Assembly: GCA_050084515.1 (NCBI GenBank)
Contig: CM114271.1
Coordinates: forward strand, 25,916,001 to 25,980,000
Length of the DNA: 64,000 bases
From: Blasia pusilla
Taxonomy: Eukaryota
Direction of reading: 5' to 3'
Positions 1 through 64,000 of this stretch are shown in pieces (positions within the stretch are counted from its first letter, which is position 1; each line of letters starts with the position of its first letter). Position numbers and translations under genes: made by a program. Below the pieces are notes generated by a model, which searched no databases, had not been told where the DNA came from, and saw nothing but the letters and a program-made list of their open reading frames with translations.

Positions 1-3000
1 AACTTCCTCGAGTATATGTAACAGTCCTACAGCCTCCAAAATCCTTCTGAGGTGGAAACTGTTCTGGGATGATGATGCATCAATAATTGGGGGAGGATCA
101 GGGTAAGAAATTTGGCCAGCTAAGCCTGTGTTTGCCATTAGGGGTCGTTGAGGCAACATAAGCAAACCTTTCCCACCCAACCTTGGGGGGATCCTTATAT
201 TGCCTGCATATAAGACCAAACAAGCACTTCCATGATGCTAAATTGGTGATAAAACAAATGAGAGCATCCAGGTTGGAAGACGATATTTCAGGACAGTTCA
301 AAATTGCTATGAAAAAAGAGCAGTCTCCAACGCACAAAAGCCACTGCACAGTTGAGACCAGAAACTACGAAGAGTTTAGCCAAAAAACACACTTAACATC
401 CTCGAATCAAGTATTAGAAACAGACAACTGGGCATGTTGATCAAAGTAGAACACCCCACACAAAAAGCAAACAACAGAGATCGAGGCAACTCAGTTGATA
501 TGAAAAATATAATGCTTATAAGCAGGTAACTCAAATCACCTTACCTGAATGCAGTGGCCACAGGTTACACAATACTTTCAGGAAACTGGTTTTTCCACAG
601 CCTGTTGGCCCCATAATGAGTAGTGAATCGCCCCATCGCAGCTCCATGGTCAACTCCCGAACAACCACAATTTTAGATCCCGGGATGAAGCAGGTCACGT
701 GGTCGACAACCAGGGCAGGTAGCAATTTACAGAGGTTCAAGCCCTCTAACTCTCGGGTTCCTTTCTGTGAAGTTTGGTTCTGTGTCTCTTCGCCAAACTC
801 AACTTCAATGTGACAGTTCGTAACCAACTCTTGAGTGGATGCATTGAGGACATGTTGAAGGACTTTCACAGGAGCTGTAGTAAAAAGTGATCCAAAGAGA
901 GGGTCATTTCCAACCCTGGGATGATGCACCAAAGAGGCTGACCCTACTTTTGTAATGTTGTGACCCAAAACCAATGTCACAGCATTATCTTCGTCATTTA
1001 GGATCTTCTTCCCAAGCCTCTGTAAAGGATCCTCCAGCATAAAGCTGGCCTCCACATCGTATTCACTGCTGGAGTCGTGTCTGTTGCTCTTAAAATCGTC
1101 CATACAAGACAGAACTCCTCTGATGCCTGGGTCCAATGTATCTGCCCAGTGACCAGCACTTCTTAGCCTCTTGATCACGCATACTCCAAGTTCAAGAAGG
1201 ATTTCTTGGCAGCTCTTCCCTTCATCTATAAATGCACTACTTGCGTTGTAACTCTTGGCCAGCATATGGGAGGACCGGACAGTTCCAATCCGACTCATGT
1301 GCAGTACACTTTCATTTATCTTGCTACGTTGAACGAATGGAGAATGACACTGGAAACAAACAATGAGTAGAGAACTTGGAGAAACCTCAGGAAAAGCTGT
1401 ACCCAGCACCTTGTGAACTGATGGTGGGGCAAAGCGGATTGAAAACTCTATCCTTTCACCTCCACCAAAGTTTAAGCAAGTAGTGCTACAAATCAAATAC
1501 TCTGCACGGTTTATCTGTAAATCACTTCCGGAAGGGACTGAAGTACAATCTGCTCCTGATTCACTTCCTGAAGGCTGAGGTGTGTTGAGTCTAACACTTG
1601 CAGGATGCAGATCAGCTTGTTTTGGCTTCAGACCACCTGGGTCCTCTCGTGGAACCAATTTACTTTCAGGCAAGAGCTGGAGAACCTCAAAAAGCTCACT
1701 CACCCTTGCAGTATATCCAGCGACATCAGACACCAATTTGGCGGTATCCATCACTTGAGAAAAACTGCACACAAAATTCCAGCTCAAATTATATGTTAGT
1801 ATAGAAAAGGTGTCTCTCTAACATTGAACCGAGAAAGAGCCCGGGTAATCTAGCCTTCTAGATCATTTTCCCCTGCAACCAACTAACCCATACATTTTGG
1901 AGCTGTCTTGACATCTTCCATCACAAGGTCTGAACTTTTGGTGGCTCTGGGAATTGAAAGCGCAATGGTGCATACCCGTATATAAGTTGAAGAACAGCAA
2001 AAGAGGCATTGCTTATGAGATTGGCAAGTTCACCACTGCCTTCAGTATCATAGACTCCCCCGAACACAGGGATTGCAAGCACACAGTAGTTCAACACTGC
2101 CCCTGTATCCATGGATTCGATATCAGTAACCTCAGCAAATCCCACAGCCCAATCTCGACTTTGCCGAGCCACAAAGTTCCAATGGCTCCAGTTGAAACAT
2201 ACTCTGTACATTCCTCACATAAGCCGAGATGTACGCAAATCATGACCAACCATGATTGTCCCAAAGGTACGAAGAACTTAAGTTTATCTTAAACAGGAGT
2301 TGGGTCCATACCTAAGTAGTCGTAAGCTTTGGTGTTAACTTCCAGCAGGAAATGTCGTGAAACTAACATTTTCCTGTTCGCGAGAGCAGCTTGCAAGTAC
2401 TTATCGAGCTTCGCCTCCTCGCACTTTGAACTGTCGTACATTGCAATTGCTTCTGCATGTGCACGAAACCTGGGTCACAACAACGACATCCCAGAGGTTG
2501 CCTAAAATGACAGACAAGCTTTTGCGTTTGTTATGAAGAGCATGATCGACTTCCCTGAAAAACCTCTGAGCTGTGCCACCACTTCGGTACTTCGTTTGAA
2601 GCCAAAAGCCAGGATCTTAAATGCCATTCATTCAGAAGAGCGTCCATAATGCTCAGGTAGTCTAACGGGTTGAGATCCTCACCGAACATGAGCTATACGA
2701 AAAAATGCTTCCAACTTCTCTTGTACTGCGACAAGATTGGCAATTGGCGAGATAATCCAGCGAGTCACTACGATACCGCAAGCGAAAAAGGCGTAGATAA
2801 CTACAGGCCCAATCCAGCCGACATGATACCACACCCACCACGTGTAGTACAGAATCATCAAAGGTGTAGCAATTGTTTTCAGCATTATCTGTGACAATGT
2901 CTGGCAGAAACAGATGATTTCGTTCGTGAGCCTCTCGTCCGGATTGTCCACCACGGACCCCTCACTGAGTGCAGACAACGAAGCGCTACTGCAATAAGTG

Positions 3001-3611
3001 AGGTGAGCCGCCTGCGTCAATCTCAAGCGCCATCTGATCGCTAGAAACTCTGCTCCCCAAACCTGTGTTGCACTGCAGATTGTTTCTGCACTGTACCATA
3101 GCAAGCACTGCCAGATTGTACCCAGGAACAACTGCAACAGTATATCCACAACGCAGCGCGTACACCCCAGATGAGTGCTTTCAGCCCCACGATTAGTGAA
3201 ATAGAAATTCGAAACTTGTGAAGGAAGATATTGACCTTCGCGGCGTGTGTGTGGTTCATTTTAATTAACATAAGTTTCACATCCAAGCACACAAATACAG
3301 TACTATCATTAGACGCTAGGCAACAGGGTAAAACCGACCTTCATGTTTTTGCTGAGGAGCGCATTATAGAAATGTCCCACGACAAGACCCGCCTGTGATA
3401 CAATTCCAACACTAGCGATGGAAAGGACGATAAGTAGCACGCAATCGCCGCATCGTGCAATCCACATGAGATGCCAAAGCCGTTTGAAAAATAGCCAATC
3501 TACAGCTGCCGAACTCCTCTGCCCCTTCCTCTCCTGTTGGCCCACCCTGGATTGACCAAGAAGCGGCTCCAATTGTCCCTCCATACTCGATTGATCCCCT
3601 TGCGATCGCAT
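1..3611 (-). CDS. ABCD4: ABCD4 (cblJ)-like half ABC transporter with inserted MMADHC-like domain; 3' end lies beyond the window edge
   Basis: Manually spliced exons with GT-AG ends and consistent phase: 3611-3339, 3131-2683, 2469-2312, 2102-1976, 1764-545, 203-1 (continues). Motifs: DNPDERLT, QEKLEAFFRIAHVRFRAHAEAIAMY (EAA loop), YDYLGAVLNYCVLAIPVFGGVY...LVSDVAGYTARVSEL (close to the ABCD4 segment as I recall it), Walker A GPTGCGKT (~588-611), Q-loop LPQRP, QISYP, ILEAVGL. Start ATG uncertain (3611 or 3584). Confidence 0.9.
860..1451 (-). other. MMADHC/CblD-like domain, in frame inside the long ABCD exon
   Basis: Translation IEFSIRFAPPSVHKVLGTAFPEV..LLIVCFQ..EILLELGVCVIKRLRSAGHWADTLDP..LGHNITKVGSASLVHHPRVGNDPLFGSLFTTAP follows the MMADHC C-terminal motif order (IECxIQxCP..FPEV..LRxEGYWADFIDP..LGF....GCCKVIxH..WG....GSIFTxA). 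Confidence 0.8.
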
Positions 3612-5699
3612 CCAAACAATTTCGCGAAGGAGACTCTCACGGGATCTCTTCAATCCGCTAGTGGATTTCACTATATGCTCCCAAACAGCGAAAAAGAGAT
3701 GCGTTCAGTGAAACTTTCTAAAAAGGATCGACATCTGATTGTCTGGGATCTTAGAGACATTCTCAACTTCCCATCCACGCTACACAGGTTATTCCATTTC
3801 AGAGGAAACATATGGTTCCTCTGTCGGTTCGTCCTGCTACTCGTCACAGCCTCATTCTCCCACTGAAAGACCTTGAATCCCAGTAGCACCCTCGGTACAA
3901 ACCCCATTCGATAGGGGACAACCTCCAGCCTGTTAAATTTGAGGGAGATCGAGGGTTTCGCTCTTGCGCCTCGTCCCAGATTAGTGATACAGCCATCCGG
4001 ACCGGCAATCAACATCACTCTCATCCACGTTCGTTGTCGTTTACGAGGAGTCAGCTCGCCAGAAAGGGAATCATCCAAACATTCTGATTCACCCAAAGTT
4101 TCTCCTCGTTCATGTATACATGAAAAAAGCTTTCTCGTGCCGACACAACTCACGTCTAGTCCCGTTACACCTCGTACAGTGCTAAACCTCCGACCAACAT
4201 CTGAAGCTTACTGAAGGCGGCGTGCTCTACTCTAGTAGACACCAGGCATGCAGTCAATCCATCACAGCTTGCAGAAAATTGGATCTCCCACCAATATCCT
4301 AATTTCAACGACTGAAATTGACAGGAAGAATGGTCCATAACCACTCTGCGTTTGGCTGCACAAAGAATGAACAGTGATAAGCCTATCATACCCTCCTCGA
4401 CCGACACAAAATCCCAATTACCACCAGATAGAGCTATAAGTTATTTATTCCTTGTATATACACACTTACCAACCAACTTTCCAAATATGCTCCATAAAGC
4501 TTCTCCTGGTGCTAAGAGGCCGATGTTCTAGTTAAAGGAGCTCTATCCAGTCCACCTGGAGTGTCCAAGGTTAACAGCTTCTACAGTGCACATTGACCTT
4601 CTGGTAAAATCACGCCGGATAAGTGGATGGATAGTAGCGTCTGCGTGTAGCATACTGGTCAGATTGCAAGAAAACGATTCGAGTGATTTCTGAGTGGTGC
4701 AGTTTCACAAGTCAATTCTGTCAGACGCCTTGGTCATGGGGATATAAGAAATTCACTGACTCACTCACCTCGAAACCTGCCCAGACTTCCATGAGCCATG
4801 TACAGATTTGTGAGAACAGTCTGGCGTCATTCATCTTGCCGTCCGTTCCTCGACACTCCACCCTTTGACCGACTTGTCATGTCACGTACTATGCAACATT
4901 CCGTTCATTTCCAAATCCTCTCTAGGTGCGGATAGTTCTAGGCACCAAATTTTGAAATCATACGACTTAAGGGAAAGCTTCTTCCAAATTTTTTTCTAAT
5001 GGATTTTATATCCCATTTTCCCATCCTTCCCCGACATTCTACGCTGTACCCTGCTAGCCACGCTGCATGCAACGCCACACTGTGTGTATGCCCGTCGTCT
5101 TTTCGATGCAGACGCTGTGACTGTGGTGCCATGTCACACACAGCGCAACAGTGTCTCTGTCCGTCGTCCTTGTCCTTGCCATATCACAAACAGGCAGCGG
5201 CAGCGCCTCGTCGTTGCGCAATCCTTTTATCGATGCAGATAGTAATATAGCATCCGCTCAAGCACAAATCATCACGACAATGTCTGCGAATCTTCTCTCC
5301 AATTCCAATGCTGCATCTCTCCGTTTCTTCCTCGGACATTCCACGCTGGACCGCCATTTTCCTCCCAAAAGGTGCGAATATTCTCTCCAATTCCGATGCT
5401 TCCAACTTTCCCTTCCTTCTTTGGACATTTTAAGCCGGAATGCCTTTGTCCCCGCACAGCAGGTGCGAATCGTTCAGTGTCAAATCTTATCTTTCCTTCG
5501 AAACATGTCCTACGACCACACAGTTACATTGTGTCTACGTCGATGTTCATGCCCTCCAGCAAAATAACCGTAAACTTTTACGATTTAAGCCACTAATCCT
5601 CAGCCTCTTATCACTCTAAAAATACAGGCTGTCTATCTGTGTCAAGTCCTTGTTTCGATCGAGGCGTTGTAGCACTGGCCAACATTGCTACATTGTCCC

Positions 5700-6200
5700 T
5701 ACGTCTATATTGATGCCGTCATACAAACACATAAATTGATGCATTTATGCACAATAAACACATACATACACAGTAGTCTGCGCGCCAAAGTTTGACGGCA
5801 CCGTCTGCAGGTTACAGTGCACCATTAAGTCTACGCTTAAACTGATGCCGTCAAGCACAATAAATAACACATCCACAATTGTATGCACACCAAAGTTGAA
5901 GAGGCAAGGCACTCGCCACTAATCCTCATTAGCTTTTCTCTCCCGCGCCATCTGCCGTGACGGCCTAAGATCGTGTACACGTTTATATTGATAGCCAAGC
6001 ACATTACCACACATACTCCACAGTCCGCACACCAAAGTTTAGACGTCGCAAGCCACTGACCATTAATTCTTTTTCGCTTTACTCTCCCTATCACCATCTG
6101 CCAGTGGACTGCGCAACACTGTATTATCTACGTCTACATTGATACAGTCAATCTCACAATAACAGATCCACAATACTGTGCACACCAAACATTGACAACA
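5700..6200. repeat. Degenerate tandem repeat, ~140 bp unit, about 4 copies
   Basis: Recurring TTGAT(G/A)...CACA...(C/G)CAC(A/G)CCAAAGTT core near 5780, 5885, 6037 and 6180. Confidence 0.5.
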
Positions 6201-7161
6201 CGAGAAGATAAGCTCACCTACTGACTCTCCAGACATCACATGCCTTTGACTACAGCTCGAGCAAAACTTGATCGGAATCTGGATTTGAAAGGACGGAACG
6301 GCAGGTGATCGAGGAGACGATGTTTGTAGCGAGGATTCAAACAAATTATGTTTGAATCCAGTTTATGCGGAATCAACGCACATATCAGAATTTAAAGAGT
6401 ACTGTTGCCAATGTTCTTGATATACGAAGATGAACATATTTACCTCTTGTTGGATTCCATGGGGATGAGGCGAGGAATCTTACTTATACTCATGAGGTCC
6501 CATTATTCCATTGGTATACCTCTCATGAAACGAATAATGGGACAAGCAAGCGGCATTCGATTGATGACTTGTGTGTTCATATAACACGTCATTGGCGCCA
6601 AGATGGAGATTTAATTTTCATTGATCTCCTCTCTCGCACAATTATGTTTCGTAAATTTCAGTTTCCTATTTTGCTTTTGCCGTCATTATTAATAAATTAA
6701 AAAAATTTAATGGGAATTTATTTACCTAAATATATATTTACCTTGATAAATTAAACGTAGTATTAGAGTAGGACAAAGAAATCCAATTCATATTACAATT
6801 GGAAGTGATGCACGTTCCAATAGAAAGCACGCTTCATATGCGCTCTTGGTAGTCTCAAAACTTAAAGCTTTTATTGGCTGTGGGTTATGGAACTTGAGAA
6901 CCCGCCCGCTAAGCTACAGCTTACCTGTGATCATAGTTCCAACCCATAATTCCCCACACCCGAGTCGATCGGAAGGTTTCTTCCAGCGGACATCCAAAAG
7001 TCTGCCTTGCGGGTTGGATGATGATTACTATCAGTCATGTACCCATCCTTGCCGTATACTTACCCCATGCCATTGTTTGGCGAGCATGCATGTGAGCCAC
7101 ATGATTGGCTACGTGAATCCTTTAGCCCCCTTTGCCAACTGTGGAGAATACAAACACTCCA

Positions 7162-7288
<127 letters not shown>

Positions 7289-7944
7289 TTGCAAATTTTG
7301 GCGAGAGGCTCTATCCATATACCCACCGATCATCATTGCTCCAAGCCACCAAGGTTATACCACATTCTTTGTTTGACAAATTGTATTGGCTCACTTATGA
7401 ACGGTATGGATTTGGATACCGGTCATAAGTGAGTGCCCCCATTTTCACACCTAGGATGAGAATGGAAAGGCTTTGCTTGTTGTAGGAGTGCAACGCACGA
7501 AATTTTGACTCTAAATGCGTTGGAATGCATTTTCAACAACACTCACGATCGAAGTTTGGTTGGTAGTGAAGCAGAAGTGGTGAAGCCTCTATTGTTCGCG
7601 GTCGAGGCCGAGCGGAGAGGTTTAACTATGGTTTGGGAAACACATAATGGCTTCTACTCACATTTCTGTTTTGCGTAATCATATCTCTATGAAAGCCAGG
7701 TGAAGGCTAATGTTAGTAAGCAAGGCATGACAAAACCTCTGGGGAGATTGAACAACTTGCATGTATTGGAATACTTTCCATCATTTGGGTATGCAAAAAT
7801 ATGCACTTTGCACTATAGCTTCTTTGTATTTTATTCTTCTTTCTAATTTTAGCCATCTTTTATCCCTTTTCCCTTTTTTCCTAGTATCATTTTTTTCCAA
7901 CCCATGTAAAGATTGCTTGATGCATACCTCAAGACCGTGCAATC

Positions 7945-9450
7945 TGTTACATCTTATTTTGACGTAGGTAGAGTCCTATTGCGTCGAAGATATAGAGAGT
8001 CGCGGGATGTTCGGGTGTAACTTTTTCCCGAGATGTGGGATGAGGTTGGTGACAGGTTTTTTGTGTCGGGAATGTCATTTATGGCGATTTTTCTATTTTG
8101 GTTTTAGTCCATGAGGTGACCCATTGACTGAGTCAACGGTCACCCAGTAAACTGTGCACGCAGGTTATCGTTGGTAGGGCTATTTTTGGGGGAAGAGCCT
8201 TTTGGCTCTTCCCAAGGGTATAAGAGTGAGAGAGATGGCTTTCTCAAGCCATCTTTCTAATGTTGAGCCTTAGGCGCGCCTCTATTGCGTAGACGTGTGT
8301 GGGTGTGTAAGAGTTAGGGTGCTAACATCCAGATTCCCTCATAGCAGAGGGTGGGTGTGGTTTTATATACCGATGTAGATTCATGAGTGGAGTTTTAAGC
8401 TAGGTGAGCCGTTTTTACTACTCTTCATTTTACATGAGAAAGATGCAAGGGGGCATGGGGGAATTCCTTTTTTGCAGGTAGGCAAGCGAGTTGCCCCAGT
8501 TGGGGAGCCCCTCGAGACATCTGTGTGGCATTTGGTGTGTTGTTTTCTGTTCGAAAGGTTTTGCGCGGAAGAGCTGTCCATTTTCTCAGATCTTGTTGGT
8601 GCGGATTGAGAGGGGACATCAGTAGAGTGTAGTGTGACGCGTGGCGACAAATGTTCGCGAGCGACTGTCATGAAACAGAGGAAAGGAGCTGAATTAGGTC
8701 TTGCAGTTTAAGGGGGCTACCAAGTAAAGACGGCCAGGCTAGGTTGTAGCCACCTAGGTCGAGCAAGTTATGTCGGAGTTTTAGGTCCGAGCGGCTGGGC
8801 AAGGAGTGGAGAGATTCGTTGCAAACTCAGATGGGAGGGGAGTATCGGGCGCGTCTAGACCAAGAGGCCGCAGACGCTGAAAGGTGAGTAGCCGTGTGTG
8901 TGGACCGTTTTGACGGGGTGTTGAAGCCGAGCTCGGTCACCGGAAGGTAGTAGAGGAAAGCATCGTGGGGCTGGCCACATAGGATGGTATGCATACAGCC
9001 ACGGGTTTTTTAGAAGGTGGAGAGCGGAAGGTACATACGTACCTGCTAGGTAGATTGTACTTGTGGGCATTTAAGGCGGGGTAGTGTCCATAGGGACGCG
9101 CGCTTGAGCAAAATAGAGGGCAGGAACACGCAGACGTAGGGAAAAGTGGGAGGAAGGGACGGGCTCATAGGGAGCCGTGCCCATGGGTGTGGGGGCCACA
9201 GAGTCAAAGCGGACGCGCATGGAAGTTGAGAGGAACGAGAAAGGAAGGAGAGAGGCGCACCCGAAGGCCATACTTTGTCCCGGAATCGCATTCAAGGCGC
9301 CTAGGGTAGCGACTACCTCGAGCTGGGTCGGGCCTAGGTTTCAGGTTCGGGAGCCCCGGGATGGAGAGGTCGCGACGGAGGGTAAAGAGGTCACGGCGGA
9401 AGACAGGGAGGACAGCGTTCGGAGACGGACGGATCTAAACGGACGGCGCT
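7945..9450 (+). mobile_element. 5' portion of a PHD-type Ty3/gypsy element: repeat B (7945-~8431), leader and degenerate gag-like region
   Basis: Begins TGTTACATCT, matching TGTCACATCT at 18595. Homologous to 18595-19069 and, in reverse, to 19079-20386 (shared GGAAGAGCCTTTTGGCTCT, CCGTTTTTACT, GGGCTCATAGGGAGC). Confidence 0.75.
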
Positions 9451-9529
9451 GAACGGACGGGACGGGAGGGTAGGGAGGACGGGGAGGGACGGACAACGTC
9501 CGTTCTTGACGGCGTTAGGGCTCTCGCGG

Positions 9530-10100
9530 CTGGCCGACTCGCGCTCGAGGTTCTCGTTCTTCGTCGACTCGTGCTCGAGGTTCTTTGTGTTCTCGTTCTT
9601 CGTCTCTCGTTCGTTCGAGGTTCTTTGTGTTCTCGTTCTTCGTCTCTCGTTTGCTCGAGGTTCTTCGTGTTCTCGTTCTTCGTGTTCTCGTTCTTCGTCT
9701 CGCGCTCGAGGTTCTTCGTGTTCTCGTTCTTCGGGTTCTGTTCTTCGGGTTCTCGTTCTGTTCTTCTGGTGCTCGTTCTGTTCTTCGTGTTCTCGTTCTG
9801 TTCTTTGGGTTCTCGTTCTGCTCGTTCTGTTCTTCGGGTTCTGTTCTTCGGGTGCTCGTTCTATTCTTCGTGTTCTCGGGTTCTCTTTCTGCTCGTTCTG
9901 TTCTTTGGGTTCTGTTCTTCGGGTGCTCGTTCTCTTCTTCGTGTTCTCGTTCTGCTTGTTCTGTTCTTCGGGTTCTCGTTCTGCTCGTTCTGTTCTATCA
10001 ATTGAGCTATCAATTGAGGTTCTCGTTCTAGTCGTTCTTCGTGTTCTCGTTCGTTTTGTTGTCGTGGCTTCCGGGTCTTGTTCTTCATGGCTTTCGGGTC
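9530..10100. repeat. Low-complexity GTTCTC/GTTCTT/GTTCTG minisatellite-like tract
   Basis: Dozens of imperfect GTTCT(C/T/G) units, almost no A on the + strand. Confidence 0.9.
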
Positions 10101-11024
10101 TTGTTCGGAAATCTTTCGCTCCCCTGTGCTCCGCAGCTTTCGCGAGCCTCAGCAGCGCCCTTCCCTCACTTAAGTGAGACCGGGTCTTGTTCTTGACGGC
10201 TTCCGCTCACCTCTGCTCTGCAACTTTCACGAGTCTCAGCTGGTCCTCGGCCAGGACTCGTAGCGTGTATTCCTGAACTAAAGACTCCGCCGTTCGGTTC
10301 GATCGGGCCATGACAGCGCCAGCGTTCGGGTTATATATCGACACATTATGCGTCTAAAGGTCACACCGCCGGGCGCTCCTTTACTCACGCTTTGCTCCAT
10401 ATCTCTGACCCGGCTGCTCTCTCTCTCCTTCACTTACCTCTGGTGAGTGAGTGCTCTCTCCGTTCGCCCACCCTGCCGACTTCGACTTCTCTCTCTCTCG
10501 CTCTCGTTAGGCTTACGTGGGCGTTGATTCAAAGTTTACTTATATAGTTCGACCTCTTAACAAGTAGGGATTCAACAAGCTTCTGCTCAAACCATAAACT
10601 TGGAATCCTCAATATCTGGAGTGAAGTGCATAAACAGAGAGCAGAAACCCATGCGGTCACAAATTCTGATGGTCTTCTTGCTGATGGTCTTCACCCTAAA
10701 ATCCGCTCTTCTTGCCGGCACTAGAATGAGTAGAATCACATCAGTTTGGCAGAGTTTTGGCATTCGTCAACGTGAACAAGATACTACTACTATCTACCAA
10801 TTTCACATCTATGGACGACACTAATGTGTCGAGTTTGCTCAGGAGTTTCGCAAGAAAATACACACAAACTTTCTGTCAAGACATAAACCCGAACTTCGCA
10901 TTAACCCCACACTTTGTCGAGCGTAATTCGAAATTGGGCCTTTAGCCCAGTGATGCTTCGAGCTCCCATGATAGCGTCACATTTCAATTGCCAGCATTCT
11001 GGGTAGTGACTAGGTTACACTTAC

Positions 11025-11305
11025 TTGCAAGACCAACCCCAAGTACTAAGTCGCCAATTCCGGCGTAATGGAATTGTTGTAGTTCTGTCGTTCGAGCTTG
11101 CGACCACCGGAACTATCCATGGACTCCATGGCAACGTGGAGAAAGGCATTGGCCCCTGCATTTCCCACCGCTTTGTGTTACAAAGACTGCGCGACTTTGC
11201 CTCGCGAAGAGCTATGTCGAAAATGTTGAGGTAAACAGCCTTGTCGGCGGGAGGGGTGCTGGGAGCGATCGAAAGACTGATGACATCCACCCCATCTTGG
11301 GCCAC
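11025..11305 (-). pseudogene. Isolated, frameshifted exon of a plant subtilisin-like protease (SBT2-like)
   Basis: AQDGVDVISLSIAPSTPP..YLNIFDIAL..GPMP..PWSPWIVPVVASSNDR matches the subtilase GVDIxSLSxG..SPWxxxVAA segment. Bounded by AG (11307-11306) and GTAAGT. The expected AAGNxG motif is lost, apparently by frameshift. Confidence 0.75.
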
Positions 11306-14075
11306 CTGAGAAATTTCAGAAATCTATGACGTTAGATGAATTGTCAAAGGTTGGATGTGTTTGTAGACCACAATTAGCGAGAATCAGGATATTCATGAGT
11401 AGTCAGATTCTCTCAAGTAAATTGGGATCTTACAGAAATGAGCAAGAACGTATCACGGTTGAAGTGCGCGGACTATCAAAGATGTGGAAGCTGCAGATCT
11501 ACCCTCCCGTCCCATCCGTCTTCCGTCAGTTCGGCTGTAAGACCATATATTCCACTTCCGATCACCGGGTACCTGTGCCTTGTACATGTTGAAACAATGA
11601 GAATTCAATGGGACTCCAGAACAGTTTCACCACATAATTTATGACTCTGAGGTCTGATCTGGATTACCATGTGTTTCATATGAAGTTGACCATCGCTTGC
11701 TAGTGTCGAACTTGTTTGCTTTGGTCTTAGACCCAGTTTCCATACTCTTTTACTAGTTAAATTTGTTGAAGCTCATTGAAGTAATTGTCTTGGTTTCAAT
11801 GTTCTGACAAGGAGGGTTTCTATACAAATTTCCAACACGTAACATCTGGGCTTATATATATTTAGGCATGCTGCATCCTTTGTATATGTGGAAGTCACTT
11901 GCTTAGTCATTCTGATTTGCTAGCAGGTAAATCCGCCCCACCTCAATTGATAGCTTGTACCATGAAAGCGTTCAGTAATTGTGCTCAGCCTTTTTATATT
12001 TAGACTGGATATAGACAGCATCTTGTGGTGGCAAGTGTCATCATGAAATGTTTAAGCTCAATCAGGACTCGTTTGGAAGATAGTGTTGGGTAAAGGCGTA
12101 GGCTGCTATTAACTTCATGTCCATTCTCACGCGTGCTTATGTGTGCGCAGTTGATTAAAAGTTTAGTTATTTAATCGGACATCTAAATCCAAGTGTGTCG
12201 GGAGCGAGGTATAGCTACCACCTTTTGTTGTTTTCAATCCAACAGTGGTTGGAAGTTTCTATCCCTCCTGATTATTGTGGGTTGTGGATATGTTTGAGTG
12301 TGCTGGGATTCTATAGGCTTTTGCTCAGAATGAAGGCAAACAGAATTTGCCTAGACATTCTGATGTGCTAGCAGATAAATGATCCTACCATTCTAGCATT
12401 AAAGTCACTCTGATTTGCTAGCAGGAAAACAAATTCGGCAGGTAAATGAGCTACCCTTCCTTCCTTCCATCCATCAACACGCTTTGCTTTGCTTATGCTC
12501 GAGCATCGAGACTCGAGAGACGATGGATCTATTCCACGAAACATCATCTCTGGGCAGTATTTTTTTGACATGATTCTTCTTGAATTTTGTCTTATTTCGA
12601 GGGTTCTCATAATGTTGTTGAATTCTACTTGTCTCTGATGTTGTGTAGGGTTGAAGGTCATCAGTAACATTGCAAGTCCGCCATCGACAGTTACGTATTT
12701 TGAGGCAGTAGGGGAGGTAGGTTTAAAGCCACCAAGGATCAACACATTAGGGCCATGTCGGGTCAGCCGATGTTTTTACATGCCAAGGGGTTGGGGTTGT
12801 TGGGAATTCAGGTTAACAAACCTGAAAACGTTACTGGTCTTCTATCAGGGAACCATGGCAATCTTCAGACATGGGTCAGCCCCATAGTACATAGCAGTTC
12901 TAGTTCAGATTTGTTTCTAGGGTATATTGTGTGCAAGCGCTTGCATCCTCACTCCAGATTGTATTTGGATGAGTGGATTGTCTTAGGGTTTCCATTGGAA
13001 ACTTATAAGTGTCTAGAACAGGCACCGACACATGCTGGATTTAATGTTGCATTCTCACCCAAGGCCCGGTTGGTGGGGGACCATGTATGGTTAGACTCTT
13101 ACTTCCAAAAGAAGGGACAGACTGAATTTCTAGTGGTGGAAAACCAGGGAGGTAAGATGAATGTTGTCCGAATTAAGGACATTAAACATTTGATGGGGGC
13201 ATCCAAACAGAACATGCTTGCCAAGATTGTTTGTACAATCCGGTTAAAGAGGAGAGTGTCCACCTCTGAGGAGAAGGACCCTGTTCCTTGGGTTATCGGA
13301 GTTACTCCTAAAACTATCTACCTTATCGACCAGACTGATGTGGATGACAAAGCACCGATTGGAAATGAGCACATTTCAGATTTGTCCGAAGTACTGAGTT
13401 CCATGACCCTTCTGAATTTATCCCAGGGTATTCCTCGGAACCTTATTTCCTTCTAGAATTGTTTGTTTTACGGAGTTTAGCGTGATTACATTTGCGGTAT
13501 TTACATGGTACACCTGAATTCCTCATGCATGTATGTTGTTCCCCGTTGGCAAGGCTAACCAATTCGAGTCTTTGTCATCTTGTGTTTGGGAGGTAGTTGG
13601 GGCTCCTCAAGACCTTGACCACGTGGGCCATGTTAGGTTTAGGGTAGAAGTAGGTTTTCTTATGTTTGTGTCCTTCACACATTTACATATTTCGGATTCT
13701 TTGGGATATTCATACTGATTCTTAGTGTGTCTCAGATGAAGTAGAAATTCTGTCAACTTTTCAGATATAGATGACCCGGTGACAACCAGGAAATCCTGCT
13801 TTTGGCTAAAGTATTATAGCCAAAACCAGAATTTTCCTGGGATGGAATTTGAGGATATGTATCCTACAAATTTCGGTAGGAGCTTCGGGGTATGGATGCG
13901 AGAGGAATTATGTATCTACATTCTAGATACAGAATTCTAGCTTACATTTTTTGCTTTCATTTTTAGAAGTAAGTTTTTAAATTCCAGCTTTGCATTCCAG
14001 CTTTAAATTCTAGCTATGCTTGTATCTGTTGGTGTGTTTACATGTGAGTGAGAACTCGTTGTGGATACACTCCAG

Positions 14076-14420
14076 GTTGAAGCCCAACCAGCAAACATGT
14101 TTGCTGCATTTAGGGGCAAGAGTGTAGGTCCTCCAGAGAAACCAGCCGCACAAACCTCTCTTTGGCGGGACCCGGTCGAGTGGGTTCATTATTGCTACTC
14201 AAAGGAGCATAAGCAATTCGTGTGCCTGTGCTCCAAGTGCATCGAGTACTTTCGTGGGCCAGAAACTTTTAACTCGCACATTGCATCACATTGGTTGAGG
14301 CCGGTGCCTGGAACACCAAGGGCGAGTGGTAAGAAGAAGGTGGAAGCAGACTACGACCGAGACGACGTGGAGGATGAAGATGATGATAAGGGTGTAGGAC
14401 TTCTTCTTCTTCATACGTAG
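14076..14420 (+). CDS. Putative exon encoding a classical C2H2 zinc finger followed by an acidic stretch
   Basis: CSKC-IEYFRGPETFNS-H-IAS-H gives C-x2-C-x12-H-x3-H (14229-14291). CAG acceptor at 14073-14075. Full gene not resolved. Confidence 0.5.
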   Translation, partial: VEAQPANMFAAFRGKSVGPPEKPAAQTSLWRDPVEWVHYCYSKEHKQFVCLCSKCIEYFRGPETFNSHIASHWLRPVPGTPRASGKKKVEADYDRDDVEDEDDDKGVGLLLLHT

Positions 14421-17400
14421 TTAGTGAGATGGTAGCAATGTTTGGTGTATGTGCTCTATGATCCTCAAGACTTCATTCATTTATGTTCCAAAATTGTGCA
14501 GGGAACCAGGCTACCCCATCTGCAGCCAACTTGCGTCTGCGAGGCACCGTGCAGCAACGCTGGGCTCATCGCAAAAAACAGAAGAAGGCTGCTCTGTTCA
14601 GTAAAGCGAAGGAGCATTCGAAATGGGCAGCGGGCCCGTTTGTACCTATGCCCATTTTGCCAGATCTTTTGATTGCTTTTGAGGGCTATAGGACAGAAGA
14701 ACACGGTCATATCTCATGGGCAGGTTTAGCTAGGATACACGAGTATGAGAAGGTCCGAGAGGAGCTAGAGGGTGCCCTTGTGTGCCCTACCACCACTGTC
14801 AAGGGATGGATTGAGTCGGGCCGCCGGCTTCTCCCTACTACTATCCCTGTAGATAGAGGTCAGCGTTCCACCTACTGGAGATGCATGGCCGCTTTCCATC
14901 ATCTAGCCGCAGTGTGGATCATGGACAGACAGGAACCGTATGATGGGATGCTGGAGCCGAAACCAGGGAGCATCAGGTTGAACATTCCCTGCATGTTCTA
15001 GAAGAAATGAGCAGAGACGGATGCGAGTGTCATCCATGCCGTCACGTCCACGAGTTGGACCATTGCCTACAGAGTTTGTACAAGCATTGGCTGGGGGCGA
15101 GACGAGGAGAGATAGGCACCCATGGACTTCTTGGGACATCGTTCGAGTAGAGAGTGCGAAGGCGGCTAGAGTAGCACATGTTCATTTTTTGGATGTGGAG
15201 CATGGTGTAGGAGGTCAGAGTGGAGTGGCTGTTGCGGAGGTGGCTAGGGTTGCTACATAGCAACCAAAGCCGGAGGTTGCGTCCTCTTCGAGTGAGGTCA
15301 CGATGGAGACTTGGGAGCCTGTGACAGGTCTCAAGTTTATAGAAGGAGAGCGACGGCGAGTTCATAGGTTTTTGAGAGGGCATGTCAGTTGTTTTGCCTT
15401 TAGTATGAGAGACTTGGATACGTTGAAGGGTCCCGGGATACGGATTGAGTTGGCTAGTGATACGCCGATCTTTCGTCGACCCTACAGGTATTCTGATATG
15501 GAGCGAGCCTTGATTCAGAGCAGGAGTCACGACTTGTTGGAGGCAGGACTTGTGGAGTTATCACATGGGCAGTATGCATCTACCACAGTCATGCCAGCGA
15601 AAAAGGATATGTATGGCAATTGGACGGATAGGCGGATGTGTGGAGATTACCGTCCTATCAACCGACAGACGAGGTCAAATCGGTACGCCATGCCTACTCT
15701 TGAGGAGATCTTTGATGCGGTAGGGCATGCAAAGATCTTCAGTACTTTAGATCTCCGTCTTTGGCTATCATCGACTTCCTATCGAGTTGGAGGACAGGAG
15801 AAGACTGAAGATTCGGGGGATAGATCGGTTCGGGAGAGATTGCTTGTATCAGTGGCGGTTCTTACCATTTGGGTTGAAGAACGAGCATGCAAAGTTTCAA
15901 AGAGTGATGGATGGGATTCTGGCTGGCTTGGATTTTGTACGATGTTACATAGATGATATTCTTATCTTCAGTTCCACGGTTGAGGAGCATGAGCGACACT
16001 TGGAGGAGGTGTTTCGGCGATTGCAGTTACATGGACTAAAGTTACATCCAGGCAAGTACAGATTATTTCAGGAGCACATTGAATACTTGGGACACACCAT
16101 ATACCCGAGTGGGTTAGGCGTTCAGCAGACAAAGGTAGAGGCTATTGCGCAGATTCCATGCCCTACAGATGTGAGTCGAGCCCGAGCATTTATTGGACTG
16201 GTGAACTTATATCGACGGTATGTCAAGGGTTTTAGTGCGATCGCAAAGTCTTTGACCTTGTTGACGAGACTTGATCAGGTTTGGTTGTGGGGAGATGATC
16301 AGGAGTGAGCATTTCAGGAGCTCAAGGATAGGTTGACATCCTCACCCATTTTATAAAGACCGATTAGGGGTCACCCATTCCAGTTACATACGGATTGGAG
16401 CATGTTGGGTCTAGGAGCAGTGCTTACTTAGAGGGATGACGAGGAGAGGGAGTTCGTTGTGGCTTACGCGAGCCGATCGAACAACATTGCAAAGGCGAAG
16501 TACGGCTCCTACAAGGGAGAGTGCTTGGCTGCAGTGCGGGCCGTGGCACATTTTAGGTGCTATTTATTCGGCAACCCTTTCACACTTATCACTGATCATC
16601 AGCCGTTGAGGTGGTTGATGGAGTCCGAAAAGCTTACTGGAAAGCTTGCGAGGTGGGCTCTATTACTACAGGAGTATGAGTTTGAGGTGGTTCATAGGCC
16701 AGGTCGGCTGAACCAGGATGCGGATGGGTTGAGTCGTAACTCATGTCCGAGTCAGAGAGACGACACAGGAGCTTGATGGCACGGAGAGAGTGATGAGGAG
16801 ATGGTGCCCGGTTGGCATGCATCTGCCTATCTTTGTTGGTTGACTATGGCAAGTCAGCCACAGGTGATGACTCCAGTGGTGGGGTTGGATGATGAGTCTT
16901 TGGATCCGGAGGTTGGTGAGGAGGCGACAGGTGGTCGTGATATCCATTACGACGTGGAGGTTGTGGAGTTCTTGCGCATTGGCGTCATTGCGAGTACAGA
17001 GAGTGCTAGGGAGCGGGATCGGATCCTACAGAGAGCCAAGAGGTTCAAGTGGGAGGGAACTCACATTTTGCGGGTATGGGGAGATGGTAGGATACGAGTG
17101 GTACCTCATCCTTCCCAGCGAGCACGTGTAGTGCGACATGCCCATGAGGAGTTGGGACATTTTGGAATAAAGCGTACTTACAGCTTACTCCAGGTTCAGT
17201 ATTGGTGGCGCGGCATGCATACTGGGGTACAACAGTTTGTGGCCAGATGTATGGTATGTGATAGAGTGCAAGCATCCTTCAATGCTCCCACTCCGCACTA
17301 ACATCCTTTGCCGATTATGGGTTTAGGTTATCGGTGGAGTTTAGACTTTGCGGGACCTTTGCCATTGACGGGGCGTCATCATAGGTACGTGTTGGTCATG

Positions 17401-18444
17401 GTGGAGCATTTCTCCAAGTGGATACAGTTGGTGGCACTACCAGACAAGGCGAGCGAGGGAACAGCTTATGCGTTTCTAGATCGTGTGCTTAGTCATTTTG
17501 GTGCACCGGCGGAGGTGTTGACTGACCAGGGTATCGAGTTCAAGGGAGAGTTTCAGGCCTTGTGTGATCAGGCGCTGATAGATCACCACACCACGTCCAG
17601 AGATCATCCTGAGGCGGATGGGTTGGCGGAGAGAGTGGTACAAACGGTGAAGAGAGGATTGCGCAAGTATGGCTTGCAGCGGGGACAATTGAGGGAGTGG
17701 GACCTACAGTTGCCATGGTTGGCTATGGGTTATCGCTTTAGTCGGCAGGCATCCTTGGCCTCATTTTCACCGTACTTTTTGCTCTTTGGGAGAGAGCCAG
17801 ATTTACTTGCAGCGATTCGACGTGACATGGCGGAGGTGTTAGATCTTGATGATCCAGATGTATGGGTACAAGCATGTTCTCAGAGGGCATAAGTTTTTCG
17901 TAGAGTTATGCCTATGGCCTTTGAGAACTTAGCTATTGCCCAGCATAGAGATATATTGAGGCACGCGACCATTCGTGGAGGAGGTTATCGTCCAGGGATT
18001 AGGATGTTTCATCCTGGAGATTACGTGTATTTACAGCAGGCGACACCCACGACGCTAGATGTCACTGCAGGGCGCACGATCCTACGTGTGCGCCAGGTAT
18101 TACCGACCGGAGTCCTCATGTTGGAGGGACGGGATGGTATGGTTTGGAAGGATCATGTGCGCAATTGTGCGCCATGTCATCTTCCGAACGTAGATGGGAC
18201 GGTAGATCCGAGCTTGGGAGTGGTACCTGCAGGCTTGAGGTGTATGTTGTGCGGATCTACGAGGGATGGAGCCACCATGTTGGTATGTGATGGTTGTTCT
18301 CGAGGGTGGCATATGTCATGTCAACCCCCTCTTGATGTGGTTCCCACGGGACGATGGATGTGTCCGAGATGTGTATAGGATAGTAGGTCATGTCAGAGAG
18401 ATATGATATTTTCTATCTGGAGTTAGGGGGATCCAACTGCCAGC

Positions 18445-18454
18445 TAGGGGGCGG
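18445..18454 (+). promoter_or_regulatory. Polypurine-tract-like site TAGGGGGCGG
   Basis: Just downstream of pol. The same motif precedes repeat A at ~30532 (+) and 32539-32548 (-). Confidence 0.65.
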
Positions 18455-18592
18455 TTGTGTGATCTCCATGTATATGTATGAGTTGATTTTTTGTACATGT
18501 GTGGATTGACCCGTATGTGGGGAAGATTGGTGTTGTGTGGTGTAGATGAGACCAGCGATGTATGTTGTGTAGCGATATGTATGCGCACGACA
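18455..18592 (+). repeat. Repeat A of the split-LTR element (ends GCGCACGACA)
   Basis: Homologous to 30543-30662 (+), 32411-32538 (-) and 31765-31892 (-). Confidence 0.75.
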
Positions 18593-18594
18593 GC

Positions 18595-19069
18595 TGTCAC
18601 ATCTGAGTAGCCGATAGGTCGAGATCTATCGTGGATAGGGCGTAGGAGCCAACGGACTATCTTGAGTGTAACTTTGTCCCACGGTGTCGGATGAGATTGA
18701 GGATAGGTCCATTGTGTCAGGAACGTCGTTTCTGACAACTTTCATGTTAAAGTTTTTTACAACCGGGTGACTTGTTGACCAGGTCACCCGCCCCTGGTAA
18801 CCTGTGCGCGTAGGTTACCAAGGGGAGGGCTATTTTTAGGGGAAGAGCCTTTTGGCTCTCCCCAACCCTATATAAGAGAGGAAGATGACTTTCCTAAGCC
18901 ATCTTTCTCATGTTGGGCCGTTGGAGCACCTCCCTTGTATGTGTGTGAGTTAGGACTAGGGTGCTAGCGTCCGGATTCCTTGATAGCACAGGGTGGACGA
19001 GGCTCGATATGCCGATGTAGATTGAGGAGTGGAGTTTTAGGCCGGGTGTGCCGTTTTTACTTCTCTTTA
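18595..19069 (+). repeat. Repeat B (starts TGTCAC; contains TATA box at 18869-18875)
   Basis: Near-identical inverted copy at 19926-20386; diverged copy at 7945-8431; fragment at 61382-61442. Confidence 0.85.
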
Positions 19070-19078
19070 TTGTGATCT

Positions 19079-20386
19079 ACTGCCCACGGCCTCGGACCTT
19101 GCCACTCCCCTATGAGCCCTCTAACTACACATGCACGGCTCCCTGTAGAGCCGCGATCTTGTATGGACACATGCCCTATGGAGCTTCATGTGTCCTTGGA
19201 GCTCCGGGCACGCCGCCCTATACGGTCAGCCCTTGCTCCCACCTTGGCTTGCGCGACACGGCTCCCTATGAGCCCGCCCTTATTCCTTCGGACCCCGTTC
19301 GGGCGCGCTGCCCTATGTAGCTGCCCGACTTCTTGGAGCTCCTTGCTCTCGAGTCCCGGCTCTCCCTTCTCTACCGCGGCCTTGGGCCTACGTGGCGCGT
19401 TGAGGGCAGGAAGCCCTATGCGGCTGCGGCCCTGCTTCCTTACATCCTCGGAGTGTGGACCGCCTATCCCTCTGCACCTGGTCCACCTGTGCCAGCTTTA
19501 CTCGTCCCGACCTAGCTACCTCCTGCGCCTTCCTTCCCACGCACACTGCCCTACCCCTAACAGCTGCGCGACCTAACCCTACGCGACCTAGCCGCCCTTT
19601 ACTTGAGAGCCCCGTGACGGATGCAAGCTCTAACTCTTCTCTCTGGGTACTCCCGACATTCCACGAGCTATAAGACGACGTTACTCCTGCCGACACAACC
19701 TGCGCTACACCCTGCTGTTATCCCCCATTGCTGTCCCCCATCAATCCGCACCAGAAAAATCTGAGAAAAACGGACAACGCTTCCGCCCACGACCTTTTGA
19801 ACAGAAAAATGACACACAAAACGTCACACACACATCTCCAGGGACTCCCTAACCAAGGCAACTCGCTTGCCCACCTGCAAACAACGAATTCCCATCAGCC
19901 CCCTGACATCTTTCTCATGTAAAAATAAAGAGTAGTAAAAACGGCACACCCGGCCTAAAACTCCACTCCTCAATCTACATCGACATATCGAGCCTCGTCC
20001 ACCCTCTGCTATCAAAGAATCCGGACGCTAGCACCCTAGTCCTAACTCACACACATACAAGGGAGGTGCTCCAACGACCCAACATGAGAAAGATGGCTTA
20101 GGAAAGCCATCTTCTTCTCTTATATAGGGTTGGGAAGAGCCAAAAGGCTCTTCCCCTAAAAATAACCCTCCCCTTGATAACCTGCGCGCACAGGTTACCA
20201 GGGGCGGGTGACTTGGTCAACAAGTCACCCGGTTGTAAAAAACTTTAACATGAAAGTTGACAGAAACGACGTTCCTGACACAATGGACCTATCCTCAACC
20301 TCATCCGACACCTTGAGACAAAGTTACACTCAAGATAGTTTGCTAGCTCCTACGTCCTATCCACGATAGATCTTGACCTATCGGCT
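19079..20386 (-). mobile_element. Inverted 5' portion of the same family: B, leader and gag-like start
   Basis: 19926-20386 is the reverse complement of 18609-19069 with scattered mismatches. 19079-19925 is homologous in reverse to ~8430-9300. Confidence 0.85.
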
Positions 20387-20888
20387 TCGGTCATAAATAT
20401 GAGAAGATTACAAAAGGGACACACACAAATCATTTCTTGGTAAGAATTCTTTGGTATCCTCTGGCACCTCATATTTGTTAGGAAAATACCCCCATTAACT
20501 AAACTAAAATACATGACATGGTGGAATTTTGCAAGCTACTATACGCACCGGCCTCCATTATGTACATATCGAAGGCATCATTGATGTAAGTTTACTTCGA
20601 CTTCAAGATACCTTCTCAATTGGTCGTTTACCGATCTGAATCGTTACGGCTCTTACAAACACTGCCCTTTTTCTCCCTCTCCACACGTAGATTATTTGAG
20701 TATCGTCCACACGTGTTCATTAAATACTTTCTGTTTATGGTATGAATCAGACCTCACATGACTCCACCGTTAACTCGATCATGAAACGTCGACGATGGTC
20801 CAATTTCGAGTGCCCCCAATCGATACAATCGGAAAATCATGCAGAGACAAACGGTCCAGATCTCATCTTAAGTTTCACTTGTATCAAT

Positions 20889-21719
20889 TTAAAAGTCGCC
20901 GCCACCCATATCGCCGCCCCCGTCACCCGTGTCCCCGCCGTAATCGTTGTCCAGCATCTCCCCCACCAAGAGCCCGCCCAGAGCACCGCCCATCAAGCCG
21001 GTGCCAAAACCGGCACCGCCCCTGCGAGGCCGTTGCTGATAGCCACTTCCCATGGGAGGCCCGTACCCATACGGCGTTTGCTGCATCGGTGGGTAGCCTC
21101 AAGGGCCCCCACAGCCCCCCATACCTCCGCCATACTGAGGCTGGAATTGAGCAGCGGAGAATGCCGCTTGATAGCTGGCAGCCGCTTGCGGAAAGGCTAC
21201 GGGATGATGCCGGCTTCTATGGTGCTGTCGTCGCTGAATCGTTCTCAACTCGCCCAATACGGGATGATACCGGCTTCTATAGTGCTGTTGTCGCTGAATC
21301 GTTCTCAACTCGCCCAATTGTGCAGACATGATTAAACTCCCTTTCACTTTTCCTGAGGGTCGGATGACGGAAAAAGCCCTGATCTGGGCCTCACTACCAT
21401 CTCTGTCAATCTCTCGGAGAGGAATGGTGACAGTTCCCACCAGTTTCTTCTGGAGAGTTCCGTGGCTGTATATCTTCACCGTGATGTAGCAGGGCCGTCC
21501 GTTTCCTTGCAGGAGTTGCTCGTCGCAGGTTAGTGTCAAGGGTGCGTTCCAGGTTGGGTTGAGCCCACCGCTGGTATCCACTCTAGTCGCTTTCTGTTTG
21601 TTGACATAGATATACGCCACCACGTAGCACTTCTGCTCTCCGAACATTTTCACCTTCTTCAAGTCGCTCGCCGACACTAAGTTCAAATTTATCGTCCTCA
21701 CTTCCACCAGTGAACCCAT
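20889..21719 (-). pseudogene. SRC2: Intronless SRC2-like C2-domain protein with an in-frame TGA at 21099-21101
   Basis: N-terminal C2 domain (VSASDLKKV..TRVDTSGGLNPTWN..LVGTVTIPL..FSVIRPSGKVKG), Pro/Tyr/Gly-rich linker and the typical SRC2 tail GTGLMGGALGGLLVGEML..GGGDF in the same frame after the stop. Confidence 0.8.
21198..21317. repeat. 60-bp in-frame tandem duplication inside the SRC2-like CDS
   Basis: Two 60-bp units encode LGELRTIQRQQHYRSRYHPV and LGELRTIQRRQHHRSRHHPV. Confidence 0.95.
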
Positions 21720-23227
21720 CTTCAAAACCAAATCAACAATCAGTTCCCTCTCCAGCTCCAAACTGCCTTGAAACTTGAACGTACTCCAATTCAAACTCGC
21801 GCTCAGGATCGGAGTCACCAATACCCCTCTCCGCACGAGATTGATTCAAGCTTGGTCCGATCCAAACGTACCTATGGACCAACAAGCGATTCACGTTTCA
21901 AAAACGCTCTTCGGTCGTCTACGCGAATTAAAGCTGAAAAGTCTGAAGAGAACCACAAGCTGAAGGCTGTCTTGAGGTAGTCGCTCACAGAGAAAAGAGG
22001 GACGGTCGAATTGACTGTGGAAGTGTGCAAGCGCAGGTCGGCTTGGGATTATATGCTTCTCGGGCGAGCCTGCCTGTGACTGATGATTTCAGGTCAAGGT
22101 CACAGCGCATATGTGCCTTGGGCGCGACGTCTGGTCGGCAGGTCATTCTGCAGTCGTCACGTTACGGGGAAACTAGGATACTAGAAGAAGTACGCGTTGG
22201 ATTGTGTTGCAAGGATCCGGGGTTACGAGTAAGGCTAGCCGGTTAAATCTGAGAATTTCCGATTAATTTTAAAGCTGCCTACGAAAAACCGGTTGTATTT
22301 CGTATCTGAAAACCGGTTCAAAAACCGGACTTTCCGTTTCCGATTTACAATTCCCGGTAATGTACCGGGTCCCGCGAAAAAACTCCCCGAACCCTGGTTG
22401 CAAGACAGAGAAGTGGCCGGTGCGATGCATCTGAGGGTCTTTGAGGAGCTCCAGCGTCCTTCCACTCTTCTACGGTGACATGTCGCACTCACTTACGAGT
22501 GACCTTTCCCTCCTTTCACTTTAACGGGCGCGTTAGGTCACTCCTTTTTCTTACGTGATTATTGGTCTCCATTTTAACCCTTTAAGAGGGGTTTGGGAGA
22601 AAGTAATTAATAAACGCATGGGGACACGAGGATAGCTTAGATGGTGAGAAAAATGATGAGGACATGTAAGGGCAATAACAAAAATGGTGACAAGCAATCA
22701 AAATAATAAGTTAACAATTTGAAATAAATGACAAGAAAACTATTGGTAGTGGTTGGTGAAATATGAATCTTAAATCTTAAATAATACTAATAAGAATGCC
22801 CATGCACCCCATATATAACCGCGGTCTTGATAGGACTACCCTCAACTTGATGCACCCACATCTAAGTTTTGGGTAATCCTTGCCGTGGTGATAATGTGCA
22901 CTCAAGGGATCCTGCAACAACTTACCAAGTAGGGCCTCAAGGGCCTTAAAGCACATGGGTTTGGCTGTCTTTACCATTCATTAGCTCTCACTCCCTAGAA
23001 CCCTTCATGAATTAGATAAAGCTATCGGGGAAGCACTCCAAAGATGAACTCGGATGACTTTGGGACACATCACACAATTTGGAACTTCTCATGAAAGACC
23101 TCCCTTAGTTGGATTATCCATATGTAGAGTAGGTAGCGTGAGAAGAGAGGGATCCTCGCTCAGGTGCAAGTTCTCTTTAAGCATGTAGTGCAGCTTTTAC
23201 GCTCTCGAACTCCTTTGCATCTTCCCC

Positions 23228-23232
<5 letters not shown>

Positions 23233-23298
<66 letters not shown>
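23233..23298. repeat. (GA)n microsatellite
   Basis: Perfect dinucleotide run. Confidence 0.99.
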
Positions 23299-23301
<3 letters not shown>

Positions 23302-23783
23302 TAGGGTTTATCCCTACGATATTGTTCAGAATGAAGATAATGCACTTTAATGTCCGCCTACACGGAACCTAAAACTACGATACAACCATCATAAGGGTAC
23401 ACAAAGACTTCAGGAATCTTCCAAATTCTCAAGGAAGATGATCAAGGGAGGGCAAAGTGCATGTGAAGTGCAAAATTTTGGCCTCTGCTCTACAAAGCGA
23501 ACTCCCATCTTCTTTCTCCAAGAGAAGACAGGCCTAGGAAAAATCCTGCACTTGAGACAACAAAATCAAAATCTCTCGCAACTGAGGAAATTATAACCCA
23601 AAATGTTAACGGTTTAGGAGACTTAACATGACATATAAATAGTTTGATAGAAACACCAAATTCGAAAAATATGGTGTTTTAGAAAATTGGGTTTTGTTCT
23701 CATATTATTATTACCACACTAGGACATAGTGTAATGAGACTACAACTTAGGTTTTACTCTCTATGTCAATCATGTTTATAGCC

Positions 23784-24015
23784 TAGGGTTTAGGGTTTTT
23801 GGTTTAGGGTTAAGGGTTAAGGGTTTAGGGTTTATAGCTTAGGGTTTAGGGTTTTTGGCTTCCGTTGTAGGGTTTAGGGTTTTTGGCTTAGGATTTAGGG
23901 TTTTGACTTAGGGTTTATTGCCAAGGTTCTAGGCTTTAAGGTGGTTGGCTTAGGGTTTAGGTTTTTTGGTTTAGGGGTTAGGATACAGAGTTTTTGGCCT
24001 AGGGTTTACGGTTTA
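23784..24015 (+). repeat. Degenerate interstitial telomere-like (TTTAGGG)n tract
   Basis: Many TTTAGGG/TTAGGG/TAAGGG units interleaved with TTTTTGG(C). Confidence 0.85.
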
Positions 24016-25670
24016 CAATTTATTGGTTAGGAGAAGATGTAGTTGAAGAAGCATCTCTCTTTTGGCACGCAAGCCAAATTCAGTGTTACTCTTGATGAAT
24101 TTTGTAGAACGTTGCGAGATTTAACTCGATTGCGGAGGTCCAAACGCCCAACGACTGACCTTCTTCTATGTAACCACAAGGAAGTCATTAGTAGTTTTGA
24201 TACAACCTTACTCGGATTAATCCGGACGATTGTAAACTGGGTGATGGAAGATGATGAGTAGGGTATAAATTTTGACATAGGATTTATAAATATGGTTAGC
24301 GCATCAAATGATTATGAGCGGCTCAATGTAGAAGAATTGGGAGAATATTTTTCTGAGGGGTCTGGTCTCAATGCAAGTGAAAGATTATTGGTGTTCTTCG
24401 CAGAGATCGAAATACTCGGGAATCTTATAGTTACTTGCCAGATAGCCTTCAATCTCTGGTTTAGAGTAATTCCTTGTACAGTGAGATCTCCAATGACCGA
24501 TCCAAAGAGACAAAAGACTCAGAGTGGAGGATGTCTCATGGTTTTTATAACGGTATTTGTCGATGGTTTTGATGAGTCCACTCTGGACGAACAACTTGTT
24601 GCTCAATATAAAGTACTTGGCAGAAAAGTTCTTCCCGCCTTTCTCTACGACACAAGAGATATGATCAACGAGGAGTATAGATTCTTTCCAACCCTCGAAG
24701 AGAACGAGTTTCGAATGGGTGACCTCGTGGAGATTTTCTCTGGCTTGTCAAAGGTTGGAGCGTGGAAGAATGCCATTGTGGTAAATCCAGGTTGTCGTGT
24801 ACTTGCGGCTCTAGTGGTGAGTTTTTCATTCGAAACCTAAGTTCTGATCATAATTACATACATTCTACTTAAGTTCTTATTCAAAGATATGTACTACCTC
24901 CCCAAGCTGGTACCCTTAGAGGTTTCGGGCATCCATTTCTAAGCATTTTTCTTGCAAGTGGATGGGGCAACATTGTCTGACTTCTGCCTGAAATTTGATC
25001 AATTGTACAAACCGTAGTCTTCTAAAGACTAAAGGAGCAAAGGACCCAGACATGGAAGAGGAATTGGAAGATGATGACGAATCAGAAGTAAGCTCCGCAA
25101 TTTTGTGCCTCGAATCATGCCAGAAGTTTGTTTCTCTTCGCACTACTATTCGATTCAAGCATGCACATTATTGATTTTGGTTGGTTTATGGCTCAAGACG
25201 ATGGAGTCGCATAGAGGGATGAGGACGAGGGATTGGCTCCTCCAACTTTTGAAAGGGTGACATCGCCAGATGGGTTGATTCCTCAAATTTTGACAGGGGA
25301 AACTAGTGCTCTAGCTACTTGTGGTTTAGTAAGATATTCCGACAGAACTATCCCCACACCGTTGGGAGAAAATATCGTAAGTCAATTTAAGAAGCTCGTT
25401 ATGAAAAAACTTTATGTTTTTTATTGGGACGATGACTATTACATATAGAATTCTAATTTAAGTATCTATTTGCGAAGCAATCATCGTCGATTGGTGGAAA
25501 ATCACTTGTAGTATTGGCGCTCACTCTTGAGGGAGAGAAGGATGACGAAGTGGTGGAGAGCAGATCCAAGAAGATGCCATCGTAAAAAATACCAACTACG
25601 GTGAGAACTTTACTTGATCCTCTTAATGCATGCAAATCCTTCCTAGTATTAGTTTCAAAGTAATATTTTT

Positions 25671-26105
25671 GTTCTCATTACGTTGAGTATTCACAGGGAG
25701 AAAATGAGAGGGAGGGACTACGTGGGACGGAAAAGCAGATTGCGACGTCATCGGGCTTTCCTACTCATGTGAGAAACCCAATTAATTTTTCCTATTCTAA
25801 TTTCAGTTTCCCAGCCTCTTCTTGCACTGATGTAAAACTTAAGTTCTCATTATGTCAAGCATTTTGCCACTACACAGGGAGAAGAGGAGAGAGAGGGACT
25901 GCTTGGGACGGAAAAGGAGACTCCACCGTCATCGGAATCTCCTTCTAAGGTGAGCAACCCAGTTAATCTTTTCATATTGTGTTTTGAGTTTCCTAGCCTC
26001 CTCTTGCACTGATGTAGAACTTAAGTTCTCATTATGTCGAACATTTTTCCACTACACAGGGAGAAGAGGAGAGTGAGGGACTGCTCGAGACAGAAAAGTA
26101 GACTC
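25671..26105 (+). repeat. Tandem repeat, ~181 bp unit, ~2.4 copies, each resembling a 72-nt exon plus intron
   Basis: CAG|GGAGAA at 25697, 25878 and 26060. The first two exon-like units end at 25768 and 25949, followed by GTGAG. Confidence 0.8.
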
Positions 26106-26899
26106 AAGAGGGAGAAAAGGGGATTGAGGGACTCAAAGGTACATAAAACCTCACTGCAACATTACTGGCTTCTCCAAATCAGATAAGCAACTAAATTAGT
26201 GATTAATTCATCTAAAGTTCTCATTGTATTCAGCGTCTCCACACTTTGAATTTAGAAAAGAAAACCTTGTGAGAAAACAGAAAGTGACGAAATCACTCAA
26301 ATCTTTACAAAACTTAGAGATACAAAGTAGCCTGGTCCGTCCGTGCGCTCACAGAAGAGCTTCGATGGAACTTGAACTGGGAGATAACTTGACATACGAG
26401 AATGCGCTACCGCTGCGGCTCCCGACTATTTGACTACTCGGGAAAACTAGGGTTTTTACCTATTTTTCTTCGTTTCTATTAATAGAACAAATTTGCCGAG
26501 GGATGCGCCCCCGAACCCTCGCGACGCATCAGGGTTAGATAAACCTAGTAACGCTACTCCTAAAACCACCTACGTCATATTACTATGACTCCTTCGACGT
26601 CCAAGTCATAACCATCAATCTAGGCTTCTCCTCATACAAGGGGGCCGATCAGATTAATGGTGCTTAGAGAAGTGGATGTTGAGAATCCAAGAAACCTCAT
26701 ATTATGGTTTCATGCAAGAGTCACTCTATGGAACACGTAGTAGGTCGACGTTTGAGTGTTCGGCGGTTGGTGACTCGCAACTTAGAAAAGTAGTAAATAC
26801 TATCCTAGGGAATGACTTAGCCACTACACTCGAAGTATCAGATTCTGACGACTCTACATTCAATTTAACAATCAAATGTGTAAATGCACAGAAAAATGA

Positions 26900-29125
26900 T
26901 ATATCTCAAGATCAACCTCGAGCTCCAATGTCTACAAATCGTGCGGCTTCAGTGAGGAGTTTTCTAGAATGGATAGAGCAACGTGCAGAAAAGGGAATGA
27001 TTCCAAATGAATTGTCGCGTGAGTTTGAGAAGCGGTTTTTTCACTTTTCTTCTTCTGAAAGGGCAACTATAGACTTGAGGAAAACCGAGTTATTCCTTGA
27101 GACGGTTGATGAGAATTTGGAGGACAAGCTTTTCATAATGTTGGCAGACAAGACCGAAGAAGGAGGTGTCAGCACTAATTGGAAGAAATTGGAAGAAGTT
27201 GTTGCTATCCTCACAAAGCAAAGTCGAAGTAGAGATAGAACCGCACTATTCAAGTCGAAGATTAAGGAGAAAGAATTGAGGTCTCCTTTGAAGACCAAGG
27301 GTAAAACTCCTACATACAAGTTGCAATCTGATATAGAGACAAGCACGAATTTGAAGGAGATTCTTGAGGAGAGGATTTTGGATGCGAAAATAGAGTTTTC
27401 TTTGAGGGAAGTCTTGGGCATAGCCAAACGTGACTTTCATGAGTTGATCATAGATGTGATCAAAAGGAAGAGGCAAATAACTGTAAATATGGTGATGGTG
27501 AGGGCATTGGATATTGACATCACAGAAGAAGAAGATGAAGAGCTTGGCCAAGTTTTTGGACAAAATCTTGACTTACAGGGAGAAGAGGCGAGAGTAGGAG
27601 AAGCCTTGATAGAACAAGATGAAGAAAGGCACAATGGTGGACACTATTCTTGGTCATATTGGGCGCGTGCAACGACGAAGGCTAGAGTTTGTCTGGGCTC
27701 TCTCCAAGAGTCAGTCCTGACTCTCGTTGATCATGGTTCGGAGATCAACATCATGTCACAAAGTGTGTACGACAAAGGGATGTGGCCAATTGATACACGG
27801 CATGAATGGATACTATATGCAACTAACAATCAAAAAGTGAACTCTACAGTGCTTGTCCAACTGTCAAAACTCGTATCAGAGATGTGTTGATTGAACAAAA
27901 TTTATTTGTTCAGAATGGAGCTGCTTATCGTATGATTCTTGGACAACGTTACATCACAGCATCTAAAATGGAGATCAAAGTCATGGATAATTGATCTCAT
28001 TATGCCCGTATTAGAAGTTATGATGGAACGAGATTAGTTCAATTCCTTAATGTATGAGTAGGTCATGAAAGGAATAGGGAGAAATTGAGAGATGGTCCTA
28101 TGAAGGTAGAGAAGGAGTTTTCGGATTTTTAGTTAGCACTCCTGTAGACCGGGAATATGGGGGTGAAGAGAAAAGAAAGAGTCTTTCGTTAATAGAGGGG
28201 GAAGAATCATGTATGTTTAGATCAGGGTTTTCTCAATGTTTTTCTTCGTGGTCTAGTAGATTCCAAATGATGAAAGAAATGAATGAGACGAAATGAATGA
28301 GACGAAAAGACGATTTATGAAAATAAAAAGAGGGTTTGTTAAAATATGAGGGTGTTCCATTAGATGAAGAGTTCATTAGTGGGATGTATGAAGAAGAGGA
28401 TTTTGGAGATAGTCTTGAGGAGGTGTTCACCCAAACGAGCATCAATTCATTAAATACAAGTTTGATTACAATTCACTCGCGTGAGTTGCATGAAGAAATA
28501 TCAAGGTTAATGGAAGGAGAAAATGGATATAAATCTACGATGAGGAAAGCAGATGGGTACGAGTTTGCGACAGATGAACATCCCATGGAGGCACAAGTGC
28601 ACACAAAGTACAAGACGCTAGCTCGGAAAGTGAAACCGATGGCTACTCAACTATCTGAGGGATCTGGAAAACAAGTAGAATGTGCATCGATGGAGCCGAA
28701 TCTACGAGATGTGAGGAAGATAGGATACAAGTTAGAGAAGAAACACTGGATGATTTGCAAATTGGAGGGGGTGAGTTTCTTACTGAAATTGAAAGAAAAA
28801 GCTTCGGGAGATTTTAAGAAGATATGGTAAGGCTTTTTCTTTTACTTTACAAGAAATTGGTTGTGTAGATACGAGTGTGGTGGCACCAATGGTAATTTTC
28901 ACAATTCCACATGTGCCTTGGGATCTAAAACCCATCTAGTATCACGAGCTATGATTCCCAAGTTGATTGAGTTATTGAAGGAGAAGATGGAGATGGATAT
29001 CTTACAGCCATCTATGGGTCCTTACTTGAGTTGATGGTTCACTGTGCGAAAGAAATCAGGAGCTCTCCGGTTCATTCAAGATATGCAACCGGAAAATAAG
29101 GTAACCATTCAAAATATGGGAGCAG
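26900..29125 (+). mobile_element. Degenerate Ty3/gypsy gag-protease-RT fragment
   Basis: Aspartic protease-like LVDHGSEINIM, KYKTLARKVKP linker and RT start WFTVRKKSGALRFIQDMQPENKVTI. Stops and frameshifts; cut off at ~29125. Confidence 0.8.
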
Positions 29126-30283
29126 GGCCTAGAATACCTGGCAAAACCATGGTTATCTCTATTGCGGGCCTAGCAGACATCCCTGCCATCCTAGCAGCCT
29201 CAACTTGCCATGAATCTAAGGTGGACGGCCCAAGCACAGGCTCCAAGGAAAGGTCCACCACCTCCTTTGCACCCACCTTTGAACGTGAGGCAATAACACC
29301 AACTCCACCCTCACATAGCATAATGGCCACCTAGACAACCTCGGCCAGCGTATCTCCCAACATCATAACATTGGAAGCGGAAAACCATGGGGCGTGGTAC
29401 ATGGTACTGGCCGCCTCCAATAATGTACTCGACACATTCTCTCTTTGTAAATCAAGTATCTCCCACACAACAATGTCTCTCCATAGTGCACACAACTCTT
29501 TCTCTCTTTTTCATGTCAAATCAAATCCACTTCTTAATGAGAGGCTTGGATTACACACAAGTTCAAGGAGGACCATAGCTCTGCCATCTCATGCTAAGAG
29601 GTTCAACAAAGAGATAATAAGCTCCAAAGCTCTCTTCCCTCTCTCTTTGAGTATACTCCCTTTCCTCTCCCAAGCTTTCTCCACGGTAATCTATGCTCGC
29701 AGCTCACCTCCTTGGCAAGGTTGCATGTGGACAAAGTCTGTGTCCGTAGACATGTTCATGTCAGGGGACTTATGTGCGTCTTATGGAAGGACTTGTCCAT
29801 ATGGGCCCCACCTTTCCCTTCTTTCTCATTCCCTTTACTTGCCTTCGTGTTCCATACTCCCCCATTTCTTCCTCCCTCCACCTCCATTCCCTCCTCCCTC
29901 ATTGCTCCTCTCATCCTTGTCTTGCCTTCCATCATGGACTAAAAGTGTGGGTCCCACCTTTTGGAACTGATGTCCAAATTTGTCCGTCCATGTCCATTCT
30001 AAGGAAGGACTTATCTATTTTTGTGCAACCATGCTCCTTGGCTCTTCATCTATTGTAGGAGGTCAAGGGTCAGTTCCCAAAGTAGAAAGTCAACTATACT
30101 CAAAACGGTAACTTTCTTGAAAAAGTAAGTTTCTCTATATGGCTCCAAATGAGCCAAAACGAAGGGAAAACCTACTCTCTCAAGTTATCCATGACCTCAA
30201 CAGATCATCCTCTTGAGGCTCTCCTCCACCATCCACAAAGACACCCAACTTGATCTCGTCGATCTATCCTAATAGAGGGTACA
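29126..30283 (-). mobile_element. 5' portion of a second split-LTR subfamily element: repeat B'' (30283-~29449), leader and gag-like start
   Basis: Minus strand begins TGTACCCTCTATTAGGATAGATCG versus TGTCACGACTTTTTAGAATAGATCG at 32408. Extended homology to 31893-32408. Confidence 0.7.
29716..30033. mobile_element. hAT-type MITE, 318 bp
   Basis: Termini CAAGGTTGCA...TGCAACCATG (9/10 inverted match) and 8-bp TSD CTCCTTGG at 29708-29715 and 30034-30041. The empty site is present in the paralogous repeat at ~32152. Confidence 0.85.
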
Positions 30284-30531
30284 AGAGTGTTAGATCTCTT
30301 CGGAGGGATCAACATAGGCTGCTAGTTGTAGTATTGAAGTGTTGTAGGATGATATCCGGATACATCAATATCTCTAGGTGGAGATACATGAGATCGATCC
30401 ATAGATAAGTATGTAATGGGAGATGTTGCGGGTATGATAGCACTGACGATGTTGGATGTGTATAGAGTAGTAGATCATGTTAGGTAGTTGTGATGTGTGC
30501 TATCTAGAGTTAGAGGGATCAAAATGTCAAC

Positions 30532-30916
<385 letters not shown>

Positions 30917-31049
30917 ATATTTATGACACAATAGGGATGGCAATTTCCCCATTTCTCGTATTTGACAAAAAACGGGGATATTAAAGGACTAGATCACTCG
31001 TATGAAAATCCAGTAATCCCTTTTGAACATTGATGATCATATTTCAGGG

Positions 31050-31760
31050 ATGTTCTTAAGATATTGGTTAATCGATCAAGTATTGTCATGGTATCAATGA
31101 TGGGAGAGATCCTTGATTGGAACAAGTCAAAAATTCACATGGAGCAAAATAAAGCAAGGGCTATTGCAAAATTTCCAAGATGTGGATCCAATCCTCAGTG
31201 CAAGAATGAAATCTGGCGATTGGAGCAGAAAGGTAATGTGGAGGATTGCTTCAAAGAGTTTTGCCACTTACACATATAGATCCGCGACATAAGTGGGGCA
31301 GACATCCTTTATCTCTTTAAGAGAGGTTTGAAGAGAAAGGTGCGTCAAGAAGCGATTCGAGAAAACCCTAAGGATAACAATGAAGTAATCGCATGTGCTC
31401 AAAGTATGGCAAATGTGTATGAAAGAGGAGGAGAGATAGTTGCTTCCATGAACAACCACTACGTATCCACACCCATGGAGTTAGATAACCTTTGAGCACG
31501 AGATGGTCATGCGGCACAAAGATTTAATGAAAGGGAGCCAATGGATAGAGATCAGAACCCCAACATACAAGGGATTTCTCCTCAAACCGACGGGATCGGG
31601 GTTCCTAAAGGAGGGAGAGAATTTTAAGTCTGAAGAGATACACGCCAATTTTTTGAGTGTGGTAGATATGGTCATATAGCCATAAATTTTCATCTTCGTA
31701 GGCTAAAAAAAAGGCCATATCATCACCCTCTTAATCATCTTGAAGAAGGACACATGAAGG
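31050..31760 (+). mobile_element. Degenerate retrotransposon gag fragment
   Basis: EIWRLEQKGNVEDCFKEF segment and zinc-knuckle remnant ECGRYGHIA; multiple stops. Confidence 0.5.
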
Positions 31761-31764
31761 AAGA

Positions 31765-34700
31765 TGTCGTGCGCATACACATTGCTACACAACAAACATC
31801 ATTGTCGACAAACATACACACAAACACGCACGATCCCATGCTAACTCATGGCATCCAAACAACAAGACAAGAAGTACCAAAATATCTCCAATAAATCAGG
31901 ATCCAATCTATCTCCACACCATAGCTCTCAAATGTGTGCACTCTCACATACCTCTTTCAATGTCCAACCAAACCTACTCTCCTAATGAGGGGCTTGGGTT
32001 ACACACATAAGGCAAGAAAGACCATAGCTCCGCTGCCTCATGCCAAGAGGTTCAGTAAATAGAGAATGAGCTCTCAAGCTCTCTCTCCTTGAGGTATACC
32101 CCCTTCCCTCTCCCAAGCTCTCTCCTCACTAACCTATTGCTCGCAGGTCACCTCCTTGGCTCTCGACCTTTTATAGCGGATCAAGGGCCACTTCCCAAAG
32201 TGGAAAGTCAACTATACCAAATATGGAAGCTTACCCAACATAGTAAGTTTCTATATATGGCTCAAAATGAGCCGAAACGAAGGGGAAGCCTGCTCTCTCA
32301 CGTTTTCCGGTACCTCAGCCAATCATCCTCAACCTCCTAAGCCTACCCTCTTCTACTCGTGAAGGCGCTTTACCAGATCTCTCCGATCTATTCTAAAAAG
32401 TCGTGACACCTATCGTGCGCATACTCATCGCTACACAACATACATCGTTGTCGACAAACATACACATAAACACGCACGATCCCATCCTAACTCATGGTAT
32501 CTAAACAATGAGACAAGAAGTACTAAAATATCTCCAATCGCCCCCCTAGCTGGTGGTTAGGTTCCTCTTACTCCATATAGCCATCTATTCCTACCTACCA
32601 TGACATACATCTCTCGGACACTAAGAGCAAGAAGGCCGAGGACTAGTACTCATGTGGCTCCATTGTTAGTCGTCTTCTTGTCATCCATGTCATATACACA
32701 AGTTGGAATGTAGAACTACCTACTTTATGTACATCTAGCACACATCCATCGTCCCTGAGGAATCCTAGTGAGAGGTGGCGTCAAGCGTGCCATATGCCAT
32801 CCTCTCGAATATCCATCACAGACTAGTATAATGGTTGCCTAAACATACATCGCAAGCCTGCAGGAAAAACTGTTTCGCTTAGATCAACTGTACCGTCAAT
32901 ATTCAGAAGGTGACATGGCGCACAATTATGCACATGGTCCTTCCAAACCATACCATCGCGTCCCTCCAATAAGAGAACACATGATGGCAAAACCTCACGC
33001 ACTCTCAAGATAGTGCGCCCTACAGTCACATCCAACGTTGTGGGTACCGTCTGCTGCAAGTAGACATAGTCTCCCTGATAACCATACCCCCCTCCCCCCC
33101 CGCCCCCCCCTGCGCAAGTAGTTGCATACCTCAATGTATCCCAATGTTGGGCAATCGCCAAGTTCTCAAAGGACATGGGCATCACTTTCCAAAACAATTA
33201 AGCCCTCTCTGAACATGCTCTCATCCATACATCAGGGTCATCAAGGTTCAACACCTCACCAACATCTCGACAAATAGTCGCAGGTAAATCTGGCTCTAGG
33301 CCATACAAAAGCAAGTACGATGAGAAAGACGCTAAGGATGCTTGCTTGCTGAATCTATATCCCATCGCCAACCATAGCAAATGGAGGTCCCAATCCCCTA
33401 GGAGACCTCTCTGCAAGCCATACTTGCGTAATCCTCTCTTCATCATCTACACAACTCGCTCTGCTTGTCCATCCGCCTCGGGATGATCTCGCAAAGTAGT
33501 GCGATGGTCGATCAGTGTCTAATCACACAAGGCGTGAAACTCTCTATGAAACTCTCCGTGAAAATCTGTACCTTGGTATGTAACCAGCTCAGCTAGTGCG
33601 CCGTAATGACTCAACACTCCATCTAGGAAGGCATATACTACTCCCTCACTCGCTTTGTCAGGCAATACAACTAACTCTATCCACTTTGAGAACTTCTCGA
33701 CCATCACCAACACATAACCATTATGGCGCTCTGTCAAAGGCAAAGGTCGTGCAAAATCCAAACCTAGTTTATAACCTAAACCCATGATCGGAAGTGGATG
33801 GAATTATGGAGTCACAACATTGAACGATGCTCAGAATGGATCACACACCATGCACCTGGCAACAAACTGCTGAAAGTAAGTCTGCATGCCTCGCCACCAA
33901 TACTTTATCTAGAGCAAGCTGTACGTCCGCTTCACTCCAAAATGACGGAACTCCTTATGGGCATGACGCAACAAACATGCTCTCTGCGGAGGATGAGGCA
34001 CCATACGCACTCTACCATCCTCCCAAACTCGCAACACATGTGTCCCCTCCCACTGGAACCGTCTTGCTTGGTGTAGGATTCGATCCGGCTCTCTAGCACC
34101 CATAGTGCTCGCGACGCTGCTTGTACGCAGTTACTCCAAGACCACTCCGTCGTCATGAATGTCTCGACCACTTGTCGTCTCCTCAATGGATCTAAGGACT
34201 CTCTATCAGACCTCGCCATTAAAGTCTCAACAATCTGGCTTTCCATAGCCAACAAGCCCAAATAGATTGACGCATGTCATCCTGGCACCAACTCCTCATC
34301 ACTATCACTATGCCAACGAGCTTCAATTGCATCTCGCTGACTCGAGAATGGGTTACGGCTCAAACCATCTGCATCCTGGTTGAGCGTCCCAGGTCTATGC
34401 ACCATCTAGAAGTCATACTCCTGCAATAAAAGAGCCCACCACTCAAGCTTCCGTGTAAGCTTGTCGGATCCCATCAACCACTTAAGTGGCTGATGATCAG
34501 AAATGATGGTAAAGGGTTTTCCAAATAGATAATACCTGAAATGTGCGATAGCCCATACGGTAGCCAAGCACTCACCCTCATACGAGCTATACTTTTCCTG
34601 TGTAGTGTTGTTTGAGCGTCTAGCGTGAGCCACTATGAACTCCCTACCATCATCTTCATGTAAGGTGAGCATGGCTCCAAGCCCAAACATGCTCCAATAG

Positions 34701-36100
34701 GTATGGAACTGGAAAGGACGCCCCCTGATCGGTCTCCTCAATATGGGCGCAGAAGTCAATATGTCCTTAAGCATCTAAAATGCTCTCTCTTGCTCATCCC
34801 CCTAGTGCCACTCTTGATCCACCTTGGTCATCAAGGTTAGCGGCTTCAAAATTGAACCAAAACCCTTGACCTTCCGTCGATAAAGTTTGTGCATGCCAAT
34901 CCTATGCATGCACGAACTTGACTCACATCTGTAGGGCATGGAATGCGTGAAATAGCCTCCACCTTTTTTTGGTGCACACCAAGTTCCCCGGGATATATCG
35001 TATGACCCAATTACTCAATCTGGTCATAGAAGAACTTGCACTTGCCGGGATGTAGCTTCAGCCCATGTAACTGCAATCGTTGAAACACCTCCTCTAGATG
35101 TCGCTCATGCTCCTCAATCGTGGCGCTAGAGACTACGATGTCATCAATATAACACCTAGAAAAATGGAGACCTACCAAGATCTTATCTATGATCCTCTGA
35201 AACTCAGTCGGGGCATTCTTTAACCCAAATGGTAAGAATCGCCACTGATACAAACAATCCTTCCTATGAGAATCGATGCCCCAAAATGCCGTCTTCTTCC
35301 TGACCTCCAATCTAAGAGGCAGCTAATGGTATCCGGCTCCCAAATCCTATGAACTGAAGATCTTTGCATGCCCAATCGCATCAAAGATCTTCTTAAGGGT
35401 GGGCATGGCATACATATCAGACTTTGTCTGCCGATTGATAGGTCGGTAATCTCCACACATCTGCCTATGCGTCCCGTTGCCATGCATATCCTTCTTGGCA
35501 GGCATGATAGTGGCAGATGCATACTCTCCATGCGACATCTCCACTAGTCATGCTCCAACCAAGTCTTGGATCCTACTCTAAATCAGAGCCCTGTCCATGT
35601 CACTGTACCCGTAGGATCCTTGGAAGATCGGCATGTTACTCGATAACTGAATGCAGATGCGTGGACCCTTCAGCATACACAAATCATGCATATTAAATGC
35701 AAAATGGCTCCTATAACTCTAAGGAACTCGTATATCCAGCGCCGCTCTCCTCCTGCCAACTTAGGGCCCATATCTGGCGCCCAAGTCTCCATCTTGACTA
35801 CGGTAGGACTCTCCAACGCGGGTGTCGGTGGTTGCTATGGTGCAACCTTGTCTAGGACAACCAAACTCGACTTATCCCCTGTAGCTAACAACAAAATTGG
35901 ATCTCCATGTGTAGTATCTGAAACCACGGGCGATGGGATTCCCCATAGGAGTGACGGCAGTATCGTCACTATCAGAGGCATCATGACGTCATGTTTTGGG
36001 TCAGGAAATGGACCTGAATTGCATGACATGGATTTTCAACTTAGGAGTAGCTGAGGAGCGTCATTTGAAGATGCGACACTCGCTTATCGGCGTTAGGCTC
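31765..36100 (-). mobile_element. Degenerate PHD-type Ty3/gypsy element with 3' end PPT-A-B-A ending in CA at 31765
   Basis: RT (QMCGDYRPIN, LPFGLKNAP, YIDD), RNaseH, integrase (GLDFARP) and PHD remnant ILVCDGYSRGWHM..WMCARC (32725-32855). A copies at 32411-32538 and 31765-31892 (both 128 bp) flank B'' at 31893-32408. 5' end truncated. Confidence 0.92.
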
Positions 36101-37427
36101 CACCAACCTCTATACCTGTTTGTCCCAAACCAAGCCAGGCTCGACCTCCTTGAATGCATAGGAAGCGGGAAAACCCAAAAATATGGGAAAGGTTGTCGGT
36201 GGCATGGCATGCTAATAGCATGGTTCAAAATGAAAAAGAGTAGTAACCCCTACCTACTCTATGCATTACTTCATAATATTTCCAAGTGATCTTTGTAAGG
36301 AAGATCCCCAAATATCTACCATGTGAAACTAGAATCCGCTCTAACATGAAACCAATATATGAATACAACGTATCAATCCACTACAAATTGAAAGAAAATA
36401 ACATTAAAAAAATAATGCACTCATTAACGAAATTATAGATGTTACCTAATTCTTAAGCGGCTTTTGCCCGAACTTTGATTTTCCATATATATTTTTCATT
36501 TTTACGCGTCGAGTGGGTGGTGTAATCAACATATCTTAAAGAATCTTGGACCTTGTCTTCCCTATTTCTCTACCCTCCTCCATAGTGGCGGATAACCCCG
36601 TGTGTCGTAGAATAGTCTAAGACCTTATGTTAGTGTTATCCACAAGAAGATCCGTGTTTGTCTTCGCCATGATTTGAGTTACATGAAGCTAGGAGGCACT
36701 TGGAAAATCTCTTACCACTTCCCCGCACTTAACAACATTGGCTACTTGGCTTATAGGTGGAGGAATAGCCCATTTTTTGTTGAACTCATAGGGATGTCTT
36801 AGAATTTGGCTATAAGAAATTTGACAAACAAGATCATCCATTGAAGCCAAAGCCCCACCTTGTGCATTTTCCTCGTCTTCATTCTACATTGAAACATTGT
36901 TCGTTCCCTTTCTTTTTTTGGTACATATGAAAATACAACCTTCAACAAATTCTTCCTTAAATCATAAAGGTCATAGTAAGAAGGTCTCTCAATTGATGAA
37001 CCTCAAGCAATAGGATCGCAATCATCACTAGCCTGATCCTATTTGGTAGTCTTACAATAATCCAAAGCACCAGCAATGGGGGTAAAAAGACAAAGTGTAG
37101 GGATATGAGATATACTATGATTTATGCATTCCACATGGCTATATAATGTCTCCACAATACCCATAGGGTGCATAAGAACATCTCTTGAATTAGCCATTGT
37201 CTATATATGAGCTCATGCAATTCCCTCTACCACCTCTGATGACACTCTAGATGTGCTTGGAATATCTTCCATATGAAAATAAAAATCGCTACCTATAATT
37301 CCAATCACACCAGCATCCCCAACAACACCAATGGGAGTGGCAAGTGCATTTCTTCAAAATTGAAGGGACCTCGCATGGAAGACTTTCAATACATGGGGAC
37401 CAAATGACACTACCATCAAACACCGTT

Positions 37428-37900
37428 GTTGGAATGGCTTCCTCCATATGTGCAACACTAGAAGGCACTCCAAGACCAATCTCCGGTAACCAACTGAAAC
37501 TACAAATATTATCTGTGAATATAGGGGAGGAGACTCACCAACACGTTCCCCATCCACCTAAGAGCTACCATGCAATATTTCTCCTTATGGTAAGTTCATC
37601 TCAACGCATGGAGACCCAATGCCACCACCACCACACATAGTAGTTGGAATACCTTTCCTATCTATAGCACTAGAAGGTACTCCAAGACTAACCTCTGGTA
37701 GTCCAACTGAAAGTAAGGTCTCTATATGCAAGGGAGGAGACTCACCAACAAGTTCCTCAACCATATGAGAGCTACCCTACAATATTTCTCCTTGTGGCAA
37801 GCTCATCTCAACACATGGAGAGCCAATGAACACATCACAACTCACTGGTGTTGGAATGGATTCATGTACGCCCATAGTACATGGTGGAACATCAAGACCA
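37428..37900. repeat. Imperfect tandem duplication, ~210 bp unit
   Basis: Repeated blocks CACTAGAAGG(C/T)ACTCCAAGAC, GGAGGAGACTCACCAACA and CAATATTTCTCCTT about 210 bp apart. Confidence 0.85.
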
Positions 37901-39229
37901 ACCTGGTCTACTACCATTTCCTTTTATACCTCCCTATTACAAGGAGGTATAATAGGGAGGTGAAATTGAGCCGGTAAGGGAGAGATTAGATGTTTTCCAT
38001 TTGCAATAGTCCTTAACTCACTACACAAAATCTTGCATTGAGGAGAATAAGAGAACGGACCATATTGCTCTAGTGCAACGTTGCAAGGACAACAGAAACT
38101 TTAAACAAGCCATGGAGTGCCAAGAAGTACCTCATGTGTGGTAGCAGAAGCATGCAATTCAGGGGAACTATAAAGAACGTGTTCATGATTGAGCTGGTGG
38201 ACTATTCGTATGAGGCAATGTGGAACTTTATGCGGCATGTGAGTAGAATATTTGTCCCTTTCCAACTCACATGTGTAACCTATTGGATTTGTTTGGGTTG
38301 CAACCCATCTAAATCCGGAAAGTTGCAAATATTGGTGTTTGGCAACTCGTCCGAATCTGACAACTTCCATCAGCTTGTAATATGTCAAATTCTAATGGGT
38401 TACAAGAAGAATCTTGTCAAAATATGTTATTTCTAACTATTTGTATTCAACAGGTCGCAAATATTTGAGTTTTGCAACCTATTGGAATGTGATAAGTTGC
38501 CTTAGTTTTCAAACTACCAAATTCCAACAGGTTACAAATCTTTGTGTTTTGCACCCCGTTGAAATTGGAAGAATTGCCTCACTTTGCAACCTATTTGGCA
38601 CCGATGGATTCCAAGAAAATGTTGGTCGTAATATTTTGTTGCAACCTTTCTGAATTTAATTGGTTGCAACTATAAATGTTTTGCAACCCGTTGGATTTAG
38701 ACAAGTTGCATGAGTTTTCAACTTGTCAACTTTGGCAAGTTAGAATTTTTTTTTGGGTGTATATTGCTCCAATCCATTTATAACCAACTAGTTGCAAAAG
38801 AATTCCTCTGCAACAAGTTGAATTCAAACAGGTTGCAACATATTTCAACTTGTCAGATTGCAAGGGATAGCAAGCCCCTTAATTTCTACATGTTTGTGTT
38901 CTGTTTTCCTCCCTCGCTTAAGAGAATTGCAAGTGGAGGGATTTAACATTCATGAAAATTCCTTTTGCCCCAACACAAGTGAAGCCAAGAGCTTCTATTG
39001 ATCTTGGAGGTCAGCACAATTATGCCAAAAGAGTCCCTCTTGTTGAGGCATGCCAACAAGACCAAGCTAGAGCAATGTTGCAATCTGTAGCATCTCATAT
39101 ATTTCTTACAAAAGGTATCACCAAGGGAAAAGGATCTTCAATTTATGAGCTCTATGTTGGCCTTTGTGAGATCAAGTGATGAGAAAATATTTTTGGAAGC
39201 CTTCAATCGATGCGTAGACATAACTCAGC

Positions 39230-39368
<139 letters not shown>

Positions 39369-42298
39369 CCACATTGGTAGGGACATTCGTGAACGTGTTT
39401 CAATACGTCTCATACAAATGGTGGTAGAGCAGTCTAAGAGAGACACTTGGAGACCAAATATGTACCTTGACTTCAAACAAGTCAAGCGTCAGTATTGAGG
39501 AACCAATCCATCGATTGATCCAGATGATGAAATCATCCCACCTAGATATTCGAAACACCAAATAACTCCCAAGTTTGAGTTTAAGTATCTTCTGCGAGAC
39601 CCACGAATGTCTTATTTATGAATTCGTATGTTGTTGGGACTTCCCAACATCTTGGCATTCTCTCATAGAGATGGATTGCAATCTCAAAAGATGGCATATC
39701 TCTCAAAGCAACCTTAGACGTGGATCCACGTGCATGGTTGGATCTGATGGAATAAGGAGAGTATGCGATACTTTCCAAAATAAGAAGTGTACAATAACAT
39801 GCCAACCACTCTCGAGATTCTTGGAGCTCAAAACCTTTGATCAATTTGCAAGGAGAGGATATCAATTGAAGCACTTCTTCTATCCAAATGAATCATGTGC
39901 GCTCAAAAAATCATACCTAGTTGTCATTGGAGCTCTACCGAATACCCCCACGATTTGGCCCATTGATGCAGCTACGAATTGCGCTCATGAGGAAGTGGAC
40001 AACCTTACAAGTGCAAGGTTTAGATTGTTAGATGAGGGAGTTCGGAACACATTCTTATGGTAGAGACATTTGCATTTCAGATCCCACCTAAGATTGATGT
40101 CAACTTGTATCTTAAGAAGGTGGATGATCTCAATCCACTATTTTTGTTTGAGTCAAGTAATGGAATGAAGAGAAATAGAATGTAAAAACCATCGGTGGAG
40201 AGAGCAAAGCGAGTCGCATCAGCTCAGGAGGCTAACATGGAAGTTATTGCCACAAAAGATATGCATATGGGAATCAAATAGGAAAAATGTATTGGATCCG
40301 GAACCACATTGTGAATTATAGTGTTCTTGGGATGTATGTTATACACATTTGTTGCTTTCCCATATGTTTGTATGATGACTTTGTCCAAAGAGAGACAAGT
40401 GGGAAAATGTACTTCACTTGTAAGCACATGTACTATGTTTTGCTCGTAGCTCTAAAAGAGTCAGAGCTAGGAGTAGAAATCCACCAACCAATTTTGTCCC
40501 TGAAAGAAGTGCAAAGTATCCTAAACAAACCACTCCGAGGATGCAACATCTGGAATCGAAAATATAGTTTGGAAATGCCAAATTGTTCATTATGACCTTG
40601 AAATTTCTTTAGTGTTCTTTGGACACTCTTTTCCAAAACTTGGTCAGAAGGGAGTTAAAATTTTCCAATTTTATAATTGTGTATTGGGTGATGATTGGAA
40701 ACAAGAATATTTCATGTATGGTGCAGCTTGTTGGATTAAGATGGGTTGCCATATATAGTAGGGAAGAGGGAAACAAATTGTGGAAGGAGTGACTAAGAAC
40801 AGAGAACACAAATATGAAATATGAAGAAAAAATTTCCTCCCTCTCTTCAACCTAGAGGAAACTCTTTTCAATTCATGGGAAACTCTCTTTAAAAAATGAT
40901 CTTTTTAGGTTGACAATACTTTCATCTCTCTTCTCTTCCTAACTTTCTCTCCTCTTACAGTTCCTCTACTTTCTACAAGTGGTCCTTCAAATTTGTCTAT
41001 TGGTGGTAGAAATTGGACGTATTGTGTAATTTAGAGTCCACAATCTATCTTATATAGTCATCCTTAAATATTTCATTGTTATTTCATATCCTTAGATTTT
41101 TCATTGCTATGGTTTTTCCTACTAGCTTGTATGCTCCGGTACATCAATCTTTGGCAGAAGGTAGTAGTTCTATCTATACCACTTTTCAAGGAGGCATGTA
41201 TCCTTTCATCCATATCTTCTCTTTAGTTTTGTTTAGCATCGTCACAATTTGCAATGCATACTTCCTGTAGGACTTTATCACTCCCATGCATGCACTTGGG
41301 TTGTTTTAAGCGTATTAAATCCTTTCGTGTTAGTCAATATGGTGGGTTGTGTTGATATGCTGCACCAATGCTTGGAAAGCTCAATACGAAGATCAACCTA
41401 CCTTAATAGCTTCCGTTTCCTTTTTCTTCAACCATCACAGTCCTTACTGTCCTTTGAAACTCTTTCGGTTCCACAAGAATATGCGTAGGCTTGCCTATTC
41501 CCTTGGGATTCATGAGCGTGGTTGCGCACTCAAGACTGCTACAGGGTATTGCTCCATGGAGAGATAGTTGGATCTTCCTAATTCCTATGGGTGTGTGGAT
41601 GTGCACTCAATCTACTTGCCATGTTTTCCTCCCATTAACAAAAGTATCATGTCATCACCAAGTACAACTAACGTTCATGGGTGAAGCACCGTTCGGCGAC
41701 GGGTTCTGTGACAAGACTTATTAACTTTTCTATATTTTCTAATACTAATGCAAAAAAATATTATTGTCTTCTTTCGTCCACTGTCTAAGGGGGATGACTA
41801 GAGATAGTAGATGCTCTTCCGTGAGAACTAGATGGTTGGGTCTCCTAGGCAAGGAGTCTTCTCCCTCCTAGTCGGGGTTACCATAAGCCTTTCCCTTTTC
41901 GGCTAATCTTATGAGCCCCGAAAACGGCGCCAAGAATTTGTTTGGATATGTAATATACTAGAATTATAAGAATTTATCTTTTAAAGGTAATTTATGGAGT
42001 TTAATCCCCAAGAGGATCAAAATCTGAAAATAAAGTTAAAGTGTGTCATTTTGGTCAGTTTGATAGTTATGTCCATATAAAATAGATTCAACCATTCATC
42101 CGCTTATTTGGTGTTGAGTGAAGATACGCTTGAGCGTGAATTCCATTCCACTAAAGGAATAGAAGAAAGGAAAATCTTGGTACTTATAAGAAGGAGCCTA
42201 CGGAACCCAAGGGCATGCTGCCCAGGAGTGTCACCTTTTGAGAGATTTACGTTGGATCCAAGAAGATCCGACTATAGAAGAAGGATGGTAGAAAGCAA

Positions 42299-43574
42299 TG
42301 TCGTATAGTAAAATCATCTAGTATGTAAAATCTTTCCTCGTTAAGTGTTAGATAGAGTTTTATTAGTGTTAAGTAAATTAGCTTAGGAAAAGGAAATTCC
42401 CATGTTTAAACCTCATTATGGTGCCTCTTTCATGCGGGCCCAACTTTAGGAAAAGACGTAAGAAATAAAAGATGACTTTATAAAAGTAAAGTAGTGAGGT
42501 TAATGCTTTAATGAAAAGCAAAAGTAGTATTCGTTGGTGGTTAGGGTAGTTGGGGTAATTTGGAAAATATCAAGTAGATAAATGAGGATATTTTGGAAGA
42601 GATAAGAGGAAATCTATTTGTGTCAAAATGTGATTGGCTAAGTCTTGAGAGGAAGCCATATGGCACAAGATAAGATTAGCTTTATTTTGTACTCTTGTGG
42701 ATCCCTTGTAAGTATATAAAGAGGAGGTACCTTCAAGGGTTCATCACCTTCTATTTAAAATCTTGAGTCTTTCGTGTCACTCTTGAGTGTATGGCTTTGG
42801 GATTGCTTGCTCTTCCAATGAGAGTGGATCACATCTTTTGGGAGAATAACTTGACCATTGTCTATTCTTCAAGAGTTTTCTAGAGTGTGGTATGTGTGGA
42901 GATGAGAGGCTTGTCACCTTAGAGGAGTTTAGTCATACTAAAAAAGTGAATTTTTTGGCTTGTTACTTTCCCAATGAGAGTGGATTATCCCTCTTGGGAG
43001 AATAACTCCGCCAAAACCCATTCTTGAGGAGAGTAGAGAATGTTTGTCAAGCATGGATAGGGGTGGAGCACGAGTTGTGCCTGAATTTCCTCTCCTCAAT
43101 CCATACCATGTCAAGAAACTTTTTGTAGATAGGCACTGGTTCACTCGATATTTAGTTTATCACTTTGGGAAGGCGTTCATGAACCAGGTCATTCAATATC
43201 CAACTCCGATGATCCTTCCTATCGTCACATATGGAAGGATATGGGATTGTACTTTGTATGTCCTTATATAGCAATCCATGAACGTCAATAGGCCTGCTCA
43301 AGTAGGGTTTAACACTAGTTGTGCGATCTTCCTCGTGTATAAGCGTAAAGAATTTTATAGGGATTTTATAGGTAGGAATTTCGGGATCCGATGTTACAAA
43401 AAAGTGATCGCCTCGGTACTTCCATTTGTGATACCTATCGTGAGAGATTGGAGAGTATACATAATAATTTTGTATTGAAAAAGGATAACTTCTTAGAGAT
43501 TTCCCCTCGCATGGACCACGTCAGCCATAGCTAGAAGATTTGCTCTTACTCAAAGAAAGGCTCTCGATACGACA
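42299..43574 (+). mobile_element. Complete LTR, 1276 bp
   Basis: Termini TGTCGTAT...ATACGACA and internal TATATAAA. The first ~725 bp recur inverted at 44563-45287. Confidence 0.85.
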
Positions 43575-44562
43575 TCGTCTTCTTTTCCAGTCGATGGTCA
43601 CTCGCGCACCGTAGAGCATAGGCCGCTCAATCAGCAAAGGGTTTCCAATGGCCTTCAATGGCTATAACACTACGTAATCCACCAAAATAAATACACCCCC
43701 ACCATCGCTAGAATTTGAGTGAGTTGCTCGAGTGGTCGCTTTCAGGAGTGATTTGCAAACCGTAGATAGTTTTCAATGGGCTCGTGCTTCGTGTATCCTA
43801 GAGCATGGGTTGTTTGTTCCATCATAATGTTGATCCCACTCGCAAAGTTACTAGGGACTTTCTTAATGGTTTGTCCATCGATCTCGACTTCTACTTCTGG
43901 GGCTCCCAAATCTTCCACTTCAATACGGAATAGATCCACTACCAGTAAACTCTTTGGGGACTTCTTGTGTTTCCTCTGGCTCTCCTTCCACTACTGCAAA
44001 ATTTGAACGTAGAGAGGGTTATCCATCAATAAGTGTAATAAGGTGATATTCGGTGGCGTCGATTCCAAGTCCATGAGTAACTTGCAGGTCAAGGGAAAAC
44101 CAGCAGCGAGGTCACGATGGCTTGTAGTGCTGGCGCCTTTTTTCCCTCGATCTTTCTGCTGTCTATTGTGACACCAATTCTTGGCCTTGGTCTTGGCCGA
44201 CTTGAGCACAAATCTCGTCATCCTAATGGATGACTTCGGTCAAAGGCCGGATCCACATCTCCTTTGAGAATGGCCTTCCGTACCCTGAAGATGTCAGTTA
44301 TTTTCTTCTTGGGGTCTTTGACTTTGCACGAAGGCGAAAACCCTTCCCTCGTCTTGGTTTCTCAACGATCTTGGTCTTTGAACTCATGGTGAGATCAAGG
44401 GCTTCGTTCAAGAGATCCTCTGGGCACTCTGAGGATTCTTCGGTTGCCTTTGTGTCGGACTCCTCTTCCTTGATGGTAACTTTTCTTATGTGGGGAGAAG
44501 CTTACTCCTCCACTCGGATGAGCTGAGTCCAAGAATAAAGTAAATGTTCAGCTCATCCGAAT
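43575..44562 (-). mobile_element. Inverted gag/protease segment of the gypsy element whose pol continues at 45288 (+)
   Basis: Minus translation APEVEVEIDGQTIKKVPSNFASGINIM..LIERPMLYGARVTIDWKRRR joins in frame to RFTF at 45288 through a shared ACGA. Confidence 0.75.
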
Positions 44563-45287
44563 GAATGGGTTTTGGCGGAGTTATTCTCCCAAGAGGGATA
44601 ATCCACTCTCATTGGGAAAGTAACAAGCCAAAACATTCACTTTTTTAGTATGACTAAACTCCTCTAAGGTGACAAGCCTCTCATCTCCACACATACCACA
44701 CTCTAGAAACCTCTTGAAGAATAGACAATGGTCAAGTTATTCTCCCAAAAGATGTGATCCACTCTCATTGGAAGAGCAAGCAATCCCAAAGCCATACACT
44801 CAAGAGTGACACGAAAGACTCAAGATTTTAAATAGAAGGTGATGAACCCTTGAAGGTACCTCCTCTTTATATACTTACAAGGGATCCACAAGAGTACAAA
44901 ATAAAGCTAATCTTATCTTGTGCCATATGGCTTCCTCTCAAGACTTAGCCAATCACATTTTGACACAAATAGATTTCCTCTTATCTCTTCCAAAATATCC
45001 TCATTTATCTACTTGATATTTTCCAAATTACCCCAACTACCCTAACCACCAACGAATACTACTTTTGCTTTTCATTAAAGCATTAACCTCACTACTTTAC
45101 TTTTATAAAGTCATCTTTTATTTCTTACGTCTTTTCCTAAAGTTGGGCCCGCATGAAAGAGGCACCATAATGAGGTTTAAACATGGGAATTTCCTTTTCC
45201 TAAGCTAATTTACTTAACACTAATAAAACTCTATCTAACACTTAACGAGGAAAGAGTTTACACACTAGCTGATTTTACTATACGACA
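44563..45287 (-). mobile_element. Partial inverted copy of the 42299 LTR
   Basis: Reverse complement of 42299-43023 with only a handful of mismatches. Confidence 0.95.
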
Positions 45288-48200
45288 ACGATTCACATTC
45301 TAACCTCCCAACTTGGTCCCAAAAATATTGATCAAGCTTTCATGGAAATTGCGTCTAACTCAAGGAGAAACACCCTCGACTAATGAGGGCTATACGTCAC
45401 ACCACGAGAAAACAACAACTACTGAGTCCTCCTCTAATGTACATTATTTAGAGTGCTTTGAAATAGATGAAGAGTCGGAATTTAGAGAACAGAGGTGGAC
45501 CCGAGAAGAAGAAAACCTATGCCATAGCATATTCCCATTTACTGAAAATATGGTTCAGGAAAAGGACTATGTATAGATCTCAATTACCAGTCAGAAGTCC
45601 TTACGCCTCTCGGAGGAATTATCTCCTACAGAACTCACTAAGTATAAAAACTTATTTCTTGAGTTCTTGGATGTTTTTTGTATTCCATGGATGAAATGAA
45701 AGGCATTCTAGCAAAGTATGGTGAACACCCAATCGATCTAAAATGAGGCATTGTCCGGTGCGGATTAGGCAATATCGTCTTAATCCTAAATACTCGTTAT
45801 TAGTCAAAGACGAGATTGACCAACCATCAAAGTTGGAATTATTTACCCCGTGTTGTGTAGCGTGTGGATGTCGCCGATTGTAATTATACCAAAGAAGCAA
45901 TCCGGGAAAATTAGGGTGTGCTAAGATTATCGAAAGTTTAATGCGGCCAGCTTGAACCATTAGCCCCTACCCTTGACCGACAGCATTTTGGACATGATCG
46001 TCAGCCACGAGCATTTTATGTTCTTGGACGGGACTCGGGTTATAACCAGGTATCCATTAGGGTAAAATATCGGCCCCCCACAACATTTATCACAGACTGG
46101 GGCACTTTTGCATATCGAGTAATTCCGTTTGTGTCGTGGGCCTAGTCTCCTTGAACGTCAATCTTAGTGTTGCGGAAGCGTACGCTCAGTAGGACACACT
46201 CTCATTGCCAACCTGCACCCAAACGCACTCATGTTAGTTTGGCTTTGGGTCAAGCGGCCTTCCAACCCAGTGAGCCCTCAACTCCGCATCTCATCAAGCT
46301 CAACCTTCCCTCATTCCTAGGTTTCCTACACGGGCAAGCCTTCCGAGACTTGGGACAAACTTTATGATTAGTCGAGGCACGTGAAATGGCAATTGCATGC
46401 CAAGCTATCCCAACTGTCCAACAAACCTCGCATGAGCTCCTTATTGAGACTCAACAATATGAGTCGCAAGTTGGAATCCAATGGGGATCTCCGAAATCCC
46501 TCTATTGAACTTGGTTTGGGTTTTGAAGCCCAACACCAAACTCACGACCCGTTCCGTGCCCTTGGGTCGCCCCGCAGCGCCCAAAGTGGGGTTCGAGTCC
46601 CAAGCACTCTTGGAGAGCTTCCCCCTTACTAGTACTTATGGGAAACTCCGGGGTCCCCACGCCTTTGGGAAAGACCACTCGGGCCCCTCTTTTTGGCACT
46701 CAACCTAACTCCTCTTACAATCGGTTTTTGCCCATATCTCAACCTCTGCGCAAGCGTTTGCAAAGGTCTTTGATGCGTTTAAACAAGCTTGACATAAGCT
46801 TTCCAACACTGCCTAACTTGTCCCAAGCGCTTCTTGGGACTCAAAGTTATGGTCAAAAGTACAGTCGGAAACTCTCAAATGCTGCCCGCGTCTCAAGTCT
46901 GGTTTTCACCCCTTGGCCGTGTCTCATCTAAGACTTGACTTCTCTCAAGTGTGAGTACCGTATTTGGTTTCGGTTTCCTGGTCATGATCACGACACAAAA
47001 AACTCTTGAAACGCTCGCCTCGCTCGTGTGTTGTCCTTGTGTTTCCTTAACTCCCAAAGCGCAAACCATCATAGCGTGAGCTTGCTAGAGCTCGGATGTT
47101 CCGCTTGGCGTTTGTTTGGTTGTGAGGGTCACGATAGTTTGGGTTGTGTAGTGTGCCGGCGACCTTCAAATGGATGATGATCTCCATCTTCCAAGAGTAT
47201 CTTCGAAAATTCATCAATTTTTTCCTCGATGATTTTTGTATTTTCAGTTCAGAAGCAGAGCATTTGCAAAAATTAAAGTTAACCTTGGCCCGATGTCGCG
47301 AAGTGCATTTATCCCTCCATCCTGAAAAATCGTATATTGCCATGAGACAAGGTATCTTGTTGGAACACCGAGTGTCTTCCCAAGGGATTGAGCTCGATAA
47401 GGCCAGAGTGGATATCATTGTAGCGTTGGAACCTCCCACAAATCTCAAAGAATAGAGAAAGTTCTTAGGCCACGTCGGATATTATTGACGGTTCATTAAG
47501 GATTATGCGGTAAAAGCAAGAGCCCTAACTGCTCTGCTGAAGGAGATCACCGAATGGGATTGGAACCCCACCTCCCAACCAGCGTTTGAAGAATTAAAAT
47601 AAGCGTTGCTTGCAACTCCCATACTTTGGTCCCATGACTGGACAAAACCCTTCCACGTGTATGTGGACACATCGTTGTTTGCCATTGGGGTGGTGCTCAG
47701 CCAACTAGATGATAATAAACATGATTACCCGGTGTGTTACGCAAGGCGGGAATTATCTATGGCCAAATAGAAATTTACCACTACCGAATGGGAAGCATTG
47801 GGAATGGTATACTCTTGTAAGAAGGTCCGCCATTATTTATTAGAGTATGAGTCCATCTTTCATGTGGACCATTTTGTGGTCCGACCATTAATGGTCAAGG
47901 CGGACCTTTCAGGTTGAATTGCGCATGGGATACTTCAAGAATTCACATTTGATATAATTACCCATGCAGAGAAGGTCCATACCAATGCAAATTTCTTATC
48001 AAGGTTGTGGATGACGAACGTGGATCTTACGCAAACTTTGGACGATACCTTCCCCCACGAGGACCTGCTCTTGATTATTGGGGACTGAATGTATCAATCC
48101 CTTTATGAAGATATTTTGCGTTTTCTGATAACCTTACAACTTCTTGCCCCTATGACGGCGGAGAAGCGGGTTTTTTCTTTACATAAAATAGGAACGTATG

Positions 48201-49390
48201 AGTTGTGTCGAGGAGTATTTTTCAAATTGGGAGTTGATGAAGAGTATCGAAGATGCTTGGAAGCAAAAGAAATTCCCCACGTTATTAGGGCCATGCATAT
48301 GGCTGATTTCGGAGGACACTATGCCGTTAAGAATATAGTCAAGAAAATATTGGCTGCACGTTACTCGTGGTCAACCATGTACAGGGATGTAGGCCAATTT
48401 ATTCAGAGTTGTGATGCATGTCAAAGAGATGGCCGACCCACTGCTACCTCACGGTGGCCTTTGGTGCCAATCATGCCCCTAACTCCTTTTGAAAAATGGG
48501 GTATTGATTTTTTGGGCCCTATTTCCCAAGCTACCCGCCAAACAAGGCAGAAGTATATTCTTATAGCCACCAACTACTATACTAAGATGGTCGAGGCTAT
48601 GGCAACACGCGAAGACGACAGTGAGGCGGTGGCCAAATTCTTATACGAAATGATTATCACCAAGTATGGCTGCACGTTGGAGTTGGTAAGTGATCGTGGC
48701 ACGCACTTCTTGAACATAAATATTGGGTTGCTAACTTCCCACTTTTTAATCAAGTATCGGAAGATCACGCTGTATGACCCTAAAGCCAATAGGTTAACAA
48801 AAAAATTTAATGGACTTATCTATCGGATTCTAAATCGCTTGACGGTTACATATTCTTATGATTGGGACGCAAAAATTCCAACGGCATTGAGGGCCTATCA
48901 AACATCAAAGAAGTTTACCATCAAGTATTACACATTTTATCTTACCTATGGAGTTCAACCGTTGACTCCTATTGAATGGGATTTGCCCACTTATCGTGTG
49001 TTGGAGGAGAATAGAACGGAAGACGCTGTAGGGGCTCTTCAGGGGAGGAATAAGACCTTGGTAGCATTGGAGGAAGCACAGGTCTTAGCCCAACATCAGA
49101 CCAAACTCGTACAAGCCGAACGGAAATAACGATATGACCGACACTTACGGCCGTAATCTATAAGTATAGGGGACCTGGTGTAGCAGTATGATAATCGCCG
49201 GTTGAAATTCCCCGAGAAGTTAAAATTGAACTGGATCGGACTCTACCATGTATTAGCAATATATGATAATGGATCACTACAGTTGGAAACCTTGAAAGAA
49301 GAAGCACTACCGACTCGCGTCATTGGCATGCATGTTTGACGGTATCATCAACCACAACCCTACCTTGACTCAAATCTGAGGGGGGGGGTT
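45288..49390 (+). mobile_element. Degenerate Ty3/gypsy pol (RT-RNaseH-integrase), interrupted by a solo LTR
   Basis: RT VIPF|GLCSVPATF..FLDDF, RNaseH PFHVYVDTS, integrase 48089-49129 (HMADFGGH..CDAC, WGIDFLGP, SDRGTHF) and a G-tract at 49378-49388. Confidence 0.92.
46132..47136. mobile_element. Solo LTR (1005 bp) with 5-bp TSD GTTTG
   Basis: TGTCGTG...CACGATA termini; GTTTG at 46127-46131 and 47137-47141. Removing it restores the RT PFGL motif. Homologous to 51277-52658. Confidence 0.92.
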
Positions 49391-51012
49391 CGGCAGCGCT
49401 TCATGTGATCACGAGCAACTAAGTGCGGTGCCATGCTTTGGACTTATGCGAAGTGCAAAGAGGCGACTCGCCGGACTTATGCAAAGCGCGAAGAGGTAGA
49501 CAAACTTCGTTAGCTCACGCGTTGTGCTCTAACCGCTGGAGCAGGGTAGTTATATCCGCACCGCCACAACCAAAAAACCGTTAAGGAGTTCGTCCACATA
49601 AGGTCTTGGCTACCACCTGGGCGGTCATTTTCATGGACGGAGTGCCTACTAAGTTGCGCAGGAGGCCGAACCGCGGACCACACAGGGACCGACCTGCGAC
49701 AGTTTGTTCAACCGCGACAATGCCTCGAGAAGCCTCAACGCCCATCATGCGAAGTGCGACCATGCGAGTGATTAAGCTTATGCCACAATTAGTTGAAGTG
49801 ATTGAGGAGCGATCATTGGCAACATTTTTCAATCCAATTGGACATTAACTTCAGGCGAGCTTCTAGGGGAGGTTCGCTCTTTGGCCGCAGCTGCCAAGTT
49901 CAAGAAGAGAGGGTTCTGATACTGCGCCCAGCCACAACATTGGACTCGGGATGATTGGAGGGCGACTTATATGCTTCTTGCTGCTCCTGAGTTTGAATAT
50001 GACACAGACTTGATGGTGAAGCACGAAGATTTGTTGGCGCTGGGCTATGTGAGGTTTGACCGCTTAGGCAGGAATGGCTATAAAGCTACATTGTTGTCTC
50101 CACCCTTGTTCGGACAATTCTTAAAGCATTTGATGATCTTGTTTTATCCTTTCCAATCTTACTACTTGACTTATAAGCTTGTCAAGATGTGCTACGTATT
50201 GTGGAATCAACATTTGGACCCCGAAGCACCAGGCATAGACTTTGCTACCCTCTTGGACGGTCAAGTATGTGGGATGATAGAAGCGCTTCATCAGAGCGTG
50301 AAGTCTTTCCTGTCACCTTTCTAAATCCACTTTTACATACATAAGCAGGAACTGAGGGCGGATGAGGCGGTGGATTGAACGCAAGTGACTCCAGTGCGCT
50401 TGCCAAAGACGCGTGAAACTTCAGCTTCGAGAAGCCGCAAAGTCATGCCAACTCACAAAGCAAGTCAAAGGCGACACCCACATACTTATGTTTTTAGCAA
50501 AGATGAGGATCGAGCCAAAATGCCAATATCAAAGGGTGGAAGGATAAACTTTGAGATGCCTTCAAACACGGACAAGGCGCCCCGAGAGGATCCAAGACTT
50601 TGGTTCCTTATCTCCTACAACACGAATAAAAATATTCACAAATGCATCGTTGAAGTTTTATTCAATTTTGAATAAGACAAACTAGTACTAGAAGATTAAG
50701 ACCAACAATCACTTTGGCCAAATTTCTTCACGCGTTTCCAATGCCTTGTATCACTAGAAGAAATCCATGGTTTTATGACTAGGTTATATGACTAAAGTGA
50801 GTCATACTTTACATACAACGACTAATAATGACTGATGACTACTCTAGACACAAAAGCCAAGTCATATTTGTATGGTGACTATGCTAACTAGGATGGTTGG
50901 CTTAGGCTGAGGTTGGTACATGACTCTAGGATGTAGTCATGAGGCCATGATTGACAGGTGACTTAGATGACATGGAATAATGCCATGTTAGCATATGACA
51001 TGGACAATTTGG

Positions 51013-52658
51013 TGTGACATGCCCTTGAGGAACGTCAATCTCTAGTATTGCGGAAGCGTACGTTGAGCATGACACACTCTCATCGCCGACATGCACCCCA
51101 AACATGCACTCTGGTTAGTCGGGTCTGGATCAGACGGCGTTCCAATCCACCGAGTCCTCAACTCAGCCTTGCGTCCCTCCTCAAGCGTCTGAGCCGCTAC
51201 CTTGAGTTTTCCCAACTGTGCGGTTGATCCCAAGACCCCAAGTTCTCGCTCACCAAGGATTGGCTCTAATACCACTTGTCGTGCACCTACTTCCTTGAAC
51301 ATCAATCTCTAGTATTATGGAAGCGTACGTTCAGCAGGATACACTCTCATCATCAACCTACACCCCAAACACGCACTCTCGTAAGTCGGGTCTGGATCAG
51401 ACGGCGTTCCAACCCACCGAGTCCTCAACTCGGCCTCTAATCAAGCTCAACCTTCCGTACTTCCTAGGTCCCCAACATGACAGGTCCTTCAAGACTTGGA
51501 ATAGACTTTCTCGTTAGTTTAGGAACCTAAAACATCAATTGGGCGCCTAGCGGTCCCAATTGTTCAACGGACCTCGTGCGAGTTCCTAACCGGGACCGAA
51601 GTAATTGAGTCTCGGTTTGAATCCAAGAGGGATGTCTTAAATCACCTCAATAGACTTGGTTCAGGTTTTCAAACCCAACTCCAAACTCTCCATCCGGTCC
51701 ATGCCCTTGAGCCGCCCTGTGGCGCCCAAAGTGGGGTTGGAGTCCCAAGCACCCTTGGAGAACTTCCCCCTTACTAGTACTTATGGGGATCTCCAAACAC
51801 CCCCTAGCTTTGGAAAAGGATGGTCGGGCCCTTCATTGTGGCCCTCAACCCGACTCTACTTATAGTCATTTTCGGGTTATTTCTCAACCGCTAATTGTGC
51901 GTTTGCAAAGATCTTTAGTGGGTATGAACTGGAATTCCATAAGCTTCCCAACGCACCTTACTCATTCCAAATGCATCTTGGCACTTAAAGTTATGGCCAT
52001 AAATATAGTCGGGAACTCTCAAACGTTAGTGTCGCGCCCTTCCTCTTCTTGAACGTCAATCTTTATTGTTGCAGAAGCGTACGTTCCGTACGCTTCTGCA
52101 ACAATAAAGATTGGGGTTGGAGTCCCAAGCATCCTTGGAGAACTTCCCCCTTACTAGTACTTATGGGGATCTCCAAACACCCCCTACCTTTGGAAAAGGA
52201 TGGTCAGGCCCTTCATTGGGGCCCTCAACCTGACTCTACTTAGAGGCACTTTTGGGTTGTTTCTCAGCCGCTACTTGTGCATTTGCAAAGATCTTTAGTG
52301 GGTATGAATTGGCATTCCATAAGCTTTCCAACGCACTCTTACTCATTCCAAACGCATCTTGGCGCTAAAAGTTATGGCCATAAATATAATCCGAAACTCT
52401 CAAACGCTAGTGGCGTTCCAAATCCGGATTCCTTGCTTTGGCAACCCACTTCCTAGACTTGACTCCTCTCAAGTCTTGAGCCGTGTTTGATCCAGGTTTA
52501 TAAGTCGCAACCACAACATATGAAATGTGAAGCCTCGCTTGGGTCTCGTCTCTTGTCTCTTCTCCGAGACGACTCCAACGCACAAACCATCTTAGCGTGA
52601 GCCTGCTAGTGTTACGATGTTCCGCTTTGGCGCTCGTTTGGTCATGAGGGTTGCGACA
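51013..52658 (-). mobile_element. Rearranged LTR cluster: LTR 52658-51277 with internal duplication, tRNA-Met PBS, ~100 bp internal remnant and partial LTR 51165-51013
   Basis: Homology to the 46132-47136 LTR; TG at 51277 and CA at 52657-52658; second LTR start at 52030. Confidence 0.85.
51261..51274 (-). promoter_or_regulatory. Primer binding site for initiator tRNA-Met
   Basis: Minus strand reads TGGTATTAGAGCCA two bases after the LTR end (canonical TGGTATCAGAGC). Confidence 0.85.
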
Positions 52659-53149
52659 CCTAATGCTTTGTTTATCCGTTCCATCTGCAATCTCACATCA
52701 TCCAAATCCACACTCCACTTCTTCTCCACTTCTTACAGCTGAATAGTGACCATGGACTCCACACTCTGCATCCATAAACCGAAGATAAATATGGTGCAGA
52801 TAAACAGACATTTCTACAACAATACAAGTAGATTAAGGCCATGGTACCTATTTGCTTACTTGCAAAAGGGGAGGGGTTAGAATAGAGCTATGCAGGTACA
52901 CTTATCGTTGAGCTTAGTTGTGTGAATCATGGTTGTTTAGGCAACTCTTCTCTCTCCATAGATTCTAGCGCCGTGCTCAAGGATCCCTTTGGCATACGAT
53001 GTGGCACTTGCACATGCTCCTTAACGATATCACACTCCTAAATTTCATGGATGCGGAAGGTTTAAATGAAATATTGAAAATGAAATAATAATGAAAATTA
53101 TGCATGTTCCGGGAACTTTTGCAAAGAAACTCGAAAATGCCAAGATGAC

Positions 53150-53620
53150 TTACATCAAGTCCATCTAGACCTGCACGGCCGGAGTGATTTAAAATATGAC
53201 CTTGGCCCTTGGTCGACCCATCTTTTCTGCCTTCATTTTGCCATCCTCTTAGAGCCAATAATCTACTAATCGATTCCATGACTCCTCATCGATATCAGGG
53301 TGACACCAGATTGCGCGATGAGCCCCATGTTGTGTCCAATAGTTCTTGACATTGGACCGTTCTGTTTTCATGAGTTGTGCTATTATTTTCTTCAAAAATT
53401 CAAGGGAAATAGATGATGCACCCACATATGTATATGCCTCAAGGATGTGATTCTGGACGGCAGCCATGCTGACAACATTCTATTTACTAATCTCAATGCA
53501 TGAAAAAATCCAAGTACCTCATCGCCCATACCTTCAAATCATTTAGCCAAGGCCCATTACCTGGAACTTTAGGCGAAAAAATACCATTGGGCATAAGCTC
53601 GCATCTAGGTTTTAATTTTT
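53150..53620 (-). mobile_element. CACTA-associated Ptta/En/Spm (Transposase_24-like) ORF remnant
   Basis: WCHPDIDEESWNRLVDYWL*EDGKMKAEKM..RAKV..HSGRAG resembles the P..I...W..LV.YW...H..GR.G pattern; disrupted. Confidence 0.5.
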
Positions 53621-54789
53621 GCTCCTTCCTAATGTCTCGAAGACATCACGAGCCCACAAGTCGCGCTTTGTGCAACTCCGCCGTTCTCCTACAAGGCCAC
53701 CAATATTCAAGAACTCAAATAAAACATAGACTCACCAAATCAGAATTCTAATTTCCTAGCCTAAATTCTAAAACTTCAAAAGTATATCCAACCATAGTTA
53801 ATAGAATGAGAACACTATCATTTCTCCAAAAAGAATAAATTTGTTATAGTATTTAATCAACCATCCAACAAGTCTGGACTATGTAAACTATGGTAACTAT
53901 GCAAACAACCTTTCCTAATATCAATTATGAAACTTCAAAAGTGTTTTCAATCATAGCGGAAGATGAATTGTGCACCCATAAACTTCAGCCCAGCAAGTCT
54001 TGGCTATACGGGTACTCCTATAGCATTGCTAAAGTTTACAAACTTGTAATGAGAAACATTGTTTCATCCCCCAAAAATTTGGAAATCTCCGGAACTATGT
54101 AACCAAAGCTTGGCAAGTCAAGAACGACCACTTATTCTGTTATCACATGTAGGTCAAAAAATAAGAATTGGAGAATACAACATTATCTGACAAACCTTAA
54201 GAATTTGTACGAACTCCGTATACCATGTGATGAACCTCTCATGGTATCAGTTCATAACATTAAAATACCACCCAACCATTATAATTGAGACATGTGCCTC
54301 GGAAAACTTCATTCTAGCCAATCTAGATTGTATAAGTACTACTGTAATATTTATTAAGTTAAGAAACTCATAGTGAGAACTCCGTCTCATTTCTAAACAC
54401 AACATAAATCTGTTGAGCTATGTAACTAACGAGGCTATCAAATCTGGACTATAAGAGTACCACCATATGAGTCATCACTAAAGTTCAATAACAAAGGTTG
54501 AGAGAATATTGTATCATATCTAAGAAATCGGAATTCTTCTAATTAAAGAACATTATATAATCCCTCCAAAATTCACAACTTCTGAACCATGTAACTAACG
54601 AGCCTAGCAAGTCATGACTTTATGAGTACCACCTTATCTATCATCACATGGAGTTAAAAAACTGTCAATGGGAGAATATTGCATCATTTGTCAAACTTCT
54701 AAATTCGGATGAATTATGTAAACTTTGTGACAAACCTCTCTTGGTATGAGTTTAGGAACTTCTATTGTCCACCTAACCATCATAATTTA

Positions 54790-55660
54790 TACATGTGCCT
54801 TTGTAATCTTCAGCTTAGCAAGTGTGGACTCTATTAGTACCAATGTAACATTTCTGAAGTTAAGAAACTTAAAATCTGAACTCCTCAATAGGAAGCTATA
54901 CTCCTTAAGCTTCATTTTGCCCGCTGCAGCTCTCTCTCTCACTAGAGTCACCCACATTTGATCCACCTTGATCCTCTTCAAATTTTATTCCCAAGTATTT
55001 GTAAGTTGTTGGTCTAGGAGCTAGTTGTCCTTGGAGCAAAAAGGTAAGTCTATCATGTGTCCTCTCCTCCCAAGATTTTTCAAAGGCCGACACCCCACAC
55101 TTGCTGATTCCAATCGTCTAGTCCCATAGCTCTGCCCATTAGTTGTCTTGTTCTATTCTCCTTGTAATGGGCCCTCCTTTTCCTTTGTTCTCGCAACATC
55201 ATCCGCGAAGAGCAGACCAGGCATTCTGATTCCTATAACTCTTGGTATCGCTAGGCCTCCCTCATCTAGTTCCATTAAGTCGTTGATGTATATGTTATAC
55301 AAAGTTGGCAAGAGGGTGTCACCTTGTCGCACCCCTCTTTATATTGAAATTACCGTACTTTGGAACTTTCTAATGAGGGTTTGGAAGGTCAAGTTCTCAT
55401 ATATTCTCCAAGCACACTCCACGGTTCATCCTCTGACTCCTGCTGCCTCTAGCTTGTAGAAGAGTGTGGGATTGAGTCATATACCTTCTTGAAGTCAATG
55501 AAGCACACCCATGTTTGCAGTTTAGCCGCCTATTGTCATGAGGATTCACACCTCTTTTAGTGCTTATACTTGTGCCATGCTTTCTTGGTCTGATCAAAAT
55601 CCTGCTTCTTCCAGCCTTCGGGTAATCCTACTATTCAGGATCGTGGTGAGCAATTTCAGT
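54790..55660 (-). mobile_element. LINE reverse transcriptase fragment
   Basis: GVRQGDTLLPTLYNIYINDL..GLLFADD and YKYLG motifs on the minus strand; disrupted. Confidence 0.85.
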
Positions 55661-58600
55661 AGGAGGTGCTCGGCATTGAAAATAGTGAAAAGAGCTTACC
55701 GGAAGGTCTTGAGGAAGATCTATTGTTGTTGTTTCTTCTTTCTCTATCACGGCTTATTCCCCCCTCCCCACATAATACCCACACCAAATTCTTCACCATA
55801 ATTGTAAAATGTGCCTTTGGTCTAGGTGGAAGAATAAACTACTGAAGGAGTGAGATTTTTTTGTATCTATTGATTGATGGTCTTAACAAACTTTGTCTGG
55901 CAATGACCTCTCATGACAAATACATACTTCTTCAGATTTACATCCTTGGGTTACAAATTGTTGCTGATAGGACGGGTACAAATATCCACTTGTAGATGTT
56001 GATCCACTAAAACAACAAAGTCGGGTAAATTGGCATAAGAAATTCACCACGTGCTCCTTATGTGTTTGACTATTGTGTGTAATCAATCAGTGCTCCAAAT
56101 TTTGCACGTCACAATCCATATGGAATTTCTTGACTGTTTGAGGACCCCTATCTATGGCCAACATCTCCATGGTTTGGCAATCTCTATCCACCAAAATATG
56201 TTGTTACCTTTGTTGTGGAAGTAGTAGCAACACTTGGTCCAATGGGTTGGCCGGTGTGTGGAATACTTTCTTTCTGGTTTGCATATGTCCCAAACTGTCC
56301 AAACCCGTGCTTTCCTTTAGCCACACCCAAATCTGCCCGAGTTTTGGAAGCCCCTCTTTGTGCCTATTGTGATCAGCTAGAAGGATCCCAAGGTGTAGAG
56401 GTTGCTAGCCGTTGGGTGTTCCACTTTGATATGCTAAGGTTTCCAAAACCTTATGAGGGAAACTCCATGTTTTCCACCCCCTGTGCCTGATCCCCATTCC
56501 AATCCTTTTGGCCACTTTGAGCTCCATCATCAGCAGTTGGTGACAAGGGCACACAAGGGCTAGACTTTGCAAACTTGCATCCTTTCTATAACCTTCACCT
56601 TTGTCACAATCGTATAAATGTATCGCATGATCACTTTTTTTATGTAGAAAGGTAAGCTCCTTACCCTTCAACTCTTCTTTAAGTTCATCCAATAATTCAT
56701 CCAAGACTTTAACTATGACAATATCTTGCGTATCCTCACACCTATCTTCACCCTTTACGTTGGAGTCATCTTTTCTTGGACCATGCTCTTCATTCGCTCC
56801 ACACGCCAACGGCTCCTTCTTCACTAGATTCACTGCCATGGGGCCTCTAACAACATCCTCTTCACCAACAAGTGAAGTCTCCACCTTTACTTCCTTGAAG
56901 ATGATACCCAAGCGGCTAATATTGATTTTGGAAAATTCAGGTCTCATCTTACTCTATTAACCTCAACAATTATAAAATTAGAGAGAAATCAATATTCATT
57001 AATGAGATAAGTATGAATGAATCATAACATGAGAGAAATGTTCCTTTTCACATGCATATCCAACTAGTTCTCCTTTCCAATAAGCATGTGAACCTACCAA
57101 AAAGACACCAATGCTCAAATGTGTCCACTAGATAGAACATGACTTACTCACATGACACTTTGGAGGGAATTCTCAGGTTGGTCTTGAACTTAACAATAAA
57201 GCCTTGTTTTAACCTCTGAGAATTCCATACTTGTGAATCAACCTTGTTTGCTTCATGAGTATGACTTGTGAATCAAATGAGGTTTCAACGATTTGCGATC
57301 CCAACCCTCGGATTCATTTGCAAGGATCTAAATAAGTTAACCAAATGAGGATTCACACCATGGCAAAGTAAGATTATGAAAGGCATGCTTTATGAACCAT
57401 AGCATGAGGACTTTGAGAAGTAAATCACACAATTCAAACTCTCGCTTTAGAATTGTCAACATAACTCCAACTCCACTCTCCCTTTGTTTCTCTTTCTTGG
57501 TTCTAGGTCATAAGACTTGCTTGATATCAAGCATTATCTTTCTATAAACATAAGTTGCCAAATCCACTACCAATATCAACCCTTCCCAAGCCCAACACGC
57601 CATTGAAAGCATGCTATTCGGGAAACAATCAAGATTTGCTTTCATATGAAAGCACGAGTTCAACTATGTTAATATTAAGCAAAAGGATTTCCGTTTCGAA
57701 TATGAATGCTTATACCCATGGCTAATTTCTCTATTTTTTTCAAATACTTGCAATAGAGCTTAGGCTCTTTTTGCTCTATGTTGATGCTCCATAGACAAAT
57801 AACTTCCCACATTTCGGTATTTGAAAGCTCTCGTAATTAATTTTGGGGATATACACATGCTATACTCTTACCCATTGTTAGAGTACTTACTACGGATGAT
57901 ACGCTCCGAAGTGTTTGGGTTGAATGTGCTCAAGAAGTAGTTCACCATCTCCTGATTACACTTGGTCCAAAACACCTAGCATTCCATACCCCGTCGATCT
58001 ATATCCATTATGAGTAATTTATCCTTGTCAAAATTGTAGTCTAGTATGGAAAAATCCACGGTGTGATTGACATCTTCACATGGATAGGCTTCAGCCATTA
58101 CCGTGACGTACACCCTTATTTCACAAACAAGAATCCTAGAATCTTGCTCCCCAACAACATTTCACTAGGGAAAAATATTTACTATTGATTAACCTACTTT
58201 AATAAAAGCATGATAGCCACTAAGTACCTCCACACCTTGTAGACAACAACTATATAGGATGACGGACGACTATATATATGCATGAGCCACCTGCTAGCTA
58301 TATACATACAAGGAGTGGTACGGGGTTAAATACACTCAACATGCTATGAAATCCCAACCCCATTGACGTACAAGGAAGTCAAATCCATGTTCACTTGGCT
58401 CATGCAACTTAAAAAAGGGGAAATATAGTTGCTAGAGCAATGAATGGAAGAAAAACCTATGGAGGAAGTTCTATCAATGTATAGAAAACTTGGTGAGAAG
58501 ACGAGTATATTGACAAAGAAAACTATAAATAACTCTATGGAGCGAGAAGAACACACGACTAAAAGATGATGATTGTGAGCAAATATGATGGTACCTTAAA

Positions 58601-59444
58601 GGATGAGTTGAGAGAATCAACTGAAAGAGGCTCCGTTTGAGCAAGAAAAGTTGAGAGTTCAGGGGAACATAATTAGGATAGGCCAACAACGAGCAAAGAA
58701 ACGATGGCAAGAGGAAATTTGATAGAAAAATAGGGTATGGCAGCTTTCGATATGGTTTGCAAGCCTCTCCAACGAACACGGTTACAACATGCACGTGACA
58801 CACTCACTTGCACGACCCAAAAAAAAGACCAAACAAATTTGGGGTCGCTATGGGATAGGGAGGGAGGAATAAATAACTCTCGAGCGTGCAACATAGGGAA
58901 AAACACTCTCACTCTCTCATTCAATTGAGTTGTAGAAGAAGCTGGCAAAAGGAAAAATTGTTAATCGAGGGAGAAACGAAGCACAAATTTCAACTTGGCC
59001 ATGTCATTCTATCCTCCAAGGATTCCATTCCAAGTTCTAATCTCACACCAACTTTGCTTGTCCCTAAGGGAATTGACATTTATTTCAATTTAGCTTACCT
59101 CTTGGTCAGAGTGAGAGAGAGAGTAGTTTAAGTTAAAGAGGCGTTGCCTCATCCTACTGGGAGTTGTGCTTCAAGTAGGTCTATATAAATCAACCATACC
59201 TAGAGTGTGTTGAAGTAGAAGGACTTTTTTCCTTTAAAAAATTGTAATGTGTTTTTCTAGGGATTAACAAATTATTTTGATCATGATTTTTATGTCTCTT
59301 GTCACATCCTAGTTAGACGAGGAGTCAACCTGGAGTCCCTTTTGGGACTCGGAGGACGAGGGGTTGGCCATACCAACTAGATTTGAACCTATACCTCCTC
59401 CTTCCCGAACATCGAGTCTGGGGCCTAGCAGTTGAATTCCCCCA

Positions 59445-60275
59445 ATGGCCAATACTAGGAAGACGTTGCTAAGATATCCCACGTTTGCGAGAGGACGAAG
59501 AGATGACCTTGATATTTTTGTGCTCGAGTTTACCCTTGTAGCTAAGGGTAAAGGGGAAGGCTCGGAGGAAGATTTGTTACGGGTATTCTCGGGCCTGCTA
59601 AAGAAGTGAGCAAGCCAGTGATACGAGGGCCTAGGAGCTGAGGTCACCGAAACCTTGAAGAGGGTACTGAAGGCCTTCCTTCATGAGTTCCGAGACTTGG
59701 AGTTCGAGGGTAGGGTATACACCCAAAGATTCCAAAGCATAGTAAACAAACTCGAACACACAACTACCTCGCAGTTGGTAGATTGGTTTGTGTCTAGACT
59801 ATTCAAGGAAATGGACCGGTACTACCACCGAGGCCAATGAGATTCCCTAGAAGCGGTCATTGCATCCACACAAGCGTGCAAAGCCTCCGAGAAATCTCGC
59901 AAGACGCAACGATGACATCACCAACGGCGAGGCGCTTCGCAGACAAGTTCTTCGTCTGAGGACGAAGCGTCCTCTATAGACACCAAAGTTTCTACCGACG
60001 ATACTACAGAGTCGTCAGACTGCGGAGAAGACTCGAAGTCCAGGCAGAAGGAAAAGAGCGCACGCCACCGCTCTTCCAAGCGTGGGTGGAAAACTAGGCC
60101 TGCAAAGCATGTCATTCAGAAGTGTGTAAGTCCTGTACGTGGGACCATGAGGAAGGCAGGCAAGTCAGCCACTGAGGAGTTAAGTAAACAAATGGCAGAG
60201 TTGAAGATGCATCTGATGGCCCAAAAGGAACCCCGAAGAAGACCACGTCTTATGAAGCCGAACGTATGGTGCATT
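59445..60275 (+). mobile_element. Degenerate Ty3/gypsy gag fragment
   Basis: YPTF..DDLDIFVLEF..LKAFLHEF..YTQRFQSIV..WFVSRL is a retrotransposon gag-like pattern with stops. Confidence 0.6.
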
Positions 60276-61381
60276 GCCTCACAGAGATCTCAACAAGAAG
60301 ATGTCTTCTCCTACTTTCGGAATTCAATCTGTCTTGGCTGGCCACCCTCTGTCAAACATAATTCTTACAACTTGTTGTTGATTATTCTAGAGGTGAAAGT
60401 GCTCTCCCAATCTACTCCTCACTCTGCAGATCAAATAAGATGATTCACGAATACACGTCGCACATCAGAATGAAGAATGGGAATCCTTTACTATTCCATC
60501 AAGAATGAGAAAGCTTCAAAATGTATACAAGCACAAGAAGGTAGTACTCCCTTGCTTGGACCATTCCTATAGCATAAGGACTTCGTGAGAGAATGAGGAT
60601 AATAACTACGTTGGTGGTCTTTAAATATCCTTTGAGACAGTAGTAGGCCTAAAGATCTGAAGCGCCTCTTGTGAATCTAGTATCTATTGGGATCTTGTTA
60701 CCACTTTGATCTACGGTTCTCTGAATTTTTCCTATGATTCCTATGAATCCGCTGGTTGTAACAGTCCTACCTTCCTATCTACTTCAAAAAGTCACGTCTC
60801 TTCCTAGCCTAACTACTCTTACTGTGTGTCACTTGAAATCGTGAACAATCTTATCTCTACTGCAAAGTCATAACCTCTTCTTCTTCCTTTGATAACGAAG
60901 CTCTTCCTCTTCTTTCCAAGACGAAGGGCTAAATTATTCGCGATTATCCCAAGTGCTTCGTTCTTCCTTCTACCTTCTTTCCTTGAAGCACTATTGCTTC
61001 GTCTTCGTGCTTCGTTGAAGAGCGAATTACTTCTTCCTCTTCTTCTTTATCGTGCTTTGTTCAAGAACGAAGCACTTCATAAACCAGTTCTTTATTAAGC
61101 TTCCTTGTCTTTGCCAAGCTTCACTCTTGATCTCGAAACTTCGTGAATTCTCTTCCCTCTCCTCCAAGGCAAATTCTTGATGTTCCACCTCTCTACCTTA
61201 TCCTAGGAGCTTCATAGTCACTTCCAATACTCCTCATTCTTCCAATACGCAAGAATAATATTCAAGATAGTCTTGTATATACAAACTTTACTTCAAAGAA
61301 TCTTCATTCCGAAAGAGATCTATTCTCAGTTTGAATAAAAATATATTGATCTCCAAAATTTATAAAATTGTGGGTATCACA

Positions 61382-61442
61382 ATAGCACAGGCACGACGAG
61401 GCTCGACATGCCAATGTAGATTAAGGAGTGGAGTTTTAGGCC
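61382..61442 (+). repeat. Short fragment of repeat B
   Basis: ATAGCACAGG..GACGAGGCTCGACATGCCAATGTAGATTAAGGAGTGGAGTTTTAGGCC matches ~18983-19043. Confidence 0.85.
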
Positions 61443-63041
61443 AGATATCCAAGACATGTTTGACCTCAATCAATATTCAAATAGTCCCATAAAACATCAA
61501 ACATAGTGTTGCCTAATGTTGTCTAGTATCAATCCTTGTTCTTTCGTTTACAAAAAAAATAAATGAAAAATGACAATAGAATGCTTTCCATTCAGTTGGC
61601 TACGGGCAATAGGAAAGGTGAAATGTTTCCATAAGCTACTCAATTAAATAACTATAATTCTCTTTGGTAGTTAAACAACTCCTTCCAAAATTGTGATATG
61701 ATAAGAGATGAAATGCTATCCATATTTTTCATAAATGAAACTCTTCAAACATATTTTGAAATTGAATTTCCAAAAATATATAAAGACTCTCATTATGGCT
61801 GCCCACGACAACATCATAATTTTCTTTGGAGTTAGTATCAATCATGGGAAAGATGCAATACTTGCCATTACCTGGTCAATTATTCTAACTAGAATTATGT
61901 TTCCTAGGTAACATATCAAGCATGACATCTTGTCCTGGATATCCTAACAGTTAGCTAGAATGCCTTCCACTTCTTCCAAATTGATATAGCTTTCTTTTAT
62001 ATCCCCTCCCTAAATACTGTATTTAAACCTCTCCTTCCAAACTTAGCAAATGGGAAAGCTATAATGCTTTCCACTTGTTATACAAATAGTATCACTTCTC
62101 CAACTATACAACTAAGTATCAACACATGTGGGTGTGTCGTGGGAGGGGTGGAATACTTTACATTTATAAATAACTCCAACTCAACATTTATTTTAATAAT
62201 TCTTTCATATGGTGGTATTTACAAAATGAAAGCCACAAATATTCTCAAAACATAAACTAAGATACACAATAACTACCCTATAACATGTCCTATGACATAG
62301 CTAGAATGCATTCCATTTCCTATAAAGTGAGTAGATCATAAAAAAAAAATTGGAATACCTGTAGCAAATTGTAAAAATTCCTCCTAGACTTGTACTATCA
62401 TCAAAGCTGCAATGCTTCCATTGTCTTCCACTAGCCTCTTCAAATATAATCTGAAATTGAATATTAAAACATTATGAAAAGTCCCAATATGGCTTTGCAC
62501 GAAAACGTAATCATTTATGTTCATTATGCTATCGGTTGCGGGGAAGGTGGATCACTTGCCATAAGCAACTAAAATAAACTAGAATTCCATTTTATTGTAA
62601 TATATCCAGTAGAACATATTGCCCCGTGTATCCTAACAAATAGTTGGAATGCCTTTCATGTCTACAAAATAACTATAGCATTACTTGAATAATGGTGAAG
62701 GTGGAATGCTCTACATTAGCGTAATAATAATTCCACTGAATAGCTCATGTATCTCGCAAAGCGCGTCGCCCTATATTTCCTATAATATAGTTGAAAAACC
62801 TTCCATTTTCAACCACATAACTCTAATATATTATACTTAAACCACTCCTCACAAAGTTATCAAGTGGTAAAGGTAAGGGTATAAAACTTTCCATTACCAA
62901 CCCACAATAGTATAATATTGCTACCCTAAATGCCTTAGGAAAGATAGCAAGGCTTTATAAATAGGAATGCTAGAAGAAGACAGCTGGAATGTCTTCCTTT
63001 TGCTACCAGATACTAGAATGCCTCCCTTCCATATTTATGGT

Positions 63042-63110
63042 ATATAAAATATGATATGTAGGGATTGAAATGTTAATGACATTTCAATCCCTACATATCA
63101 TATTTTATAT
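63042..63110. repeat. Perfect 32-bp inverted repeat with a 5-nt loop
   Basis: 63042-63073 is the exact reverse complement of 63079-63110. Confidence 0.95.
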
Positions 63111-64000
63111 TTAAAACTTTAATATCTAAAAAATTCAATATTCCAAGAATGGACTACATAATGCTATCCATTACTATGATTGTGGGAAAGGTAGAATGCT
63201 TTTTACTTGCCACAAACTTATTATGCGATTTTTCCTTAGCGTATTTAAACAATTTCTTCCATGGTTACTTTAGTCAAGTTGAAATTGATTTCGTTTTCTC
63301 CCAAATAACCATAATACATGAATATATATGACTTTTTTTATCTCTACATATCGTATATAAATAATTCCTTGCAAAATCCTAAACAAGAAAGTTTGCATGT
63401 TTTCTATTTTCTAGCAAACAACTATAACATATGAAAAGTACTAACTACTCCAACTGTAACTAGGGCTAATGGTTATAGTTGGAGTAGTTGGAAATTTTGA
63501 ACACCTACAAAAATATAAGGACTCTCAATATATCTACGTATGATAACATAATGCTTTCCGTTCGAGTCTCTACCAAAAATCTATTGGTTTTCCAATTATA
63601 CAATAAATCATCATTAGATGTGGATAAAATGTGTAAAAAAGGTGGAATTCTTGTGCTTTCAAGAAGCACAAGAATGCCTGCCACATTTTATCTTTTAAAA
63701 TAATACTCCTTAATTTTATGGGACTCTTAATTATAAACCGGAATCATTTCCACAAATCTATGAAGTTTATTTCAACGCTCTACACGTAAAAAGATATGAA
63801 CATTCCAAGGACGGTGAAAAAAATTTGCTTTTGGTTTTTTTGGCTAAGGGAACGGTGTGAGGCTTTCCATTAACTACTTAGTAATCTATTTAGTAATGTT
63901 TCAAGTAGATCACCTTGCCCTAACTACCCTACAAGATGGTTGGAATTCATGCCTTCGGCTAAAAAATACCTCTAGCATTAATTTTATATTCTTTTCATAC

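Follow-up and report, generated by a model that had tools for sequence, protein, structure and literature searches.

We analyzed a 64,000-nucleotide window of the Blasia pusilla genome (GCA_050084515.1, contig CM114271.1, positions 25,916,001 to 25,980,000 of the forward strand; coordinates below are those of the window), in which several copies and fragments of Ty3/gypsy retrotransposons are found. Downstream of its decayed pol, a copy on the minus strand carries a polypurine tract (PPT) followed by a short repeat (A1), a 2-nt spacer, a long repeat (B), and a second copy of the short repeat (A2). BLAST aligned 32538-32413 (A1) with 31892-31767 (A2) at 91.3% identity over 126 bp (E value of 1e-46). 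For reference, we refer to the plus-strand copy as family 1, to the minus-strand copy with the complete A-B-A arrangement as family 2, and to the elements represented by B' as the third family.

Table. Retrotransposon features in the window.
Feature	Coordinates	Strand	Description
PPT	32541..32551	-	AGCTAGGGGGG; 2 nt (CG) upstream of A1; the same motif precedes A at 18442-18451 and 30530-30539, in outside record L069, and in contigs C148 and C201 of outside record G001
A1	32411..32538	-	Internal copy of the short repeat; starts ATTGGAG, ends GCGCACGATA
Spacer	32409..32410	-	GG here, GC in the plus-strand copy and in all outside relatives; lies inside the CA-NN-TG palindrome
B (3' copy)	31893..32408	-	Long repeat; starts TGTCACGAC; carries a TATA-like CTATAAAAGG; 79% identical to B' at 30212-30034 and 29716-29506
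A2	31765..31892	-	Terminal copy of A, ends GCGCACGACA; right end of the integrated element
pol, family 2	32731..35850	-	RT, RNase H, integrase, and PHD; decayed, with frameshifts and stops; 72% nucleotide identity to 15297-18372
5'-type B, family 1	7945..8427	+	Starts TGTTAC (TGTTACATC...CTCTTCA); no A before or after; followed by TTTTACATGAGAAAGATG and the leader
pol, family 1	15261..18378	+	RT, RNase H, integrase zinc finger, DDE core (D,D35E present), and C-terminal PHD finger; one reading frame from 15751 holds 6 in-frame stops
3' end, family 1	18442..19080	+	PPT (18442-18451), A (18455-18592, ends GCGCACGACA), GC, B (18595-19069), then TTGTGATCTAC (19070-19080), resembling the start of A (TTGTGTGATCTCC), then a break
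Inverted 5'-type B, family 1	19926..20393	-	95% identical to the 3' B of the plus-strand copy; leader runs down to about 19081
B', third family	29448..30283	-	5'-type B, starts TGTACC (TGTACCCTC...GATTTA); no A on either side; followed by CAAAGAGAGAATG
Third fragment	30440..30663	+	End of pol, PPT, and A (78% identical to family 1 A, z = 29); the tail of A is replaced by a (CA)n(CT)n microsatellite and no B follows

Coding capacity and relatives

In the plus-strand copy, Pfam profiles RVT_1, RT_RNaseH, Integrase_H2C2, and rve were found in that order within 15751-17892, which is the domain order of Ty3/gypsy elements (Metaviridae). The integrase core (rve; E value of 1.9e-14) contains the motifs SLDFAG, LTDQG, and AERVV, with 35 residues between the second D and the E, and is followed by a C-terminal PHD finger (E value of 2.9e-9). 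The closest long relatives are green-algal polyproteins with a C-terminal PHD finger (Haematococcus, Pleodorina, and Chlamydomonas; 42 to 48% identity), while the nearest named relatives are liverworts and a moss; most of the 120 hits listed in each of two homology searches carry PF00628. We found no tyrosine recombinase. None of the 120 listed relatives carries PF00589, and a Pfam search of the three forward frames of 8650-15302 found nothing, although gag and protease were not detected there either, and thus sensitivity on this decayed copy is low.

Arrangement and boundaries of the repeats

To ask where the repeat ends, we mapped raw reads from about 1% of a whole-genome run (30,650 reads at 85% identity or more). 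Depth per read orientation rose from 76 to 90 in bin 31705-31765 to 1,274 to 1,279 in bin 31766-31826, placing a sharp boundary, a jump of about 15- to 20-fold, exactly at 31765/31766, whereas depth ran on unbroken through the B|A2 joint. At the end of A, 1,221 loose ends were found at 31765; their reverse-complemented consensus is NN+TGTCACGTCTTTTAGGATAGATCGG, the start of B, with an agreement of 0.46, indicating a mixture. Another 985 loose ends at 32413 had an AT-rich consensus with an agreement of 0.38, indicating heterogeneous flanks. No uniform leader or primer-binding site (PBS) sequence follows A. Junctions between flank and the start of B could not be read from these data, because this copy diverges from its family at 32315-32375 (depth of about 70 per orientation). 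Reads from an RNA run covered the element at a depth of mostly about 25 to 175 per bin.

The three 5'-type B copies in the window, which belong to family 1 and the third family and not to family 2, lack A on both sides. Upstream, the largest z in 12 comparisons was 3.3, a score below that of the best shuffle; downstream, z ranged from -0.9 to 0. Both 5'-type copies of family 1 continue after the same B end with TTTT(T)ACATGAGAAAGATG, in contrast to the 3' B of that family, which is followed by the 11 nt resembling the start of A. The last 36 nt of A are 33/36 identical between window families whose pol is only 72% identical (z = 13), as expected of an integrase-binding end.

The layout recurs in two unrelated public assemblies. 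Outside record L069 (L068 is the same locus from a second sample), with a pol 57 to 78% identical to that of the window over most segments, reads PPT-A1-GC-B-A2 and then AT-rich flank, with A1 and A2 94 to 96% identical. In outside record G001, contig C148 reads PPT-A1-GC-B, 21 nt (TGGCGATTTGCC...), A2, and then flank, with A1 and A2 identical at 105/105 positions. Contig C201 of the same record is about 90% identical over this region, but there B continues into leader and a gag-like ORF, and so both predicted contexts of the end of B occur within one family. That A1 and A2 are identical within a copy but only 100/105 between copies suggests that A is duplicated at each transposition. The closest outside pol (L049) has its 3' UTR interrupted by another insertion, and a scan of contigs with a 14-mer across the junction returned 120 loci, 119 of which were chance matches in prokaryotic DNA and only one of which (L136) encoded the pol.

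The junction between the end of A and the start of B, CGACA-GC-TGTCA, is a palindrome. Its 10-mer core, GACAGCTGTC, occurs 19 times, in 19 of 80 loci of distant relatives, whereas pooled shuffles gave a mean of 0.53 and a maximum of 2. It lies downstream of pol in 18 of the 40 loci that hold at least 1 kb after the PHD end, although the LTR sequences themselves cannot be aligned.

We saw no copy with both ends and a target-site duplication (TSD), although TG at the start of B and CA at the end of A are present. An RNA read pile gave the uninterrupted sequence of the flanking repeat at 31765, but a search of the window for its continuation found 0 matches at up to 3 mismatches, and the best local matches were unrelated; tblastx detected no more of the element beyond 35850. 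The 5' end of the minus-strand copy is therefore absent or outside the window. The 5' and 3' B of the plus-strand element are only 74% identical, while its 3' B is far closer to the neighboring inverted B, and this copy is therefore rearranged or chimeric rather than a clean single insertion. A PPT is present in every copy, but no convincing tRNA-type PBS was found after the 5' B in the window: the sequence there is purine-rich and has no TGG, the plant initiator-tRNA PBS motif gave only chance-level hits (3 found, 4.85 expected), ARAGORN found no tRNA genes, and no k-mer is shared by the three leaders. In C148, B ends ...CACCCA and the 21-nt stretch that follows starts with TGG.

Inferred integration from a circular or tandem-LTR intermediate

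We interpret these elements as Ty3/gypsy retrotransposons of an old green-lineage clade, recognized here by homology, whose DDE integrase carries a C-terminal PHD finger. The repeat that reverse transcription would define as the LTR is A-NN-B (here, LTR*), which begins right after the PPT and ends where the 5' leader begins. In this view, integrated copies are circular permutations of the conventional form, beginning at the TG of B and ending at the CA of A (B-leader-gag-pol-PPT-A-NN-B-A), and the two integrated ends therefore sit back to back inside LTR* as the conserved palindrome. The most likely mechanism is that linear cDNA (LTR*-internal-LTR*) acquires a tandem LTR*-LTR* junction, as in a 2-LTR circle, and that the integrase then cuts after CA on both strands of the palindrome in one LTR*, leaving recessed CA-3'OH ends with 2-nt 5' overhangs, the normal substrate for strand transfer, after which the permuted molecule would be inserted. 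The architecture, the exact right end, the two contexts of the ends of A and of B, and the conservation of the palindrome are demonstrated by our data, whereas the circular or tandem intermediate, cleavage by integrase, and the position of the PBS are inferences, made without observation of circular DNA or biochemistry. A circle with two LTR* holds two palindromes, and cutting the other one would give B-A-NN-B-internal-PPT-A, a form that we did not observe. We give this explanation a probability of roughly 0.6.

The repeat arrangement that a sequence-only reading had described, namely A-B-A after the PPT on the minus strand, A-B with a short A-like start in the plus-strand copy, and 5' ends at 7945 and 30283 with B only, is confirmed. 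Its interpretation is partly supported: the split layout in a DDE-integrase element holds and is strengthened, and its comparison with the split direct repeats of PAT and Ngaro elements is formally correct, but the proposed ligation of a 2-LTR circle and its opening at the CA-NN-TG site by integrase, while it fits the data best, is not shown. The possibility it had named as fatal, that A2 is a one-off duplication or a nested solo insertion, is excluded; although only one copy in the window shows the complete A-B-A, the arrangement occurs in L069 and C148 and, truncated, in family 1, and the end of A is a frequent end of the repeat in the genome.

Among the alternatives, a head-to-tail concatemer is the least unlikely. 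Here, the basic unit would be B-internal-PPT-A (TG...CA) with no terminal repeats, replicated like a pararetrovirus from greater-than-unit-length templates, with integrated copies being stretches of a concatemer or rolling product cut at palindromes and B-A2 a second unit with an internal deletion. Head-to-tail paths do occur in outside contigs L036 (three successive units, with B1 and B2 only 80% identical), L038 (period of 8,847 bp, 99.9% identity over 3,518 bp), L060, and C201; contigs L019, L026, and L070 close on themselves; and the third fragment in the window has PPT-A with no B after it. However, short-read assembly through identical repeats also produces such paths, and contigs that run pol-PPT-A-GC-B-leader (C201, L036, L038, and L060) fit a conventional A-NN-B LTR equally well. 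The B|A joint is precise, with the U5 end against the U3 start in two window families and in L069, and U5-21 nt-U3 in C148, which blunt joining of two LTR* predicts and random internal deletion does not. The roughly equal numbers of A-to-NN-B and A-to-flank junctions in the reads also fit one extra B-A per element.

Two conventional readings are very unlikely. If the LTR were B-A, which has canonical TG...CA ends and short terminal inverted repeats (TGTC...GACA), A1 would be only an extra copy of the LTR tail between the PPT and the 3' LTR, and the 5' LTR would be B-A followed by the PBS; yet the 5'-type B copies in the window are followed by sequence unrelated to A, B runs straight into leader and gag in C201, reads show no uniform PBS or leader sequence after A, and plus-strand priming at the PPT would also copy A1 into the 5' LTR. 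If the LTR were instead A-NN-B at both ends, with the palindrome only a conserved internal motif and with A2 and the missing 5' A reflecting damage after insertion, the start of A right after the PPT and the CACCCA at the end of B followed by TGG in C148 would be as expected for an LTR defined by reverse transcription, and the algal contigs do not contradict this. However, for the bryophyte-type families it is contradicted by the four 3' B copies examined (families 1 and 2, L069, and C148), which are all followed by A rather than by flank, by the three 5' B copies that lack A, by the depth boundary at the end of A2, and by A end-to-flank junctions that number about a thousand or more in a 1% sample.

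Comparison with known systems and implications

With the letters swapped, the repeat topology is that of the split direct repeats (A1-internal-B1-A2-B2) of the tyrosine-recombinase retroelements PAT, Ngaro, and VIPER (PMC4157794). Those elements encode a tyrosine recombinase and no DDE integrase, whereas this element has an rve-type D,D35E integrase with a zinc finger and a PHD finger, TG...CA ends, and a PPT. It shares the RT-RNase H-integrase order, PPT, and TG...CA ends with conventional Ty3/gypsy elements, but these have two complete identical LTRs in direct orientation, while the copies here have B at the 5' end and A-NN-B-A at the 3' end. Chlamyvir, a green-algal clade of such elements, is described as chromodomain-bearing and specific to algae (PMC6317226), whereas the nearest named relatives here are liverworts and a moss. 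There is precedent for integrase cutting palindromic LTR-LTR junctions, in foamy virus and in HIV-1 in vitro (PMC1180852 and PMC1905944), and for an internal circle junction in the Panganiban-Temin experiment (PMC11054761), and integration can proceed from a circular or permuted molecule. In retroviruses, the junction exists only in dead-end or side-path circles and has 4 nt between CA and TG, and linear DNA is the precursor; here, the junction is part of the inherited element, has a 2-nt spacer, and appears to be the regular source of the integrated ends. We found no description of a DDE-integrase LTR element with split or permuted repeats in the literature searched; Repbase-type consensus annotations could bear on novelty. 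The LTRs of Dictyostelium DGLT-A are reportedly built of A/B modules, which PMC5006619 did not bear out.

We speculate, more tentatively and with somewhat less than even odds, that a whole clade of DDE-integrase Ty3/gypsy retrotransposons running from chlorophyte algae to bryophytes integrates as a rule from circular or tandem-LTR DNA opened by the integrase at an att-att palindrome (CA-GC-TG) inside the LTR. This would be a natural form of the abandoned circle-junction model of retroviral integration, and the clade would have arrived independently at a split-repeat layout so far known only from tyrosine-recombinase retroelements.

If the main interpretation is correct, this would be the first LTR retrotransposon with a retroviral-type integrase whose inherited structure is a circular permutation of the LTR-internal-LTR form, and it would show that an integrase can use an internal end-to-end junction as its regular substrate. 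Because LTR finders look for two matching terminal repeats, they would set the wrong boundaries for these elements or miss them, as the sequence-only reading had anticipated, and dating insertions from LTR pairs would fail; the family is very abundant in this genome, at about 15 to 35 times the read depth of the neighboring repeat. The split-direct-repeat layout would no longer be diagnostic of tyrosine-recombinase elements, and extrachromosomal circles, usually treated as dead ends, would be productive intermediates for this clade.

Repeat layout and coding content in the window

On the minus strand, the decayed pol is followed by a polypurine tract (PPT), a first copy of the short repeat A (A1), the dinucleotide GG, the long repeat B, and a second copy of A (A2). 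BLAST aligned 32538-32413 with 31892-31767 at 91.3% identity over 126 bp. The sequence-only reading had described this A-B-A arrangement, and that observation held, with the coordinates and the terminal CA as it had given them.

Coordinates of the features discussed in the text (positions in the window unless a contig is named)
Feature	Position	Strand	Detail
Minus copy (family 2), end of decayed pol	near 32731	-	
Minus copy, PPT	32551-32541	-	AGCTAGGGGGG, then CG
Minus copy, A1	32538-32411	-	ends GCGCACGATA; followed by GG
Minus copy, B	32408-31893	-	starts TGTCACGAC
Minus copy, A2	31892-31765	-	ends GCGCACGACA
+ copy (family 1), pol reading frame	15751-18378	+	six in-frame stops
+ copy, PPT	18442-18451	+	followed by CGG
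+ copy, A	18455-18592	+	ends GCGCACGACA; followed by GC
+ copy, 3' B	18595-19069	+	starts TGTCACATC; last bases CTCTTTA
+ copy, stretch of the leader	9386-10206		tandem-repeat block at 9535-10052
5'-type B, family 1	7945-8427	+	
5'-type B, family 1	20393-19926	-	
5'-type B, third family	30283-29448	-	
Third fragment: end of pol, PPT, and A	30440-30663		no B follows
Microsatellite, (CA)n then (CT)n	30663-30915		follows GTGTAGCGA
Repeat flanking the minus copy	30930-31764	+	
Shared 15-mer	20391-20404 and 30913-30927		TCTCATATTTATGAC
Inverted repeat of 725 bp	42299-43023 and 44563-45287		99.3% identity; arms 1.5 kb apart
Second gypsy-type element	46132-52651	+	
Its integrase zinc finger and core	48089-49126		
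Its direct repeats	46132-46879 and 51277-52023		74.5%
Near-perfect initiator-tRNA primer-binding site (PBS) motif	51263-51274	-	TGGTATTAGAGC
Possible host gene fragment	534-1817	-	428-aa open frame
Possible host gene fragment	21102-21845	-	248-aa open frame
Metagenome contig L069, A1	3459-3573		ends GTATTCGCACGACA; followed by GC
Metagenome contig L069, A2	3913-4027		ends GTATTCGCACGACA
Metagenome contig L036, head-to-tail algal relative	1-210		

A second, better preserved copy lies on the + strand. Its single pol frame encodes the C-terminal part of RT (E 5e-20), RNase H (1e-24), the integrase zinc finger (4e-17), the rve core (2e-14), with D, D, and E spaced as D,D35E, and a C-terminal PHD finger (3e-9). 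Pfam found nothing in the three forward frames of 8650-15302, although gag and protease were not detected there either, so this search has little power on such a decayed copy. None of the 120 listed long relatives carries a tyrosine-recombinase family. The best long relatives are green-algal polyproteins at 42 to 48% identity, whereas with the integrase-PHD part alone the nearest named proteins come from liverworts (Calypogeia, 80% and 71%; Riccia, 75%; Marchantia, 64 to 78%), a moss (Sphagnum, 62%), and Klebsormidium (about 50%). Many algal relatives (listed proteins P0001 to P0076) carry a cytosine-5 DNA methyltransferase domain (PF00145) between RNase H and integrase, and a few carry nucleoside or thymidylate kinase domains; the copies in the window have no such insert.

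The layout recurs in the + copy, which reads PPT-A-GC-B. After the last bases of B, this 3' copy continues with TTGTGATCTAC, which resembles the start of its own A (TTGTGTGATCTCC), and the sequence then breaks off. The two 5'-type copies of the same B instead continue after the same point with TTTT(T)ACATGAGAAAGATG and a shared leader. The tandem-repeat block in the leader of the + copy (about 70 to 76% self-identity) creates long open frames on both strands that are low-complexity and not genes. In the third fragment, the tail of A has turned into a (CA)n(CT)n microsatellite, which starts exactly in the conserved tail (CACACA... directly after the last preserved bases of A); the tail GCGCACGACA may have seeded it. 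The 15-mer TCTCATATTTATGAC lies both at the outer edge of the inverted 5' B and just after this microsatellite, which may be due to chance (about 7 shared 15-mers are expected in a window of this size) or may mark a preferred target site.

None of the three 5'-type B copies has A-like sequence in the 200 nt upstream (in 12 comparisons, the largest z was 3.3, and that score was below the best shuffle), and none has A-like sequence downstream (z of -0.9 to 0). By contrast, the last 36 nt of A are 33/36 identical between families 1 and 2 (z = 13), while the rest of A and all of B cannot be aligned between these families, and their pol is only 72% identical. The starts of B also share a motif (ATAGRTCG...GAGATC). 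Conserved stretches of about 35 nt at the start of B and at the end of A are what one expects of the two ends that an integrase binds.

The window holds other repeats and possible host sequences. The 725-bp inverted repeat may be a young DNA transposon or a foldback. A different gypsy-type element on the + strand has its own integrase and direct repeats, with the near-perfect initiator-tRNA PBS motif on the minus strand. Possible fragments of host genes lie among the repeats; the first has a weak match to the start of an ABC-transporter domain, and the second has a C2 domain (E 3e-12).

Reads from the same species and copies in other assemblies

Whole-genome raw reads (about 1% of one run), two sets of contigs, and one RNA run were aligned to 31400-33200 at 85% identity or more. 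Depth per read orientation was 76 to 90 in bin 31705-31765 and 1,274 to 1,279 in bin 31766-31826, and the high-copy repeat therefore ends exactly at the CA of A2. Among the six best-supported sets of loose ends, two large piles of partly matching reads sit at the end of A. The loose part of 1,221 reads at 31765, reverse-complemented, reads two bases and then TGTCACGTCTTTTAGGATAGATCGG, the start of B, with an agreement of only 0.46, so this pile is a mixture; the loose part of 985 reads at 32413 is AT-rich with an agreement of 0.38, so these are heterogeneous flanks. Across the genome, then, the end of A is followed either by NN-B or by unrelated DNA, in roughly equal numbers, and not by one uniform leader sequence. 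Eleven contigs of run X3 show the end of B followed by CAAA, the same continuation as that after the 5'-type B of the third family. This copy diverges from its family at 32315-32375, near the start of B (depth of about 70 per orientation).

Depth in the best-matching bins was about 3,100 to 4,500 for B (31949-32131, both orientations summed), about 4,400 to 5,200 for A1 plus A2 together, and 2,300 to 3,200 for the best internal bins, which is compatible with a 2:2:1 ratio, but the measure is too rough to rely on. RNA reads cover the element almost entirely in one orientation, opposite to that of the flanking repeat, from which we infer sense transcripts if the library is a standard stranded one. 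The flanking repeat (depth of about 60 per orientation) has strong RNA coverage (220 to 316) in the orientation opposite to the element, and 252 RNA reads run on past 31766 with one uniform sequence, so they show the uninterrupted ("empty") site. Pfam found nothing in the one frame of this repeat that was searched.

A scan of metagenome contigs with an alignment of relatives gave 80 loci, of which L049, L069/L068 (the same locus from two samples), L059, and L050 are the closest to the window by pol. L069 reads from the end of the PHD finger through ACCACCAGCTAGGGGGG and TGA into A1, GC, B (TATCATGACC...), A2, and then AT-rich flank. A1 and A2 are 94 to 96% identical, and the A tail is 87 to 90% identical to the A tails in the window.

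A 14-mer across the junction picked out one relevant contig among 120 mostly chance hits in prokaryotic genome bins. Its pol is 63% identical to that of the window, and a search of its bin found a second contig. Contig C148 reads PPT-A1-GC-B-TGGCGATTTGCCCTTCTCTCC-A2 and then other sequence, with A1 and A2 identical at 105 of 105 positions. Contig C201 is about 90% identical over this region and has the same PPT-A-GC-B, but after ...CTTGACACCCA it continues into a leader and a gag-like ORF, and its A differs from that of C148 at 5 of 105 positions. Thus, within one family, the end of B has exactly two continuations: A followed by flank, or leader followed by gag. A1 and A2 are more alike within a copy than between copies, as LTR pairs are. 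In C148, B ends in CA and is followed by a 21-nt stretch that begins with TGG before A2 starts, which looks like a PBS retained at a junction between U5 and U3.

A palindrome at the junction of A and B

In the + copy and in every outside copy that has the junction, the end of A and the start of B form ...(C/T)GACA-GC-TGTCA..., while the minus copy has GG as its spacer. The 10-mer core GACAGCTGTC occurs 19 times, in 19 of the 80 metagenome loci (620 kb), whereas 30 pooled shuffles gave a mean of 0.53 and a maximum of 2. It lies downstream of pol in 18 of the 40 loci that hold at least 1 kb after the PHD end. L069 has a mutated version, so these counts are lower bounds. These relatives share only about 40 to 45% pol identity with the element in the window, and their LTR sequences are otherwise unrelated.

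Several of the contigs run from the end of pol through PPT-A-GC-B into the next leader and gag: the algal relatives L036, with three successive units whose B copies are 80% identical, and L038, with a period of 8,847 bp at 99.9% identity; and L060. Three further contigs (L019, L026, and L070) close on themselves, with terminal overlaps of 122 to 127 bp.

Interpretation of the permuted repeats

By the usual rules, the repeat that reverse transcription creates starts after the PPT and ends before the leader, and that repeat is A-NN-B. Integrated copies, however, start at B and end at A, and they carry one intact A-NN-B plus one extra A after the 3' B. The total repeat content equals two A-NN-B units, and the order is what one gets by joining the two ends of the linear cDNA (B end to A start) and reopening the molecule at the CA-NN-TG site of the repeat next to the leader. 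We consider the architecture about 85% secure on the evidence of sequences and reads; the joining of cDNA ends and the opening of a circle by integrase are inferred from that layout, at about even odds. The interpretation in the sequence-only reading is partly supported: its structural claim holds, while the integration of a circular cDNA fits the data best but is inferred.

Cutting after CA on both strands of CA-GC-TG would leave recessed CA-3'OH ends with two-base 5' overhangs, which is the structure of processed retroviral ends. Two-base extensions were found in retroviral integration intermediates, whereas four-base extensions were predicted for a retroviral circle junction (PMC11054761). 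Integrase cleavage of palindromic LTR-LTR junctions has been reported for foamy virus and for HIV-1 integrase (PMC1180852, PMC1905944). Retroviral circle junctions can retain PBS sequence. The 21-nt insert beginning with TGG in C148 fits an imprecise circle junction.

An alternative hypothesis based on concatemers, or on a pararetrovirus-like cycle, remains possible. The head-to-tail contigs may be real arrays, or the assembler may have walked through a repeat, and they do not decide between the models. A circle with two repeats holds two palindromes, and the product of cutting the other one was not seen. No copy with both ends, and so no target-site duplication, was seen. The 5' and 3' B of the + element are only 74% identical, while its 3' B is 95% identical to the neighboring inverted B, and that locus is therefore rearranged. 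The complete A-B-A and the 5'-type B copies in the window belong to different families, and the link within a single family comes from the outside bin (C148 and C201) and from the truncated + copy. The sequence after the 5' B in the window is purine-rich and lacks TGG.

Literature searches, which did not extend to supplementary files, found no description of a DDE-integrase LTR element with this layout. The algal gypsy clade Chlamyvir is described as chromodomain-bearing and specific to algae (PMC6317226), whereas the clade seen here, as judged from sequence similarity alone, carries a PHD finger and reaches into bryophytes. The topology itself is already known and matches the split direct repeats of PAT, Ngaro, and VIPER elements (PMC4157794), which encode tyrosine recombinases. 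What differs is the element that carries it, which is a Ty3/gypsy element by every protein criterion that we tested and fails only the criterion of two complete LTRs.
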